A DNA stretch of 64,000 nt, taken from IMG/VR virus record IMGVR_UViG_3300036766_000184, positions 23,864 to 87,863 of that record. One strand, written 5' to 3'. Position 1 is the first letter of the stretch; every line of letters starts with the position of its first letter. Below are positions 1-64,000 of the stretch, piece by piece. The DNA comes from a virus. The translations under genes and the position numbers were made by a program. The notes below the pieces were generated by a model. The model made no database searches and was not told where the DNA came from. It was given only the letters and a program-made list of their open reading frames with translations.

Positions 1-2
1 AG

Positions 3-230
3 CGCCACCTCTGCCCGCTCCAGCTCGACGTGATTGACCGCGCGCTAATCCTGTGGAGCAACCCCGGCGATACCGTGGTGTCGCCATTCATGGGCATCGG
101 CTCCGAAGGCGTGTGCGCGCTGAGGCTCGGTCGCCGCTTCATTGGTGTGGAGCTGAAAGAGTCGTACTTCGCGCAAGGCAGCGGCTATCTGAACGCGGAA
201 GATCGACAGATGGAACTGACGACCCTCTAG
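3..230 (+). CDS. N6-A/N4-C DNA methyltransferase, C-terminal part (truncated by window start)
   Basis: HLCPLQLDVIDRALILWSNPGDTVVSPFMGIGSEG...FIGVEL: FxGxG SAM-binding motif in the C-terminal position of beta-class MTases. Confidence 0.85.
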   Translation, partial: RHLCPLQLDVIDRALILWSNPGDTVVSPFMGIGSEGVCALRLGRRFIGVELKESYFAQGSGYLNAEDRQMELTTL

Positions 231-568
231 ACCAGCTTCCGATTCGCCGGGACCCACTCAAGCAGCCCCACCTTCGCCAACTCCACTACGCGTGCCCCTT
301 CGGTCATCGTCGCCAACCTCGCGCCGATCCGACACCGATCGCAGCGTGGAACGCCGGGTGCGATCTTGGTCCAGCAGGTGTCGCACCGGGAGAGCGCCTG
401 AGACTCGCCTGACCGCGCCCGCAGCGAGCGGTCGATCTCCGCCTGTAGGACGTGCTCGCGGGGGATCGCGGGCCGTTCGACCATGTGTCCGCAGGCCGTG
501 CAGACGTAGGCCGCGGGTTCCGTTCGCATGAAGCCCCGGCACCGATCACAGCGTTTCGCTTTCGCCAC
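227..568 (-). CDS. Zinc-ribbon protein with four CxxC pairs
   Basis: CDRC, CTAC, CDTC, CDRC; GGAGGT RBS before GTG start. Confidence 0.65.
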   Translation of the reverse strand: MAKAKRCDRCRGFMRTEPAAYVCTACGHMVERPAIPREHVLQAEIDRSLRARSGESQALSRCDTCWTKIAPGVPRCDRCRIGARLATMTEGARVVELAKVGLLEWVPANRKLV

Positions 569-614
569 GGGCTACCTCCGGGAGTGTTGAGCCTCGCCGC
601 ATAGTACTAGAAAA

Positions 615-643
615 TTGACATTGACAACGCCCGCGTCCTAACA
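615..643 (+). promoter_or_regulatory. Sigma70-like promoter for the virion operon
   Basis: TTGACA (615-620), 17 bp, TAACAT (638-643); a second TTGACA follows in tandem at 621-626. Confidence 0.55.
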
Positions 644-679
644 TCGCGTCAACGTAGTACCGGGACGCCTTCTGACAAG

Positions 680-736
680 AAGCCCGGGGTGCAGATGGAG
701 AGAGTCGTTCTCTCTGTCCAGCGCTCCGGGCTTTTT
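680..736 (+). terminator. Long hairpin plus T-run in the leader (terminator/attenuator-like)
   Basis: aagcccggggtgc ... gcgctccgggctt with inner gagag/ctctc stem, ending in TTTTT. Confidence 0.5.
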
Positions 737-788
737 GCGTTCGGCGCACGGACTCCAGGCTGCCCGACCGGGCAAGGAGAGGACACAC

Positions 789-1928
789 ATGGCGACCAAG
801 ACCGACGGAGGTAGCGTGGCGACAGCGACTGAAGGCGAGATCGAGATCGTGGTCCCCGAGGGGATGGAAGACATCCTCGACGCGGCGACCGGCGCGCCCG
901 TGCGCCTGGACGGCGATCGTCTCCCGACCGACATCGAGGGCGCCTTCGCGGGCGACGAGACGATCGGTGAGAACGTACCAGCGCTCGCGCCTGAGCCGGT
1001 CGCCGCCGCGACCCCGGCCGCCGAGCCGGTCGTGCCATCTACCGAACCCGCCGCCGAGGTGGTCGCGTCACCGCCCCTCGACCCCCGAGCCTCCCGCCAC
1101 GCCCTTGAAGCGCAGGCCGACCTGGACCGGATCGACGAAGAGATCGAGCTGGGCCGCAAGACGATGCGCGCGGCGGCCCCGATCGACGCCGAGACGGAGA
1201 TGTCGGACGAGGACTGGGGCAAGCTCCAGGCCAAGGTCGTTGAGAAGGCCGGGGAAGCGCAGGACTTCGGCCAGGCCGTCAACGAAGTGTTCTCGACCCT
1301 CCGCGAGATCGACAAGCAGAAGGCGGTCACGCGCGCCTCGAAGCAGACCTTCACCAATCGAAACGCAGCCCTCACGGCCATGACGGAAGCGGCCCGCGAG
1401 CGGCACCCGGATTTCGACGCGATCGTGACCGATTCCGGCATCTGGGCTCAGGCCCACCTGGACAGCCCCACGAAGGACCCGGCGATCTCCAAGCTGGTCT
1501 ACTCCGCGATCGACCCGGCCGAGAAGGCGTACTGGCTGGGCCGGACCAAGATTGCCAGGGCGAACAAACGCGATCCCTCGGACCCGGACTTCGCGAAGCC
1601 GATCGGGGCGCCGGTCGCCGCCGCCGTGCCCGCCGCCGTGCCGGCTGTCGTACCGGCTGTTGTGCCAGACCCCGAGCCCGCGCCAGGGACCCCGGCCGCG
1701 ATCCGCCGGGACGCCACGAGGGCGACCGTCGACAAGCTGGCGGCCACGAGCACGCGCGGGCGTGGCGTCGACACCTTCACGCCGGCAGGGCGACCCACGA
1801 CCACGATGTCGATCGAGCGTCTGGACCGACTTCAAGAGCAGAACCCGGAGGCGTATCAGCGCCTCATCACCGCCAATCCGGGCCTGGGCGACGCCCACAT
1901 GATGGGCGACCTCACTCAAGTCGCATGA
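789..1928 (+). CDS. Putative capsid scaffolding protein
   Basis: Acidic, Pro/Ala-rich and helical; HPDFDAIV...DPAEKAYWLG typical of podovirus scaffolds; directly upstream of capsid gene; AAGGAG RBS. Confidence 0.75.
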   Translation: MATKTDGGSVATATEGEIEIVVPEGMEDILDAATGAPVRLDGDRLPTDIEGAFAGDETIGENVPALAPEPVAAATPAAEPVVPSTEPAAEVVASPPLDPRASRHALEAQADLDRIDEEIELGRKTMRAAAPIDAETEMSDEDWGKLQAKVVEKAGEAQDFGQAVNEVFSTLREIDKQKAVTRASKQTFTNRNAALTAMTEAARERHPDFDAIVTDSGIWAQAHLDSPTKDPAISKLVYSAIDPAEKAYWLGRTKIARANKRDPSDPDFAKPIGAPVAAAVPAAVPAVVPAVVPDPEPAPGTPAAIRRDATRATVDKLAATSTRGRGVDTFTPAGRPTTTMSIERLDRLQEQNPEAYQRLITANPGLGDAHMMGDLTQVA

Positions 1929-1948
1929 AAATAAGGAGATAGAGACCC

Positions 1949-2992
1949 ATGAAGACCCTCACCCATCAGCTCCAGGCGGCCTACGAGGCCCTCGGCCTGC
2001 CCATCATCATGGGTGGGACGGACACCGAAGTCCTCACGGGCGACGCCGTCACCGTCAAGCGGTGGGCGAGTCGTCTCTGGGTCGAGATGCCCCGGTCGAT
2101 CTACTGGGCGAAGTTCATGAAGACCAACGACATGAACTCGATCATCGAGGTCAAGGAAGACCTGGTCGGCCAGCCCGGAGATCAGATCACCTTCACGCTC
2201 CTGCGCAAGCTGACGGGCGCCGGCGTGTCGGGTGACAACACGATGGAAGGCAGCGAAGAGGCGATGGTGCCGTATTCCGACACCGTGGTCCTCGATCAGG
2301 TCAGGAACGCCGTCCGGCTCAAGGGCAAGCTCTCGGAGCGCCGCACCGCATGGTCGCAGCGCAACGCGGCCAAGACCATCCTCCAGACGTGGATGGCCGA
2401 GACGATCGACGACGACATCTTCACCCAGTTCGACAGCTCCCCGTCGACCGCGCTCTACGGCGGCTCCGCGACCGCGACGGCCAACATCACGACCTCCGAC
2501 AAGGTGACCCCGAGTCTGTTCAACCGGGCGGTCGCCAAGTCCCGCAAGTCCATCCCGAAGATCTGGCCGGTGCGCCTGAACGGCAAGGACCTGTTCGTCT
2601 CGGTCCTGCACACGGATGTCGCGTACGACCTGGAGCAGGACTCGACCTGGCAGGCGTTCCAGCGTGACGCGGCGATGCGCGGGGACGACAACCCCATCTT
2701 CACCGGCATGAACGGCATGATCGGCGGCGTCATCATCCACTCGCACGAGAAGGTGCCGATCTCGACCACGTACGGCGCGGGCGGCAATCTGACCGGCGCG
2801 GCCAACTTCTTCCTCGGGAGACAGGCGGGACTGTTCGCTTGGGGTGAGCGTCCCAAGTGGTGGGAAAAGGAATTCGATTACGGGAACGCGACTGGATTTT
2901 GCATCGGGGCTACCTGGGACTTCACAAAGGCAGTGTTTAACAGCGTGGATCACGCTTTCATCAGTCTTCGTTCGTATAGAACTTCCGTCTAG
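1949..2992 (+). CDS. Major capsid protein (N4-gp56/DUF4043-like)
   Basis: VKRWASRL, GDQITFTL, GVSGDNTMEGSEE, DQVRNAV, NPIFTG, GVIIH, EEF/KEFDYGN-type motifs; strong RBS. Confidence 0.9.
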   Translation: MKTLTHQLQAAYEALGLPIIMGGTDTEVLTGDAVTVKRWASRLWVEMPRSIYWAKFMKTNDMNSIIEVKEDLVGQPGDQITFTLLRKLTGAGVSGDNTMEGSEEAMVPYSDTVVLDQVRNAVRLKGKLSERRTAWSQRNAAKTILQTWMAETIDDDIFTQFDSSPSTALYGGSATATANITTSDKVTPSLFNRAVAKSRKSIPKIWPVRLNGKDLFVSVLHTDVAYDLEQDSTWQAFQRDAAMRGDDNPIFTGMNGMIGGVIIHSHEKVPISTTYGAGGNLTGAANFFLGRQAGLFAWGERPKWWEKEFDYGNATGFCIGATWDFTKAVFNSVDHAFISLRSYRTSV

Positions 2993-3001
2993 AGAATCTT
3001 C

Positions 3002-3030
3002 TTGACTCTCACGATGGATGTTGCTAAGCT
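3002..3030 (+). promoter_or_regulatory. Promoter of the free-standing HNH-like gene
   Basis: TTGACT, 17 bp, TAAGCT. Confidence 0.5.
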
Positions 3031-3074
3031 GCCCTCCATGGCCAGCGCTACTGGCGGCCATGGAGGAGTCAGCG

Positions 3075-3656
3075 ATGGAAGAGGAGAGAACCAAACGATG
3101 CGGTGTTTGCAAACTGGACAAGCCGCTCTCGGCCTTCTACGCCAAGCCAGGCGTGAAGGACGGACGGATGTCGAAGTGCAAGGACTGCCAACGTCAGTAC
3201 GTGCAGGGTCGCTACAACCGCATCCGTCCGGTGTGGCCCGAGGGTCACAAGTACTGCCCGCGATGCAAGCGGGTATTGCTGTTCGCGGAGTTCGACAAGA
3301 ACGCGCGCCGCGGAGATGGCTTGCAGACCTACTGCAAGACGTGCTGGCCGGAGTACCAGAAGTACTGGCGCAAGCGGCCCGAGGCGGGCTTCATGGCGAC
3401 CGAGAAAATCAAGCGGAGCCTGAAGACTCCTGTCGGCGCGCTCAAGGCTCGGGCACGTCAACTCACCGCGCTGGCCATTCAGTTCGGCCACCTCGTGCCT
3501 GCGCCCTGCGAGGCCGACGGGTGCGGAAGCCTGGATGTCCAGGCGCATCACACGCAGTACGAGAAGCCGCTCGACGGGATTCGCTGGTACTGCGAGAAGC
3601 ACCACTTGGACGTGGGCCACGGCGGTCAGTGGACGAATCCGCCGGTGGGCGCCTAA
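3075..3656 (+). CDS. HNH-like endonuclease with two N-terminal Zn-finger repeats
   Basis: KRCGVCK..F..DG...CKDC and KYCPRCK..F..DGL..YCKTC; C-terminal CEADGC...AHHTQYEKPLDGIRWYCEKHH. Confidence 0.75.
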   Translation: MEEERTKRCGVCKLDKPLSAFYAKPGVKDGRMSKCKDCQRQYVQGRYNRIRPVWPEGHKYCPRCKRVLLFAEFDKNARRGDGLQTYCKTCWPEYQKYWRKRPEAGFMATEKIKRSLKTPVGALKARARQLTALAIQFGHLVPAPCEADGCGSLDVQAHHTQYEKPLDGIRWYCEKHHLDVGHGGQWTNPPVGA

Positions 3657-3740
3657 GCCGTGCCGCTCCACGCCCCTCGTGGGCCGCCTAGCAGGAGGGC
3701 CTCGACGCCGCCAAGGCGAAGGCCAGGAGGAAGAGAGACC

Positions 3741-4436
3741 ATGGACACCGTGACAGCCCAGAAGCCCCTGAAGGCCCCGAAGGCTCCGAAGCCGCGCCCC
3801 GGCGATGACTACGACGACGCGCTGGCTGACTCCTCGGATGACGTCGAGCAGCGGGCCGCCGAAGCGCATCAGGCCCAGATGGGTTCGGCCCAGATGGACG
3901 ACGACCTCGATCTGTCCATCGTGGAAGATCGTGATGTCGAGATCGGGATGCCGCTGATCCCGCGCGCCCGCGTGGTCTATGTCGGGTCGCATCCCAAGAA
4001 GAACGAGCCGATCCGGGGCCAGATGGTCACCGAGTCGTGGGAAGCCGAGCCCGCCGTCGAGGCCGACCCGAAACGTGGGATCGCGGCTCGGCCGGCCGTC
4101 ATGGAGTACAGCAAGACGCCCACGACCGAGTCCGGGATCACGAGCTACAACTTCGCCATCCGGGACGAGCGGGGCCGAATCTTGACTCAGCGCCTGATGC
4201 CGCGGGACGCCAACCAGAAGGTCGCGGGCAAGCCGTGGGGGGTCTGTGAGCACCCCGAGCACCTGCGGTACTTCTTGCGCAAGCGGGATCGGGCCGGCGT
4301 GCGCGAGTACGAGGTCCTGATCCCCCAGGCGAAGCGGGCCGCGTTCGACAACTACGTGTCCGACAAGGAACGCGCGATCGGTCGCCACCACGCCCTCGCG
4401 GACTACTCGGCGGGGCTGCGTCAGACCCCTGAGTAA
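3741..4436 (+). CDS. Hypothetical protein in the virion operon
   Basis: Clean ORF, AGGAGG RBS, high GC3. Confidence 0.7.
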   Translation: MDTVTAQKPLKAPKAPKPRPGDDYDDALADSSDDVEQRAAEAHQAQMGSAQMDDDLDLSIVEDRDVEIGMPLIPRARVVYVGSHPKKNEPIRGQMVTESWEAEPAVEADPKRGIAARPAVMEYSKTPTTESGITSYNFAIRDERGRILTQRLMPRDANQKVAGKPWGVCEHPEHLRYFLRKRDRAGVREYEVLIPQAKRAAFDNYVSDKERAIGRHHALADYSAGLRQTPE

Positions 4437-4448
4437 AGGAGCTGCGCC

Positions 4449-4763
4449 ATGAGTGACCAGAAGGAATCCGGCAAGAACATGACCGGCATGGCCGATCCGG
4501 GCCGGGACGGGAAGCCCTACAGCGGGGCCTCGGATCTGGGCGAGTTTTCGACCAGCGGCGAGCCACGGAAGATCAACGCGGCCGGCCGCGCCAACGTGGA
4601 AGACACGACCCCGGCCAACGGGGAGAGCAAGAGCGCCAGCGGGGCGCTCGCGGAGTTCGGCGGGGTCAGTGACCCGCAGCGGATCAGCGCCCTCAAGGTC
4701 TCCGGGGCCTCGATCGAGATCCCGCGTGAGGGGTACGACGACGCCAAGAACCTGAAGGTTTAG
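4449..4763 (+). CDS. Hypothetical protein
   Basis: AAGGAG RBS; followed by GC hairpin gcgccgggc/gcccggcgc. Confidence 0.7.
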   Translation: MSDQKESGKNMTGMADPGRDGKPYSGASDLGEFSTSGEPRKINAAGRANVEDTTPANGESKSASGALAEFGGVSDPQRISALKVSGASIEIPREGYDDAKNLKV

Positions 4764-4883
4764 GGTCGGCATGCCGCGCCGGGCATCCGCGCCCGGCGCT
4801 CTCGCCCTCGCCCTGCCGGGGTGCGGGGGCGCCCGACACGATCGGGATTCCTTGCCCGCGCGGGCAGCGAAGGTGTCCTCGTC

Positions 4884-5765
4884 GTGGCGATAAACGACCT
4901 CCTGTCGTATGAAGACGTTTTGGATCTCGTGCTCTCGAAGTCGAACGAGGAGACGGACGGCTCCTCCGACTGGGACCTCGAAGCGCGCGCGGCCGTGGTC
5001 GCCCAGCACCGCCGTCTCGTCAACCTCTTCCCGTGGGTCTGCCTGGAGAAGTCTCCGCCCGGGATGCTCCTGACCACGGCGGCGATCACGAGCCTGACGA
5101 TCGCCGTCGCGGCGGCCGGGATCGGGGTCGCGGTGAGCCTCAGCGCGGTGCCGTCCCGAGACATCACGGGCGAGAAGATCACGCTCGGCAAGGACTACGT
5201 ACTGCGCGTGCTCTCGGGCGGCACGACCGCGACCCCGGTCGTCGACATGGTGCCGGAAGTGATCGCCTCCGGGACGGCCTGCACGATCTATCAGGACGAG
5301 TACACCCTGGCGAGCGACTTCAACATGCTCGTCAACGGCCTCTGGACCCGCGGTGGGCGCTTCATCCCGGTCACCGATGACGAGCGGACCCGCCGCACCG
5401 CCTGGGGCCCGGCTCCGTCGCAGCAAGGCTGGCCGCCCCGTATGGCGACCATGGTGGGCCCCCAGCGCATCCGCATCTCGGGCTGGGACACGCAGCGCCA
5501 CCCGATCGAGTACCCCTACACGTATAACCCCGGCGATCCGTCCGGAACCGGCGCGATGACGATCGAGCCCAGCTTGCGCGTCCTCCTGGTCTCCATGGCG
5601 CTCCCGGAGGTCCTCGATCTCAAGCGCGGGTTTTCGGAGTCGCTCAAGCTGCGCCAGTTCGAGCCGGGCCTGATCGAGGAAGCCAAGGACACGGATCATC
5701 GCCGCCGGCGCGGTGGAGAACTCGGTCGCCTGAGCCGCGAGCAGTCGGAAAGCCCGTGGGCCTAA
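4884..5765 (+). CDS. Putative head-tail adaptor (tail tubular protein A-like)
   Basis: FPW..LEK, YQDEYTLASDF, GWPPRMA motifs; position between capsid and nozzle genes. Confidence 0.65.
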   Translation: MAINDLLSYEDVLDLVLSKSNEETDGSSDWDLEARAAVVAQHRRLVNLFPWVCLEKSPPGMLLTTAAITSLTIAVAAAGIGVAVSLSAVPSRDITGEKITLGKDYVLRVLSGGTTATPVVDMVPEVIASGTACTIYQDEYTLASDFNMLVNGLWTRGGRFIPVTDDERTRRTAWGPAPSQQGWPPRMATMVGPQRIRISGWDTQRHPIEYPYTYNPGDPSGTGAMTIEPSLRVLLVSMALPEVLDLKRGFSESLKLRQFEPGLIEEAKDTDHRRRRGGELGRLSREQSESPWA

Positions 5766-5769
5766 CCTG

Positions 5770-7347
5770 ATGTGGGATGATACGCAGGATCTGAAGATCG
5801 TACTTGGGCGTGAGGGTTTTTTTGGTCTCCGGCAGCGCGACAGAATAGCGTTGGGCGGCCTCGTCACTCTTCGTAACGCCACCCTGGAAGACAACACGCT
5901 GCGCACCGTCGGGGGGGCCTCGAAGTTCGGCATCCCCGTCACGGGCGCGCCGCATGTCTTGGGCTGCCACGATTACTGGGAAGACCCGATCACTCAGCGC
6001 AACGTCGTGATGGGGTCCGATGGCAAGCTCTGGGAAGACGACGGGGCGGCCGGGGCGTGGGCTGATGTCACCGGGGCGCTCGGTGCGCTGACCGTGACGG
6101 GGGCGGTGCCGCACTTCTCGGACGGTGGGAAAGAGACCACAGGGCTGAGCCGGGCTCTGTTCTACGCCGATGGCGTCAACGCGCAACGGGTCCGGCGCGG
6201 GTCCGGGGCCTTCGCGGCCTTGACCAACCCGGCCCCTGAGTGGGCGGGCACGAACCGGCCCCGCGGATTCTTCATCAACCAGCAATACAACTGGGCTTTC
6301 GGCAACCCGAGCTTCCCGCACCACCTGATCCGGTCGCTCGACACGAACCACGAGAACTTCACCGCGACCCCGTTCGCGGCGCCGATCTTCCCCGGTCAGG
6401 GGCTCTACATCTCGTGCTGCCTGGACTTCAAGGGCCTCATCATCGTGTGGAAGTTCCCGGAAGGGGTCTACGCCTACGACACCCGGGACGCCGATTCCTC
6501 GAAGTGGTACGCGGTCAAGGTCGGGTCCGGTGGGTGCCCGAGCCCGACCGGGGCCGAGGTGGTCGAGAACGACGTGATCTGGGTCGATCTCACGGGCGGC
6601 CTCCATCTGCTATCGGCCGTGCAGGAAACGGGCTCGGTCAAGGCCGAGGATCTGTCCTACAAGAAGTTGTCCCGCTACATCCCGGACAAAATCAGCCGGC
6701 CGATGCTGACGCGGTGCCAGTTGCGCTACAACCCGGATCGCCAGAAAGTCGTCCTGGCCTGTGCCGCACAAGGGTCGACCACGCTCAACCGGCGACTGAC
6801 GCTGGACTACAACAACAAGGCCGAGGTCGGCGAGCGCTGGATCATCGAAGACCGGGATGTCAACGAATCCCTCTTCATGCGACGCGACGCAGCCGACAAC
6901 GTCCTCAAGCCGATCATGGGCGATGACGTCGGGCAGCTCTGGAAGCTCGACACGGACGCGCGGACCAAGGACGGCGCGGGTTATACCTTCGAGTGGTGGA
7001 CCGCCGACTCGGATTTCTCGCAGCTTGCGCCGACCTTCATGGGCAAGTCGATCAACGGGGCCTATATCCAGTTGGTCTACGATCCGCGCGGCTCGGTCGA
7101 TCACACGATCCGGGTCTGGCGGGACGGGACGATGCGCCAGTCGATCCCCTTCACGCTGAGCGGCGGGGACAACACACTCCCCTTCGTGTTCCCGATCGTC
7201 TTCGGGGCTTCCACGATGATGGCGACGCGGAAACGTCGGTTGCTCGGGTCTGCGCGCCGCTGGGCGTTCCAGGGGTTGTCGAGCGCGACGGGCGCGGATG
7301 TGTCGATTGCGGGACTGATCCTCGGGTTGCACGTTGGGCGGGAATGA
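5770..7347 (+). CDS. Putative tail nozzle / DNA stabilisation protein (P22 gp10 / tubular B-like)
   Basis: 525-aa beta-rich protein with GCPSP..AEVVENDVIWVD..G.H.L and LSYKK motif; synteny. Confidence 0.75.
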   Translation: MWDDTQDLKIVLGREGFFGLRQRDRIALGGLVTLRNATLEDNTLRTVGGASKFGIPVTGAPHVLGCHDYWEDPITQRNVVMGSDGKLWEDDGAAGAWADVTGALGALTVTGAVPHFSDGGKETTGLSRALFYADGVNAQRVRRGSGAFAALTNPAPEWAGTNRPRGFFINQQYNWAFGNPSFPHHLIRSLDTNHENFTATPFAAPIFPGQGLYISCCLDFKGLIIVWKFPEGVYAYDTRDADSSKWYAVKVGSGGCPSPTGAEVVENDVIWVDLTGGLHLLSAVQETGSVKAEDLSYKKLSRYIPDKISRPMLTRCQLRYNPDRQKVVLACAAQGSTTLNRRLTLDYNNKAEVGERWIIEDRDVNESLFMRRDAADNVLKPIMGDDVGQLWKLDTDARTKDGAGYTFEWWTADSDFSQLAPTFMGKSINGAYIQLVYDPRGSVDHTIRVWRDGTMRQSIPFTLSGGDNTLPFVFPIVFGASTMMATRKRRLLGSARRWAFQGLSSATGADVSIAGLILGLHVGRE

Positions 7348-7361
7348 GAGGGGTGATCGCT

Positions 7362-8516
7362 GTGAGACGGATCGGACTGGTACTCGGCCTTATCATGGCG
7401 CTCGCGCTCGGTGTCGCGGGGACCGTGTCCGCAGGAAACTGCGGGACGTATTCCACGTACTCCACCGGGTCAAGTTTTGGCGCCGCCGACATCAACGGCA
7501 TCCAGATTCTCCTGGGCCAAACAAACATGACGCCACTCTGCGTCTCGCCATACGCGGCCACCGCTGGCCAGATGCAGACGACGACCGACCCCTATCCCGC
7601 AGGGGCCGTGAGCCTGCCCACGAGTCTTCAAGGCGAACTGACCGGCCTCCGCCACGTCATCAAGCAGCTCACGGGCTGGACCTACTGGTACACCCACACG
7701 GACGACTTCACCCGGAACGCGACGTGGAACACGCTCGGGCAGAGCTTCTGCGCGTTCTGCGTGAACATCACCGACACGGCGAGCCATCCGATTTCTAGGT
7801 TCATCGACCTCGTGATCGTGGGCACCGGCTCGAAGTTCTCGGTCGACAAGGCCGGGAATACGGTGATCGGCGGGACGTTGGCGCTCACAGGCGCGTTCAC
7901 GGGCACGATCCCGGTCACGGCATTCAACAGCGGCACCGGCGCGTCGGCCTCGACCGTCCTGCACGGCAACAGCACGTGGGGCGCGGTCAATCTCGCCTCC
8001 CAGGTCACCGGCAATCTTGGGGTCGCCAACCTCAACAGCGGCACCGGAGCATCCTCGGCGACCTTCTGGCGTGGTGACGGCACGTGGGGCGCGGCGGGCG
8101 CGGCGGTCGTCCAGATCAAAAGCGCGACCTATTCAACGGCGGGTACCGCGACTGGAACGACGCTGACCGATAGCGGCCTCTCGGTAACCATCACGCCGAC
8201 GAGTGCCAGCAATAGCGTGCGCATCACGGCGGTCCAGAACGGAGTCAGCGTCAACACGGCGGGCCAGTGGGGGCTCTTGAGGCTCCTGCGGGGCGCGGGC
8301 GTCATCGCGTCCACGCTGCAATACGGCGGCTCAATCGCGACCGCCTTCGGGTCGGTCACGGTTGTCATCGGCCCGTACTGTGATAGCCCGGCCACCACTG
8401 GGGCCACGACCTACAAGACCCAGTACGCGGGCAGCGCGGGCGGGGTCAGTATCTCTGTGCAGGACTCATCGTCGACATCGTTCATCGTCGCGGAAGAGGT
8501 GACCTCATGTTCGTAA
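7362..8516 (+). CDS. Tail fibre / receptor-binding protein with N-terminal signal peptide
   Basis: Fibre motifs GTGASASTVLHGNSTW and GTGASSATFWRGDGTW; C-terminal VVQ...GLSVTITPTSAS...DSPATTGATTYK domain; N-terminus MRRIGLVLGLIMALALGVAGTVSA (alternative start 7344). Confidence 0.8.
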   Translation: MRRIGLVLGLIMALALGVAGTVSAGNCGTYSTYSTGSSFGAADINGIQILLGQTNMTPLCVSPYAATAGQMQTTTDPYPAGAVSLPTSLQGELTGLRHVIKQLTGWTYWYTHTDDFTRNATWNTLGQSFCAFCVNITDTASHPISRFIDLVIVGTGSKFSVDKAGNTVIGGTLALTGAFTGTIPVTAFNSGTGASASTVLHGNSTWGAVNLASQVTGNLGVANLNSGTGASSATFWRGDGTWGAAGAAVVQIKSATYSTAGTATGTTLTDSGLSVTITPTSASNSVRITAVQNGVSVNTAGQWGLLRLLRGAGVIASTLQYGGSIATAFGSVTVVIGPYCDSPATTGATTYKTQYAGSAGGVSISVQDSSSTSFIVAEEVTSCS

Positions 8517-8845
8517 TACTCGCGCTCGCCGTGCTGTTCGTGACCACGCCCGCGTGGGCGCTCGATGCCAAGGCCATCGCAACGACGATCACGGGCCAGT
8601 GCCCGGACGCCGAGTTTTCCTATCAAGGTGACGGGTCCTCGCTCGGCGCGCACACGGCGGCGAACGGCGACAAGGCCACGGGGCTCACATGGATCGCGTC
8701 ATCGACCTGTCCCACGAGACCGACACTGGCTGAGATTCAGGCGTGGGCCGCCGCGAAGCCAGCCCCGGAGAAGATCGCGGATCGTATCGAGGCTGCCAAG
8801 ACGTTGAACGACCTGAAGGTCATCCTCAAGGAGCGCCTGAAGTGA
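8507..8845 (+). CDS. Putative tail-fibre chaperone/adjunct (XkdW-like) with signal peptide
   Basis: PDAEFSY..D...LTW......RPTLAEIQAW pattern seen after such fibres; N-terminus MFVILALAVLFVTTPAWA. Confidence 0.65.
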   Translation: MFVILALAVLFVTTPAWALDAKAIATTITGQCPDAEFSYQGDGSSLGAHTAANGDKATGLTWIASSTCPTRPTLAEIQAWAAAKPAPEKIADRIEAAKTLNDLKVILKERLK

Positions 8846-9096
8846 TGAGAATGGTGCTCCTCTCGGCCCTCGCGGCTATCCTACTGGTCGTGGGTGCCGC
8901 GCAGGCGCAGGCCCCACCGGCGGGGTCGACGTGCGAAGGTAAGCTCGAAGAGCAGTCGATCATGCTGCAAGCGGTGTCGGCGGGGCGGATTCGGGCCGAG
9001 GCCGAGAGCGCGGTGGAGATCGCCCGACTCCGCCAGCAGGTGCGGGAACTGGCCAAGAAGCTGGACGACGTTGCCCGGACGGGCAAGGGGAACTGA
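8845..9096 (+). CDS. Small exported coiled-coil protein
   Basis: MRMVLLSALAAILLVVGAAQA signal peptide; C-terminal heptads. Confidence 0.65.
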   Translation: MRMVLLSALAAILLVVGAAQAQAPPAGSTCEGKLEEQSIMLQAVSAGRIRAEAESAVEIARLRQQVRELAKKLDDVARTGKGN

Positions 9097-10863
9097 GTGG
9101 CTGACGACGAACTCGACTTCAACACGTTCGGGCAGGACAGCAACGCCGGGAGTGTCGATCAGCTTGAATCCGCGTTCCAGCAGCAGCACGCCAACAACGC
9201 CGACAACTTTGTCACCACGATCCCGTCGAGCACGAACTTCTCCCTAACGCGACCGGACGGAACGACGGTCTCCCCCGCCGACTACTCGTTGATGGTCGGC
9301 AAGCTTGCGGTCGCCCCGGAGATGCAGGGTCTCGTGGTCGACAAGGCCGGGAACGTCTTGAACTCGGACGGGACACCGCTCAATCCATCTCAGAAAGATG
9401 GGCTACTCAAGACCCTCGGGAGCTTCTTCGACTCCTCCACGGGGCGCCTGATCGGTTCTCTTGCGCTCGGGGCGGCCGGGATGGGCCTCGGCAAGCTGGT
9501 GGCGGGTCCCGGCGGTACTCTCACGCTGCCCTCGACCACGGCGGGACAGAACCCGGTCGTCGCCGCGGCGCAGCCGCAGTTGCTCGCCTCGCTGGCCGGT
9601 CAGGGCGGGGCCGATCTCAAGTCGGCCCTCGATGCGAACTTCGCCGGGCAGAAGACCCTCGCCTCGGCCTCCACCGAAGACATCGCGCGCGCGAGTGCCG
9701 CCAACGCCCAGATCGAGGCACAGTCGGCCCCACTGCGCTCTCTGGCTGCGGCAAACCTCCCCGGCTATATGACCGGCACGGCCCCCCACCCGTCTGCGGC
9801 CTACGACGCCACCACGAGTGCCGCGATGGCCCAGATGGAGAAGCTGCTCGGCCTGCCGACCGGCACGCTGACGGGGGCTGGCGCTGCGGCGGGCGGCGGC
9901 GGCATCACGGACGACCAGTTCACCGCGAAGGGCATCTTCGATCCCGGACTGCGCAATATCATCAGAACGGATCCGACCGAAGCCTACAACTACGGCCTCG
10001 GCCCGAACCCTGCGACGACGCCTGGCGCGGCCGACACGACCGCCCCGGCGGGTGTGACCCAGGACTCGCTGCTTCCGGCCATCACGGACAAGCTCAGCAA
10101 GACGATGGCTGGCGGCCCCGCAGCCTACTACAGCGCGGACCCGGTGCAGGCCCAGATGGCAGCGCGGCTTCAGAACGCGCTCGCGGGAGGGGAACTGGAC
10201 CCGGCGACCGAGCGCAGCATCCGGGAACAGCTCGACATCCTGCACAACAACCTCAAGCGGGCCTACGGGGACGCGGGGGCCGAGTGGAACTCGACGGTCG
10301 GGCAGAGCCTCGCGGCCAAGAGCGCCGAGTCGGTCGCGGCCCTGCGGTACGGAGTCAACCGAGATGTCGTGAACTCGCTCGGGCCTCAAGAGCAGGCGCG
10401 CCGGACCTTCGCGATCACGAACCCGCAGAATATGTACCTGGCCGATCTCGGGTTCTACGGGGGCCAGCAGCAGCAGCGCAGTCAGTTGCCGGCCGCCGAG
10501 ACCCGGGCCCTCCTGGCGCAATACTTCCCCACGGTCGCCCAGAACGCGGCCTTCAACGAGAACGCCCGTCAGGTGAACGTGGCCCAGAACGCCGCGATCA
10601 CCGGACTCAATCGCCCCACGCTGGCGACCGGCTCGAACGCGCTCGGGAACCAGATCACCTCGTTGTCGCCGCTGCTCGGTGTCAACGAGCCGAACGTGTT
10701 CCCGACTCTCGCGGCGGCGAGCACGAGCGCCTTCAATGCGCAGCAGGCCGCCGATGCCGCGCAGGCCAAGAGCATCGCGGACATCTTCGGCAACGCGGCG
10801 GGCACGCTCAAGCCCGCCACGAACGTCACACTGGCGCCGACCGGCACCGGGATGTTCTCCTAG
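9097..10863 (+). CDS. Internal virion (ejection) protein
   Basis: 588 aa, Ala/Gln/Gly-rich helical with a glycine-zipper segment; first of three increasingly large genes. Confidence 0.7.
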   Translation: MADDELDFNTFGQDSNAGSVDQLESAFQQQHANNADNFVTTIPSSTNFSLTRPDGTTVSPADYSLMVGKLAVAPEMQGLVVDKAGNVLNSDGTPLNPSQKDGLLKTLGSFFDSSTGRLIGSLALGAAGMGLGKLVAGPGGTLTLPSTTAGQNPVVAAAQPQLLASLAGQGGADLKSALDANFAGQKTLASASTEDIARASAANAQIEAQSAPLRSLAAANLPGYMTGTAPHPSAAYDATTSAAMAQMEKLLGLPTGTLTGAGAAAGGGGITDDQFTAKGIFDPGLRNIIRTDPTEAYNYGLGPNPATTPGAADTTAPAGVTQDSLLPAITDKLSKTMAGGPAAYYSADPVQAQMAARLQNALAGGELDPATERSIREQLDILHNNLKRAYGDAGAEWNSTVGQSLAAKSAESVAALRYGVNRDVVNSLGPQEQARRTFAITNPQNMYLADLGFYGGQQQQRSQLPAAETRALLAQYFPTVAQNAAFNENARQVNVAQNAAITGLNRPTLATGSNALGNQITSLSPLLGVNEPNVFPTLAAASTSAFNAQQAADAAQAKSIADIFGNAAGTLKPATNVTLAPTGTGMFS

Positions 10864-12617
10864 TGGCCGCACCGTTCTCGGTCGCCTACCCGAGTGCCGG
10901 GAACGCGGCGGGGTCGCAGTTCGTCGACAGCTACCTGCGCGCGAAGTCACTCGCGATCCAGGAGCAGAACGCGGACGCGCTCAATCAGTACCGGGCGCTT
11001 CAGATGCAGGAGATGCAGGAGGCCGCTGCCCGCCGGGCAGGGGACGAGCGCGCGCTGTCAGCGGTTGCCAATGCCCCGACGGGTCCGATTACGCTGGCGT
11101 CCGAACAGCGCACCCCCGGCGCGATCGTAACCCCCGCATCGCCGGGCACCATGGCCGCCGAGGTCCCCGACGAGATGGGAGTCGCGCCGCCGATCTCGAT
11201 GGCCGCGACGAACCCGACCGCGGAAGTCCGTGCGCCCGATCAGGTCACCCCAGCCATCACGACGCCGGGGATCGCCATGTCGGACATCACGAAGTCGCTC
11301 GCGGCCGATCCGAAGGCTCTCGCGGGTCTCGCAACCCCGCAGGCCGCGGCCCTCATGAAGCAGCGCGGCGTCCTGTCGAGCGCCGACATCGAGCGCAAGA
11401 AGAACCTCGCGGATGCCAAGACGGAAGCGATCGGCTACCGGGACCAGATCCAGGAGATGATGAGCGGTCGCGACGTGGACCCGATCAAAATCGCGCTCAC
11501 CCGGAAGGCGTACCACGAGAAGGCCGCGATGGTCTACGCCGAGAGCGATCCCGCGCAGGCGCGCGAGCATCGTCAGGCGGCCGAGGCGTTCATGACCGAG
11601 GCGATCGGACTCTCGAACAACAAGCACGAGAATGATCTGGCGCGGGACGATCTCCGGTCCTTCAACGCCGCCGTGACGAAGTTCGACACCAAGGGCGGCA
11701 ATACCCCGGAGAACATGAGCGCGGTGCTCGACGCCGTGGCGGACTTCCAGAGCAAGGGCTTGGGCGCGACCCGGACGGCGTTCATCAACCACAAGCTGAC
11801 GAACATGATCGCCTCGATCCAGGACCCGGCCTACAAGGAGTTCGTCTCGGGCGTCGTGCAGAGCATGAACGCCCAGACCGGCACGCAGGATCTCCACAAG
11901 GCGTTCCTGGCTCAGAGCCTGATCGACCCGGACACCATGACGCGCATGATCGGCGACAAGGGGCACTTCGGGGACTGGGCCCGCAAGGCACTCTCACCGG
12001 ATCGGACGCTGAGCCTGAGCGCAGTCGGGGTCGCCCAGAAGCGAGTGGACGCGGAGATCGCGGCCGGGAGTCGGCCGGGCGTCGAGCAAGGGTCGGCCGC
12101 CTACTGGAAGCTCGTCAGTCAGTTCGCGCAAGAGGGTGTCAACGCCCGCGATGCGAGCCGTCACGACGACGCTGAGCGCCGACGCAGCCTCCAGCTTTAT
12201 GACCGGGAAATCGCGATCCACAAGAGCGAACTGGGGCGGATTCGTGCCGATCTCAAGGCCATTGAGAAAACCCCCTACGCCGAGCGAGCGGCGCGGCGCA
12301 AAGAGTTGACCGAGCGGGAAGCCGAAGCCGACCGGCTGCTGAAAGAAGCGGAGAGCGGCCTCGCGGCATTCAAGAAGACGGCCGAGCCCACAGACTCAGG
12401 CGAGCGCGCCGACCTTGAGCAACAGGTCAAGGACGCCAAGGGCTCGACGGCCGCGTCTGCGCAAGGCACGGCGGCGGCGACCTTCGAGTCGGCCCCGCCC
12501 GCGTCCAAGAAGGCGGCCGTCATCGCCATGACGAACGCGCTCTTTCCGAAGCGCACATGGCCGCAGTTGAACGAACAGGAGCGGACGACAGTTCTCGGTC
12601 GCCTCACGGGCCGCTAG
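10863..12617 (+). CDS. Internal virion (ejection) protein
   Basis: Helical Ala/Glu/Lys-rich; GTG start overlaps upstream stop. Confidence 0.7.
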   Translation: MAAPFSVAYPSAGNAAGSQFVDSYLRAKSLAIQEQNADALNQYRALQMQEMQEAAARRAGDERALSAVANAPTGPITLASEQRTPGAIVTPASPGTMAAEVPDEMGVAPPISMAATNPTAEVRAPDQVTPAITTPGIAMSDITKSLAADPKALAGLATPQAAALMKQRGVLSSADIERKKNLADAKTEAIGYRDQIQEMMSGRDVDPIKIALTRKAYHEKAAMVYAESDPAQAREHRQAAEAFMTEAIGLSNNKHENDLARDDLRSFNAAVTKFDTKGGNTPENMSAVLDAVADFQSKGLGATRTAFINHKLTNMIASIQDPAYKEFVSGVVQSMNAQTGTQDLHKAFLAQSLIDPDTMTRMIGDKGHFGDWARKALSPDRTLSLSAVGVAQKRVDAEIAAGSRPGVEQGSAAYWKLVSQFAQEGVNARDASRHDDAERRRSLQLYDREIAIHKSELGRIRADLKAIEKTPYAERAARRKELTEREAEADRLLKEAESGLAAFKKTAEPTDSGERADLEQQVKDAKGSTAASAQGTAAATFESAPPASKKAAVIAMTNALFPKRTWPQLNEQERTTVLGRLTGR

Positions 12618-12618
12618 T

Positions 12619-15600
12619 ATGGCCGTCACCATCCGCGACATCGACGCGCTCTTCGACGAAGAGCCGAAGAAAGACAGCGCGGCCTCAGCGCCCGCCACAA
12701 CCCCGGCAGCACTCGCACCGCCCATAACGACGGTCGGGGACATTGACAAGCTCTTCGCCGAGTCGCCCGACGATTCAGCATCGACCTTCCCCGCGAGCAC
12801 GCCGGAGATCAGGCAGGCCGAACTCGACCGGAACCTCCGCGACATCAAGGCCGGAAATGTCCCGCCGACCATCCAGGCCCCGATCGCCGCGGTCGATCCT
12901 GCGACGGGTGTCCCGCTCGACATGCCATCCCCGACACCACCCGTGACATCGGGCGAACCCGGCATCCTCACGCGCCTCGGTCGTGCCGCGCGCAACGTCA
13001 TCATGGGCACGCCAGCCGCCGCCCAGCCCGCGACACGTGATGGCTCCGGGGGCGTCATCGAGCCGCCGCCGAGTCAGGCTGAGGTGCGCGCGACCGCGCC
13101 GGGTGGAGGGCCGTTGGTCACACCACCTCCGGCGACACCTGCGGTCACTACGCCGATCGTCTCAGCGTCTACGGTGCCGGCGCCTCCTGCCCAGCGCTCA
13201 TCCACGCAGCCGGTGTTCACACCACCCGCACCCGTGACGCCGGAGAATCCTCTTCCCGAGTGGGCGGTCGAGCGCAATAAGATCACGCCGACCCCATCCA
13301 GCGCTCCCGTCATCAACTCGGTCAGGGACCTCGCGCCTCATGTCGCCGATCTTGTCGCGCCGCCGATCAATGCACGTCCCGCTATCGAGGATGCTGGTCA
13401 GCAACTCGACGCCTTCAGGGCTCGACTTGACCAGGAGCATACGGCCCTTGTGGCGGAGCGGTCTGCGCTGAATGCTGCGCGCGCGAGCCTTGAGTCGCGC
13501 CTCGGGCAATCACGAGCCCCAGGAGCACGAGCGGCCATCGAGGCTGAGGTCGCCAGCTACAACGAGCGCGAGGGGGTATTCAGCCAGCGCAGGGGGGCCT
13601 TCGGAATTGCCGCCGAGAGTTTCAACGCTCGCGCGGATAGGCTCAGGGCGCTGGACAAGGACGAGTCGTCGCGTGGCGGGATCGTTGAGCGTGGGACGCG
13701 CGCCGCCGTTGAAGCGCAGCGCAGCGGCATCAGTCGAGCAGCGCAAGCCGTCACCTCGCTGGGCGAAATCCCCTTGTACGCGGGGCCGGGCTCAACGAGC
13801 GAGCGGGTCAATGTCCCCAATATCGTCTGGCAAGCCTCCCTCAATCTCGCCAACGGGCTGTTGCAGGCCGGCGCAGCACCAGCCATTGGCGTTGGAGCGG
13901 CGGGCCGGGCGGCCCTTGAAAAGGCAGATCCAGAACTCGCGAGCACGACGCTTGTCGGCGACGACGCGACGGCGCGTGGCATCCGACTCGGATTGATGCC
14001 GACAGAAATCCCCGTGGATCGCACCCCCGAGGAACACGCCGCCCTTGGTGCGCCGATCACCGTCGGGGAAGCCGTCGAGATCCTCGGTGCCCTCGGCACG
14101 ATCATGGGTATCGGGCGCATCGCGTCGAGCAACACGCGCTACGTGATTAACTGGGGTCGGCCTGGCCCGAGGTTCGGTCGCATTGAGCCGATGAAGGCCC
14201 TGCCACCAGCGCCACCCGAGGCGCTCTCAGGCGTGGTCGCTCGCCCTGAGCCGGTCGGTCCATCTGGATCAGCCCCCACCATCGACCTGACCGTGACACT
14301 CGGCGACATCTCGTCTGCCCGCGCGGGCAAGGCGAATCTTGCTGAGTCACTGGCGGATGCAGCGGTCAGCCGACTCAAACCGCTCCCCGCGGAATGGGAT
14401 GCCGGTCGCCGTGTCTTCACGCTCACGGAAGACATCCCCGGCCATGCCCGCGGTGATGTCGTCAGCGCAACACAGGCCGCAGCGGAGGGCTATGACCCGT
14501 TGCGCCTTGCCGCGCGGACCAGCGCGACGCCGACCACTCGGCCGGTCGCTACAGCGGCGCGTCCTGAGCCGATCCTCATCGAGTCCGAGCCAGCGGCGGC
14601 TGGGTCGGGGCCGCTTGCGCCGGCCGCAGAGGCAGCGAAGGCTCGGCTCGCGCAACGGGCACCGACGCCACCGTTCGGGCCATCAGAACCACTCGCGTCC
14701 ACGGCCCCCGTCACCACCGAGGACATCGACGCGCTCTTCGTACCGCCCGCCAGAAACGAGCCGGAAACGACCCCCGAGTCGGCCGATCTCAAGCCCGCGC
14801 CATCGTTGACATCGCCGGGAAATCAACGGGGCGCCATGACTCCGCTCACTCCCGAATCGGTGGCCGCCGCGCTGGAGGATGCGAACGGCAACTACATCAC
14901 GGCTGCGGAGGCGCTCGCCGGGAGCGACAACCTCCTGAGCGTCCTGAACGCGGCGAATCAGGCCCGGAAACTCTCGCCCGAGTTCAACGACGCGATGGGC
15001 AACCGGCCCCGCACGGGCTCGATGCTCAAGGTGGAACGGGACCGGCTCGCGCAAGAAGACCGCGGCGGATGGGACCTCAACAACGACAACGACCTGATCG
15101 CCTTCGTGAAGAGTAAGGGGGGTATCCGACCGGACCCCGGCGGGGACCTCTCCGAGAAATGGGAGGCGATCCCGAAGGAACTGCGGAGCAAGACCAAGGG
15201 GCTCACGCCGTCGCAGATGGCGGAAGTCGTCAACGAATCCCTCGGACGCGAGCGCAACACGAATGTCATCAACGACGCGGAGATCCTGCGCCGCTTGTCG
15301 AAGTCGACGGTGCGCGGCGGAGCGCGCGGCCAGCGTGAAGAGGTTGACCGTGCGCAGGCCGAGCAGGAACGTCAGGCCGCCGATGCCCACGCGCGCTTCA
15401 TGGACATGCCGGAAGCCGAACAGATCGCCGCGCTTCGTGATATGACCGGGGCCTCGGAGGCGGATGCGCGAGCGCTTCTCAAGGCCCGACAGGATGCCGC
15501 GAGGCCCGTCGAGTTCCTGTCCGACAAAGACGAACCGACCGGCGAGAAGGGCGCGCTCGACAGGGCGCTCCTCGAAGGCTTCCTGGCAGGACCGGAACGG

Positions 15601-18600
15601 GAGCCGCGCGAGATCATCCGTGAGGTGCTCGATCAGGTCGGCGGCCACGAGGCGGTCGCCAAGGGGATGTTCGGCGGCGATATAGGCGAACTCGACGCCT
15701 TCGTGCGCCGTGTCCATGCGGAGGCGGTGGAGTCGAGCAAGGCGATGGAGCCGAGAGCGCCCTATGGTGGTCGCGGCACCTCCTTGCCCGCGCGGGCAAT
15801 GTTTCGCGGCGTCAAGGCTGGCCGAGATCCTCACGCCATCGAGGGCACCATCGGCGGCACGACATTCTCGCCTGACGAAAAGGTGGCGCGCGCCTACGCG
15901 GGCGAAGACGGTCGTGTTGTGCGCGAGAACCTCGGATTCAAGAATCTGCTCGCGGCCAAGAACTGGATGGAGGCTAAGCGCGCACTCGAACTCCCCGCAT
16001 CGGCGACCATGCCAGAGCTGATCCGGGCGGCGAGTGACGCTGGGCACGACGGTCTCGCGTTTCAGGGCGCGCACGGGCAGGAGTACATCAAGATCCCATC
16101 CAAGGGACCAGAGCCCAAGACCGAGAAGACCCCACTCGGCGATCAGGTCTTGGTCCCCGACACCCCCAAGCGCTCGATCCCCACCGGGAAAGCCAAGGCC
16201 CGCGTCGAGCAGCGCCCCTTGGACTCGACGCCGCTGTTCGGACAGGACAAAGCGGAACGAGATCGGAATTCCGACGACGCGCAGGGGATGCTTCTTGAGG
16301 ACCGCGCGCCGTTCCAGGCACAGGAGAAAGCGGCCAAAGCTCAGGAGAAGGCCGCTGAGGCGCTCACGAAAGCTGCTGGCGCGATCAAGGATGCGGCCGA
16401 CGAAGTGCGGGCGGCCGTTCCCGAGGCCCCGAAGCCCGCGCCGGTCACGTGGGGCGGCTGGCAGGAGCGCTTCAACAAGGAGCCGCTGCCGCTCTGGTCT
16501 CTGACCCAAGACATCCCCGGCCACCCGAAAGGCTCTACGGTCGGCCCCCAGGCGCTCCAGAAGGCGGGATTCGAGGTCCCCGAGCCCCCGGAAGCGGCCC
16601 CGACCGGCGCATCGCCGTACAAGTACTCAAGCGTAGAGATCCGACTGCCGGCCGGGATCGGAGACGCGGTGCGCCGGTTCGCGCAGACGATCCCGCAAGA
16701 TCAGTTGGCGCCGAAGGGTGTCGAGGCGGTGTCTCACGTAACCGTTCGTTATGGCATCCAAAGCTCAGAGCCCGACCGGATTAAGGACGCGCTCAAGGAT
16801 CAGGGCCCCGTCGAGATCACGCTCGGCACGGTCAAGAGCTTCCCGGACACCGGCGACGGAGAAGTCCTCTACGTGGAGGCCCAGGGCCCGGCGGTCGACG
16901 CGCTCCACGAGCACCTGACGGACGCGCTCGTGACCGTCGACACCCAGAAGACGTTCAAACCTCACGTCACCCTCGCCTATTTGAAGAAGGGCGAAGCCAA
17001 GGCCCACGTCGGCGACACCAGTTTCGTCGGCCGGACCTTCACGGCCTCCGAGGTCGTGTTCTCGCCGCGCGATGGAGCGGAGCCTACGGTACTGGCCTTG
17101 CCCGGGCGGGCAGTGGAGCCAGCCACCGAAGCGCCGCGTGTGTCAGACACACCATCCGGTGTGCTAGACACACAGCCGCCGACCGCCGTCAACGAACCAG
17201 TCGCCCCCTACACCACGGAGCCCGCCCCGGCTTTCTTCTCCGCACTCCGTGACGCAGCCGACAAGCGTCTGCCCGCGCGGGCCAGCGCCGAGCAGATCAT
17301 GGCGACCATCCGGGCGACCCCAGGCGTCAAGGCCGACGAGATCACCTGGACCTACCTCCCCGAGTGGTTGGCCGAACAGAAAGGCCCGATCGCCAAGGCG
17401 GACGTGCTGGCGTATCTGGACGACTACGGCGTCAAGGTGCGGGAAAGCCTGCGCGGGCAGGGAGCGGGGAGCGATCCGGGCCAAGAGGCATTCCGTCGAG
17501 CGTTCGAGCCCGCCGCGCCCGGCGAGTACGCGCGCACATTCCGCGACCTGATCGAGCCGCTTGGCTACCACCCGGAGCATGCGTCCTCGGGGCCGGGCTA
17601 TCTCGTCATCCGCGCCGCGCCCATCGTCAATCCGGAAGTGGGCCTGGACGAATTGAACCGACGGATGGATCTGCTCGAAGCCGAGCGCGAGCCTGCCTAT
17701 CGGGCCGCACACCGTCTCGGCATCATCGACACGCGCAGTGAGGCTGAGGACATGGAACTCGCCCGCCTCACACAGACCTTGACGATCATCGACGGACAGG
17801 AACAAGAGATCGACGACCAGATTCAAGAGGTCGTTGACCGGGATCGTCCGCGCTACTTCACCATCCGCGCTGAGGGCCGCGTACTGCTCAACGACGACGA
17901 GGGGGCCGCCGACTTCGATGAGGCTGTCGTGAATGCGTGGCGTGACCAGGAGGATCGCGCAGGACGCAGTACCACACCGAACGCCAATCTCTCGCCCGCC
18001 GAGTACGAAGGCTACAAGGCCGTCAGAGGCGGTGAGAGCTACCGCGAGCTACTGTTCCTCTATGAGAGGCCGCCAACAGAGCTTGACAAAGAGATTCGTG
18101 CGCTCTCGCGGGGCAGGGGGCGACCGGGCTCAGGCCATGACGATGCTTTCTCGATACAACCGGAAGACCAGCCACGCTTGGACGCGCTGCTCAGCCGTCG
18201 TGTCGGGCTACCCCGCCATGTTTTCCGGCCCCCTCACTTCCGCAACGCCGAGGACATGATTGCGCATGTCCGATTCGATGTCCGCACCGACGCCGACGGC
18301 CGGCGCGGACTCCTGATCCAAGAGGTGCAGGACGACCTCGACAACCAGATCCGCAAGCGACAGGACAACTTGAAGTCGATGGAGCGCGCATTGCCGGATG
18401 TCGCAGAAGGAACGCCAGCGCGACCCGGACTAGAAGGAAACATCGCGGACGCGAAGACCGAGATCGCCCGCCTCGAAGCCCTTCTCCCCTTCCGGGGCGG
18501 CAAGTCGAACGAGTTGGTGATGAAGCGCGTCCTGCGTTTTGCTTCGGAACAGGGCTACGACTTCGTGGGGTTGGCGACGGGCGCGCAGCAGGCGGAATTG

Positions 18601-21600
18601 TACAACCTCTCGACGCACGTCAAGCGGATCATGCTCTACGACGCCAGCGGCGGCATCAGCGTGCCCAAAGATGGACCGTTCGTAAGCGGGATGTTCGTGG
18701 CGACCCCGCGAGATCGCGGACAACAGATTGAGCGCCGCATTGACTTGGCGCAAGACCCAGAAGCGCTGAACGATCTCGTCGGCCCTGAGATGGCGGCGCG
18801 ACTCCTGGCGCGTCCGTCTCGCGTGGGCAACTGGGCTGGACTCGGCGCGCGTATCCGTTCGCTGGAAGATCTGGACCTCGAAATGCCGAGTAAGCAAGCG
18901 CAAGGCAAGAAGAAGACCTACGACGAGATCCTCCTCGCCGTCCTGAACAAGCTGGCGAAGCCGTGGGGACAGAAGGTGGAGGATCGGTACCTGAAGGCTG
19001 ATGCGGGATCTCGGACGATGGCGAATGATGACGCTGGTTCCGCAGCGGCGATCGGCGCCGCGCCCATCCACGCTATCGCCATCACCCCCGAGATGCGCGA
19101 GGCCCTCCTGCGTCACGGCTTCCCGCTCTTCGAGGACCGCGCGGCCTACGGGGCACTCCCCGCTGAGGCCAAGGTCGCCGCTGACGCTCTCAACGCGCAG
19201 GACATCCGCAACAACCCCAACTTTACAAGGTGGTTCGGAGCCTCGAAGGTGGTGGACGAGAAGGGCGCCCCGAAGGTCGCCTACCGCGGCGACAACCGCG
19301 CGGATCGCCTCGACCGTCTCCGCAAGGCTCGCGCGTCCAGCGCGCATGGGTTCTTCTTCACCGAAGACCCGGCCATCGCGTCGAGCTACGCCACGGGGAA
19401 GGTCGACCGGAACGCGGTCGACGACGTGATGGAGGGCGAGAACTTCCGCAACTACTTCCGATTCACGCGCCCCGGCGTGCGCGGCACGATCAACCTGCAC
19501 GATCTCTGGTATCACCTGAGTCGAGCCGAGCAAGCGCGCGTCGAGGACGTGGTACGCAAGTCGGACTACACGGAAGAGCAGCCGGACGGCACGGTCGGCC
19601 CGCGCTACTGGGACTTCAGCGGCGAGCGTAGTGTGCGCGATCAGGCTGGATGGGATTACGAGATTCGTGACAACCGAGGCAACGTGCTCGACGCAGCGGC
19701 CTCGACCTACTTGGGCGGCGCGATTCTGCACGGCGATGGTGACGAGGCGCTCTTCCTCGATCTCCTGAAAGAGGCCGGGATCGAGGGCGAGTACGTCGAC
19801 CCGTGGGCGGAAGCCCCCGCCGTCACACCGGTCTATCTTGCGATCCAGACTCCGCTCGATACGGCGGCAATCCCACCGGCCGTGGTCGACCGACTCCGAG
19901 CCGTCGCGCGCCGCTCACGCCGTCAGCCGAAAGAGGGCTACGGCGACCCGTGGAACATGGCGGCCATCACGCCGAAGGTGTGGATCAGCGAGCTTGAAGA
20001 CAACCTGACGAAGGGCACGACGACCGCGTGGACCTCGATCCCGAAAGAGATCGTGCGCGCGCTCCAAGGGCTCGGCTACGACGGGATCAAGGACACGGGC
20101 GGGAAGATGGGCGGCCAGCCCCACGCGGTCTGGATTGCGTTCGAGCCGACGCAGGTCAAGAGCGCCATCGGGAATCGGGGCACGTTCGATCCGTCGAGCC
20201 CGTCACTGGTCCGAGAAGAAGCGACGCCCTACGCCGAGTTGCCCGCCCGGGCAGAGCCAGCTCCCGCGTTCTACTCGACGCTCCTCCAAGCCGCCGAGAA
20301 GCGCCTGATGCCGAAGATGTCCCGCGCTCAGGTCCTCGGGGTACTCGGGTCCACGCCGGGCGTCAAGAAGATCGAGATCCACTGGACCGGCCTTGAGGCG
20401 TGGCTCGCCGGCCAGCCCGAGGTCGGGATCAAGAAGACGGACGTGCTCGACTTCATCCGGGCGAATCAGGTCCGGGTGGCGATCAGGGAGTTGAGCGAGG
20501 CGACCTCGGAGACCGAGCAGCGACGGATCGAAGCAGAGTCCGGCCTCGATCTCTCCGAAGAATACGGAGGCATGGGCAGCTTCGACTCCGCGTGGGACGA
20601 GGTGCGCGCGCTCGACCCAGATCCTGAGTACGTGAAGGAGATGCGCGCCGAAGACCCGGACTGGGAGCCGAGCGACGAGGAGATCGAATACCGCTCGTCT
20701 CATCCGGCCGGGTACGAGGTGACCGGGAATCGTGAGAGCGGTTTCTCGGTCTGGGTCCCTGATGCGTCTAAGGGCGTCGGGCGCAGGGGCGTGCGCGATG
20801 ACGGCGGCGTCCAGTTCGATCGCCTCGACGCCGCACAAGAAGCCGCTGGCTTAGACTACTTCAACTGGCTTGAGAGAGCGGCTGACGATGGGGCCGCTCC
20901 TCGTCACGGCGAACACGTCGAGCCCGGCGGTCTCCCCGGCACCTATCGGGAGCGGCTGTTCGTGTGGCCGCCGGAGACGCTGGAGCCAGCGCCGACATCT
21001 CGAAGCCTGTGGCGCGAGAAAGCAGAGCAGGTCGCAGGCGAGAACGGCATCGAGCAGCCGCACCTGCTCAGCGATGCCGCTCTTCGAGAGCGTGTGGGCG
21101 AGATGGCCGCACAGGAGGACGTGAGCGCTGTTGATCGGCCTCGGCGCGACGACACGCTGTACGAGCCCCCATCTTCCCACTTCGATCAGCCCAACCTGAT
21201 CGCCCACGCGCGCCTGGACGACGGGACGCTTGTCGATGGGACGCCGGTGCTGCGGATGCAGGAAGCGCAATCCGACTGGCGGCACGCCGTCCTTTCCGAA
21301 GGCGAGCGCACCCCCGAGCCGCCGCCCGTCCTGACGGAGTTGCCGGAGGGGTACAAGGTGGAGTCGGCTCCGAGTCAGGTGGTCGAGCAGGGTGCCGGGA
21401 AGTTCCGCTATTCACCCGTCACGAAGGTCCTGTCCCATGTAGGGCCAGAGGGTCAGGAGTGGCGTCGCGACGGTGTCGAGCCGATCAACCTGGGCCTTTT
21501 CATGGACGAGTTCACGGCCGGCAAGCTATTCGACCGCCTCGAAGCCATCGGCGTCCTCAAGAAAACCCTCAGAAAGAGGTCCTGGGTCGTCCGTCAGCCT

Positions 21601-24600
21601 GACGGGGTCGTGATGGTCAGAGCCGAGGCGACGGCGAGTCGCGCCGAAGCGGTCAAGCGCGCCGTGAGCCAACTCAACCGCGACCGCCACAACGCCTGGT
21701 CCCGCGCCGTCCCGCCCTTCCCCTGGTTGAAGAACTGGCTGGAACTGGTCATGAAGGACGGGATCAGCGAGGCGGCCCGGACGGGCAAGCAGTGGTTCGT
21801 CTGGACGACAGGCAAGCAGCAGGCCGAGCGGTGGAGCCAGAAGGTCACCGAGAACATCGCGGCGGTGCGGTATCACAAGACGGGGCACTCGGACGGCCCC
21901 GCCGATTGGGTTCTCGACGGGTGGAGCGCCAAGCGATCACAGAAGCGCGAGGGCGAATGGCGCGACCCCGATGTCGTCCAGCGCGTCACCCCCGATGAGT
22001 TGCCGAACTACGTCGGCAAGGAACTCGCCCAGAAGTTGATCGCGGCGGACGGGGAGGTGCTGACCGGCCAGGATCTGACGTTCGGAGGTTCTGAGTTTCG
22101 CGCCATCTACGACACCATGGCCCTCTCTTTCGCGCGCGCGTTCGCCAAGCCGTTCAAGTCGCGGGTGGAGGATGTGCAGGTCAACACGGCGCCGACTGGC
22201 AACCCGCGCGTGGGCATGACCATGCACGGCATCTCGATCACGCCTGAGATGGTGTCCACCGTCTTGACCCACGGCCTGCCGATCATGGAGCCGCGCGCCC
22301 CGTTTGCCGCCGTCCCTGAACCACGCTATCCTCTCCGCGATGGAGCCGACCGGACGAAGAGCTACGCGCTCTTCCACGAGGCGGCGCGTGAGCAGTTGGA
22401 TCTGTTTGGAGGGAACCGTGGGGAGCCAGGGAAGCAAGCGGAAACTCAGGCTGTCGAACCGGCGATCCCGGCTGCGCAAGGTGACACCGGAAGAGCTGGA
22501 AACGCACGCGCGCCTGTTCGTGCATCCCAGCCCGCCCTACGGGGATTCGACGCCGGAGCCGGAGTCCGCACTCTCGCCCTTGCGCTTGCCCGCGACCTCG
22601 CCAACCTCGGCTACGTCTCCCTCCGCGGCTACCGAGTAAGCTCCGCCGAAGAACTCGGCCCCCTCGCGCAGATCTGGCGCGATCCGCGCTACGAAACCTT
22701 CCGCATCGTCTACGTGGACGACGCGGGCACCATCCTCGCCCATGAGGCCATGACGTCTCGGAGCGCCGGAGCCGCAGAGGCGTGGAAGCCTGACGACGAC
22801 GTGGACGACTGGATCGCCACGCGCCGCGTTCGGATGGCGAAGATGGGCGCGACCGGATACTACCTGCTGCACAACCACCCAACGACGGCCCCGATCCCGT
22901 CACGCGAGGATCGCGCGCTCACGACCAGAATCTCGCGGGCGCTGACTGGGTTCAAAGCACACGTCATCATCGACCACGGGAGCTTCGGCATCCTCCGCCC
23001 TGACGGGACTGAGGTCATGCGTCCCGTGACGGCGCAGCCGGATGCGCGCTACATCCCCGCCGTCCCGCACGACATTCTCGATGTTCAACTGACGAGTCCC
23101 CAGGATGTCGTGAGGCTCGGCAAAGCCATCGAGGTCCGCGACGGTTGGGTCGCGCTGCTCTACCGTGGCGCGGCAGGGCAGATCATTGCGGCTCAAGAAA
23201 TGCCACGGGCGCTGTTCCTTCACCCGACAGAGGCGACCAACTATCTACGCGCCCAAAAGAATAAGTGGGATGCCGACAGCATCTTTGCTTATTCATCCGT
23301 GCGCGGCGACGCTGCCGTGATCGCGGCGGCGCAATCCCTTGTCGACGATGGACGACTTCGCGATGCGTGGGTTGGCGCTCACGGCGCGGAGATTCTCAGC
23401 GACCGAGAGCGAGGCGTGCGCGCTAACGAAGATCTCGCGACCCGTCCTATCGTTCGCTTCGCAGAATCCGGCGCCCCCTACAACGACACGACCGACGAGG
23501 ATCTCCGCGAGCTGGGCCGGGCCTTCCTGACCGATCCACCAGACTACGAATCGTGGGCGGCGCAGATGCGGACACACGTGAGCCCGGCGTACTACGCGCG
23601 GCTGGCGAAGACGTATCAGGATCTCACCGCGTCGGCCTCGGATGTCCAGACGTCGAGCGCGCGCCCGACCGGCGTGCAGAATCCGGCCCAGACCGCCGCG
23701 GGCGATCTCAACGCCGCGCGCGGCATCCCACTGCCCGCCGGGCAAGCCCTCATGGAGCGACTGCACAAGATTCTCGACGTGCCGATCTCCGAGGGGCGCG
23801 TCGGTGGCGGGGCCGGGCGTCTCGGGTTCACGCGGCTCAAGGGCGGGCGTGCCGAGGCCGCTCGGCTCAAGGTCTCCGAGGATCTCTCGACGGCCGCCCA
23901 CGAGGCCGGACACGTCATCTCGGCGATCGTCTGGGGTGCCCGCCCCGGCGCGCGCGATGCCTTCTACATGCGCCACTCGCCTGACCTGATGCAGTTGGCT
24001 GAGGGGCACGTGACACCGAACCAGGAAGAGGGCTGGGCCGAGTTCTGGCGGCTCTACTTGCAGAACGCCGACAGCACGCGCGCGATCTACCCGGACCTGA
24101 CCCGCGACATTGAAGACGCGCTGGCTCGCGAGGATCAGCCGCTCCTATCCGCACTCCAGCAGTGGGGCGACGACTACCGGGCGTGGCGTGGATCTCGGCC
24201 CCGGGACCGGATTCGCAGTCACGTGGTCCGCGAAGTCGGCAAGACCCGTGACCTCCGCGGCACGCTGCGGCGGACCTACACCAACCTGCTCTGGGAAGGG
24301 GCCCCGCTGGACCGCGCGGTCAATACACTCGCGGCTGGGCACCCGCTGGGGCCCGAGCAGAATGCGAGCCTGCTCAAATCGGTCTTGGCCGGCGCCCCGA
24401 AGCTGGCCGAGTACTTCCTCTTCGACAAGAACGGCCACGGCGGGACCCTCGACTTCCACACACGCCAGGTGACCGGGCCGTCGCTGGAAGCCGTGCTCAA
24501 TCCCGTCAAGGCGACCTGGCAGGACTGGTCGGACTACATGATCGCCCGTCGTCTCCGGGAGTTGATGGGTCGCCCAGACGACAACGGCAAGCGCGCGGCC

Positions 24601-27240
24601 GGACTCCTGATGCAGGTGCTCGAAATGAGCGCGGCCGATGTCCACGGCGAGCTGGCCGCGTGGGAGATCGAGCACCCGGAGTACGAGGCGGTCGCCGCGG
24701 CCTTCCAGACCTGGAACAAGAGCCTGCTCAAGTACCTCGAAGACGCCGGCGTCACGTCAGCCGAGAGCCGGGTCGCCATCGAGGAGGCCAACCAGGACTA
24801 CTTCCCGTTCCATCGCTTCTTCGCCGACGACGCTGAAGCTGGCGCGAAGCCGATGGGGGCCGGGGGCGGGGTCGCCAACGTCAGGAGTCCGGTCAAGACC
24901 CTCAAGGGGTCGGGCAGGAAGCTCACCGATCCGCTCGGCTCGGCGGTCAGGAATACCTACGTGATGGTGATGCGGGCCGAGCGCAACGCCGTCCTAGAGG
25001 CACTCGTGTCGCTCGCCGAGTCGACGCCGGGCGGCGGGGCCTTGATCGAGCCGCTCCCGGCCCCACAGACGGGCCAGCAGGTCATGACCGTGGAGGCCAT
25101 CGCCCAGATCCGGCGCGACCTGGAGCGCAACGGCTTGCCGACCGTCGCGCTTGACATGCTCGACCCGACCCAGCTCCGCGAGGTGGTCCGCACCTTCCGA
25201 CCGGATCTGTTCCGGGCGACGCTCCCCGGTGAAATCTGGGTGCTCAGGAAGGGCAAGCCCGCGCACTACCAGATCCACGACCCGGAGCTGTATGGGGCGC
25301 TCGCCAACCTCGACCGGGCCAGCGCGCAGTGGCTCAAGCACCCGCTGGCTCAGGGTCTCCTGGTTGCGCCGGCTGCCCTTCTGCGCGCCGGCGCAACCCT
25401 GTCACCGGAGTTCCTCGGCCGCAACCCCGTGCGCGACACCTTCGCGCGCATCCTGTATACGGCGGCAGCCTCAAAGGTCCCCCTCGTCGGCCCGTACATC
25501 GACGCCGGCAAGGCTCTCGACGGCTTCGTCAGGGGGGTCTTCTCGGCCATCCGACAGGATGCCTGGTATGACGTGTGGAAACGGAGTGGGGCCGCGATCA
25601 CGGCGCTCTCGTCGCTGGATCAGGAGAGTCTCCAGAAGCACCTCGATGACGTGCTGGCCGGCCGGGATGGTGTTCGCCTGCCTGGCTACAAGGGCACTCC
25701 GATCCGTTTCGGGACGGTCATCCAGACGCCGATTCAGTTGCTCAGGCTTGTCAGCGAAACCATGGAAGAGGCCAGCCGGATTGCCGAGACGCGCGACGTG
25801 CTGCGAGGGCTCGGGGTAACTAACCCCGGACAGGCGACCAAGGGGCAACTCCTCGAAGCGGGCGGTGCCGCGCGGGATGTCACCCTCGACTTCAACCGCA
25901 TGGGCGTGTTCTTCAAGGTCACAGGACTCAACCGAGTCGCCGCATTCGTCAACCCCTCGTGGCAGTCGTGGGACAAGCTCGCGCGCGAGGCGGGGCTCGG
26001 ACAGGTGCCAGCCGGCCTCGACCTCGGCGGTGGGGCTGGCGGCGCCGGCGGTGGCGGGCGCACGCCGCCCGTTGGCGGGGCTGGTCTCCCGCAGGGGCCA
26101 CAGGGCCGGCGCATCCTCGAATGGCGCGCCCGGAAGATGCGCGGGTTCTCCTACCGGATACTCATGCTGATGACCCTGCCCTCACTCCTGCTCTGGTGGT
26201 ACAACCACCAGGACGCTCGGTGGGTGGAGATCCCCCAGTGGCAGAAGGACATCTCGTGGATCGTCTTCTCGCGCCGGATCACCAAGGATCAGTGGACGAC
26301 CATGACCGAAGATGAGCGTGTCGAGGCGATGCGGGACGGCATCGTCCGCATCCCGAAGCCCTTCGAGCTGGGCGTCCTGTTCGGCTCGGTCCCGGAACGG
26401 ATCGCCGAGTGGATCGTCGGCCAGAATCCGAACGCCCTCAAGTCGATCGGTCAGAGCCTCGCGACCGCGGCGGGCACGTCCATGATCCCGATGCCGACCG
26501 TGCTCTGGCCGCTCATCAGCATCGCGATGAACTGGAACAACTTCTTCGACCGGCCGGTGGTGTCCAGGGGCCTCCAGGACATCGACCCGGAGTTCCAGAG
26601 CGGCCCCGGCACCAGCCGATCGGCCGAGTCGATGGCGCGCTCGCGCCCGATGGGTTGGCTCTCTCACGGACTCGAAGCCAGCAAGCTCGTTCCGACGTTC
26701 CTGACCGAGGCGATCCGGTCCCCGATCCAACTAGAAAGCCTGATCCAGGGCTACGCGGGGAACCTTGGGCGCATCGGTCTCAACGCGGGAGATCTGGCCC
26801 TTAAGGCCCTCGATGCCCACGGGCCGGCCGAGCCCGAGAAGACGTGGAGCGATGTCCCGGGCATCCGGGGATTCCTGGTCCGCTACCCGTCTGGGAGCGC
26901 CACCTCGATTCAGGACTTCTACACGATCTACGCGGACGCCCAGAAGGCCGTCAAGACCCTGCAATTCATCGCCAAGAAGAAGCCGCGAGAGGACCCGGAA
27001 GCCTACGAGCGCGAGCACGAGTTCGCGCTGCTCGAATACGTCGCCATGCAGGCGACCGCGAAGTCCCTCACGCAGTCCCGTGCCGACTTGCAAGAGATCC
27101 GTGAGGACAAGGCGATGGACGCGCAGACCAAGCGCAAGGAAATGGATCGTGTCACGCTCGGCATGATCGAAGAAGCCAGAGGGGCCGTTGAGGGTCGTCG
27201 CACCGCCGAGGCAGCCTACCGAGCGGCCCGCAAGCCGTAG
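12619..27240 (+). CDS. Giant polyvalent internal virion protein (2x ART-like, 2H phosphoesterase, duplicated unknown domain, JAB/RadC, HExxH peptidase, LPD38-like C-terminus)
   Basis: 4873 aa; MFRG..TFS (~15800); HVTVRYG/HVTLAY (~16735/16963); NFTRWFG..AYRG..GFFFT..GYDGI..FEPTQVKSAIGNRGTFD (~19210-20200); HNHP..PS.ED (~22870); HEAGH (~23900); RIPKPFELG..FG (~26350). Confidence 0.9.
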   Translation: MAVTIRDIDALFDEEPKKDSAASAPATTPAALAPPITTVGDIDKLFAESPDDSASTFPASTPEIRQAELDRNLRDIKAGNVPPTIQAPIAAVDPATGVPLDMPSPTPPVTSGEPGILTRLGRAARNVIMGTPAAAQPATRDGSGGVIEPPPSQAEVRATAPGGGPLVTPPPATPAVTTPIVSASTVPAPPAQRSSTQPVFTPPAPVTPENPLPEWAVERNKITPTPSSAPVINSVRDLAPHVADLVAPPINARPAIEDAGQQLDAFRARLDQEHTALVAERSALNAARASLESRLGQSRAPGARAAIEAEVASYNEREGVFSQRRGAFGIAAESFNARADRLRALDKDESSRGGIVERGTRAAVEAQRSGISRAAQAVTSLGEIPLYAGPGSTSERVNVPNIVWQASLNLANGLLQAGAAPAIGVGAAGRAALEKADPELASTTLVGDDATARGIRLGLMPTEIPVDRTPEEHAALGAPITVGEAVEILGALGTIMGIGRIASSNTRYVINWGRPGPRFGRIEPMKALPPAPPEALSGVVARPEPVGPSGSAPTIDLTVTLGDISSARAGKANLAESLADAAVSRLKPLPAEWDAGRRVFTLTEDIPGHARGDVVSATQAAAEGYDPLRLAARTSATPTTRPVATAARPEPILIESEPAAAGSGPLAPAAEAAKARLAQRAPTPPFGPSEPLASTAPVTTEDIDALFVPPARNEPETTPESADLKPAPSLTSPGNQRGAMTPLTPESVAAALEDANGNYITAAEALAGSDNLLSVLNAANQARKLSPEFNDAMGNRPRTGSMLKVERDRLAQEDRGGWDLNNDNDLIAFVKSKGGIRPDPGGDLSEKWEAIPKELRSKTKGLTPSQMAEVVNESLGRERNTNVINDAEILRRLSKSTVRGGARGQREEVDRAQAEQERQAADAHARFMDMPEAEQIAALRDMTGASEADARALLKARQDAARPVEFLSDKDEPTGEKGALDRALLEGFLAGPEREPREIIREVLDQVGGHEAVAKGMFGGDIGELDAFVRRVHAEAVESSKAMEPRAPYGGRGTSLPARAMFRGVKAGRDPHAIEGTIGGTTFSPDEKVARAYAGEDGRVVRENLGFKNLLAAKNWMEAKRALELPASATMPELIRAASDAGHDGLAFQGAHGQEYIKIPSKGPEPKTEKTPLGDQVLVPDTPKRSIPTGKAKARVEQRPLDSTPLFGQDKAERDRNSDDAQGMLLEDRAPFQAQEKAAKAQEKAAEALTKAAGAIKDAADEVRAAVPEAPKPAPVTWGGWQERFNKEPLPLWSLTQDIPGHPKGSTVGPQALQKAGFEVPEPPEAAPTGASPYKYSSVEIRLPAGIGDAVRRFAQTIPQDQLAPKGVEAVSHVTVRYGIQSSEPDRIKDALKDQGPVEITLGTVKSFPDTGDGEVLYVEAQGPAVDALHEHLTDALVTVDTQKTFKPHVTLAYLKKGEAKAHVGDTSFVGRTFTASEVVFSPRDGAEPTVLALPGRAVEPATEAPRVSDTPSGVLDTQPPTAVNEPVAPYTTEPAPAFFSALRDAADKRLPARASAEQIMATIRATPGVKADEITWTYLPEWLAEQKGPIAKADVLAYLDDYGVKVRESLRGQGAGSDPGQEAFRRAFEPAAPGEYARTFRDLIEPLGYHPEHASSGPGYLVIRAAPIVNPEVGLDELNRRMDLLEAEREPAYRAAHRLGIIDTRSEAEDMELARLTQTLTIIDGQEQEIDDQIQEVVDRDRPRYFTIRAEGRVLLNDDEGAADFDEAVVNAWRDQEDRAGRSTTPNANLSPAEYEGYKAVRGGESYRELLFLYERPPTELDKEIRALSRGRGRPGSGHDDAFSIQPEDQPRLDALLSRRVGLPRHVFRPPHFRNAEDMIAHVRFDVRTDADGRRGLLIQEVQDDLDNQIRKRQDNLKSMERALPDVAEGTPARPGLEGNIADAKTEIARLEALLPFRGGKSNELVMKRVLRFASEQGYDFVGLATGAQQAELYNLSTHVKRIMLYDASGGISVPKDGPFVSGMFVATPRDRGQQIERRIDLAQDPEALNDLVGPEMAARLLARPSRVGNWAGLGARIRSLEDLDLEMPSKQAQGKKKTYDEILLAVLNKLAKPWGQKVEDRYLKADAGSRTMANDDAGSAAAIGAAPIHAIAITPEMREALLRHGFPLFEDRAAYGALPAEAKVAADALNAQDIRNNPNFTRWFGASKVVDEKGAPKVAYRGDNRADRLDRLRKARASSAHGFFFTEDPAIASSYATGKVDRNAVDDVMEGENFRNYFRFTRPGVRGTINLHDLWYHLSRAEQARVEDVVRKSDYTEEQPDGTVGPRYWDFSGERSVRDQAGWDYEIRDNRGNVLDAAASTYLGGAILHGDGDEALFLDLLKEAGIEGEYVDPWAEAPAVTPVYLAIQTPLDTAAIPPAVVDRLRAVARRSRRQPKEGYGDPWNMAAITPKVWISELEDNLTKGTTTAWTSIPKEIVRALQGLGYDGIKDTGGKMGGQPHAVWIAFEPTQVKSAIGNRGTFDPSSPSLVREEATPYAELPARAEPAPAFYSTLLQAAEKRLMPKMSRAQVLGVLGSTPGVKKIEIHWTGLEAWLAGQPEVGIKKTDVLDFIRANQVRVAIRELSEATSETEQRRIEAESGLDLSEEYGGMGSFDSAWDEVRALDPDPEYVKEMRAEDPDWEPSDEEIEYRSSHPAGYEVTGNRESGFSVWVPDASKGVGRRGVRDDGGVQFDRLDAAQEAAGLDYFNWLERAADDGAAPRHGEHVEPGGLPGTYRERLFVWPPETLEPAPTSRSLWREKAEQVAGENGIEQPHLLSDAALRERVGEMAAQEDVSAVDRPRRDDTLYEPPSSHFDQPNLIAHARLDDGTLVDGTPVLRMQEAQSDWRHAVLSEGERTPEPPPVLTELPEGYKVESAPSQVVEQGAGKFRYSPVTKVLSHVGPEGQEWRRDGVEPINLGLFMDEFTAGKLFDRLEAIGVLKKTLRKRSWVVRQPDGVVMVRAEATASRAEAVKRAVSQLNRDRHNAWSRAVPPFPWLKNWLELVMKDGISEAARTGKQWFVWTTGKQQAERWSQKVTENIAAVRYHKTGHSDGPADWVLDGWSAKRSQKREGEWRDPDVVQRVTPDELPNYVGKELAQKLIAADGEVLTGQDLTFGGSEFRAIYDTMALSFARAFAKPFKSRVEDVQVNTAPTGNPRVGMTMHGISITPEMVSTVLTHGLPIMEPRAPFAAVPEPRYPLRDGADRTKSYALFHEAAREQLDLFGGNRGEPGKQAETQAVEPAIPAAQGDTGRAGNARAPVRASQPALRGFDAGAGVRTLALALARDLANLGYVSLRGYRVSSAEELGPLAQIWRDPRYETFRIVYVDDAGTILAHEAMTSRSAGAAEAWKPDDDVDDWIATRRVRMAKMGATGYYLLHNHPTTAPIPSREDRALTTRISRALTGFKAHVIIDHGSFGILRPDGTEVMRPVTAQPDARYIPAVPHDILDVQLTSPQDVVRLGKAIEVRDGWVALLYRGAAGQIIAAQEMPRALFLHPTEATNYLRAQKNKWDADSIFAYSSVRGDAAVIAAAQSLVDDGRLRDAWVGAHGAEILSDRERGVRANEDLATRPIVRFAESGAPYNDTTDEDLRELGRAFLTDPPDYESWAAQMRTHVSPAYYARLAKTYQDLTASASDVQTSSARPTGVQNPAQTAAGDLNAARGIPLPAGQALMERLHKILDVPISEGRVGGGAGRLGFTRLKGGRAEAARLKVSEDLSTAAHEAGHVISAIVWGARPGARDAFYMRHSPDLMQLAEGHVTPNQEEGWAEFWRLYLQNADSTRAIYPDLTRDIEDALAREDQPLLSALQQWGDDYRAWRGSRPRDRIRSHVVREVGKTRDLRGTLRRTYTNLLWEGAPLDRAVNTLAAGHPLGPEQNASLLKSVLAGAPKLAEYFLFDKNGHGGTLDFHTRQVTGPSLEAVLNPVKATWQDWSDYMIARRLRELMGRPDDNGKRAAGLLMQVLEMSAADVHGELAAWEIEHPEYEAVAAAFQTWNKSLLKYLEDAGVTSAESRVAIEEANQDYFPFHRFFADDAEAGAKPMGAGGGVANVRSPVKTLKGSGRKLTDPLGSAVRNTYVMVMRAERNAVLEALVSLAESTPGGGALIEPLPAPQTGQQVMTVEAIAQIRRDLERNGLPTVALDMLDPTQLREVVRTFRPDLFRATLPGEIWVLRKGKPAHYQIHDPELYGALANLDRASAQWLKHPLAQGLLVAPAALLRAGATLSPEFLGRNPVRDTFARILYTAAASKVPLVGPYIDAGKALDGFVRGVFSAIRQDAWYDVWKRSGAAITALSSLDQESLQKHLDDVLAGRDGVRLPGYKGTPIRFGTVIQTPIQLLRLVSETMEEASRIAETRDVLRGLGVTNPGQATKGQLLEAGGAARDVTLDFNRMGVFFKVTGLNRVAAFVNPSWQSWDKLAREAGLGQVPAGLDLGGGAGGAGGGGRTPPVGGAGLPQGPQGRRILEWRARKMRGFSYRILMLMTLPSLLLWWYNHQDARWVEIPQWQKDISWIVFSRRITKDQWTTMTEDERVEAMRDGIVRIPKPFELGVLFGSVPERIAEWIVGQNPNALKSIGQSLATAAGTSMIPMPTVLWPLISIAMNWNNFFDRPVVSRGLQDIDPEFQSGPGTSRSAESMARSRPMGWLSHGLEASKLVPTFLTEAIRSPIQLESLIQGYAGNLGRIGLNAGDLALKALDAHGPAEPEKTWSDVPGIRGFLVRYPSGSATSIQDFYTIYADAQKAVKTLQFIAKKKPREDPEAYEREHEFALLEYVAMQATAKSLTQSRADLQEIREDKAMDAQTKRKEMDRVTLGMIEEARGAVEGRRTAEAAYRAARKP

Positions 27241-27296
27241 ACAGAGCGCCGAAAAGTCACCCCCTGTGGGGTAGGCGTCGGGATAGAATCGGCCGC

Positions 27297-27635
27297 ATGG
27301 GCACCGACGACGGCGGCCGGATCATCCGCGATGTTGCGGAACTGAAGGCGATCCTGACCGAGAGGGGGCGCGACGCCGAGGTGTTCCGGGGCGAGATGCG
27401 CGATGGCGTCCGCGATATGAATGGCTTCCTGGTCGATCACGCCGCCGAGGACACGCGCCGATTCGAGAAGTCCGGTGAGGTCCTGGACGAAAAGGTCGCC
27501 GGGCTCTACGAGTACATGGAGAAGCAGGCGAACGCCCAGCGGACGAGGGCGTGGCAGATCGCCGGGATTGTGATGACGGCGGTGCTCGGGTTGGCCGGTG
27601 TCTTGATCGCGGCGCACAAGTCGGGGTTGCTGTGA
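27297..27635 (+). CDS. Membrane protein with C-terminal TM (holin/XhlA-like)
   Basis: Coiled coil followed by one C-terminal TM helix; starts the lysis-like cluster. Confidence 0.55.
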   Translation: MGTDDGGRIIRDVAELKAILTERGRDAEVFRGEMRDGVRDMNGFLVDHAAEDTRRFEKSGEVLDEKVAGLYEYMEKQANAQRTRAWQIAGIVMTAVLGLAGVLIAAHKSGLL

Positions 27636-27687
27636 GGTTTGTCGTGAAAACATTCTTGAGGCACGCTCAAGGAAAGGCTCAATAGGC

Positions 27688-28143
27688 ATGCCATTCAACG
27701 CCACGCGACCCAAGCGCTTCACGGGCGTCCTCGGGGACATGCCGGCCTATGAACAGGCCGCCTGTATCGTCCTCTCGGAGGCATTGCACATTCCACCCGC
27801 GATGCTCGGCGCTATCCGCTGGCACGAGAACGGCCGAGGCGGCAATGAGAAGACAACGAGTCTCGCCTTCGGTGTCAAGAGTCTCGATGCGGCAGACCAG
27901 GACGAATACGGCGAGCAGGCCATGTTGTGCGCGGAGTCGATCAGAAACAACATCACGAGATTTCAGCGAGCCTCTGGCCACGCCGCGTGGGTCGGTGACC
28001 GGCTCTCGGACGGGTTCATTGCTTTTATGGGTTCACGGTACTGCCCGGTTGGGGCAGCAGACGACGCGGTTACTAATCTGAATCGTTTCTGGGTCGAAAA
28101 GGTCACCGAGATTTATAGAGGTTCTGGGATTGAGTGGGCGTGA
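27688..28143 (+). CDS. Putative endolysin (lysozyme-like fold)
   Basis: AIRWHENG (candidate catalytic Glu), FGV, FMGSRYCPVGAADD..NLNRFWVEKV resembling glucosaminidase-like phage lysins. Confidence 0.65.
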   Translation: MPFNATRPKRFTGVLGDMPAYEQAACIVLSEALHIPPAMLGAIRWHENGRGGNEKTTSLAFGVKSLDAADQDEYGEQAMLCAESIRNNITRFQRASGHAAWVGDRLSDGFIAFMGSRYCPVGAADDAVTNLNRFWVEKVTEIYRGSGIEWA

Positions 28144-28358
28144 TGAACTACGGGGAAGCTATGACCGGAGTCCGCGTCGAACTGTTCAAGGCCCGCAACG
28201 GCAAGTGGGGCTTCCGCACCATCGCCGCGAACGGGCGGAAGGTGCTGACCTCGGGCCAGACGTTCCGGGGATCGAGCACGCACGCACGCCGGGCCATCGC
28301 GCGGGCGCTGCGGCTCACGGCGGACGCCTTCGCGCATGGCAGGGTGGTGGTGCGATGA
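28134..28358 (+). CDS. YegP/DUF1508-like protein
   Basis: VELFKARNGKWGFRTIAANGRKVLTSGQTF. Confidence 0.75.
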   Translation: MGVMNYGEAMTGVRVELFKARNGKWGFRTIAANGRKVLTSGQTFRGSSTHARRAIARALRLTADAFAHGRVVVR

Positions 28359-28651
28359 CCCAGATGACGACCCAGGAGGCGATCCAACTGGCGACCGCGG
28401 TGGGGGCCATCGCGGGTCCGCTGCTCACGTTCTGGGTCGCGTCACGGCTCAGAATCTACAAGCTAGAGATCAACTCGCGCATGAGCGAGCTGATGAACTC
28501 GACGCGCGCCCTCGCCCATGCGGAGGGGGTGACACAGCAGCGCGATAAGCAGGACGAAATTGATGCGCAGCGCGCGCTCGGCAAGGCCGAGAGCGTCGAG
28601 ATCACCAACGGGTCCGACGTCAGGATCGTGCAGGAGCCACCGACGCCATGA
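28355..28651 (+). CDS. Single-TM membrane protein
   Basis: N-terminal hydrophobic helix; ATGA overlaps on both sides. Confidence 0.6.
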   Translation: MTQMTTQEAIQLATAVGAIAGPLLTFWVASRLRIYKLEINSRMSELMNSTRALAHAEGVTQQRDKQDEIDAQRALGKAESVEITNGSDVRIVQEPPTP

Positions 28652-29088
28652 TCGCGTGGAAGTGGCTCCTGATTATCGACGCTGCAACGATGTTCATCAT
28701 CACCATGGGCACCACGCTCGGGGTCGTGATGTTGGAAGTCGGCAAGAACGAGCAGATCATGTGGCGCTCGATCATCGGCGCCACCCTCGGGGCCCTAGTG
28801 GCCTGCGCAAACCAGTTGCGGGCCCGGCTGGCCCTGCCCCCACCGACTAGCGGCATGATCGCAGCAGCGGTCGCGGCGACCGCTCCGATCGCTGCGCGCG
28901 TGGCTGCGGAAGCCGCGGCACCGGCAGCGGCGCTTGCGGCTGCCCCGGCGGCAGCCCGCGCAGCAGCTCCCGAAGCGGCTGCGATTGCCGCACCCGCCGC
29001 CGCCGCCGCTGCTGCGCCAGCGGCGGCGCGTGAGGCTGCGCCCGAAGCGGTCGCCATTGAAGTCGCCAAGATCCAGATCACCCAATGA
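28648..29088 (+). CDS. Two-TM protein with Ala/Pro-rich tail (holin-like)
   Basis: Two hydrophobic helices then AAAPAAA repeats. Confidence 0.55.
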   Translation: MIAWKWLLIIDAATMFIITMGTTLGVVMLEVGKNEQIMWRSIIGATLGALVACANQLRARLALPPPTSGMIAAAVAATAPIAARVAAEAAAPAAALAAAPAAARAAAPEAAAIAAPAAAAAAAPAAAREAAPEAVAIEVAKIQITQ

Positions 29089-29099
29089 CAGGAGAACGT

Positions 29100-29576
29100 A
29101 TGAAGAGCCTCAGCGTGTTCGCCCTCATCGCGATCGTCCTTACCGGCTGCGCCACCGGGGCTCCGATTAGCGGGAACCCGGCCCAGGATGCGTTCGCGAA
29201 CCGGCCGGTCAAGCTCTCGGGCGCGCTGTCCATCGAGGACGGATTGAAGGAAATGGCCTTCAACCTCGACAGCGCGATCACCGTGCAGGCGATCCCGGCC
29301 GACGACCCGCTCTCCGCGTGCGTGAAGGGGATCATGAAGGATCTCGGCATCGGGGATGTGAAGGACGTCGCGCCGTCGTTCGTCCCGAAGGAAGACACGC
29401 TCCTCGGCCGCGGCTCTGTCCTCTACATCCGCGCGCAGCAAGCGCAGCGCATGGCCGGTGCCGGCACGAAGCTCCCGATCTCGTGCGAGGCTTCAATCGG
29501 GAAGATCGTGATCGACGTCGCCCGGGCCAACGCGAAGAGCATGCCGGGCGGGGGGCTTTTGCCGGCCCTCAGGTAG
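29100..29576 (+). CDS. Lipoprotein (possible spanin component)
   Basis: MKSLSVFALIAIVLTG-C lipobox; AGGAG RBS. Confidence 0.7.
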   Translation: MKSLSVFALIAIVLTGCATGAPISGNPAQDAFANRPVKLSGALSIEDGLKEMAFNLDSAITVQAIPADDPLSACVKGIMKDLGIGDVKDVAPSFVPKEDTLLGRGSVLYIRAQQAQRMAGAGTKLPISCEASIGKIVIDVARANAKSMPGGGLLPALR

Positions 29577-29775
29577 GGGGAACGCATGATCGAGCCCGAC
29601 CCGGAGTCCTGATGGACGCCATCTCGATGATCGGTCGGTGCGCGGCCCGGCAACTCGACGCCGAAGAGCACTCGCATTACTGCCCGCTGCATCACGGGAA
29701 CTGGCGTGGGCCGTGCGCTTGTACGACACCGGAGGCGCTGAGTCAGTCGTGCCGGTCGTGTCGTGAGCGAGTCGG

Positions 29776-30450
29776 ATGAGCACGCCGATCTTGATCTTGT
29801 TCGGGACATGGGGAAGGGCGCAGCAGTGGTACAAGCCGAACTCGCCGCTATGGACTGCGCTTGAAGCGCGCGGCTTTTCTCCAATCGTCTGCCCCTGGTC
29901 TGGCTTCTTGGGTGGCTACCACCACCCGATCATCGTTCCGCCCGCCTCCGACATTCGCGGCACGCTGGAGTTGTGGCGCTCAGAAGCGGAGAAGGCCGCG
30001 CTGTTCTGCAAGACCATCGGCCTGGAGCGGCCACATGTGATTTCACATTCTCATGCGATCAACCTCGTGGCCTTCGCCGCCGCGGGCACGGACTTCACGC
30101 CGCCCCAGCCATTCGCGACCGTGCTCAGTATTTCTGGTCCCATCCGTCAGGACATGGCGTTCACGCGCGCGCAGGCCAAGCTGAACATCCAGAAGTGGAT
30201 TCAGGTGACCGATCCCAAAGACGACCACACGATCCGTCAGGGCGAGTTCCTTGACGGCCACATCGGCTGGAACTACCACCTCCCCGAGGCCGACGTGAAC
30301 ATCGACGCGCCGGGCTGGGGGCATTCCCGGCTCACGGTGGAGATCGAGCCCGCGTGGACGGACCTCGGCCTGTGGCGGGAGCTGGTTCCTGAGACGCCAG
30401 CCCCTCCAGCCGTGGTACATTTCGACCCGCCCTATCTCGACCGCGCCTAG
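29776..30450 (+). CDS. Alpha/beta hydrolase (lipase/esterase-like)
   Basis: ILILFGTW, nucleophile elbow HVISHSHA, DPKDD, WGHS. Confidence 0.7.
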   Translation: MSTPILILFGTWGRAQQWYKPNSPLWTALEARGFSPIVCPWSGFLGGYHHPIIVPPASDIRGTLELWRSEAEKAALFCKTIGLERPHVISHSHAINLVAFAAAGTDFTPPQPFATVLSISGPIRQDMAFTRAQAKLNIQKWIQVTDPKDDHTIRQGEFLDGHIGWNYHLPEADVNIDAPGWGHSRLTVEIEPAWTDLGLWRELVPETPAPPAVVHFDPPYLDRA

Positions 30451-30471
30451 CCGTTCTACGAAAGCGAGGTG

Positions 30472-30537
30472 ATGCAGATGGATACCCCGAAGCCCGATCC
30501 GAAGCCGAAGCCCGAGCCGGAGCCTCAGTCTCCGTAG
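30472..30537 (+). CDS. 21-aa Pro-rich micropeptide (MQMDTPKPDPKPKPEPEPQSP)
   Basis: GAGGTG RBS directly upstream; below the ORF-track size cutoff. Confidence 0.4.
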   Translation: MQMDTPKPDPKPKPEPEPQSP

Positions 30538-30549
30538 CGGGGTATGGTC

Positions 30550-30704
30550 TGCGCGCTGAGCATCCCGGTGAGAACGGGAGCGGTCCTTCAACAGCCGAGG
30601 CGGCGCAACGGCATATGGCGCCGTGAAATCCGGGACCGTCTGGCAACCTCCTCGGCGACAGTTTCGCCGGGCACCGGGTTTGAATCCCGGCCAGCGCGCA
30701 ACCA
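30550..30704 (+). ncRNA. Enlarged tRNA-like RNA
   Basis: 9-bp terminal stem tgcgcgctg/cagcgcgca + ACCA; T-arm ccggg-TTTGAAT-cccgg; D-like arm tcccg/cggga; cggtcc/ggaccg arm; 8-bp variable-like arm. Confidence 0.55.
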
Positions 30705-30734
30705 TTGACAGGCCGCATGAGTTCACGGTAGTCT
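30705..30734 (+). promoter_or_regulatory. Promoter with (A)TGAGTTCAC operator
   Basis: TTGACA, 18 bp, TAGTCT; motif at 30717-30726. Confidence 0.65.
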
Positions 30735-30742
30735 GTCTCCCG

Positions 30743-31096
30743 ATGGCACGACAAGTCAGGATGTCCCGACCGCTTGCGTCGTACCCGCTCCTCGTCGTCT
30801 TGCGCGACCGCGCCGAGGCGTTCGCTCGATCCCCCGACGATGCGCCCTTGACCGTCCGTGAGATCAACGACCTGGAGGCGCGCGAGAAACACGCGCTCGT
30901 CGACCTGCGGAACCTGATCTCGCTCCACGGCCTTCGTCAGGACGTGATCGCCCGGGCCTGTAAGGTGGACCGCACGATGGTCAACAAGGTCTGGAACTCC
31001 GGCAAGGGCGGGCGCGAGCGCCAGTGGACCCGGAGTCAGCGGGTGGTGGCGGCGACGTATCGGGCGCTGGAGTCCGCGGGATGGATTCCGGCATGA
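30743..31096 (+). CDS. HTH (Cro/XRE-like) transcriptional regulator
   Basis: GLRQDVIARACKVDRTMVNKVWNSG helix-turn-helix. Confidence 0.65.
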   Translation: MARQVRMSRPLASYPLLVVLRDRAEAFARSPDDAPLTVREINDLEAREKHALVDLRNLISLHGLRQDVIARACKVDRTMVNKVWNSGKGGRERQWTRSQRVVAATYRALESAGWIPA

Positions 31097-31374
31097 CCTC
31101 GCGCATCCGAGCGCTGGTAGAGATGGAGACGACGATCAAGGATCGCTACCTCGGGCGCGCAGTCGAAGGGGTCATCGTGCCGCCCGTGAATCACTTCCGC
31201 GTGCTCATAGATCGCTCGATTGAGCAGGAGGAGCGCGGCGAAGATCCAGTGCTGTTGCTCCTGACCGCCATGGCGGTCACGACCGATCTTGTCAATGGGC
31301 TGGCGGCCGAAGTCGTGGACGCGCGTCGCGTAGCCGAAGCGGCGACTCTCATCGCTGAATCGTGCGTCCGATGA
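31093..31374 (+). CDS. Hypothetical protein
   Basis: ATGA-coupled ORF. Confidence 0.55.
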   Translation: MTSRIRALVEMETTIKDRYLGRAVEGVIVPPVNHFRVLIDRSIEQEERGEDPVLLLLTAMAVTTDLVNGLAAEVVDARRVAEAATLIAESCVR

Positions 31375-31513
31375 TCGGCCGACCGTACCACCCGACACCG
31401 CCCCCCGCCTCCGTGCCACGCGAAGTTGCCCGCGCGGGCAGTGCGGTATTCCTGCTCGGCCTTCTCGTGCTGATCGCAGTCGCGCTCGTCAGCTAGCCGC
31501 CCAGCCTTTCCGC

Positions 31514-31543
31514 TTGACAATCGGAGTGAGTTCACAGTACATT
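31514..31543 (+). promoter_or_regulatory. Promoter with GTGAGTTCAC operator
   Basis: TTGACA, 18 bp, TACATT; motif at 31526-31535. Confidence 0.75.
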
Positions 31544-31565
31544 TCCTCGTAGTAGGAGGAACGAC

Positions 31566-32675
31566 GTGCCCATTCATGGCCTATCGGACAAGCGGCGGTT
31601 GGTTCGCCTCGGAAAAATCAAGATGGGGGTCATGGTGCAGCCCGCGCAGGGCAAGCCCTACCCCCGCGCAACCGACTTCTTCGTGGTCCCCGACTCCGTA
31701 CAGAAGGTCTACGGCGAGAAACCGCGCGCGCTCGGGATCATGCTGCCATCAGACAGCCCCGACGAGGTCTTTCCGCAGGAACTGAAAGCCTACAAGGCTT
31801 CGGGTCTTTTCTGCGCCGGGGACAACCGCGTCGCGAAGCGCTGGCATGAAGGCAGGCTGGTCGAGCGCCCCTGCCCGTGCGAGATGTTGGACTCGGGAGA
31901 GTGTCAGCCGACCGCGACCTTGAACGTGATGCTCTACAGGGTCGCCGGACTCGGGGTCTGGCAGCTCACCGTGCGCCAGGAAGCGGCCATCATCGAGATC
32001 AACACGACCCTGGAGAAGTTCACGACCATGTTCGGCGGGCTCCGCGGCATCCCGTTCGTCCTCCGGTTGGAGCAGGTCCAGCGCCAGCGGTACGACGAGA
32101 AGACGAAGGCGATGGTCAAGGTCATGGTCTGGACACCAAAGATCGACACCGAGATGACCCTTGAGGAGATCTTCACGTCCCGCAAGGCCCTCGGCGCCGG
32201 CGTCGATCGTCTCATGCTACCCGCCATGGGCGAGATCGAGGAGGACGACCACCCAGTCACGACCTCCGAAGCCACTGAGAGCCCCCAGGGGGCCGTCGAA
32301 GACGCCACCCTGACCCAGATGGCACCCCCAGCCGAGATCGTGGCCCCTGCCGCCACCACGCCTGCGACAGACCTCTTCCCGGCCCCTGCCGCCAGCCAGC
32401 ACGACGACCCGGCCCCGCCGGCCGCTGCCCAGGGCAAGGTCGAGGGTGCCGGCCTGCTGATGGACGAGTGTTTCGAGCTGGCCCAGAAGCTCGACGTGGA
32501 TGCCGCGACCTACCGGGCCTATCTTCAGGCGATCCACGGGACGGTCGACCTGCCCCACGAGTCGGCCGCGACCGAGATCGAGCGGCTCCGGGACGCGATG
32601 AAGAACCCAGGTACGGCAGGCGCGGCCAAGGCGGCCATGAAGGCCGGGGCGAGGAAGATCGGTGGCGGACGATGA
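31566..32675 (+). CDS. Gp3-like recombination protein (recombination directionality factor-like family)
   Basis: RLGKIKMG...YPRATDFF, YGEKP..L.I.LP, LFCAGD, C.C....C, GLGVWQL, GIPFVLRL; AGGAGG RBS. Confidence 0.75.
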   Translation: MPIHGLSDKRRLVRLGKIKMGVMVQPAQGKPYPRATDFFVVPDSVQKVYGEKPRALGIMLPSDSPDEVFPQELKAYKASGLFCAGDNRVAKRWHEGRLVERPCPCEMLDSGECQPTATLNVMLYRVAGLGVWQLTVRQEAAIIEINTTLEKFTTMFGGLRGIPFVLRLEQVQRQRYDEKTKAMVKVMVWTPKIDTEMTLEEIFTSRKALGAGVDRLMLPAMGEIEEDDHPVTTSEATESPQGAVEDATLTQMAPPAEIVAPAATTPATDLFPAPAASQHDDPAPPAAAQGKVEGAGLLMDECFELAQKLDVDAATYRAYLQAIHGTVDLPHESAATEIERLRDAMKNPGTAGAAKAAMKAGARKIGGGR

Positions 32676-32883
32676 GCGGTCGAGTTGCCCGCGGCGGGCA
32701 GTTGGTTCCACCGGGCCCCATGACCGACCTCGCCGCCGCCCTCATAGTCCTTCACGCTCGGGGCTTCGCCTCCTGCTACGGCCTCGTGCCGGACACGGAG
32801 ACGCCGGAGGAACGGCACGAACGGTTGCGGCATGGGTTGCCCTCGCCTCACGGGGCGCGAGTGACGACGATGGAGGAGCGGCC

Positions 32884-33204
32884 ATGAGGAAGCTGCGGGT
32901 ACTGAATCTCTATAGCGCGGCGTACGCGTCCGGCCACGAGCCCGAAGTGTATTCGGATCGCGTCGTGCTTCGGCTCTACGGCAACCCCTCCTCGTCGGGC
33001 TATCGACAAGTCGTGCGCGTGCATCTCGAGTGGGGCGCGCTGCCGTGGCTCATGCGAAAGCTGTGGGCGGCGTGGTGGCGGCACAAGGCGGATGTCCTTC
33101 GGAATCTGTCATGGATCGAGCGGGAGCTGGCCGGGGCCGGCGTCGAGAAACCGAAAGAGTTGACGACGTCGGACCGGGAGCGCGGGGAGGCGGTGGGGGC
33201 GTGA
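32884..33204 (+). CDS. Hypothetical protein
   Basis: GGAGGAG RBS; coupled ORF chain. Confidence 0.55.
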   Translation: MRKLRVLNLYSAAYASGHEPEVYSDRVVLRLYGNPSSSGYRQVVRVHLEWGALPWLMRKLWAAWWRHKADVLRNLSWIERELAGAGVEKPKELTTSDRERGEAVGA

Positions 33205-33518
33205 GCGCGAAGGACTGGCGGATGGTCGCGCCGTGCGAGACGTGCCCGTTCTCAGATTCCGAGGGCGGCACGCGCATGCGCCGGTCGCTGCGACCCGGAC
33301 GCGTGGCGAGCATCAAGCGCGGGCTCCTGCGCGGCGACGCGTTCCATTGCCACAAGACGGTCGGACACGACGACGAGGATGAGGCCGTCATCGGGGCCGG
33401 CGCCCGACTGTGCGCCGGGGCGTTGGCGTGGCAGAACGGACGCGGCGCGTCGTCCAACTATCAGCGCGTCTGCGAATCGCTCGACTACGTCGCGGAGCGG
33501 CGAAAGGCGCGCCCGTGA
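33201..33518 (+). CDS. Cys/His-rich hypothetical phage protein
   Basis: PCETCPF...FHCHKT...LCAGA. Confidence 0.65.
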   Translation: MSAKDWRMVAPCETCPFSDSEGGTRMRRSLRPGRVASIKRGLLRGDAFHCHKTVGHDDEDEAVIGAGARLCAGALAWQNGRGASSNYQRVCESLDYVAERRKARP

Positions 33519-34006
33519 ACGTGACGCCAGCCGAGTACGCCCAATTGCAGGCGCGGGCTCAGTCACCCGTGCGTGAGGGTTGGCGAGACGGCGCGTTGAG
33601 CGTTTTTGTCCCCGGCATCCCCTACAACTTCAAGAGCGGCGGGCAGACGACCCGCGGCGGCTTGATGAAGCATCGTCGGCTCGTGAAGGAATGGCGGGAG
33701 CGGACGGCGGATCGCATCTTCGCCGTCATGTCGGAGAACGACCTCGGCGAGAAACGCGCACCCTTCCTCGCCTGGAAACAGAGCGACCCGAAGCGCGTGA
33801 CGTTCACGGTCTACTCGCGCAACGCCTTCGACAGCGACGGACGCGAAGTCTGCTGTTCGCCGTCGCGCGATGCGTTGAAGGATATGCACCTCGTGACCGA
33901 CGACCGCGACTCCGCGGGCAATGTTTTCATCTACGAACAGATCACGAGCCGGAAGGCCACGTTCGTTCGCGGCATCGCGATCCGCATCGAACTGAGAAAG
34001 GACTGA
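33515..34006 (+). CDS. RusA-like Holliday junction resolvase (divergent)
   Basis: VFVPGIP...FDSDG.......RDALKDMHLVTDD...GIAIRIE. Confidence 0.55.
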   Translation: MNVTPAEYAQLQARAQSPVREGWRDGALSVFVPGIPYNFKSGGQTTRGGLMKHRRLVKEWRERTADRIFAVMSENDLGEKRAPFLAWKQSDPKRVTFTVYSRNAFDSDGREVCCSPSRDALKDMHLVTDDRDSAGNVFIYEQITSRKATFVRGIAIRIELRKD

Positions 34007-34007
34007 C

Positions 34008-34304
34008 ATGAGACAGAGAGTCATGAGACAGAGAGCAGTGCTCGTCACGACGAGTCATCGCGGTGTGTTCTTCGGCTACGAGCAAACCTCGCTGAAGCGC
34101 GGCAACGTGACGCTCACGGATGCACGGAACTGCTTGTATTGGTCGGCGGACGTGAAAGGATTCATGGGGCTAGCCGCGAGCGGCCCGAGCAAGTCCTGTC
34201 GGGTCGGCCCCGCCGTCAAGTCGATCACATTGACCGGCGTCACTTCCGTGGCTGCTGTAAACGCTGACGCCGAAAAGCGGTGGACTGATGCCGCCTGGAG
34301 CTAA
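34008..34304 (+). CDS. DUF6948-like phage protein
   Basis: VLVTTSHRGVFFGY...LTDARNCLYWS...GLAASGP. Confidence 0.75.
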   Translation: MRQRVMRQRAVLVTTSHRGVFFGYEQTSLKRGNVTLTDARNCLYWSADVKGFMGLAASGPSKSCRVGPAVKSITLTGVTSVAAVNADAEKRWTDAAWS

Positions 34305-34836
34305 GGCGGCAGTAGCGTTCGGCTCCGGCTCCGTCTCCGGCGACGGCTACGGCGACGGCTACGGCGACGGCTACGGCGACGGCTCCGGCTCCGGCTCCGG
34401 CGACGGCGACGGCTCCGCCTACGGCGACGGCTCCGGCTCCGGCTCCGGCTCCGGCGACGGCGCTTACTGGCGCGCCGCGATTGCGTCCTATGTCGGCCGC
34501 TGGACACCTGCCCAACGAGACCGTATGCGCGTACTCAAGCGGCAGGGCGCGACCATCGCCTACTGGCAGTCGGATGCGAACGGATTACCGGCGAACGGCG
34601 GGGCTTGGGCTTCGGTTGGCCCCGCTGAGGCAGGGCTTATTCAGCGCACCCTCGGCCCGCTGAGTCTCTGTGAGGCGGGCACGCTCCACGCCACGCTGAT
34701 CCCGCCGAAGTGGGCAGGAACGCGCCGGTGGATTGTCGCGCTCACCGGCACGGTGGTCGGCGACGAAGACAAGTACGGCGCGCTGACTCGTGAAATCTTG
34801 GGCGAGGCGATCGGCCAGAACCAAGGAAAGGACTGA
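34288..34836 (+). CDS. Protein with N-terminal GDGY/GSGS repeats
   Basis: GDGYGDGYGDGYGDGSGSGS; C-terminal LCEAGTLHAT; usual partner of DUF6948 genes. Confidence 0.7.
   Translation: MPPGAKAAVAFGSGSVSGDGYGDGYGDGYGDGSGSGSGDGDGSAYGDGSGSGSGSGDGAYWRAAIASYVGRWTPAQRDRMRVLKRQGATIAYWQSDANGLPANGGAWASVGPAEAGLIQRTLGPLSLCEAGTLHATLIPPKWAGTRRWIVALTGTVVGDEDKYGALTREILGEAIGQNQGKD
34321..34462 (+). repeat. 6/12-bp coding tandem repeats (ggcgacggctac, ggctcc)
   Basis: Directly visible. Confidence 0.9.
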
Positions 34837-35587
34837 CATGCCCGTCACCCTGAAGGATCTCCGCGCGTCGGCTCTCGACCGTGGACGCCAGTGCGCCGAG
34901 TTCGCGTATGAGTCAACGTGCGATCCGTCGCGCCCATTTGCCGTCGTCACCGCGAGGAGCGGCGTCAAGTACGAACGCTGTACGTGCGGCATCGTGACCG
35001 AAGTCCGGCCCGAGGCGGCGGCGCAATGACCTTCCTTCACCTGCCCGCGGGCGTCATCCTCGGCTACCCGCCCGAGCTGCCGCTCTCGCTCGTCGTGCAC
35101 GGCATCGGCGCGCTCATGACGGTGGTCCTCATCGTGGTGGCGTGGCGCGTGTGGCGGGGATGATGGGCCAGATCACCGAGGACATCCTTGACGGCTCTCA
35201 GTGCAGCGGATGCGGCGTCTGTTTCGAGACGGAGCACGGCTATCCGGTGCTCTGCGGTGATTGCTGGTATCGCGCCGAGCACGAGGCACGGCACGGAATG
35301 CAGCGCGCGACGAAGCGGGAACTGTGATGCCCCGCCGCATCACGAACCGCCGCCTCCTCGCGGCATTCCTCGCCGGCCGCTCTGTCCTCGGGCTGGCGCG
35401 GACGTACGGGAGGACGGTCGCGCAGATCGAGGCGCGGCTGCGGCGCGCGGCGAAACCGTGGTGGGCGCGAGTTCCCCGCGCGGAAGCCGGGAGCGATGAA
35501 CGGATGACCCGCGCGCAAATCTTCCCGTCGCCGAGTTGTTCGCATGACCCTCACCCTCGCGCCTGAGTGCACAGGAAAGGATCGACG

Positions 35588-36028
35588 ATGAGCCGCTACG
35601 CCGAAGGCACCGCCGTCCCCGTCGAACGCAGCGAGGCCGAGATCAAGCGCGTCCTGCAACGCTACGGCGCGGAAAAGATCGGCATCATGTCGGAGCCGAC
35701 GAAGGCCACGATCTATTTCGGCGTGAAGGGGCGCGACGTACAAATGGCGCTCCCGCTCGTCCGCAAGGGCGACGCCAGCAAGAAGGGGCAGGCGTGGACG
35801 GAGAACGCCGCGCAGGCGGAAGGCCGGCGCCGCTGGCGTGTCCTCGTGCTCACGCTCAAGGCGATGCTCGAAGCCGTCGAGTCGCAGATCACGACCTTCG
35901 ACGCCGTGTTTCTCGCGCACATCGCGCTCCCTGGCACGGGCCGCACGATCGGCGAGGAACTCGTGCCGAAGCTGCCGGAACTCTACAAGGGCGCATCGCT
36001 CCGCGCGCTGCTCGCGGAAAACCCATGA
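35588..36028 (+). CDS. Conserved hypothetical phage protein
   Basis: YAEGTAVPVERSEAEIKRVLQRYGA...WRVLVLTLKAMLEAVE...FLAHIALP. Confidence 0.75.
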   Translation: MSRYAEGTAVPVERSEAEIKRVLQRYGAEKIGIMSEPTKATIYFGVKGRDVQMALPLVRKGDASKKGQAWTENAAQAEGRRRWRVLVLTLKAMLEAVESQITTFDAVFLAHIALPGTGRTIGEELVPKLPELYKGASLRALLAENP

Positions 36029-36074
36029 CCCCCGCCCTCGCGCCCGATCGCGCGCGGTCAAGAAAGGACTAGCG

Positions 36075-37300
36075 ATGTCGAAGGTCCGCACGAACAGTTT
36101 GCGTCGCGATGCATTCTCCGTCTTCGCGCGGGCGATGGCGCGCTATCTCGACACGCAGGGGTGGACGGTGTTGGTCGCGGGCGGCGTCGGCATTGAGGCC
36201 CGGCCTCCGCTGAAATACAACTACCGCCTCGTGATGGACTTCACCGGAAAGAAACGAGTGACGCCATGACGGAGCCGAGCGCGATGGCGATGGAGCGGGC
36301 GCGGAATCTTGTGACCAGCATTGTGCGTAGCTCGGAAGGCGGATGCGGATGCAGCCTCGATCCGTGCGGCTTCCACGCGCCGTTCGTCACGCGGCTCCTC
36401 AGTTTCGCCGAGTCCTACGCGGCCGAGCGGGTGGAGGGGCTGCGGGGCGCTCTCGTACCCGCGTCCCCGCCGGCGCCAGGGCTGGAGTGATGGGGCGCGC
36501 TAGTGAGTGCCGCATCTACGCGATCCGGGATGGCTCCGGCGCGCCGATTCTCGTATGGGCGGACGTGCGCGTCACAGCCATGACGACGAAAATCATCTCG
36601 TCGTCGGATCGGGAGGCGTGGGGCTTCAAGACGTTCCTCAGCCACTATGTGCGATATGCGCGCTCGCCGTCCGAGGCGTGGGCGGGTTACGCAGACCAAC
36701 TACGAGACACCATCCGTGAGCATACCGCGCAGATCGCGCGGTGTCGCGCACTGATCCCCCTCGCTGAGGCATCCGCGAAGGCATCCGTGCTAGACGCGCC
36801 GACGGCGGATACCTTGGAGATCGCCCCGCCCATGACGCCCGCTGAGCCGAGGGAGGAATGATGCGATGAGCCACGAAGACGCCACGCTGGAAGAGGTGTC
36901 AGACGCCTACCTCGCGCAGATCGCGCACACGGATTTCGTGCGCGCGGAATATCAGCGACGACTCGCCACCCTCCGCGCTCGCGTGGCGACGCTGGAGGGG
37001 GAACGGATGCGGGCGTTGGCTGAGCCGACGTGCGGGTGCCGAGTGACTCTCGCAGCTGGAGACTACGATGCACCAATGGTCGGGCACGGCGTGCGCGGAG
37101 AGATGATCTACGGTCGCATCGCCCAGTGCCCCCTGTGCGCGAGTGCGGGGGCACTGCGGGCGGCGCTGACCGATGTTATTGAGAGCGCCGTGGAGTTCGA
37201 CGACGATCGGGTCGGCTACGTCGTCATGCAGATCGACCGTGGTGATTTAGCGCGCGCGCAACGTGCTCTCGCCCCGACGCCGGAGACGCCCGCGCGATGA
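36075..37300 (+). CDS. Chain of four small hypothetical genes (36075-36269, 36266-36490, 36490-36861, 36866-37300)
   Basis: Stop/start overlaps and RBSs. Confidence 0.5.
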
Positions 37301-37377
37301 GGGGCTGGATAGCGTCCCCACATGGCGAGTAAGCGACGACTGAGGCGGAAGGAATGCTCCAAGAAGGAGAATATGTC

Positions 37378-38757
37378 GTGATCCTCGAAAAAGTTTTGGA
37401 CTACTACGAGTCTGACGATGTGGACATGAAGAAGCGCCGCAAGCCGGGCAGCGGCAATCCGACCGGCTCGGCCTTCGGTAAGTGCGCCGCCCAGATGGTC
37501 CTCCACCGCTACAAGGAGATCGGCAAGCCCGAGGAGTACCGAGCGCGCACGGTCATGACCTTCGAGGAAGGCGACCGCATTGAGGAGTGGCTCAAGGCTC
37601 GGATCGCGTCGGTCTACCCAGGGCTCGTCGGCGCCGCGCAGGGGCTCACCTACCTCGATGTCGATCTGGACGACGACGAGATCGAGGCGCTTCGTCCGCA
37701 CGTCGGCGGCGCGTGGGAAGATCCGCATCGCATCTGGGGCGAGGTCCGACACAACTTCCAAGGTGGACGGCCACGGGTGAGCGCCGATGGGAAACTCGTC
37801 GCGCGCCAGCTCAACCCCAAGGCCGGATTCATCCTCGATCCGGTCCAGAAGAAGCTCTGGGCGCCGATCTTCATCGACTTCGCCGCCAAGACCGAAGACC
37901 GCGGCCACGTCATCGTGGAGATCAAGTCCGTCAGCGACGGAACCTTCCGCCGGCTGCTGATGGGCGAGTTGGATGCCTCGAAGAAAGCGCAGGCGGCCGG
38001 GATCGTGGAGGCGACGGGGTTGCCGTTCGTGATGATCGCCTGCCGCAAGATGACTTCGCATCTACTCGAAATCTCCTACCTGCCGACACCGGGCGGGGAC
38101 ATCCAGGTGCGGCTCATGCGGACGAATCGGATGGTGGACGAGTTCCGGGTCAAGCCCGGCACCGATCTAGTCTTCACGCCCGACGGGAGCAAGGCGACGC
38201 TACCGAACGACCAGGGCTGGGAGATCGGCGAGGTGTGGACGCCGCACGATCCGGCGCTGCTCTCCGAGATCCGCGCCCGCATCAAGCGCGTTCTGCTCTG
38301 GCGTCCAGGCGACCCACTACCGCGTGAAGCTGGCCCGGATTTCGTCTGTCAGAAGTGCCGTGGCCTCGGTGATCGCGTCTGTGGCCAGTGCCACGGCACC
38401 GGCGTCACCGCGAAGCTCAAGAAAACGTGCGGCCCTTGCGGCGGCGCGAAAAGGGTCACGTGCGAGGCGTGCGACGGGAAGCGGCTGCTCGATGAGGTCG
38501 CGTTGCCGCCTATGCCATGTTCGTATTGCGGTGTAAAAAACGCCTGTCTCGGCGAGCCACTGATGGCTACCGGCATCGAGGACGCCTTTCGTCTCGAAGT
38601 CTCCGAGGGCAAAGCTCCTAAGTGGATCGTCAAGCGCGCGGCGTGGGAGAAGGCCGGGCTCAGCTATGTGACACCGCCGAGCCAGAGGAAGGCGTCGCTG
38701 ATAGTGGAAGGACCACCGTTGGCAGAACAGACGCCACTCATGGAGGTATCCGCATGA
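37378..38757 (+). CDS. Cas4-like PD-(D/E)xK exonuclease with inserted DnaJ-type Zn finger
   Basis: GSAFGKC; G..IEE; FIDF...IVEIKS; CxxCxGxG repeats; C-terminal CSYC....AC (alternative start 37354). Confidence 0.8.
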   Translation: MILEKVLDYYESDDVDMKKRRKPGSGNPTGSAFGKCAAQMVLHRYKEIGKPEEYRARTVMTFEEGDRIEEWLKARIASVYPGLVGAAQGLTYLDVDLDDDEIEALRPHVGGAWEDPHRIWGEVRHNFQGGRPRVSADGKLVARQLNPKAGFILDPVQKKLWAPIFIDFAAKTEDRGHVIVEIKSVSDGTFRRLLMGELDASKKAQAAGIVEATGLPFVMIACRKMTSHLLEISYLPTPGGDIQVRLMRTNRMVDEFRVKPGTDLVFTPDGSKATLPNDQGWEIGEVWTPHDPALLSEIRARIKRVLLWRPGDPLPREAGPDFVCQKCRGLGDRVCGQCHGTGVTAKLKKTCGPCGGAKRVTCEACDGKRLLDEVALPPMPCSYCGVKNACLGEPLMATGIEDAFRLEVSEGKAPKWIVKRAAWEKAGLSYVTPPSQRKASLIVEGPPLAEQTPLMEVSA

Positions 38758-39479
38758 CCACCATCGCCAAGATCATCCCACCGAACGTGACCCTGCTCGC
38801 GTTCTCACCCGCCGAGATGGCGACCGCGCAGGCGGACCTCATCCTCTGGGGCCGGCAGAAAGTCGCCACCGAGCAGGCCCGTGTCGACGAGTTGGAGGCC
38901 GAACTCGCCCGCGCCCGCTCGAATGCGTGGGGCTGGAAAAGCTGGGACGTTGAGGTCAAGCGCCAGAAGAAGCTCGTCGTCTACTACGGCAAGCTCCTGC
39001 GCGCCTTCCAGGCGGGCTACCTCGTGATCCCGGACTTCCCGATCCGCGCCTTCGCCATCAGGACGAACGCGCCGTCGCCCGACGAGCAGGGCTCGAAATG
39101 GCACGGCGACACGCGCTATCAGAAAGCGCGCCCGCTGCCGATCGGGGAAGGGCGCTACGTCTCACCCGAGCCCGTAGTCTACGAGAGCGAGCGGCCTGGC
39201 GAGAAGCCGGGGGAGATGACGAAGTGGTACTACGCGGGCGATTTCCGCGAGATCACCTTCCCGGGCCGGATGGTCAAGCCGGAGATCGTGGCCCAGACCG
39301 AGCGCGCGATGGCGCTGGAACTGTTCGACGAGGTGGGGTTGGTCGGGCCGGCGCCCGAGAAGAGGCGCGACCCCATCGTGGTCGGCCGCATCCTCGATCC
39401 GCGCGGGCCGCGCTATGAGTCGCCGCGTCGCGGCGTCAGTTATTTCATTTCCTGGTGGCTCGATTTATCCACGCTGTAG
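38754..39479 (+). CDS. Hypothetical protein
   Basis: GGAGGT RBS, ATGA overlap, high GC3. Confidence 0.7.
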   Translation: MTTIAKIIPPNVTLLAFSPAEMATAQADLILWGRQKVATEQARVDELEAELARARSNAWGWKSWDVEVKRQKKLVVYYGKLLRAFQAGYLVIPDFPIRAFAIRTNAPSPDEQGSKWHGDTRYQKARPLPIGEGRYVSPEPVVYESERPGEKPGEMTKWYYAGDFREITFPGRMVKPEIVAQTERAMALELFDEVGLVGPAPEKRRDPIVVGRILDPRGPRYESPRRGVSYFISWWLDLSTL

Positions 39480-39639
39480 CCACGCGACCCGCTGCCCGCC
39501 GGGCAGGGACCGCGCGCTCGCGTCGCCCTGTAGTGGCCCGTCCACGAGCGCTCTACAAGCCCTAGCGGCCAAACGATTTGCGTTGACTGGCGCCGACGAA
39601 GTTGCGTAGCGTGACCGCGCGATGGAGCCCATGAAAAGC

Positions 39640-39669
39640 TTGACACCGCACGCGGCGATTTCGTAAAGT
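39640..39669 (+). promoter_or_regulatory. Promoter of the replication operon
   Basis: TTGACA, 18 bp, TAAAGT. Confidence 0.7.
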
Positions 39670-39675
39670 CGGCTC

Positions 39676-39778
39676 GTGAAACTTGGGGTGTCTCGTGCTA
39701 TTTCCTCTCGCCGTCCACCTCGGCGCAACGCCGAGGGCCTCGTGATTCCCCAAGTTTCACAGTGGCACGGACGGCGAG
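39676..39778 (+). ncRNA. Structured leader / C4- or CI-like antisense RNA and its target
   Basis: 13-bp perfect stem 39676-88/39748-60; inner 8-bp hairpin; loop segments complementary to 39762-69 and 39769-78. Confidence 0.65.
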
Positions 39779-39786
39779 TTTTTTAG

Positions 39787-40470
39787 ATGCGCGACATAGC
39801 GCAGATACTAGGCAAGCTTGAGCGCATACTCAGCGCCCTTGAGCACGACGAGCAGCAAACCATCCTCCGTTGCCTCATGCTCCGTTACCCATCAACGAAC
39901 GCCGTTCGTATGCGCAATGTACGTGCGCAACCTGCACAGCGTGCAGAACAACGTGCAGAACTCAGTTCTGAACAGCGTGCAGAACAGGTAAGTGCGACGC
40001 GCAAGGTGTTGACTTTACCTGCTGTAGATTCTTTAGCTTCTAAAGCAGTAGAATCTAAAGGTTCTAAGGCAGTAGAGCCTGAAGGATTTGCTGAGTTCTG
40101 GAATGCGTATCCACTCAAAAAAGACATAAATCGCGCTCAAAAAGCCTATGCGCAAGCTCTGAAAAGGGGCGATGCGCAAGCGATATTAGAGGGCTTGCGC
40201 AAGCAATCAAACGACATGCGCATTCGTATTGCGCAAGGTGAATCTAAGTACGTTCCGCATCCGACAACGTGGCTTAACAACGACCGTTGGGACGACGAAG
40301 CGGATGTTCAGGCGACGGTGAGCCCGAAGGCGACCGGGCCGGCGGTGTGGTTAAGTATGCACACTAACGGGGGAAGTAGGGATGATAGACAACGACAGGG
40401 CGAACTTCGCGCGGGTGATGACGAAGCTCTCCGAGGCGTTCAGCGAGACGGTGAGCCCGCTCAAGACTGA
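39787..40470 (+). CDS. Phage replication initiator
   Basis: FAEFWNAYPLKK...AQKAY...YVPHPTTWLNNDRWDDE C-terminal domain. Confidence 0.8.
   Translation: MRDIAQILGKLERILSALEHDEQQTILRCLMLRYPSTNAVRMRNVRAQPAQRAEQRAELSSEQRAEQVSATRKVLTLPAVDSLASKAVESKGSKAVEPEGFAEFWNAYPLKKDINRAQKAYAQALKRGDAQAILEGLRKQSNDMRIRIAQGESKYVPHPTTWLNNDRWDDEADVQATVSPKATGPAVWLSMHTNGGSRDDRQRQGELRAGDDEALRGVQRDGEPAQD
39930..40080. repeat. Putative replication origin (iterons plus AT-rich tract) inside the initiator gene
   Basis: Three copies of cgtgcagaac; repeated ttctaa(a/g)gcagtaga; local AT enrichment. Confidence 0.6.
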
Positions 40471-40876
40471 CGTGTACTTCGAGGCACTACTGGACTACGA
40501 GATGGAGTTTTTAGAGCCGGCGGCCGAGTACATCATCCGCACCGCGAAGTGGTTCCCGAAGCCGGTCGAGTTGCGCGATGCCGCGAGCCTGTTCCGGGTG
40601 GAGGCGCGGCGCAAGGCGCTCCCGCCGGCGATGCGCTATGCACTGACGGGGCCGATGCTGACCGAGGTCGAGATCAAGTCCTTCCTCGACAAACTCCGTG
40701 AGCAGCCCGAGAACGCCGAGCGGCTGGCTGAGATCCCTCGGAAGGGGGCCGAGGCTCTCGAAGCCGACCTTAAGCGGCTGGACGCGATCGGCGCCCGCGA
40801 CATGACCGACGAGAAGCGACGGGCACTGGGCCAGTTCAAGCGATACCTTCCGGGCCAAGACGAACGCGCTTGCTAA
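40382..40876 (+). CDS. Putative helicase loader (lambda P / SPP1 gp39-like position)
   Basis: YFEALLDY.....AAEYIIRTAKWFPKPVELR; follows initiator. Confidence 0.65.
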   Translation: MIDNDRANFARVMTKLSEAFSETVSPLKTDVYFEALLDYEMEFLEPAAEYIIRTAKWFPKPVELRDAASLFRVEARRKALPPAMRYALTGPMLTEVEIKSFLDKLREQPENAERLAEIPRKGAEALEADLKRLDAIGARDMTDEKRRALGQFKRYLPGQDERAC

Positions 40877-40899
40877 GTGAACTCACGGCACGGTAGACT
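40870..40899 (+). promoter_or_regulatory. Promoter with inverted operator GTGAACTCAC
   Basis: TTGCTA, 18 bp, TAGACT; motif at 40877-40886; ATG at 40906. Confidence 0.6.
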
Positions 40900-40905
40900 G
40901 ACCCC

Positions 40906-41361
40906 ATGAGCCGCCCCCTCCAGATCTCCCGTGCGGACGCCAAGCGACTCGGGATCACGGTTGCCCGGCGGGCACGGGTCGTCACAGAGGTTGTTGGGGT
41001 CGGGGCGCGCCACGCCTACGCCTGCGTACCGTACACGGCCGAGGCATGGTCGAAGAACAAGGCGTGGCGGCACCGGAAAGACGGGCGGGTCTACCTGAGC
41101 ACGCCGGCACGGGAAGCCCGCGAGACCCTGACCGCGCTCCTGCGACAGCCCGCATGGCCGCAGCGAAAAACGTGGCTCGTGGTCGACGTCTACCTTGGCG
41201 ATCATCGGAGCGACCCGATCAACACCGTCGATGGTTTGGCCGATAGCGTGAAAATTGCCATCGGGGTTGACGACAGATTTTTCGCAATCAAGCATCTCGA
41301 CTGGTTCATCGACCCCGAAAATCCACGGATCGAAGTTCAGGTCTACCAGGACGCATCGTGA
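40906..41361 (+). CDS. RusA-like endodeoxyribonuclease
   Basis: SKNKAWR...RSDPINTVDGLADSVKIAIGVDDRFF...DPENPRIEVQV. Confidence 0.7.
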   Translation: MSRPLQISRADAKRLGITVARRARVVTEVVGVGARHAYACVPYTAEAWSKNKAWRHRKDGRVYLSTPAREARETLTALLRQPAWPQRKTWLVVDVYLGDHRSDPINTVDGLADSVKIAIGVDDRFFAIKHLDWFIDPENPRIEVQVYQDAS

Positions 41362-41392
41362 GCTGCCCGCGCGGGCAACAGGAGTGGTGGGT

Positions 41393-42628
41393 ATGCAGGT
41401 GATCGCGGAGCACGGACACAAGCCGATCAAGGCGTGGATTGACGGCGTAGAGATCGAAGATGCGGCCCGCCAGCAGCTTCACAATCTGGCGTCGTTGCCG
41501 TTCATCTACAAACACGTTGCGGTCATGCCGGACTGCCACTTCGGGATCGGCGCGACCGTGGGCTCGGTGATCGCGACGCGCGGCGCGGTCGTGCCAGCGG
41601 CTTGCGGGGTCGACATCGGTTGCGGGATGCTGTGGGCGCCGCTCGACGTGCGCGAGGAAGAACTCGACGGCCAGCGTCAAGCGCTCCACGACGCCATCGA
41701 CGGGTCGATCCCGAACGGCCGCACGAACAACGGCCAGGCCGGTGACGATGGCGCGTGGGGCACGCCGCCCAACTACATCTCGACCGCGTGGGGCCCGATG
41801 ATGGACGACCTCGCGTCAATCCAGGCGCGGCATCCGAAGATCACGCCGCGCGTCGAGCCGGTGCATCAACTCGGGACGCTCGGGACCGGCAACCACTTTG
41901 TCGAGGTGGTGGTCGATGAGACCGGCCGTGCCGGGATCATGCTGCATTCGGGGAGTCGCGGCATCGGCAATCTCATCGGACGCTACTTCATCGAGCGCGC
42001 CAAGCGCGCCATGGAGCGGTACTTCATCACGTTGCCCGACGCGGACCTAGCCTACCTGCCCGAGCTCGACAGTGCCGGCCAGCCCGACAAGGATTTCGTG
42101 GACTACATGGACGCGGTGTGGTGGGCGCAAGAGTTCGCCGCCAAGAACCGATCGCTCATGCTGCGCGCCGCTCTGGCGGTGATGGGGAGCGTGCTCGGGC
42201 GCGAGGTCAGCGTCGGCGGGCCCGGCGCGGTCCAATGTCACCACAACTACATCGCCCGTGAGAACCACTACGGGGACAACGTACTCGTGACGCGCAAGGG
42301 GGCCGTGCGGGCTCGCGTCGGCGATCTCGGGATCATCCCCGGCGCGATGGGACGTCAGAGCTTCATCGTCCGCGGCAAGGGCAACCCGGAGAGCTTCATG
42401 TCGTGTAGCCACGGGGCCGGGCGCGCGATGAGCCGAACGCAAGCGCGCGCGAGGTTCACCGTCGAGCAGCATCAGGCCGACACGGAGGGCATCGCGTGCC
42501 GCAAGGACGCGAGCGTGCTGGACGAAACGCCACGAGCGTACAAGTCGATTGAAGCGGTCATGGCCGCTCAGTCTGATCTGGTGGAGATCGTCCACACCCT
42601 GCGCGCCGTCGTGTGCGTGAAGGGATGA
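41393..42628 (+). CDS. rtcB: RtcB RNA ligase (3'-P or 2',3'-cyclic P to 5'-OH)
   Basis: MPDCH, GVDIGCG, GTGNHF, HSGSRG, HHNY, RKGA, SCSHGAGR, DETPRAYK. Confidence 0.97.
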   Translation: MQVIAEHGHKPIKAWIDGVEIEDAARQQLHNLASLPFIYKHVAVMPDCHFGIGATVGSVIATRGAVVPAACGVDIGCGMLWAPLDVREEELDGQRQALHDAIDGSIPNGRTNNGQAGDDGAWGTPPNYISTAWGPMMDDLASIQARHPKITPRVEPVHQLGTLGTGNHFVEVVVDETGRAGIMLHSGSRGIGNLIGRYFIERAKRAMERYFITLPDADLAYLPELDSAGQPDKDFVDYMDAVWWAQEFAAKNRSLMLRAALAVMGSVLGREVSVGGPGAVQCHHNYIARENHYGDNVLVTRKGAVRARVGDLGIIPGAMGRQSFIVRGKGNPESFMSCSHGAGRAMSRTQARARFTVEQHQADTEGIACRKDASVLDETPRAYKSIEAVMAAQSDLVEIVHTLRAVVCVKG

Positions 42629-42834
42629 AAACCATCGCCTTCGTGGTCCTCCTGTACGAATCAGGCGGCGCCCTCTCGGACGTCGCCATCCGCCACAATC
42701 GCGCCTCCGCGAAAGGGATCGGAGAAACGTGGACCGGCCGCTCGGACTGGCGCAAACAAGCCGACAAGCGCACCGTCACCGTGTCGGGGAACGAGGGGCG
42801 AGTCGCGCACGTGTACGAAAGGGAAATCGCATGA
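42625..42834 (+). CDS. Small hypothetical protein between the two ligases
   Basis: ATGA overlaps with both neighbours. Confidence 0.55.
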   Translation: MKTIAFVVLLYESGGALSDVAIRHNRASAKGIGETWTGRSDWRKQADKRTVTVSGNEGRVAHVYEREIA

Positions 42835-43790
42835 GCGGCGAGTCTACGTCCTGGCATTCCTATCCGTCGAGCTTCGCGCTGGGTCATCGTGCGCTCGCCG
42901 ATCTCCTACTCGATCCGGTACTCGTAGAGGAGAAGGTAGACGGCAGCCAGTTTTCGTGGGGACTCTTCCCCCGCGAAGACGATCCGTTCATGTGGGAGGG
43001 GTTGCGGTGCCGATCGAAGGGCGCGCAACTCAACCTCCTCGCGCCGGAGAAAATGTTCGAGCGCGCGATCGACACCGTCAAGGCGATGCGTGGTCAGCTC
43101 CAGCCCGGCTGGACCTATCGCGCGGAATATATGGCGAAGCCTCATCACAACGCGCTCACCTACGATCGCGTACCCGCCCAGCACCTCATCCTTTTCGACA
43201 TCAACCCAGGGCACGAGGAATATCTGTCGTGGGACGACAAGGCCCGAGAGGCTGAGCGGCTCGGGCTGGAGGTCGTGCCGCGGCTCTTCTACGGGATACT
43301 CACCGACGTCGAGATGCTGCGAGAGATGCTGAGCCGGGTGTCGATCCTCGGGGGCCAAACGATCGAGGGTGTCGTCATCAAGAATCCGGCGCGGTTCGGA
43401 CTCGACAAGAAGATCCTGATCGGAAAGTACGTCTCGGAGGCGTTCAAGGAAGTTCACGCGGCCGAGTGGAAAGCCGCCAACCCGAAGAGCGGCGACATCA
43501 TCGAGATGCTGATCCGCCAGTACGCATCACCGGCGCGCTGGCAAAAGGGACTCCAACACCTCCGAGAGGCCGGACAGATCACAGATAGCCCGAAGGACAT
43601 CGGCCTCCTCATGCGCGAGATCCCCGAGGACATCGCCAAGGAAGCCGAGGACGAGATCAAGGCGCGCCTCTGGTCGTGGGCGTGGCCGAAGATCCGACGT
43701 GGCGTCGCCGCTGGCCTCCCGAACTGGTACAAAGACTCGATTCTGCTCCCGAAGCAATTTGAGGAAGCCGCGCCAGAGGAGACCCAATGA
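42831..43790 (+). CDS. ATP-dependent RNA ligase (Rnl2-like nucleotidyltransferase)
   Basis: Motif I EEKVDGSQ, RAEY, LFDI, VVPRLF, IEGVVIKN, GKYVSEAFKE. Confidence 0.85.
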   Translation: MSGESTSWHSYPSSFALGHRALADLLLDPVLVEEKVDGSQFSWGLFPREDDPFMWEGLRCRSKGAQLNLLAPEKMFERAIDTVKAMRGQLQPGWTYRAEYMAKPHHNALTYDRVPAQHLILFDINPGHEEYLSWDDKAREAERLGLEVVPRLFYGILTDVEMLREMLSRVSILGGQTIEGVVIKNPARFGLDKKILIGKYVSEAFKEVHAAEWKAANPKSGDIIEMLIRQYASPARWQKGLQHLREAGQITDSPKDIGLLMREIPEDIAKEAEDEIKARLWSWAWPKIRRGVAAGLPNWYKDSILLPKQFEEAAPEETQ

Positions 43791-44746
43791 AGAAGAAGCG
43801 CACGCGGCGCGCGAACGACTCGGCGCCTCCGGTGACACCCGCAACGGCCCCGCCATCAGACGCGGTGGCCGCGACACCTGTCGTCAGCGATTCCGAGGGG
43901 CACCCGGAACGACAGGATTCGGGGAGCGTGCCTACGGAGGTTGCCGTCGCAAAGAGGCCGCGCACTGCCCGGGCGGGCAAGGCGCGGCTCACCGAGATCG
44001 TCGCGGATGCCGCCGTTGCGGTGATCGTGGCAGCGGCCGGGGCCGAGCCCGATCTGGTGCTGGTCGAGGAATCCGCCACCCACAAGACGGAGGAAGGCCG
44101 CGCCGCCCAGGCCCTCTATGACCGCATCCTGGCTCAGGTCCACACGATCGAGACCGGGTTCATCAAGGTCGCGGCCGACATCGCGGAGGCGTACCGGACA
44201 CGGATCTGGGAGTTCTTCGGCGACGAGCCCCCGGAGCTGTTCTTCCAGAACAAGATCGGGCTGGGCATCCGCACGATCCTGCGCTTGAAGGCGATCCACG
44301 AGGCGCTGGACCGGCTCCCGATCGAGGAGCGGCTCGGGGCCGAGCTGGCCTTGGCGAAGATCGGGAGTCACAAGGCGGCCGTCTTGGCCCCGGTAATCGG
44401 CAACCATGAGAAGCCCTTGGGGGAGTGGCTGGTCATCGCGGCCGACCCGAGGACCACCGAGAAGACCCTCCAGGCCGCTGTCAGTGTCGCGACCGGGGCC
44501 ACACGGCAGGCCCGTGCTGGCTCGGAGCGGGACTTTGGGCAGGAGTTCCTTGACCGGACCATCGGGGGGCTCTCACCGCGTCACCAGGGGCAAGCGCGGG
44601 CCGTCTGGATGGCCTATTCCGGGTGGCTCGCCTCCCAGGCGGGGCGCGACAAGCCGTTCGATCCCCGGGCGACCTTCGTGGTCATGATCGAGCGAGCGCA
44701 GCATGAGATGGGTGAGGCCGGGATCGAGATCGCGGTGACGGCATGA
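43787..44746 (+). CDS. Hypothetical protein (possible HTH)
   Basis: Coupled ORF; FFQNKIGLGIRTILRL segment. Confidence 0.65.
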   Translation: MKKKRTRRANDSAPPVTPATAPPSDAVAATPVVSDSEGHPERQDSGSVPTEVAVAKRPRTARAGKARLTEIVADAAVAVIVAAAGAEPDLVLVEESATHKTEEGRAAQALYDRILAQVHTIETGFIKVAADIAEAYRTRIWEFFGDEPPELFFQNKIGLGIRTILRLKAIHEALDRLPIEERLGAELALAKIGSHKAAVLAPVIGNHEKPLGEWLVIAADPRTTEKTLQAAVSVATGATRQARAGSERDFGQEFLDRTIGGLSPRHQGQARAVWMAYSGWLASQAGRDKPFDPRATFVVMIERAQHEMGEAGIEIAVTA

Positions 44747-45480
44747 CAGACCACCTCGAAGAGCTGCCCGAGATCGAAGCGCAGGCCGCCGCCGTGGCCC
44801 AGAGAGTTCCATTGATTGCCATCACCGACCAGGCGAGCTTCGACTTGGCGACTGAGGACCGACGGGACATCAAGCGACGCCTCGCCCGGATCGCCGAGCT
44901 GATGGACGACATCTGCGACAGCGCGCATAAGGCGTGGAAGACAGCGGTAGCGAAACGTGATGGGTTGCGCGCGCCGTTCCTGGAGGCGGATAAGGCGTAT
45001 TCGCGAGCACAGGGCGCCTACGAGGAAGGGCAGACGAGGATTCGGCGCGAAGCCGAAGAGACGACTCGGCGCGAACGCGAGCGCCTGGAAACTGAAGAGC
45101 GGGATCGGGTCGCAGCCGAAAGCGCTAGGCTTCGACGGGAAGCCGAGGAGCGCCTGTTCGCCGAGGCGGTAGAGGCGGAGTCGGTTGGGGATACGCCGAC
45201 CGTCGTGCGGCTGCTGGAGACGCCGATCGAGACGCCTCTCGTTGAAGCTCGACCGGTCGCGGCCCCGGTGGTCCAGCTCGTCGCGAAGCCTGTCGCAAGA
45301 GGCGTGAGTTTCCGATCGGATTGGGACTTCGTGATTGTCGACGAGGCGAGCATCCCGCGCGAGTATCTGATCCCCGACCACGTGAAAATACGCAAGGCGG
45401 TGAAGGCCATGCGCGGCGAGACGGCTATCCCCGGCGTCAAAGCGACTGAGACGAGGATCGCCGTTCAGAGACAGGGCTGA
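44743..45480 (+). CDS. Coiled-coil protein with gp157-like C-terminus
   Basis: WDFVIVDEASIPREYLIPDHVKIRKAVK...IPGV. Confidence 0.7.
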   Translation: MTDHLEELPEIEAQAAAVAQRVPLIAITDQASFDLATEDRRDIKRRLARIAELMDDICDSAHKAWKTAVAKRDGLRAPFLEADKAYSRAQGAYEEGQTRIRREAEETTRRERERLETEERDRVAAESARLRREAEERLFAEAVEAESVGDTPTVVRLLETPIETPLVEARPVAAPVVQLVAKPVARGVSFRSDWDFVIVDEASIPREYLIPDHVKIRKAVKAMRGETAIPGVKATETRIAVQRQG

Positions 45481-45998
45481 TGCCGCTCCCCCGGAAGAAG
45501 CCTATGGCACCTCGCCAGTGCGGCATCGGCCGCTCAACCGAAAGCGGCAAGACGCTCTACTGTCTCCTCGACAAGGGTCACAAGGACGACTGCCGTTGGG
45601 ATCTGCCGCGCCCGGCCCCGCCGATCCAGAAGGGCGACACGATCATCCTGGCTGGGCGCGTGGTGGGGTTCCAGGCGATCGAGGCGCGCGTGCTGGACAT
45701 CGAACGCGAGGCGAGTCTTTTCGACCTCGACGGGAAGCCGCTCAAGCATGGCGCGACCGTCGTCAAGTACGACACCGTACTGACCCTGGTGGACATCCGC
45801 ACCCCCGTGCGCACCATCTGGAACAGGATGCGCCCCAAGGTCACGTTGAGCGTCACGTTCGATGCGTCCGGCGAAGAAGGGATGGTCTCGCGTCGGCTCA
45901 CCATCGCGGAGCTGCGTGCGTGGGCGATCCAGTGCCCGGTCGACGGAATCGTGTCTGAGTGGCTGCTCGAACACTTGTCACGGGGACCGATGTCGTGA
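45480..45998 (+). CDS. Hypothetical protein
   Basis: Coupled ORF; N-terminal C...C..GH...C. Confidence 0.6.
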   Translation: MPLPRKKPMAPRQCGIGRSTESGKTLYCLLDKGHKDDCRWDLPRPAPPIQKGDTIILAGRVVGFQAIEARVLDIEREASLFDLDGKPLKHGATVVKYDTVLTLVDIRTPVRTIWNRMRPKVTLSVTFDASGEEGMVSRRLTIAELRAWAIQCPVDGIVSEWLLEHLSRGPMS

Positions 45999-46528
45999 CC
46001 CGCGGTAAGGGCCTCTCCCGGAAGAAGCCCATGAACCGCGGCAAGGGGTTCTCCAAGACCCCGGTGGCGAAGCTCTGGAAGGCACTCGAAGCTGCCGCCC
46101 GCGCGGGCAAGCCGACGAGGCCCCGCACGCGCCTGCGCCGCCGCCGCGACGACGCCGAGACGCGAGCGGCGGACGCGGCCTATCGAGCGACGTGCGCGGA
46201 CCTAGCAAGGATCTGTAGAGGGCGATGCGAAAATCCGCTGTGCCCCGGCGAGCACCATGTCTCGGAGCCGCTCGATGCGAACCATGTCAGGAAGCGCTGG
46301 CGCTATGGCCGAAAAACCCAAGCGCAGCGGGACGACCGCTCCAATCTGACGATGTTGCGGAGAGGCTGTCACGAGTGGAGCGACGAAAGTATCGCGGGCT
46401 ATCGCGGTCGGCTGTCAATCATCCCGTGGGGCAACGAGAGGTTCGAGTTCGTCGTGACACGGCTACGAGGCGGCGAGGAGATCGCAGAGCGCGCGATCTA
46501 CACTCGCGCCAAGGAGAATCGCTTATGA
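45995..46528 (+). CDS. HNH-like nuclease
   Basis: GRCENPLC...LDANHVRKR...NLTMLRRGCH. Confidence 0.6.
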   Translation: MTRGKGLSRKKPMNRGKGFSKTPVAKLWKALEAAARAGKPTRPRTRLRRRRDDAETRAADAAYRATCADLARICRGRCENPLCPGEHHVSEPLDANHVRKRWRYGRKTQAQRDDRSNLTMLRRGCHEWSDESIAGYRGRLSIIPWGNERFEFVVTRLRGGEEIAERAIYTRAKENRL

Positions 46529-47115
46529 GCGGCGCCATTCACGGACCCTGGTTCTCAGGCAAGGGCTGGATCGACGGCGGGGACAACCGACTTTTACCCG
46601 TCGAGCGTGGGGAGCCGCGTACCTCCATCCAGGAGCGCCTCGAAGGTCGCCAGATCGCTCGGATGCACGACCTCATCACGCCGGCCGACGAGCACGGGCT
46701 CGGGTTCGAGCTGACCTCGGGGGCCCGCATGGTCATCTGGTCCGCCCGCGATTTCGACGCGCGCACGTATCAGTGGCGCGTCGTGTTCCGCTGGATACCC
46801 CCGATGAAGATCTGGACCCCGACGAGCGTCCGTCACTTCGGCAACGAGCGGCGCAACGCCTTGAAGCCCGAGGACCGCGCCGACGCGCTTCAGGAGCGCG
46901 TGGAGGGCCAGTGGATCGAGCACGTCGGCCCGACCTACGAGCCCAACGCCTACGGGGGCGAGACGGTCGTGTTCCACTTCCGGGGCGGGGCGAAGTTCAC
47001 GCTGGACGCCTGCCCGCCGGGCAAGGAATCGAAGGACACCTCGGACATGCGGTTCGCGTTCGTCGATGCGCCCGCGAAGACATACACGGGCGGGCCGCTC
47101 ATTATCGCGCCCTAA
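46525..47115 (+). CDS. Hypothetical protein with an internal domain duplication
   Basis: IQERLEGRQI...FELTSGA and LQERVEGQWI...FHFRGGA; AAGGAG RBS. Confidence 0.65.
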   Translation: MSGAIHGPWFSGKGWIDGGDNRLLPVERGEPRTSIQERLEGRQIARMHDLITPADEHGLGFELTSGARMVIWSARDFDARTYQWRVVFRWIPPMKIWTPTSVRHFGNERRNALKPEDRADALQERVEGQWIEHVGPTYEPNAYGGETVVFHFRGGAKFTLDACPPGKESKDTSDMRFAFVDAPAKTYTGGPLIIAP

Positions 47116-49618
47116 TCCTCCTCGCGCATCCGATCCACCGCGAGATCGTCTGCGTCTGAGCGCCCTCGCAACTCGTCTTCTGCCGCGGCTTCGAGCACCG
47201 CGTCGATGAAGTCCTCATCGTCCGTCACGTCGTCCGCGTGGGAGCAGCCGGCGATGCTGTTGACTTCGGCAGGCTCGGTCGGATCGTCTCGATGACCGCG
47301 CGACCCCGGCGTGACCGTTGCCGTGAGAGGGGCTTCACAGACTGGACACGATAGCTCAACGGTGACGGTCCTCATAGAACCTCCTCGGCGCGGAAACCCC
47401 GCACCCGACATACCTGGTGCTCCTTGATTGTGGCCTCATAGGGTACGCGGACCAAGCACTGAGCGGCGCGGGAACTCCACGTCACAGTGACGACGAGGAG
47501 CCGGTTCCCACGGACCCCCTTGGAGATGCGGATGATCTCGCCCTCCCACGTCCTGAACCGCTTGAGCCGAGCCGTCACGCGCTCCCCGGCCTTCCACGAC
47601 CAGCGGGCCGAGCGCGCGTTCGTCATTGAGGCGAGTCGGGCTGGACTCTTGGACTGGCCGCCCTTCTTGCCGGCGCACCGCATACAGGTCATCGTGCCGC
47701 CGCACTTTGGGCAACGGTTCGCCGTTTTCACAGCGCTGCGGCTCCGTGATGATCCTTGCCCGCCGGGCAGTGGGCGTCGCGGACGACCGTGAGGCGCTTC
47801 CAGGGGATCTTGACCTCGCGGCCAGCGACGTAGACGACCGCCGACCGCGCGCTGTGGCCGACGATGCGACCTTCTTGTCTGGATAGCGCCTTGTAGTAGC
47901 CGATGACGACCGTTCTCCCGACGTGGTGACAGATCCAGCACGGCCTCACAGTCTCGGCTCGTGGTCGGGGCCTTGCCCGTACTTGAGGTCGTCTCGGATC
48001 GGGGACTCGCGCATCGGCGGGGCGTTCTCGATGACGCCGCCGCGGGGTGCGATGATCTCACGCAGGCGCCACTTCTCGGCCCACTTGAGCCCGAAGCGCC
48101 GTACCATCTCGTCTCGCGCCTCGGCGTGCGTACCCTCGATGCGAACGAAGTGGTCGTCCAGCGACCAGCCGCCCTCGGGATGGACGTGCCCGAAGGTGAA
48201 GATCCATTCGTTCTTCATCACGCTCTCCGTTTCCGGCCCGCGCTGGCTGCGCCTTCTTCTTTAATCGTCACGGCCTTCGTCTTCGGAATCCAACCGGGCT
48301 CAAGGCAGATCGTGCTCTGCGCGCTGATGCCGTTCTCTGTTGTGAGCCAGAGCGCGTAGCCATCGAAGGACACGTAGCAGCCGTCACCGAGGTACGCCTT
48401 GTTCATGGCTGCTTGCATATAAAGCCTCCACCGATCGGGCACCGAGACACTCCGAGCGAACGCGGGGTGGTCTCCGAATCGCTCTCGAAGCATCGTGGCG
48501 AAACGCCGACGCCCTTGATGTAGTTCGGCCGCGTGCGCTCGCAGGCGTCCTTCGTCACGAACGGCCCCATGTTGAAGTTGATCGGCGTGTACGCCGTGAA
48601 AAACCACCCGAGCAGGACGATGGTCTTCGCTGTTCTCATGCCTGACCTCCCTCGCCGAGCGCCAGCGGCGGCACGACTCCGAGCGCTTCGAGTCCGGCGG
48701 TCTTGACGGCTGCGTTGAGATGGGCGTGGATCTCTGCCTTGGCGGCCTCTACGGTCTGGTCCATGTGCTCTCCGAACTGGCGCGCCACGAAGTCCAAGTT
48801 GTCGCCGATAGCCATCGAGACTTGATGCAGTTCGTCCCGAAGGGCTTTCTTGCCCGCACCATCTTCGACCAGCTTCTGCAAGGTCGCTACGCGCTCGCGG
48901 AGTTGCGCGAGCTTCTGATCCATCTCGGCCGAGAACTGCTCGGTGCGCGGCGCCGGATCGGGCAGGCGCGAGACCGGCCCCGACTCCACGCGCCGGATCG
49001 TGCAGGGCACGCCGCTACCACTCCCGACCGAGGACACATAGGTCGCCCACTGAGCCTCCGACATATCGACCTCGATCAAGGTCTTCCGGGCGTTCCAGCG
49101 GTCCTGATGGAGGCTGCGGTGCAGTTCGGCCACCGAGATTTCGATGATGACGCAGCGCTGGTGGATGAAGTCCGACCCGACCAGAACGTTGCGTCCGGTG
49201 CCACGACCGAGACGGATCATCCCGTAGGCCGGGTGATGCTCGACGGTCTCGTGGTCACCGCCCGCGCGCGGCGCGGCCTCGATTGTCGGCGCTTGGGGCC
49301 AGCAGTACGGACACGCGCCGATCTTATAGTTGTGTCCGCAGTGGCCGGGCTTCGTGATGCCGACGACAAAGCCGGGGCCGTAGGTCCCCTTGTAGGGCCC
49401 TTCGGTGATCTCGGTGACCTTGGTGCCAGCGACCAGGGCGACTCGACTCTCACTCATCGCGCCACCTCCTCCATCGTCTCGACCGTCTGCGCCAAGGTCA
49501 CCCGCGCCCGATGCGCCCGGGTCTGTTCGTGTGACCGGGTCGCGCGCTCGACGGAGTCCAGCAGCGCCCGGGAGTCCTGCCCGCAGCCGACGCAGAAGAG
49601 GGTGATGGTCGTGGTCAT
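47112..49618 (-). CDS. Leftward operon of eight small genes (47112-47375, 47372-47731, 47728-47949, 47946-48221, 48218-48418, 48403-48639, 48636-49457, 49454-49618), probably early
   Basis: Chained overlaps, GGAGG RBSs, several CxxC proteins, one exported protein. Confidence 0.65.
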
Positions 49619-49639
49619 GAGTGGGTCTCCCTGCACGAT

Positions 49640-49668
49640 CTTATAAACGATCCGGGTCCGCATGTCAA
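49640..49668 (-). promoter_or_regulatory. Leftward sigma70 promoter
   Basis: Minus strand TTGACA, 17 bp, TATAAG. Confidence 0.7.
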
Positions 49669-49766
49669 GAGGCTGTCTCAAGAAGTCTCTCGGTGAGTTC
49701 ATTGTAACCACAACAACCGTTGAAATCTCTGCCGCCAGGACCTGGTAGGAAGCGTCGTAACGGGGC

Positions 49767-49795
49767 TTGATGTCAGCCAAGTGGATGTGTATACT
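49767..49795 (+). promoter_or_regulatory. Promoter of the RHH-tnpB cassette
   Basis: TTGATG, 17 bp, TG-extended TATACT; ATG at 49802. Confidence 0.65.
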
Positions 49796-49801
49796 GTCAT
49801 C

Positions 49802-49930
49802 ATGGTTCACGTGAACTATCACCTGACTGACTCCCAGTTGGCGGCGCTCCGAGCGCGGTCGAAAGCGACCGGCCTCTCGGTCGCCGAGCTGATTCGGCGT
49901 GCCGTGGACGCCTACTTGAAGCGCCGCTGA
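49802..49930 (+). CDS. CopG/ribbon-helix-helix protein (42 aa)
   Basis: MVHVNYHLTDSQLAALRARSKATGLSVAELIRRAVDAYLKRR. Confidence 0.8.
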   Translation: MVHVNYHLTDSQLAALRARSKATGLSVAELIRRAVDAYLKRR

Positions 49931-51118
49931 ATGCGTTTCCGCCTCTGTCCGACGCCCGAGCAAGTCATCGTCTTGGAGCGCCACTGCGCCGACGCGCGCT
50001 TCGTCTGGAATCTCGCCTTGGAGCAACGGATGCTACACCGAATCCGGCTGCGCCCGTCGCCAAGTTATGTCGAGCAGAGCCGCCAAATGACGGAGGCGCG
50101 CGCCGACAACCCGTGGCTGGCTGATGGCTCGCATGTGGTCCAGCAACAGGCGCTCCGCGACCTCGATCAAGCCTTCCGGTACTTCTTCAACGGCACCCAT
50201 GGTTATCCCAAGTGGCGGAAACGCGGCGCGAACGAAGGTCTCCGAATCGTCGCTGTGCAGCCGGACGACATCCGCCGCCTGTCCCGCCACAAGGGCGCGA
50301 TCCAAATTCCGAAGATCGGCACCGTAAAGTTCCGCTGGTCGCGCGACCCGGGCGAGCCCAAGTCTTTCCGCGTAACCCGCGACGCCGCCGGTCGCTGGCA
50401 TGTTGCGTTCGCGGTGATCCCGCCCGCCATCGAGGGCCCAGGCACCGGCGAGGTCGTCGGTCTCGACCGCGGGGTGGCCGTCTCGGTGATGACGAGTAAT
50501 GGCGAGGCGTTCTACGCGCCGACGCTGCGTCCGAAGGAATCCGAGCGGCTCATGAGATTGCAGCGCCGACTTTCGCACGCGATGCTAGGAAGCAATCGGC
50601 GCCATCGCGTAAAGCGATCCATCGCGATCGTGCGCGCCCGCGAAGTCCAGCGGCGAAAAGATTGGATCGAGAAAACGACGACCACGCTTGCGCGGCTCTA
50701 CGACATCGCAAAAGTCGAGGCGTTGAAGATCGGGAACATGACGCGCTCAGCGCACGGGACTGTCGCACAGCCCGGATGTCGGGTGCGCCAGAAAGCCGGC
50801 CTGAATCGCGCGATTCTCGCCCAAGGCTGGGGCTTGTTCGTCGCGCGGCTGGAACAGAAGATGCCGGGCCGCGTCGCCCGAGTCGACCCGCAATATACAA
50901 GTCAGCGGTGCAGCGAATGCGGGCACGTCGCCGCCGAATCGCGCGAGAGCCAAGCGCGATTCCGGTGCGTGTTCTGTGGATTCTCGCTGCACGCCGACCT
51001 CAACGCAGCACGCAATATCGCGGGCGGGCAGCCCGTGACAGCGCGGGGAGCGCGGATCAGTAAGCGCCGTGCCGTGAACCGCGAACCTCACCAGCGCCGC
51101 CGTTCCGAGGTGGCGTAG
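49931..51118 (+). CDS. tnpB: RNA-guided nuclease TnpB (IS200/IS605 family)
   Basis: FRLCPTPEQ, RFVWNLAL, RuvC GLDRG / VEAL / ADLNAARNI, Zn finger CSECG..CVFCG. Confidence 0.95.
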   Translation: MRFRLCPTPEQVIVLERHCADARFVWNLALEQRMLHRIRLRPSPSYVEQSRQMTEARADNPWLADGSHVVQQQALRDLDQAFRYFFNGTHGYPKWRKRGANEGLRIVAVQPDDIRRLSRHKGAIQIPKIGTVKFRWSRDPGEPKSFRVTRDAAGRWHVAFAVIPPAIEGPGTGEVVGLDRGVAVSVMTSNGEAFYAPTLRPKESERLMRLQRRLSHAMLGSNRRHRVKRSIAIVRAREVQRRKDWIEKTTTTLARLYDIAKVEALKIGNMTRSAHGTVAQPGCRVRQKAGLNRAILAQGWGLFVARLEQKMPGRVARVDPQYTSQRCSECGHVAAESRESQARFRCVFCGFSLHADLNAARNIAGGQPVTARGARISKRRAVNREPHQRRRSEVA

Positions 51119-51175
51119 GTGAAATCCCACAATTCTAGTAGTGGGAGGATGTCAACTGCCAGGCGGACGGATCAG

Positions 51176-51349
51176 ATGATCTCGACGGCGCGTATCCCCG
51201 AGCAGGCGTACTGTACGAAATGCCACGCGCTCGTCGCCTTCGTGAACGGCACCACGAAGATCACCGAGGGGGTGTCGGTACGGACGGCGCGTTGCCCAGG
51301 CTGCGATCAAGAAATCGTGCGGGTGGGCGGCGCCCGCGATGGAGGTTAG
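51176..51349 (+). CDS. DUF5679-like zinc ribbon protein
   Basis: AYCTKCH...ARCPGCDQEIVRVG. Confidence 0.6.
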   Translation: MISTARIPEQAYCTKCHALVAFVNGTTKITEGVSVRTARCPGCDQEIVRVGGARDGG

Positions 51350-51352
51350 AGT

Positions 51353-51556
51353 ATGGACGACGTGATCCGGCTGATCGAGGATCGGCTGACCGAGAACAAC
51401 GAAGAGCGCGCCCGACTGACGCGCGAATCGAGTGAGTTGCGGACCGCGGCGACGCTCCTTCGTACCGGCGAGGCGCTCGGGATCGTGATGGCGAGATTGC
51501 GCGCGGCCGGCATCGAGCCAGCCGACTGGCCCGTGGCCCAGAAAGCGAGAGACTGA
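51353..51556 (+). CDS. Hypothetical protein
   Basis: GGAGGT RBS. Confidence 0.6.
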   Translation: MDDVIRLIEDRLTENNEERARLTRESSELRTAATLLRTGEALGIVMARLRAAGIEPADWPVAQKARD

Positions 51557-51557
51557 C

Positions 51558-51742
51558 ATGGAGTGCTACATCGGAACGAAAATCGTCCAGGCGGAGCCGA
51601 TGCTCGACACGATCTTCGAGTTCAAGTACAGCAAGAAGCTCAAGACGGGTATGTCTCGTGGAGTCCGAAGGAGACATTCGAGCGCGCGTACCGGCTCGTA
51701 ACGGACGCGGAGCGCGGACTGCTGACTGAGAATCCTCACTGA
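51558..51742 (+). pseudogene. Frameshifted small phage domain (YIGTK..AEPM / DGYVSWSPKETFERAY)
   Basis: The two conserved halves lie in different frames; break near 51640. Confidence 0.7.
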
Positions 51743-51815
51743 TCCGACCACTTCCGCGTTATCGTGGCGATAGTCCTGCTCCTGCTCAAGGAAGGACTCG
51801 GAGGGTTGGCGGCTC

Positions 51816-52280
51816 TTGCGTAACGCGAATCCGCATCATCCCGGGAACTTCAAAAAGGGCAACAAGGTCGGGGGCGGGCGCCCCAAAGGCTCTAAGAATG
51901 TCGTCCCCGCCGACCTCAAGGCCCTCGTCGCGCAGCTCGGCACGACGGACTCGAAGCTCGTCATGGACGCCTTCATAAAAGGCATCAAGTCCGACCCCCC
52001 GCACAGCGCCTCCTACATCAAGATGGCCTTGGAGCGCAACCTCGGCCCCGTCCCCAAGGAGCCACTCGACCCGACCCGTATGCCGATGTTCATCGTCCTG
52101 GCCCGCGCGCTCGGCTACGATCCGCTGGCGATCCCCCCCGACGAAGCCCCGGCCGTGGTCCACAAGGCGCTGGCGGAGGGCGCGCGTGTTGCAGAGGCCA
52201 AGCGGGTGTCGTCCATGCCCTTGCCCGCGCCGGGCAGCGCGGCGGCCGATTCGACCGATGATCTAGAGATCGTGTCGTAG
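51816..52280 (+). CDS. Putative terminase small subunit (DUF5681-like N-terminus)
   Basis: GNFKKGNKVGGGRPKGSKN. Confidence 0.6.
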   Translation: MRNANPHHPGNFKKGNKVGGGRPKGSKNVVPADLKALVAQLGTTDSKLVMDAFIKGIKSDPPHSASYIKMALERNLGPVPKEPLDPTRMPMFIVLARALGYDPLAIPPDEAPAVVHKALAEGARVAEAKRVSSMPLPAPGSAAADSTDDLEIVS

Positions 52281-52283
52281 GGC

Positions 52284-52313
52284 TTGACATGCGGAGTGAG
52301 TTCACAGTATAAA
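52284..52313 (+). promoter_or_regulatory. Promoter with GTGAGTTCAC operator
   Basis: TTGACA, 18 bp, TATAAA; shares cggagtgagttcacagta with the 31514 promoter. Confidence 0.75.
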
Positions 52314-52320
52314 TACCCGC

Positions 52321-52512
52321 ATGAAGATACTCACCGAGTTCGAGGCGACGATCAGCGCGATGAGCGGGCACAACATCAAGAACGAGGACGTGCGTGTGAC
52401 GGCCGCCTATTCGCACGCGAATGTCGGATCGGTCACGTTCGATATTCCCGCTGTCGTCGCGCGTGAGCTTCACATCGGCCAGCGCATCCTTATGACCCCC
52501 GCGACGGACTAA
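52321..52512 (+). CDS. Small hypothetical protein, probably leaderless
   Basis: ATG 7 nt after the -10 box, no SD. Confidence 0.55.
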   Translation: MKILTEFEATISAMSGHNIKNEDVRVTAAYSHANVGSVTFDIPAVVARELHIGQRILMTPATD

Positions 52513-52657
52513 CGATGGACACCCGGCCTGTCACTGTCACCCTGACCCTCGCGATCCCCACAGACTGCACAAACGAGCAGATCGACGCCGCGCTCCGCGA
52601 GACGATCGGAGAGCAGCTCGACTCCTGGGTCGTGACGGATGTTGAGGTGGTGAGCGC

Positions 52658-53011
52658 GTGAGGCATCGAGCGGCGACCTCATTGATGCTGATGGTGGCGT
52701 GTTCTCTGGTCATGGGTTGCGCTGATGGCTGGTTCTGCCGGGACCACGACGAACTCCAGTCGGCGACACTCCAGCACCTCTACACGCTGAACATATCTAG
52801 GTTCGACCCCGACGCCGAGATCAACGCGAAAGAGAAGAGGGTCATCGCCTTGAGGGAATGGGCGCGCACGCTAGATGATCGTTGCATCCGCGCCGTGTAT
52901 ATGGACTGGCTCGACTACTTTGATCGCGAGATCGCAGGCGCTCGGTCCTATAAGGAAAAGCAGATCAACGCGCAGAATCGAGCGCGGCAGATCCCGGCGC
53001 CACCACAATGA
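52658..53011 (+). CDS. Putative lipoprotein
   Basis: MRHRAATSLMLMVACSLVMG-C lipobox-like. Confidence 0.55.
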   Translation: MRHRAATSLMLMVACSLVMGCADGWFCRDHDELQSATLQHLYTLNISRFDPDAEINAKEKRVIALREWARTLDDRCIRAVYMDWLDYFDREIAGARSYKEKQINAQNRARQIPAPPQ

Positions 53012-53250
53012 AGCGCTGGGCCTCGATCCTCCTGTGCGGCTGGATTCTGTGGGGGCCGGAATGGGTTGATACGTCCTCCAAAGTGATGCAAAGCATCGGG
53101 CCAACGATTGCAGTCGCTGGCTTCGATACAAGAAAAGAATGTGAGTCGGCGCAAGCCAATCGCGACAAAACGCATGGTGTATTCAGTCTGTCCAGCACTA
53201 ACGTTTGGATCAGCGCCAATCGCTGCTGGCCCGCAGGCCACAAGCCATGA
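53008..53250 (+). CDS. Small exported Cys-pair protein
   Basis: CGWILW...GFDTRKECES...RCWP. Confidence 0.6.
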   Translation: MKRWASILLCGWILWGPEWVDTSSKVMQSIGPTIAVAGFDTRKECESAQANRDKTHGVFSLSSTNVWISANRCWPAGHKP

Positions 53251-53329
53251 GGCGCGGGCTCGTGCTCCGGTTCGTGGACTGGCTGATCGCCGCGCTGGAT
53301 CGCTCATGTGACGCGGAGCGAGAGCGCCG

Positions 53330-53704
53330 ATGAGGCGCCGCCGCTCGACGCCCGATACTCAGGCCGCCCTGATCTTCGACGCGACTGCCGGCGCATCGCT
53401 CAAGCGCGACGGCATGGCCCGGGCCGAGCAGCATGCGGGCGCGCTCTGGAACGCCACGATGGACGGGATCGTTCACGCGCTCTGCGGATCGCTGACCCTC
53501 GGGGTGATGACAACGGACGACCTCTGGCGAGAGATCGGCGCGCGCAAGCTGACGCCGCCTCGGGAAGGTCGCGCCCTCGGGCCAGTGATGCGACGGGCCG
53601 CGGGGGCGGGCTGGCTCAAGCGGACGGATGCGTGGCAGCCCAGCGAGCGCGCGGCGTGTCACGGGCGGGACATTCGTGTGTGGGCGATCTTGCGGAGGAT
53701 GTGA
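53330..53704 (+). CDS. Hypothetical phage protein
   Basis: KRDGMARA...RALGPVMRRAA..G......CHGR.IRVW. Confidence 0.65.
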   Translation: MRRRRSTPDTQAALIFDATAGASLKRDGMARAEQHAGALWNATMDGIVHALCGSLTLGVMTTDDLWREIGARKLTPPREGRALGPVMRRAAGAGWLKRTDAWQPSERAACHGRDIRVWAILRRM

Positions 53705-54612
53705 TGGGCCAGACGACGGGCATCCAGTTCGCGGACTCCACGGCCAACGGCATGATGGGTTGCGATGGATGCGAGTTGTGGTTTACCCGAGCCGATGGTA
53801 CTCGCGTCCGCATCTGCTACGCAGGGGTCGCTACGGAGAACATGCTAAGCAACGGACCCCGTAAGGGCTGGCCGACATCGTTCGACACCCCAGCACTATT
53901 CCCGGGTCGCATCGAAGCGACTGCGCGCTGGAAGGATCTCACGGGTACTGCCCGTCCACGAAAGCCGTGGCTTGATGGGATGCCGCGAGTCATCTTCTGT
54001 GACGACATGGGTGATCGGTGGACGGCTTCGCTTCCCATTGACTCACTCGCGCCAACGCTTTCTGTGATCGCCAAGAGTCCGCACATCTACCTGTTTTTCA
54101 CGAAGCGACCGGATCGAGCGGCGACCTTCTCGCAAACGCACCGGCTCCCGGAGAATCTGTGGCTCGTGACGACCATCACCGGCGCTCAGGATGCGAGACT
54201 TCGAGCCTTGCGTCGCGCGAAAGCCGCTGTGCTCGGAGTGAGTTACGAGCCGATCCTGCGCGACGCAGGCGATGCCGTGCGGCGGCATCCATGGGCGCGC
54301 TGGTGGATCTTCGGCGGATCGTCCGGTGTCGAAGCCAAGATGACTGACTTGGCGGTGATTCGTTCCGGCGTAGTCGCCTGTCGTGAGGTTGGGTCGGCGG
54401 CGTTTGTGAAGCAGTTCGGTGCCAAGCCGGTCTACAGCGAAGAGATCGGAGAGCCGTTCGGACCCGGCATCTCCGGCGATGACGAGATGGCGATGATGCC
54501 CGGTGGTCGCCTGCTTCACCGACTCAAACTCCGGCACCCCAAGGGCGGCGATTGGAATGAATGGCACTTCAAGGATCTCCGCGTCCGGGAATACCCCACG
54601 GTGACCCCATGA
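53704..54612 (+). CDS. DUF5131 (phage Gp37/Gp68) three-Cys protein
   Basis: TGIQFADST.N...GCDGC...CYA, IFCDDMGD, FFTKRP, SYEPIL, FVKQFG, KGGDWNEW..DLRVREYP. Confidence 0.85.
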   Translation: MGQTTGIQFADSTANGMMGCDGCELWFTRADGTRVRICYAGVATENMLSNGPRKGWPTSFDTPALFPGRIEATARWKDLTGTARPRKPWLDGMPRVIFCDDMGDRWTASLPIDSLAPTLSVIAKSPHIYLFFTKRPDRAATFSQTHRLPENLWLVTTITGAQDARLRALRRAKAAVLGVSYEPILRDAGDAVRRHPWARWWIFGGSSGVEAKMTDLAVIRSGVVACREVGSAAFVKQFGAKPVYSEEIGEPFGPGISGDDEMAMMPGGRLLHRLKLRHPKGGDWNEWHFKDLRVREYPTVTP

Positions 54613-55013
54613 GCGGCTCCCGCTTCATGGCTGTCCTCGAAACCAGCTACCCGGACCTGGTGAAGGCCCTCGCGGACATGGACGGTATTGTCGGGAACCG
54701 AGAGGTCGAAGTCCTCCAGGCCCTGTGCGCGAGCAACGACGAAGCCGAACGGTTGAACGCGGCGATGCGAGGCGCGACGGGCGACCTTACTGGGATTTTC
54801 CAAGACTTCGAGGGCAACAGCCGGGTCGACGCGAAGCGGGCGCAGATCCAGTTCAACGTCCACACGGTCAGTCTGTTGCTTAGGATGATCGAGTTGGGGG
54901 TCTGGCTCGGCCAGGAGAGGTTGATGTCGCTCAAGCCAGCGCCACTCCGGCACCGGCTCAAGATCCTCGAAGACGAAGCGCGTAAGAAAGCGGCCGAGAA
55001 GAAGGCTCCGTAG
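54609..55013 (+). CDS. Hypothetical protein
   Basis: ATGA-coupled ORF. Confidence 0.6.
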   Translation: MSGSRFMAVLETSYPDLVKALADMDGIVGNREVEVLQALCASNDEAERLNAAMRGATGDLTGIFQDFEGNSRVDAKRAQIQFNVHTVSLLLRMIELGVWLGQERLMSLKPAPLRHRLKILEDEARKKAAEKKAP

Positions 55014-55056
55014 TCACTGCCCGGCGGGCAACGATCATCATCGTGAAAGGAACCCA

Positions 55057-55508
55057 ATGCTCTTAACAAAACAGCAGTTACTTGCTCACCTCATGGCCTC
55101 CGACGACGACACCCGCTTCGTCCTTCAGCACCTCCAGGTCGAGCCCGGCCACGGCCCGCACGGCTCAGTCCTGGCGACCAACGGGCACCTCGCGGTCATC
55201 GTGACGAGCAAGGACTTGCCGAGCGAAGGCGACCTCCCCGAGGTGCCGAACCAGCGCGGCGCGGACCCTGACCGACCGGTCTACCTTCACGCCGCAGCGG
55301 CGGCAGCGGCGGCCAAGATCACGCCGAAGAAGTCGGACAAGGCCGGGTTCCAGCTCGGCCGTCTCCGGGTCGAAGAGGGCGTCGGCGCTGCGAGCCGTCT
55401 CTCGGTCGGGGCCAGCGACGGGATCACGCCTCAGCTCGTGATGACCGACGAGCCGACCGAGATGCGCTTCCCGGACATGCGTCCCGTGTTCCCGACCGAG
55501 GCCCCGGT
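55057..55508 (+). pseudogene. Beta-clamp-like gene, 5' part (interrupted by transposon)
   Basis: DDDTRFVLQHLQV, LATNGH, RFPDMRPVFP resemble DnaN domain II motifs. Confidence 0.75.
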
Positions 55509-55529
55509 GGCTTTGCCCAACAACCCGCA

Positions 55530-56801
55530 CTAACCGGCGAGTTGTTGGGCACCGTCGTCGCCTGCCCAAAAAGTAGGGTCGATTCCTAGCTCATACATTT
55601 CGTGAATCACCACGACGAGATTGTGACACAGCACCTTGCACAGCGCCTCGTTCACCATCGCCACGGCCGTCTTGCTCCGCACAGCGTCACCAAACTTCCG
55701 CTTAATCATGGAGAACGTCGTCTCGACGTTGCTCCGCTTGTGATAGTGCTCTAGGAAGTCCGCGCGGCGATACATGAAGTAGCCGAACATCTTGTTCCAC
55801 ATGCCGCCCGTCAGTCCGGTGTCCGACGTGCGGTACGCGATGTACGGCGTCGCGCCGTGCGCGGCGACGGCCTCCGCGTTCTTCGCGCTGGCGTAGCCCT
55901 TGTCCGCCGACACTTCTGCGACGGCGAAGTTACGCGCCGTCGTGTCTACGAGCGCCGGTAGCTGGTGCGCGTCCGACGCGTTGCGCCCGTGAATCTCGAT
56001 CGCGGTGACGATGTTCGTCTTGACGCCGCACATGATGTGGACCTTGACCCAATCGTGCTCCTGCCGCTCCTGCCCGTACTTGTGATCGAACCAGCGGTGA
56101 AACTTGTTCGTCGTGAAGCCCGACGAGTCGGCGGCGAAGTCGACTTCCACGCCCTTCAACGGCAGGCTGCTCCGCACGATCAGATCGCGGAGGATCGGAG
56201 TGAGCGCCGGATTCTCTAGGTAGTTGAAGATCGAGTTGTAGTGGGGCACGCGGGACACGTAGCCGCGCCGCTGCGCCTCGCGCAGATCGGACATGAAGCG
56301 CCGTCCGCTCACCGTTGAGTAGACCTTGAACGCGCTGCTGAATACGGCGTCGGCCAGCGGCAGGCGTGGACGGCCACCACGAGGCGCGTGCGTCTCCGGC
56401 TCCTGAATCCCCCGGCACAGATCGCGGAGCAGGACTTGGAAGCGGTCTTTCTCGCCGGTCTGCGCGGCGTTGTACGCGGGCCACTGTTGCGGGTACGTGC
56501 GCTTGACCGTCTCCGTCAGCGTCAACGACCGCGTGAACGTGACCCGACCGTCCGCACGCTGCTCCCGCTCCATCACGAATCGGACGGCGTAGACGTGCTT
56601 GCAGTCAAGGCCGCGCGTCTCGTAGTCGGGGCACGTGCAGGTCGCCCCGCGCACTTTGCTCAGGATGACGCTGTAGCGCCCGTTGCCGCTCTGCGAAGGG
56701 ACGCGCCACGCGCCCTCGTGTAGCTCGATGCGGCTCCGCGCCGCGATCTCTAGCCCGCGCTGCTCCCGGCCGTCCGTCGTGTCCATCGTCCTGCCCTCCA
56801 T
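55530..56801 (-). CDS. DDE transposase (IS4/IS5 superfamily) with N-terminal SWIM finger
   Basis: CTCPDY...CKH; ADSSG, ADKGY, YHKRSNVETTFSMIK (Y-2-R-3-E-6-K). Confidence 0.93.
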   Translation of the reverse strand: MEGRTMDTTDGREQRGLEIAARSRIELHEGAWRVPSQSGNGRYSVILSKVRGATCTCPDYETRGLDCKHVYAVRFVMEREQRADGRVTFTRSLTLTETVKRTYPQQWPAYNAAQTGEKDRFQVLLRDLCRGIQEPETHAPRGGRPRLPLADAVFSSAFKVYSTVSGRRFMSDLREAQRRGYVSRVPHYNSIFNYLENPALTPILRDLIVRSSLPLKGVEVDFAADSSGFTTNKFHRWFDHKYGQERQEHDWVKVHIMCGVKTNIVTAIEIHGRNASDAHQLPALVDTTARNFAVAEVSADKGYASAKNAEAVAAHGATPYIAYRTSDTGLTGGMWNKMFGYFMYRRADFLEHYHKRSNVETTFSMIKRKFGDAVRSKTAVAMVNEALCKVLCHNLVVVIHEMYELGIDPTFWAGDDGAQQLAG

Positions 56802-56900
56802 GTGGTACTACTAATATATTACTTGAAAGGACATACAGGAGTCAACACCCCGGCAACGAATTACTTGACGTGATATATCAGCAAGGGATACAAGTAGCGT

Positions 56901-57083
56901 ATGGCAAAGGTGACGTTGACGGTCCAGGGCTTCCGGTGCGAGCGTTGCAATCACCAATGGACGCCGCGCGTCGCTGGCAAAGAGCCAAGAGTCTGCCCCA
57001 ACCCGAAGTGCCACAGCCCGTACTGGAACAGCCCGCGTCGGACCGAGAAGCGAAAGATCTTACCAAAGCGGAAACCTCGTTAG
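56901..57083 (+). CDS. Small zinc-ribbon passenger protein
   Basis: CERCNHQW.PR.....CPNPKCHSPYW; divergent from transposase. Confidence 0.7.
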   Translation: MAKVTLTVQGFRCERCNHQWTPRVAGKEPRVCPNPKCHSPYWNSPRRTEKRKILPKRKPR

Positions 57084-57177
57084 GCGCTACCGGATGAGGA
57101 CCCGTCAGACCTCGAACCCAACCCCTAGTAGTTTACTGTTGCGTCCGCAACAAGGCCCGGGTATAACTCGCGCCCAG

Positions 57178-58092
57178 ATGTCAGTGCTCGTGGAGCCCGG
57201 CAGCGTGAAGGGTCTCCGACTAGAGGCTGGCTTCTCGCTCGACGCCGATGCGGTGCTCTACAAGGGCGATTGCGTCGAGTTTCTCGGGAGCCTGCCCGAT
57301 GGCGTCGCGCGCCTCGTCGTCACATCACCGCCCTACAACATCGGCAAGCGGTACGAGCACCGGATGAAGTTCGATGACTACCTCGCGGATCAGGCGAAAG
57401 TGATCAAGGAGTGCGTCCGGGTACTCGCGGACGACGGCTCGATCTGCTGGCAGGTCGGAAACTTCGTGGATGACAACGAGATCATCCCGCTCGACGTGGC
57501 CCTCTGGCCGACGTTCCGAAGCCTCGGCCTCAAGATGAGGAATCGCATCATTTGGCACTTTGAGCACGGGCTACACTGTTCGCGGCGTTTCTCCGGTCGC
57601 TACGAGACGATTGTCTGGCTCACGAAGTCAGATGACTACGTGTTCAATCTCGATACAGTCCGCGTCCCGCAGAAATATCCCGGCAAGAAATACTTCAAGG
57701 GGCCGAAGCAGGGGCAGTTCTCCTGCAACCCGCTCGGGAAGAACCCCGGTGACCTGTGGATCATTCCGAACGTCAAGCACAACCACATCGAAAAAACAGC
57801 GCACCCCTGCCAATTCCCGGTGGAATTGGTAGAGCGCCTTGTGCTCTCGATGACGAATCCGGGCGATTGGGTACTCGATCCCTATATGGGGGTCGGGACG
57901 GCCCCTGCCGCCGCGATACGCCAAGGTCGCAAGGGCATGGGGGCAGAGCTGCTCCCCGAGTACGTTGCGCTTGCCCGCGAGCGCGTCACCGCCGCGAAGG
58001 ATGGAACGCTGCGGACTCGACCGATGGACCGGCCCGTGTACAAGCCGAGCGGTAGAGAGCAGGTGTCTCAGCGCCCACTCGCCGGAGTCTGA
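57178..58092 (+). CDS. Beta-class amino DNA methyltransferase (probably N4-cytosine)
   Basis: VTSPPYN, GKNPGDLW, HPCQFP, VLDPYMGVGT. Confidence 0.93.
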   Translation: MSVLVEPGSVKGLRLEAGFSLDADAVLYKGDCVEFLGSLPDGVARLVVTSPPYNIGKRYEHRMKFDDYLADQAKVIKECVRVLADDGSICWQVGNFVDDNEIIPLDVALWPTFRSLGLKMRNRIIWHFEHGLHCSRRFSGRYETIVWLTKSDDYVFNLDTVRVPQKYPGKKYFKGPKQGQFSCNPLGKNPGDLWIIPNVKHNHIEKTAHPCQFPVELVERLVLSMTNPGDWVLDPYMGVGTAPAAAIRQGRKGMGAELLPEYVALARERVTAAKDGTLRTRPMDRPVYKPSGREQVSQRPLAGV

Positions 58093-58099
58093 GTCGAAG

Positions 58100-58798
58100 G
58101 TGAAGATCGTAGACGTGTTCAGCCATCGGAATGGGCGGGACATTCTTGAGAGCCCGAATTTCAGTATGGCGTTTCACGAGTTCATGGAAGTCCTGAGCGG
58201 CCTACCTCCGTACCGCGCCGCCAAGCCGAAGAAGACATCATCGAATCACGTGATCGCTCCGGGCGCGATGAATCGCTGGCTCGACCAGGAGCTATGCATC
58301 GCGCGGGATTGGGACTGGCATCCCTTGGTAATCGACGCGGATCCAGACGACGAGACCCGCAAGAGCCAGCTACGTTCGGACTTCCGTAAGGCCCGCATCG
58401 AGGTAGAGGTACAGTTCGGGAACGTCGCGCGCTACGCCTATGACGTCTACAAAATGGCTATCTCGATGGCCCTTGGCCATTCCGACGTAGGGATCATGGT
58501 GGTCTGTACGAAGAAGTTCGCGGGCATCACGGGCGGGAACATCGCCTACTACGAACGCGCTGTTCGGGAATTGGAGCGGTCACGCCTGACGCTCATCGTG
58601 CCGCTCGTCGTCGTCGGCATCGAACCTGAGCAATGGGTATTCGACGCCTACCCCGGCGAGGATAAGGCTCCTGACGTCACGGCGAAGACCATCAATGCCG
58701 TCCGTAAGCAACGCGGGGCACCGCCCGTGCCTGAGGTTGAGACGGACGAAGAATTGTCACTGGGCGACATCCGGCGGATCGCCGCGCGCGTGGCGTGA
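58100..58798 (+). CDS. Type II restriction endonuclease, BglII/BstYI-like
   Basis: FSHRNG, SDFRKARIEVEVQFGN...YDVYK, DVGI, YYERAV, VPLVVVGI. Confidence 0.85.
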   Translation: MKIVDVFSHRNGRDILESPNFSMAFHEFMEVLSGLPPYRAAKPKKTSSNHVIAPGAMNRWLDQELCIARDWDWHPLVIDADPDDETRKSQLRSDFRKARIEVEVQFGNVARYAYDVYKMAISMALGHSDVGIMVVCTKKFAGITGGNIAYYERAVRELERSRLTLIVPLVVVGIEPEQWVFDAYPGEDKAPDVTAKTINAVRKQRGAPPVPEVETDEELSLGDIRRIAARVA

Positions 58799-58862
58799 GG
58801 TTTTTGGGCAACCGTGCCGGTTATTGGGCAACGGGGCGTTGTTGGGCAAAGCCGGCCCCGGT

Positions 58863-59298
58863 CGCCCAGATTCTATTAAGCGCCAAATACCTCAAGCTCG
58901 TGGCCCAGTACGCCGAGAAGTTCGCGGCCACGGAACGTCCGGCGATTCGGCTGACCTTCTTCAGCCCCGGCAAGCCCGTCATCTTCGACTGGTCGGACGC
59001 GCGTCACGATGTCCGCGGGCTCTTGATGCCGATGCTGGATGCCTCGTCGCGTCGGGATGCGGTCGCGGCGGCCGAAACTCCCGAGGCGCAGGCGTTAGCG
59101 GCGGCCACGAGACTCCTGGTGCCTGACGCGGCGGCGACGGTCCCTGGCGTGACCCCGCTTGTCCCGGACATGATCGAGCTGGGCGGTGCCGACGACGCGA
59201 TGGCGCGCGCGGCGCTCAACGCCCGAGAGAAGTCCAACGCGGCCAAGGGCGCGAAGGCGAAGAAGGCCACGAACTCAGGCGGGCCGATCGCAACGTGA
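58863..59298 (+). pseudogene. Beta-clamp-like gene, 3' part
   Basis: ILLSAKYL...IRLTF..P.KP...GLLMPM resembles the DnaN C-terminal domain; in frame with the 5' part once the element and one TSD are removed. Confidence 0.75.
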
Positions 59299-59386
59299 AA
59301 AAGCTACGCGCCCGCCTACTCCCGTTGGTATGCTGCGCGGTGTGACCATGCCGATTTCTCGTGACCATCCAAGGGGAGCCACCACC

Positions 59387-60136
59387 ATGACGCGACTGTA
59401 CTCGACGCTGATGACCGTGTTCCTGTTGGCGACGATGAGTCTGTCGCCGCTCGGGATCGACCTGCTCGGGGCCTCGCCCGCCGTCGCCCAGAGCCAAAGC
59501 CAGCGCTTCTGGCTCCAGGCGCAAGGTGACAACGGCTCCAGCCTGACCTCTGGCCGGTGCCGCATCCTCAACGCCGGACTCCAGACGGATGCGACGATCT
59601 ACACGGACGGCACGCTCGGGACTGCGGCGACCAACCCGCTGACCCTCAACACGACCACGGGTCAGTGCGAGTTCTACATGAGCGGCTCGGCGGTCGACGT
59701 CGAGGTCTGGATCACGGACGGAACCTACAAGGGCTCGCTCGCGCGGATCTACAACTTCGGACGGACCAGTACCAAGAATGTCCTATTCGGTCGTGGGCAC
59801 GTCATGAAGTCCATCACGGTGCCGATGCCGGCCAGCGCCTCGTCAGCTACGGTGTCTTCTGGGATCACGCTTCCCGTCGGCGCGATGGTGACGCACGCGG
59901 TTGTGGAAACGACGACGGCGGGCACGTCCTCGACGGCCCTCGTCGGGTTCTCGCCCGGCGCCATCAACGCGATCTGCTCGGGCGCCTCGACGGCCGCCAT
60001 CGGGGTGGTCGATTGCAACCCGACCAAGTTCCTCGTGACGAGCGGGAACAACACGATCGCCTACACACCGCAGGGGCATGCCAGCGCGGGGTACATCACA
60101 GTCGTTTACCATCTCGGGTCGATCTCCGGGCCGTAG
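59387..60136 (+). CDS. Exported Ser/Thr-rich head-spike/decoration-like protein
   Basis: Signal peptide ending PAVA-Q; ATIYTD...TNPLTL...GQCEFY head-binding-like domain; TLPVGAMV...VETTTA...VG...GYITVVY jelly-roll-like domain. Confidence 0.6.
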   Translation: MTRLYSTLMTVFLLATMSLSPLGIDLLGASPAVAQSQSQRFWLQAQGDNGSSLTSGRCRILNAGLQTDATIYTDGTLGTAATNPLTLNTTTGQCEFYMSGSAVDVEVWITDGTYKGSLARIYNFGRTSTKNVLFGRGHVMKSITVPMPASASSATVSSGITLPVGAMVTHAVVETTTAGTSSTALVGFSPGAINAICSGASTAAIGVVDCNPTKFLVTSGNNTIAYTPQGHASAGYITVVYHLGSISGP

Positions 60137-60142
60137 TCGCGC

Positions 60143-60172
60143 TTGACGGCGGCACCGGGACCAGCGTAGATT
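60143..60172 (+). promoter_or_regulatory. Promoter of the RNA island
   Basis: TTGACG, 18 bp, TAGATT. Confidence 0.55.
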
Positions 60173-60332
60173 CAGCGGGCGACCTCGTGATGGGGTCGCC
60201 CGAGTTCTTTTCCACTTGAATAGATACCGTCGCTAGTCGCGTCGAGGCGGATACTCGCCCGAGCCCAAGGTCGCAACGGGCTGGGCACAGAGGCTGCCGA
60301 TCGCCACGGATCAGTGCGGCGCGAACCGCGAA

Positions 60333-60448
60333 CCGCTGCATGTGGAGCCCGAAACATAACCACGCGGGCGCATCCTCTGCTGGACCAGATCACCTGGCAG
60401 GGGTGTCACCCCTCGGGCCAGTGTGGGATGGGAGTAGGGACGCAGCGG
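60333..60448 (+). ncRNA. Candidate structured RNA
   Basis: ccgctgc/gcagcgg closing stem, gcccga/tcgggc, catcctctgc/gcaggggtg inner stem. Confidence 0.4.
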
Positions 60449-60487
60449 AACAAATCTACTGCCCGCGCGGGCAGTGAAATGACACAC

Positions 60488-60565
60488 GTTGACGTTCGGC
60501 TAGTCAGGTTAAGCCCCGAGACCGTGGCTCTCGGTACACCGGTTCAACTCCGGTACGTCAACCCA
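60488..60565 (+). tRNA. tRNA-His (GUG) with encoded G-1 and CCA
   Basis: Full cloverleaf: G-1:C73, acceptor ttgacgt/acgtcaa, D ggct/agcc, anticodon cgaga-ccGTGgc-tctcg, T accgg-ttcaact-ccggt. Confidence 0.9.
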
Positions 60566-60566
60566 T

Positions 60567-60688
60567 CTCGCCCAGCGAGACGCGAGCGATGCTACGAAGT
60601 CAGTCTGAGGCTAGTCAGTCGCCGATGAAAGTCGGAGGACAGAGCCTCACGGCAGAAGATCGGCGTGGCCCGTGGTCGGCTGGGCGAG
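60567..60688 (+). ncRNA. Rod-like RNA with central bubble
   Basis: ctcgcccagc/gctgggcgag, tgaggct/agcctca, ccga/tcgg. Confidence 0.55.
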
Positions 60689-60731
60689 TTCAATTCACAG
60701 ATAGAGCAGTCGATGTGATAATGTCGGAGGC

Positions 60732-61145
60732 ATGGAGAGGTTAGCGTATAACGCCTACATGCGCCCTTATCTGCGCACTCGATACCGAGAACGCAGGATT
60801 CGTATTATTGCGGCCCTGGGCGGTAAATGTGTGGTGTGCTGTGCCGTCAAGGGGCTCGAAGTAGATCACGTTGATGCAGCAAGCAAGGGGAAGGACTCTC
60901 GGCGTCTCTGGACAGCTTCCGAGGCTATTTTGCAACGCGAGATAGATAAATGTCAGCTTCTATGCCGTCGATGTCACGCTATCAAAACGCTATCTGAGCG
61001 AGGTCAGGTACCGGCTCGCGGTACACATGGGACGCTGTCTGCATACCGATACTGTAAATGTTCTGAATGCCGATCGGCTAACACGCTCTGGCATCGTATG
61101 AAATATGGTCAAGCCGCTCACTCGCCAGAGCAGCGACAGGATTAA
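60732..61145 (+). CDS. HNH endonuclease next to tRNA
   Basis: LGGKCVVC..LEVDHVD...EIDKCQLLCRRCH..KT; HGT..Y..CKC..C tail; AT-richer than flanks. Confidence 0.88.
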   Translation: MERLAYNAYMRPYLRTRYRERRIRIIAALGGKCVVCCAVKGLEVDHVDAASKGKDSRRLWTASEAILQREIDKCQLLCRRCHAIKTLSERGQVPARGTHGTLSAYRYCKCSECRSANTLWHRMKYGQAAHSPEQRQD

Positions 61146-61201
61146 TCCAGCCCACCACTTTCCTCTTGCATTCCTCGTTCGATCTCTCGTACATTGTGTC
61201 G

Positions 61202-61477
61202 GTGAGTTCACGTAGATATTCCATCCTGCTCGCCCTCCTCGCCTGGACGCTCTACCTCGGCGGTAGCGGACGGAACGTAATGTTCTCCGGGATGACTGAG
61301 TGCGTGTCCGACACGTACAGATGTCTTGCTCCGGGCCACACGATCTGGTCCTACGATGCGAGCCGATTGACACCAGGCCAGTTCCGTCAGTTCTCCGGCG
61401 GGCTCGTTATCAAGACCTCCAAGGGTAAGGTGATCGTCCATCACGGGCCGTACCAGTTGGTCGGGGAGAAGCCGTGA
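61202..61477 (+). CDS. Small exported/membrane protein
   Basis: Hydrophobic N-terminus and a Cys pair; promoter TTGCAT-18-TACATT at 61166-61195. Confidence 0.5.
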   Translation: MSSRRYSILLALLAWTLYLGGSGRNVMFSGMTECVSDTYRCLAPGHTIWSYDASRLTPGQFRQFSGGLVIKTSKGKVIVHHGPYQLVGEKP

Positions 61478-61973
61478 CGTGCGGGCGATGCGGCAGCGCG
61501 GGCCATACCGAATGCCTGTCGACGCCACCGCATGTTGACCACTGGACGGATGCGAGGCCCACGTCGCCGCCCGACTGTGCTCGGTACGGCGAGTTCATGC
61601 CTAACTGTGGGCAGTCCGAGGGCGAAGATTCGTGTTGGGCGTGCGGACTACCAGCAGCGCAGCACCACCTATCGACGCGTCCGATCCCGATGTTCAAGGA
61701 GAAGCCGTGAACCTCCCGGACGGCCTGACCGCGCCGCAGTTCAAGGCCGTCGAGGCCCTGTTAGAGCAAGACTACGGGCTGACGCTCGCCAGCGTCCCGC
61801 CCAAGGTCGGCGCCGCGCTCATCGCAAAGGGCTGGGCCGAGCCGCAGGTGGTGACCATGGGGCACGACAGGCTCGGGCCGATCACCGTCAACGCCTACCT
61901 GCTCACGATCCGGGGCCACATGCTCTACTGCGAGTGGGCCGCGAAGCAGCGGTCGGAGATCGACGCGCCGTGA
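61474..61973 (+). CDS. Two small hypothetical genes (61474-61710 Cys-rich; 61707-61973)
   Basis: GTGA overlaps, GGAG RBSs. Confidence 0.55.
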
Positions 61974-62350
61974 CCCGCCACCTCGTGTCGGGCTTCGTCG
62001 TGCTTAGCGCCTTGGTGGCTATGGCGTGGGTGGTGTCGGGCGCGATGGTCGCGCACGACGACAACATCCGCCAAGAAACGCGGGCGCTGCTAGAAACCAA
62101 GGCGCAGCAGGAGTTGTTAGCCCGGCGTATTTTCTGGCGCTGGTGGCTCGTGCAGACGAATGAGAGTACGGGCGGCGCGCCGTATATCCATACCATCGAA
62201 GTCTTCGCTGAGGATCATCTGGAGGCGTGTGAACAGAGGCGTTCGGAGATGTCGGAACATGCGGCGGTGACAGCGAAGACGGTCGGTCCTCATTACATTG
62301 AGCGCGTGAGTCACTGTCGCGGCGCCCATCTCGTCGAGCACAAGCGATGA
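61970..62350 (+). CDS. Membrane-anchored Cys-pair protein
   Basis: N-terminal TM; WWLVQ...F....EACEQ...HC. Confidence 0.55.
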   Translation: MTRHLVSGFVVLSALVAMAWVVSGAMVAHDDNIRQETRALLETKAQQELLARRIFWRWWLVQTNESTGGAPYIHTIEVFAEDHLEACEQRRSEMSEHAAVTAKTVGPHYIERVSHCRGAHLVEHKR

Positions 62351-63666
62351 CGCACCGCCTCGTCCTCGCCTGCTCGTTCTTGGTCCTGAGCGCCGTCCCC
62401 TTCCCGGTCAGCCTCGCGAGCTTCGGCCGCACGAACCCCATGGAGGCATGGCCGACCGTGCTCTTTGTGGTCCTGGGCCTGCTCGGGCTCACGGTCACGA
62501 CATTCCGGCCGGTGCCGCACGCCTTTGTCGCCTTCTACGCCTGGGCGCTCGTCCGGGTTCTGCTCGGCGGCTTCGACAACCGGGCGACGTGGTGCTTGTT
62601 GGTCCTCGTGGCCGGGATCGGGGTCTTCCGGCTGATGGCCGAGTTGCCCGCCGGGCACGACGTGGTGCTCGGCATCACGATCGCGGGCGTCGTGGCGCTC
62701 CAGGTGGCCCTCGGCATCCTGGACGTGATGAAGATCAACCCCTGGATCGCGGTCACCTACCCGGACATGGTCGGCAAGCCGCACGGGCTGCTCTATCACC
62801 CGAACCACTACGGGCTCTACCTCGCGCTGGCCCTGCCGGTCCTGATCGTGCTCACGGGGCATGCCTGCCGCTTGATGGCGGGATGGCGACGGTGGGGCAC
62901 GATCGCGGCCGGGAGCTTCGTCGTCTCGGCGGTCATCACGCTCCTGATCGCGTCCGGGTCTCGCATCGCGCTCGGTGGGCTGGTGATCGTTCTCGCGTGG
63001 GCGGTCTCGATGGCGGGGCGCGCGTTGGCACGACTCGTACCGGACGACCGGCGCTGGACGTGGGCGGCTTGCTCGGTCTTTGCGGCAGCGCTCGCGGTCG
63101 TCATCTGGCGGTTCGTCGGCCGACAGCAGATCGACTCTCTCGGCGGCCGGACCCCTATGTGGACGGTCGGGGCCGTGGAACTCTCGACGTGGACGTGGCC
63201 GTCCTTCCTGTTCGGCGGCGGCTTCGGCTCGTGGGCTACGTGGGCAACGCATCCGGGCGGGCGGCTCCGCGGCCTTGGGGTCCCCGAACTCGGCATCCCG
63301 CCCCAGAACGCCTTCTCGGGGTGGTGGACCGAGGCGCACAACATCGGGATGCAGGTGACCTTTGAGATCGGGATCGTTGGGCTCCTGCTCGGGGCCTGGG
63401 TCGTGTGGGCGCTGATCCGGCTGGTAGGTGGGGGTTTCGCTGGCAAGCGTCACCACTTCCTTGTGCAACTGAAGAACGATTCAGCGTGGACGGTGTCGGA
63501 CACCATCGCCGCGACGCGAACATCTGCATTCACGCTCTGGCCCGAAGCCTGGGCTATCGTGCTCCTGATCGGCCTCATGGCGATGCACTTCACCCTCGTC
63601 TTCCACCACGCGGCGCTGGCGGTCGTGACCATCACGGCGGCGGCGAGGCTGTGGGCGCGGCGATAA
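62347..63666 (+). CDS. O-antigen ligase family (WaaL/Wzy_C/O-OTase-like) polytopic membrane protein
   Basis: About 11-12 hydrophobic helices; HPNHYG, SGSR, GRTPMW, FGGGFGSW, EAHN...FEIGIVG. Confidence 0.88.
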   Translation: MTHRLVLACSFLVLSAVPFPVSLASFGRTNPMEAWPTVLFVVLGLLGLTVTTFRPVPHAFVAFYAWALVRVLLGGFDNRATWCLLVLVAGIGVFRLMAELPAGHDVVLGITIAGVVALQVALGILDVMKINPWIAVTYPDMVGKPHGLLYHPNHYGLYLALALPVLIVLTGHACRLMAGWRRWGTIAAGSFVVSAVITLLIASGSRIALGGLVIVLAWAVSMAGRALARLVPDDRRWTWAACSVFAAALAVVIWRFVGRQQIDSLGGRTPMWTVGAVELSTWTWPSFLFGGGFGSWATWATHPGGRLRGLGVPELGIPPQNAFSGWWTEAHNIGMQVTFEIGIVGLLLGAWVVWALIRLVGGGFAGKRHHFLVQLKNDSAWTVSDTIAATRTSAFTLWPEAWAIVLLIGLMAMHFTLVFHHAALAVVTITAAARLWARR

Positions 63667-63667
63667 C

Positions 63668-64000
63668 ATGGAGACCGATATGGCAGGCCAGCGGAAGCGC
63701 ATCACGTCGATCACATCCGCCGAGCGCGACCGATTCGGGGAATGGGTTGAGCGCTGGACCGCCATTGGGCTCTCGACGGCTGAGGCAGATCGCGATCTGT
63801 TCGAGCGCGCGGCCCGCCGGTGTTACCGCTTCGCTGATCTTACCGAACCGCGCGCGATTGTGTGGGTCGAATCGCCACTCGTTGCGTGTATCGCTGGGCC
63901 GCTCGCTGCGATAGAGATAGCCGTTAGACGGGGCTCGGCGGTGGACTCTGCGGTGGACTCGGCGGTGCGCTAGGCGGTGCGCTCGGCGGTGGACTTGGCG
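63668..64000 (+). pseudogene. DUF6745-like protein with SAVx repeats and an in-frame TAG; runs off window
   Basis: W..IGLST..ADR...CYRFA....P..IVWVESP; 12-bp repeats continue in frame past TAG at 63971. Confidence 0.6.

Follow-up and report, generated by a model that had tools for sequence, protein, structure and literature searches.

A conserved phage gene pair links an exported, capsid-decoration-like protein to a divergent Wzy_C-superfamily membrane enzyme

The 64,000-nucleotide stretch of viral DNA analyzed here (the window) encodes an exported protein, P0006, and a membrane enzyme that together form a newly recognized, conserved gene pair. In the relatives examined, the enzyme always adjoins a secreted, capsid-decoration-like protein, so that it may attach host sugars to P0006. 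We tentatively favor, with slightly less than even confidence, a dedicated O-oligosaccharyltransferase/acceptor pair that would use a host lipid-linked glycan, and we infer both glycosylation of P0006 and its incorporation into the virion. The features concerned are:

7362-8516 (+): fiber-like protein P0005 in the tail region, 384 aa, with a Sec-type signal peptide, 6 Cys and 27% Ser+Thr
59387-60136 (+): exported partner P0006, 249 aa, with a Sec-type signal peptide (residues ~1-34/36), two β-sandwich domains, four conserved Cys and 24% Ser+Thr
60176-60202 (+): intrinsic-terminator-like hairpin just after the P0006 gene, a 12-bp stem followed by a T-run (consensus scan only)
60489-60565 (+): tRNA-His(GTG) (ARAGORN), within the 2.2-kb insert separating the pair
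60732-61145 (+): 137-aa ORF of low GC3 (0.49) with CxxC...H...CxxCH spacing, HNH-endonuclease-like
61970-62350 (+): 126-aa ORF with one N-terminal hydrophobic helix
62347-63666 (+): divergent Wzy_C/WaaL-PglL-fold membrane enzyme, 439 aa with ~12 TM helices (motifs, profiles, AF2/Foldseek)

The first 155 nt of the contig are repeated by its last 155 nt with one mismatch. The genome is therefore closed, and the enzyme, the exported protein and the fiber-like gene are all phage genes. Phage-type terminase, portal and capsid genes are present on the same contig.

The enzyme reading frame is open (GC3 0.90) and carries the motifs PHG..HPN (residues 145-153), SGSR (203-206), GGR (266-268), GGGFGSW (290-296), AHN...Q...E.G..G (330-345) and FHH (419-421). 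Pfam Wzy_C aligns with it over profile positions 3-147 of 149 at 17.6 bits (E 0.0035), which falls below the gathering cutoff of 31.7 bits; a six-frame search gave 20.7 bits. Family membership consequently rests on evidence from relatives, profile and fold. Wzy_C is matched by 21 of the 36 aligned relatives at E ≤ 0.001 (best 3.8e-23), and the profile of these 36 matches the solved PglL-type OTase 9rmk_A (6.1e-19) and WaaL 7tpg_B (2.6e-13). The alignment to 9rmk_A is near full length (profile positions 13-389 of 402, N-terminal-half motif included) and places the invariant N153 on PglL N180, whereas only the C-terminal half aligns with WaaL. Profiles of the close subfamily only (A1, A3) had no match among solved structures at E ≤ 10. 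In Foldseek, the AF2 model (pLDDT 88.6, pTM 0.90) is closest to WaaL 7tpg_B (E 3.5e-4, TM 0.50/0.54), followed by the SEDS lipid-II polymerases FtsW and RodA. It shares with WaaL a build of ~12 TM helices and the placement of Arg/His motifs in a large loop connecting late helices. As the first-pass annotation had proposed, the enzyme belongs to the Wzy_C (WaaL/PglL/Wzy) superfamily, in which it is highly diverged. Judged from the helices of the model, the conserved motifs would lie in loops facing the periplasm.

Differences from the characterized enzymes are nevertheless clear. The PglL_A motif (PF15864) is matched neither by the 36 relatives (E ≤ 0.001) nor by the window enzyme (E ≤ 0.01), and the phage protein has 439 aa as compared with the 610-aa chain of 9rmk_A. 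WaaL is matched with a TM-score of only ~0.5, and the phage gene lies outside an LPS core cluster. The equivalents of PglL R224, R298 and H349 are R206, R268 and H331. The AHN His motif (residues 330-332) and the Arg motifs (R206 of SGSR, R268 of GGR) had been noted at first reading as conserved motifs of the O-antigen-ligase family; they are indeed present, but their conservation holds in part only. Among 13 close relatives, R268 is the sole invariant residue of the motif His/Arg residues; H331 is kept in 8/13 and replaced by M, F or Y in the other five, and R206 is kept in nine and missing in four. Two of the three WaaL/PglL-essential residues thus vary within the subfamily.

Some members of the subfamily do without the catalytic His and one Arg, so their chemistry may not be that of WaaL/PglL. 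This variation, the resemblance of the fold to FtsW and RodA after WaaL, and the placement of the pair for late expression would all suit a cooperation of the two proteins other than as enzyme and substrate, with P0006 as a periplasmic regulator or subunit, or with the membrane protein sequestering or consuming Und-PP-linked intermediates and so weakening the envelope for lysis or host takeover. We consider such a role improbable: none of R268, the GxGxG motif, N332, Q336, E340 and the HPN loop varies among six lineages, as expected of a working glycan-transfer site, and we found no precedent for such a role.

The exported partner has an ATG start preceded by an RBS and a GC3 of 0.88. Its N-terminus comprises a basic n-region, a hydrophobic core and an AxA|Q-type cleavage site, a signal-peptide pattern (called, as for P0005, by inspection and a simple script) that is kept in 12/12 aligned homologues and in two further ones. 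Three Cys and Thr residues 54, 67, 70, 79 and 161 are invariant among the homologues, and the fourth Cys (C58) is nearly so. The AF2 model (pLDDT 80.8) shows two β-sandwiches, one of which is a jelly-roll domain of ~120 aa that matches the Pam1 capsid chain 7eel_H (E 3.7e-5) and the KHP40 cement protein 7dou_4 (E 4.5e-4) in Foldseek, with target TM-scores of ~0.54-0.55. P0006 is not a pilin and is without known sequon; we regard it as a candidate glycan acceptor and capsid-decoration-like protein.

In 8/8 evaluable loci from five distinct phages (L004, L005, L006, L008, L009, L092, L093 and L094), the gene immediately upstream of the enzyme homologue encodes, in the same orientation, a homologue of P0006; for L007, the ninth locus found, sequence on that side is lacking. 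The paired proteins are only 25-45% identical between loci, and the neighboring genes differ. In three IMG/VR phages (L092-L094) the pair directly follows the major capsid gene, with a stop/start overlap (TGATG) in L094 and a spacing of 2 nt in L092, whereas it precedes TerL in L004 and L006 and is located elsewhere in the window. Because order and strand are kept despite the differing positions and flanks, the pair behaves as a unit under joint selection. An O-OTase gene neighbored by that of its acceptor is the rule in characterized systems, in which 21 of 31 pglL homologues adjoin pilin genes (PMC3643930), and the upstream, same-strand position of the exported-protein gene recalls the PilA-TfpO and ComP-PglL pairs.

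All loci come from related phages, with TerL, MCP and RtcB in common at 30-63% identity, and adjacency could partly reflect inherited gene order. Taken further, the two genes might not be functionally coupled at all, the exported protein being an independent moron such as a superinfection-exclusion or surface protein. The window itself could be read in this way, as 2.2 kb separate its two genes and the terminator-like hairpin closes the first. We give this explanation little credence, since order and strand persist while genomic position and flanking genes change. The 137-aa ORF was probably inserted recently between the two genes; as it has no Pfam match at E ≤ 0.01, its HNH label comes from reading the sequence only. 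The 126-aa ORF shares bases with both of its neighbors, its start with the stop codon of ORF 61632-61973 and its stop with the enzyme ATG (ATGA). A homologue is present in L008/L009 (tblastn E 7e-9), and the Pfam search found no family for it.

The serious rival to an enzyme-acceptor pair is envelope-glycan remodeling, which we judge unlikely but well above the two explanations already discussed. Here, the enzyme would be a Wzy-type polymerase or WaaL-type ligase acting on lipid-linked polysaccharide, in some lineages with a phage Wzz-like co-polymerase, and exported P0006 a periplasmic accessory or glycan-binding factor. Changes to the infected cell's O-antigen or EPS would mask the receptor, exclude other phages or keep progeny off debris. 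The enzyme's own function is not readable from its family, as the NCBIfam matches of the 36 distant relatives are functionally diverse (PEP_O_lig_1 6, IctB 4, TfpM 4, repeat-unit polymerase 3, EpaQ 3).

Precedents lend weight to remodeling. The phage Wzy_C proteins found in the literature are all treated as O-antigen polymerases or ligases and associated with serotype conversion, namely D3 Wzy-β (by its annotation and in PMC4815439) and VarioGold p25 (PMC9658991); p25 also has small TM proteins and a protein with a signal peptide as neighbors. A horizontally acquired locus, opvAB, is reported to alter O-antigen chain length and to confer phage resistance (PMC4652898). In addition, a TM-coiled-coil-TM protein (G000, 2967-3890) scores 0.96 to Wzz clusters (ESM Atlas). 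This Wzz-like gene lies on the enzyme's genome, has a homologue in L006 and hints at polysaccharide polymerization. However, it is absent from genomes G001-G003, and sequence comparison gives only weak evidence that it belongs to Wzz (1/5 members at E 0.014), with no solved-structure match. The enzyme has no detectable similarity to D3 Wzy-β (hhalign probability <1%), and a tblastn search with the enzyme over 50,697 phage records gave no match. Both D3 and VarioGold are temperate, with integrases annotated in D3 and given in the VarioGold gene table, whereas neither the closed genome nor a 62.7-kb relative yielded an integrase or resolvase. The VarioGold cluster is described as moron-like (PMC9658991), while in L092-L094 the pair forms part of the late head operon, where a conversion gene would be out of place. 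The absence of integrase and resolvase and the location within the head gene cluster favor late lytic expression over prophage conversion. Together with the lack of similarity to D3 Wzy-β, they weaken the simpler alternative of the first-pass annotation, surface conversion, in its lysogenic form. Remodeling also leaves the constant adjacency of an exported cement-like protein unexplained, as would a lipid A-core acceptor of the WaaL type.

The earlier proposal had combined the enzyme with two Ser/Thr-rich proteins bearing signal peptides. P0006 and P0005 both show such peptides, and their Ser+Thr contents stand against a median of 10.9% across 92 ORFs. P0005 (GC3 0.84; N-terminus ending ..TVSA|G) carries two '...GTGAS...G.(G/S)TWG' repeats, and its C-terminal third matches a putative tail fiber of Pelagibacter phage HTVC026P (36% identity, E 6e-5). 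Its homologue in L094 has the signal peptide and N-terminal 115 aa in common (35% identity, E 2e-15), but no signal peptide was seen among the fiber-region ORFs of the pair-bearing L092. The link of the fiber-like protein to the enzyme is thus weak, and the expected co-occurrence of enzyme and exported protein is strongly borne out for P0006 rather than for the fiber. Overall, the virion-glycosylation interpretation is partly supported.

In mycobacteriophages, virion proteins are reportedly glycosylated in the cytoplasm by soluble glycosyltransferases that the phage encodes. The glycosylation proposed here would likewise be phage-directed but would proceed by en bloc transfer at the periplasmic face. 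GT1/GT2 glycosyltransferase genes were searched in G000-G003 and none was found, so any glycan must be host-derived. To our knowledge, known phage cement proteins are cytoplasmic; P0006 shares their jelly-roll domain and, in L092-L094, the gene position after the major capsid gene, but differs in its conserved Sec signal peptide and Cys, its second domain and its obligate membrane-enzyme neighbor. It also differs from the acceptors of PglL-type pairs, being a phage-encoded two-β-sandwich protein with a predicted cleavable signal, sometimes within a head gene cluster, and not a type IV pilin.

In the enzyme-acceptor reading, P0006 would be synthesized late in infection as a pre-protein that Sec exports; after cleavage at AxA|Q, it would undergo oxidative folding in the periplasm. 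With its putative periplasmic-loop residues (the HPN loop, R268, GxGxG, (H)N-x3-Q-x3-E and H420), the enzyme would take a host-made undecaprenyl-pyrophosphate-linked glycan and transfer it en bloc to Ser/Thr of P0006, analogous to the PilA-TfpO and ComP-PglL/PglS acceptor-enzyme pairs. The modified P0006, cement-like and occupying the post-capsid slot in relatives, may then bind particles once holin lesions mix cytoplasm and periplasm.

The gene pair considered here encodes an exported protein, P0006, and a divergent membrane protein of the Wzy_C family with the WaaL/PglL fold, referred to as the enzyme. Both genes are carried by a tailed phage. Positions are given in the window or in the whole IMG/VR record (G000).

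Window 1949-2992: major head protein (phrog_334 1.6e-66; Pfam Phage_capsid_3 8.8e-36)
Window 7362-8516, + strand: P0005, fibre-like protein, 384 aa
Window 12619-27240: single ORF of 4873 aa
Window 59387-60136, + strand: P0006, predicted exported protein, 249 aa
Window 62347-63666, + strand: enzyme, 439 aa
G000 8868-10523: terminase
G000 16311-18572: portal

The record is 87,863 bp long (the window corresponds to bases 23864-87863) and has a GC content of ~65%. Its first 155 nt are repeated at its end (window 63846-64000) with one mismatch, so that the sequence closes on itself and looks like a closed genome of ~87.7 kb, although IMG/VR labels it linear. The ORF beginning after the enzyme gene runs on into the start of the record, and the repeat falls within a gene encoding SAVD/SAVR-type repeats and a DUF6745 domain (E 3.2e-20). 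A scenario in which a tRNA-His marks a prophage junction and the enzyme gene belongs to the host was dropped, as the contig is self-closing and related phages carry the pair between phage genes. The closest isolates for the major head protein are Bcep22-like and related podophages (32-35% identity), and the 4873-aa ORF would fit the giant virion proteins that Bcep22-like podophages encode. The region is present in a single sequencing run (DNA, sediment metagenome), which is probably its source, and no RNA sequencing run is listed as holding the window stretch. The best matches of a transposase scan (63-70% identity, mostly Acidobacteriota MAGs) are too distant to point to a particular host.

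With two transposase-like genes (window 49931-51118, phrog_506; G000 7627-8829, TnpB-like by eye) and a DDE element, the phage genome is unusually IS-rich. A gene for a SWIM + DDE transposase (- strand) lies at window 55530-58798, just upstream of the P0006 gene, as do genes for an N6/N4 DNA methylase and for a restriction endonuclease of BglII-like type. RNA-repair genes are recurrent in this phage group (window 41255-43790, and 13805-15304 and 2822-3313 in the related metagenome loci L006 and L004, respectively); the set comprises an RNA ligase (phrog_548), a protein with a HAD_SAK_2 domain and RtcB, which is 63% identical between window and L006. A 163-aa ORF with a lipoprotein-type N-terminus (..LTGC; window 29085-29576) has no Pfam match and could encode a spanin or an exclusion lipoprotein.

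The enzyme (GC3 0.90) covers positions 3-147 of the 149 of Pfam Wzy_C (PF04932) at 17.6 bits (E 0.0035), below the gathering score of 31.7 bits; a six-frame search gave 20.7 bits. A word-indexed search of 5.8 billion proteins yielded only three relatives (82%, 37% and 37% identity), and a profile search of 1.84 billion representatives retrieved 176 at E ≤ 0.001, 11 of them at E ≤ 1e-30. From these 176, the top full-length matches and a spread of weaker ones were aligned with the query (36 sequences), of which 21 matched Wzy_C at E ≤ 0.001 (best 3.8e-23). Against solved structures, the profile of this alignment retrieved 9rmk_A, annotated ‘Oligosaccharyltransferase’ (6.1e-19, profile positions 13-389), and WaaL 7tpg_B (2.6e-13, C-terminal half only). 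WaaL 7tpg_B was also the top Foldseek match (E 3.5e-4, TM 0.50/0.54) of the AF2 model of the enzyme (pLDDT 88.6, pTM 0.90), followed by the SEDS proteins FtsW and RodA. The topology read from the helices with the help of the positive-inside rule has 12 TM segments, both termini in the cytoplasm and the conserved motifs in periplasmic loops.

Membership of the Wzy_C superfamily is thus secure. Sequence does not reveal whether the enzyme is a ligase, a protein OTase or a polymerase, because the close-subfamily profiles A1 and A3 hit no solved structure among the PDB sequences, the PglL_A motif (PF15864) is found neither in the enzyme (E ≤ 0.01) nor in the 36 relatives (E ≤ 0.001), and distant relatives scatter over NCBIfam models of differing function. 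The enzyme itself belongs to no NCBIfam family, whereas P0005 and P0006 have sub-threshold NCBIfam matches only (E 0.03-0.1). PHROGs holds no match for any of the three proteins, and tblastn of the enzyme and P0006 against 50,697 phage records returned none. Viral-contig scans with profiles A1, A4 and A5 and a genome-contig scan with profile A1 found nothing either.

The first-pass annotation had read an AHN His motif and conserved Arg motifs of the O-antigen-ligase family in the enzyme. Both are present in the window copy, where R206, R268 and H331 correspond to the Arg/Arg/His triad of E. coli WaaL (R215, R288, H338) and of Neisseria meningitidis PglL (R224, R298, H349), but conservation does not extend to the whole triad. 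Only R268 is invariant in the subfamily; H331 is kept in 8/13 and R206 in 9/13 sequences, and each in 5/8 of the syntenic set. Residues invariant in the eight syntenic-locus sequences include P145, H151, P152, N153, G156, R268, W272, G290 and G294, as well as W296, A330, N332, Q336, F339, E340, G342, G345 and H420. In the profile alignment, the residues counted in 9rmk_A were Q178, N180, R224, R298, P313, G316, G318, H349, H400, E404 and P406, which are the residues given for N. meningitidis PglL in the residue list of Schulz et al. 2013 (PMC3643930). Because of this match, 9rmk_A is taken to be a PglL. In the profile alignment, the invariant H151-P152-N153 of the subfamily stands opposite PglL Q178-R179-N180; of the PglL_B-region residues Q178 and N180 given in the same list (PMC3643930), it shares the Asn and not the Gln.

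P0006 (GC3 0.88) is preceded by an RBS; its N-terminus is basic and is followed by a hydrophobic core and a site of the AxA|Q type. Signal peptides were read by eye and with a simple script; the Sec-type pattern (basic n-region, hydrophobic core, small residues at -3/-1) is kept despite sequence drift in all 12 aligned homologues, and also in the IMG/VR loci L092 and L094. P0006 is therefore predicted to be Sec-exported; its residues 1-35 have an AF2 pLDDT below 50. Ser and Thr make up 24% of the mature part, as compared to 27% in P0005 and a median of 10.9% over 92 ORFs (script). Eleven relatives were found in the set of 5.8 billion proteins. C94, C197, C210 and several Thr are invariant in the 12-sequence alignment, and C58 nearly so. 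Acceptor sites could be T161 and the invariant Thr 67, 70 and 79, the latter three in a largely loop-like stretch that separates C58 from C94.

The AF2 model of P0006 (pLDDT 80.8) consists of two β-sandwich domains. One of them matches the Pam1 capsid chain 7eel_H (E 3.7e-5, target TM 0.54) and the KHP40 cement protein 7dou_4 (E 4.5e-4, target TM 0.55), such folds being common. Further matches of this domain are to numerous small Caudovirales proteins that are uncharacterised and to fibre/spike domains. The nearest ESM Atlas cluster (score 0.93) has 597 members and is 91% viral.

Scans with enzyme-family profiles identified nine related phage loci (six from metagenomes, three from IMG/VR), which were then searched with the window proteins. 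In all eight evaluable loci, the gene immediately upstream of the enzyme homologue, on the same strand, encodes a P0006 homologue; L007 was left out of the count as its sequence starts inside the enzyme gene. The check proposed earlier, co-occurrence of Wzy_C genes with signal-peptide-bearing fibres, thus turns out positive for the signal-peptide-bearing P0006.

Position of the gene pair in the evaluable loci (locus; P0006 homologue; enzyme homologue)
L004; 532-1128; 1255-2400
L005; 1975-2571; 2698-3843
L006; 8767-9483; 10001-10954
L008; 6621-7259; 8152-9162
L009; 8404-9042; 9951-10442
L092; 6982-7944; 7947-9140
L093; 3661-4374; 4680-5648
L094; 6883-7812; 7812-9005

The nine loci are not independent: L004/L005 and L008/L009 look like the same phages from replicate-sample assemblies, L092 and L093 are near-identical and L094 is their close relative, so that the loci amount to five distinct sequences from about four clades, the window not counted. 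The pair proteins are 25-45% identical to those of the window. In L092-L094, whose MCP is 56% identical to that of the window, the gene order is terminase, portal, scaffold-like gene, MCP, P0006 homologue, enzyme homologue and a homologue of window 3660-4436. The stop codon of the P0006 homologue overlaps the enzyme ATG in L094 (TGATG), and the two genes are 2 nt apart in L092. A P0006 homologue directly downstream of the major capsid gene is specific to L092, L093 and L094 and is not seen in the window, L004-L006 or L008/L009. L004 and L006 have the large terminase gene within a few small ORFs after the pair; in L006 this gene (11235-13808) contains Hint and LAGLIDADG domains, i.e. an intein. 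In the window the pair is 2.2 kb apart. The gap is occupied by a terminator-like hairpin, by tRNA-His, by an HNH-like ORF of low GC3 and by small ORFs, the final one overlapping the enzyme start. An HNH/EndoVII-like endonuclease gene with a Lar-like part (window 3018-3656) directly follows the window capsid gene, in the slot of the pair in L092-L094.

The internal order of the pair is constant, while its genomic position differs between lineages. Since the order is kept as position and neighbours change, P0006 and the enzyme are most simply seen as a functional pair. That the two genes lie together with no functional coupling is accordingly very improbable. Equally improbable is a joint role other than that of enzyme and substrate.

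The arrangement differs from that of WaaL genes, which are found in the LPS core cluster: the enzyme gene is flanked by phage genes in a closed phage genome. In bacteria, genes for an O-OTase and its acceptor are known to occur as pairs, and the PglL-type feature of an exported-protein gene beside the enzyme gene is found in the 8/8 evaluable loci and, 2.2 kb apart, in the window. P0006 may accordingly be the acceptor. A loose parallel is offered by VarioGold, whose Wzy_C gene is described as a neighbour of genes for TM proteins and for a protein with a signal peptide and is interpreted there as a prophage moron (PMC9658991).

The main rival reading is remodelling of the envelope glycan by the enzyme. 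Phage-borne Wzy_C genes are known as seroconverting polymerases, D3 Wzy-beta being the classic one, and D3 Wzy-beta was the named comparator for the enzyme besides the two solved structures (9rmk_A, 7tpg_B). However, similarity to D3 Wzy-beta is not significant (hhalign probability 0.2-0.5%), and a D3-type temperate integration module was not found: tyrosine integrase (PF00589) and serine recombinase (PF00239) were detected in 0/4 records, with controls detected, in a set of the closed G000, three related phage records (G001, 80% complete, and the fragments G002 and G003) and including a 62.7-kb relative. These results speak against seroconversion of the D3 type, although they are compatible with other kinds of lysogeny, and we regard envelope remodelling as a serious but rather unlikely rival.

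GT1 and GT2 glycosyltransferase genes are not present in G000-G003, and any glycan must therefore come from the host in lipid-linked form, in keeping with an en bloc transferase. Outside the window, G000 2967-3890 encodes a 307-aa protein with a Wzz-like layout by reading (TM-coiled-coil-TM, periplasmic coiled coil) and a homologue in L006. It scores 0.96 to Wzz clusters in the ESM Atlas, its Pfam Wzz match is weak (1/5 members, E 0.014) and its solved-structure matches include no Wzz. Because the sequence tests are weak and the gene is missing from G001-G003, it is treated as an optional companion outside the core module. An 80-aa one-TM ORF overlaps its start, and this layout (G000 2728-3890) recalls the opvAB chain-length locus of Salmonella.

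A signal-bearing tail fibre had also been proposed. The N-terminus of P0005 has a basic and hydrophobic stretch ending in TVSA|G, and a homologue in L094, which follows the same upstream gene, shares the signal peptide, a Cys just after the cleavage site and the first 115 residues (35% identity, E 2e-15). The corresponding L092 ORFs have no signal peptide. The fibre signal is therefore partly conserved but not tied to the enzyme. Four consecutive Ser/Thr-rich ORFs with Sec signals, several of them Cys-rich, also lie between terminase and portal (G000 10849-15785), an unusual place for exported proteins in a tailed phage.

G000 10849-11208: signal-peptide, Ser/Thr- and Cys-rich ORF, 119 aa (script)
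G000 11154-13388: signal-peptide, Ser/Thr- and Cys-rich ORF, ~725 aa (script)
G000 13372-14166: signal-peptide ORF, ~246 aa (by eye)
G000 14163-15785: signal-peptide ORF (by eye), 540 aa, DUF1996 (3.8e-21)

A twin-arginine-type signal (..RRRFLALLG..) occurs in an ORF of L008 (3862-4236) and L009 (5689-6063), so relatives encode exported proteins beyond the pair.

By analogy with bacterial systems, we give a somewhat less than even chance to the reading that the pair is an exported acceptor with its dedicated WaaL/PglL-family transferase. Both would be made together late in infection, like PilA-TfpO or ComP-PglL, and the transferase would use the host Und-PP-linked glycan. The product may decorate the capsid, as is suggested by its cement-like fold and by the place of its gene behind the capsid gene in L092-L094. 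Decoration proteins of other phages bind finished capsids; as P0006 would be exported, decoration would be possible only after the holin opens the inner membrane. More broadly, peripheral virion parts (the cement-like protein of the capsid and, for some members of the group, one resembling a tail fibre) might be made as secretory pre-proteins, undergo periplasmic disulfide formation and en bloc O-glycosylation by the phage WaaL/PglL-like enzyme and be loaded at holin opening, so that virions leave coated with host surface sugar. This extended scheme is doubtful, and its virion step is the weakest link of the proposal.

Phage virion glycosylation is known only via cytoplasmic glycosyltransferases. 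Searches of titles and abstracts gave no report of an exported virion protein whose gene is paired with a Wzy_C gene in a phage, or of Sec-exported structural proteins of tailed phages, which is not proof of absence; nor did these searches yield a head gene cluster in which a WaaL/PglL-like gene is coupled to one for a cement-like protein with a signal peptide.

Two cloned genes would suffice to put this unusual hypothesis to a direct test. If the two proteins are enzyme and acceptor, they would form the first system for protein glycosylation of the oligosaccharyltransferase type (periplasmic, en bloc) found in a phage, and a compact two-gene system with a non-pilin acceptor would be of glycoengineering interest. 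If the product reaches the capsid, it would follow that particles of tailed phages can take up components that matured outside the cytoplasm and can bear host glycans, which would matter for their adsorption, immune recognition and environmental stability.
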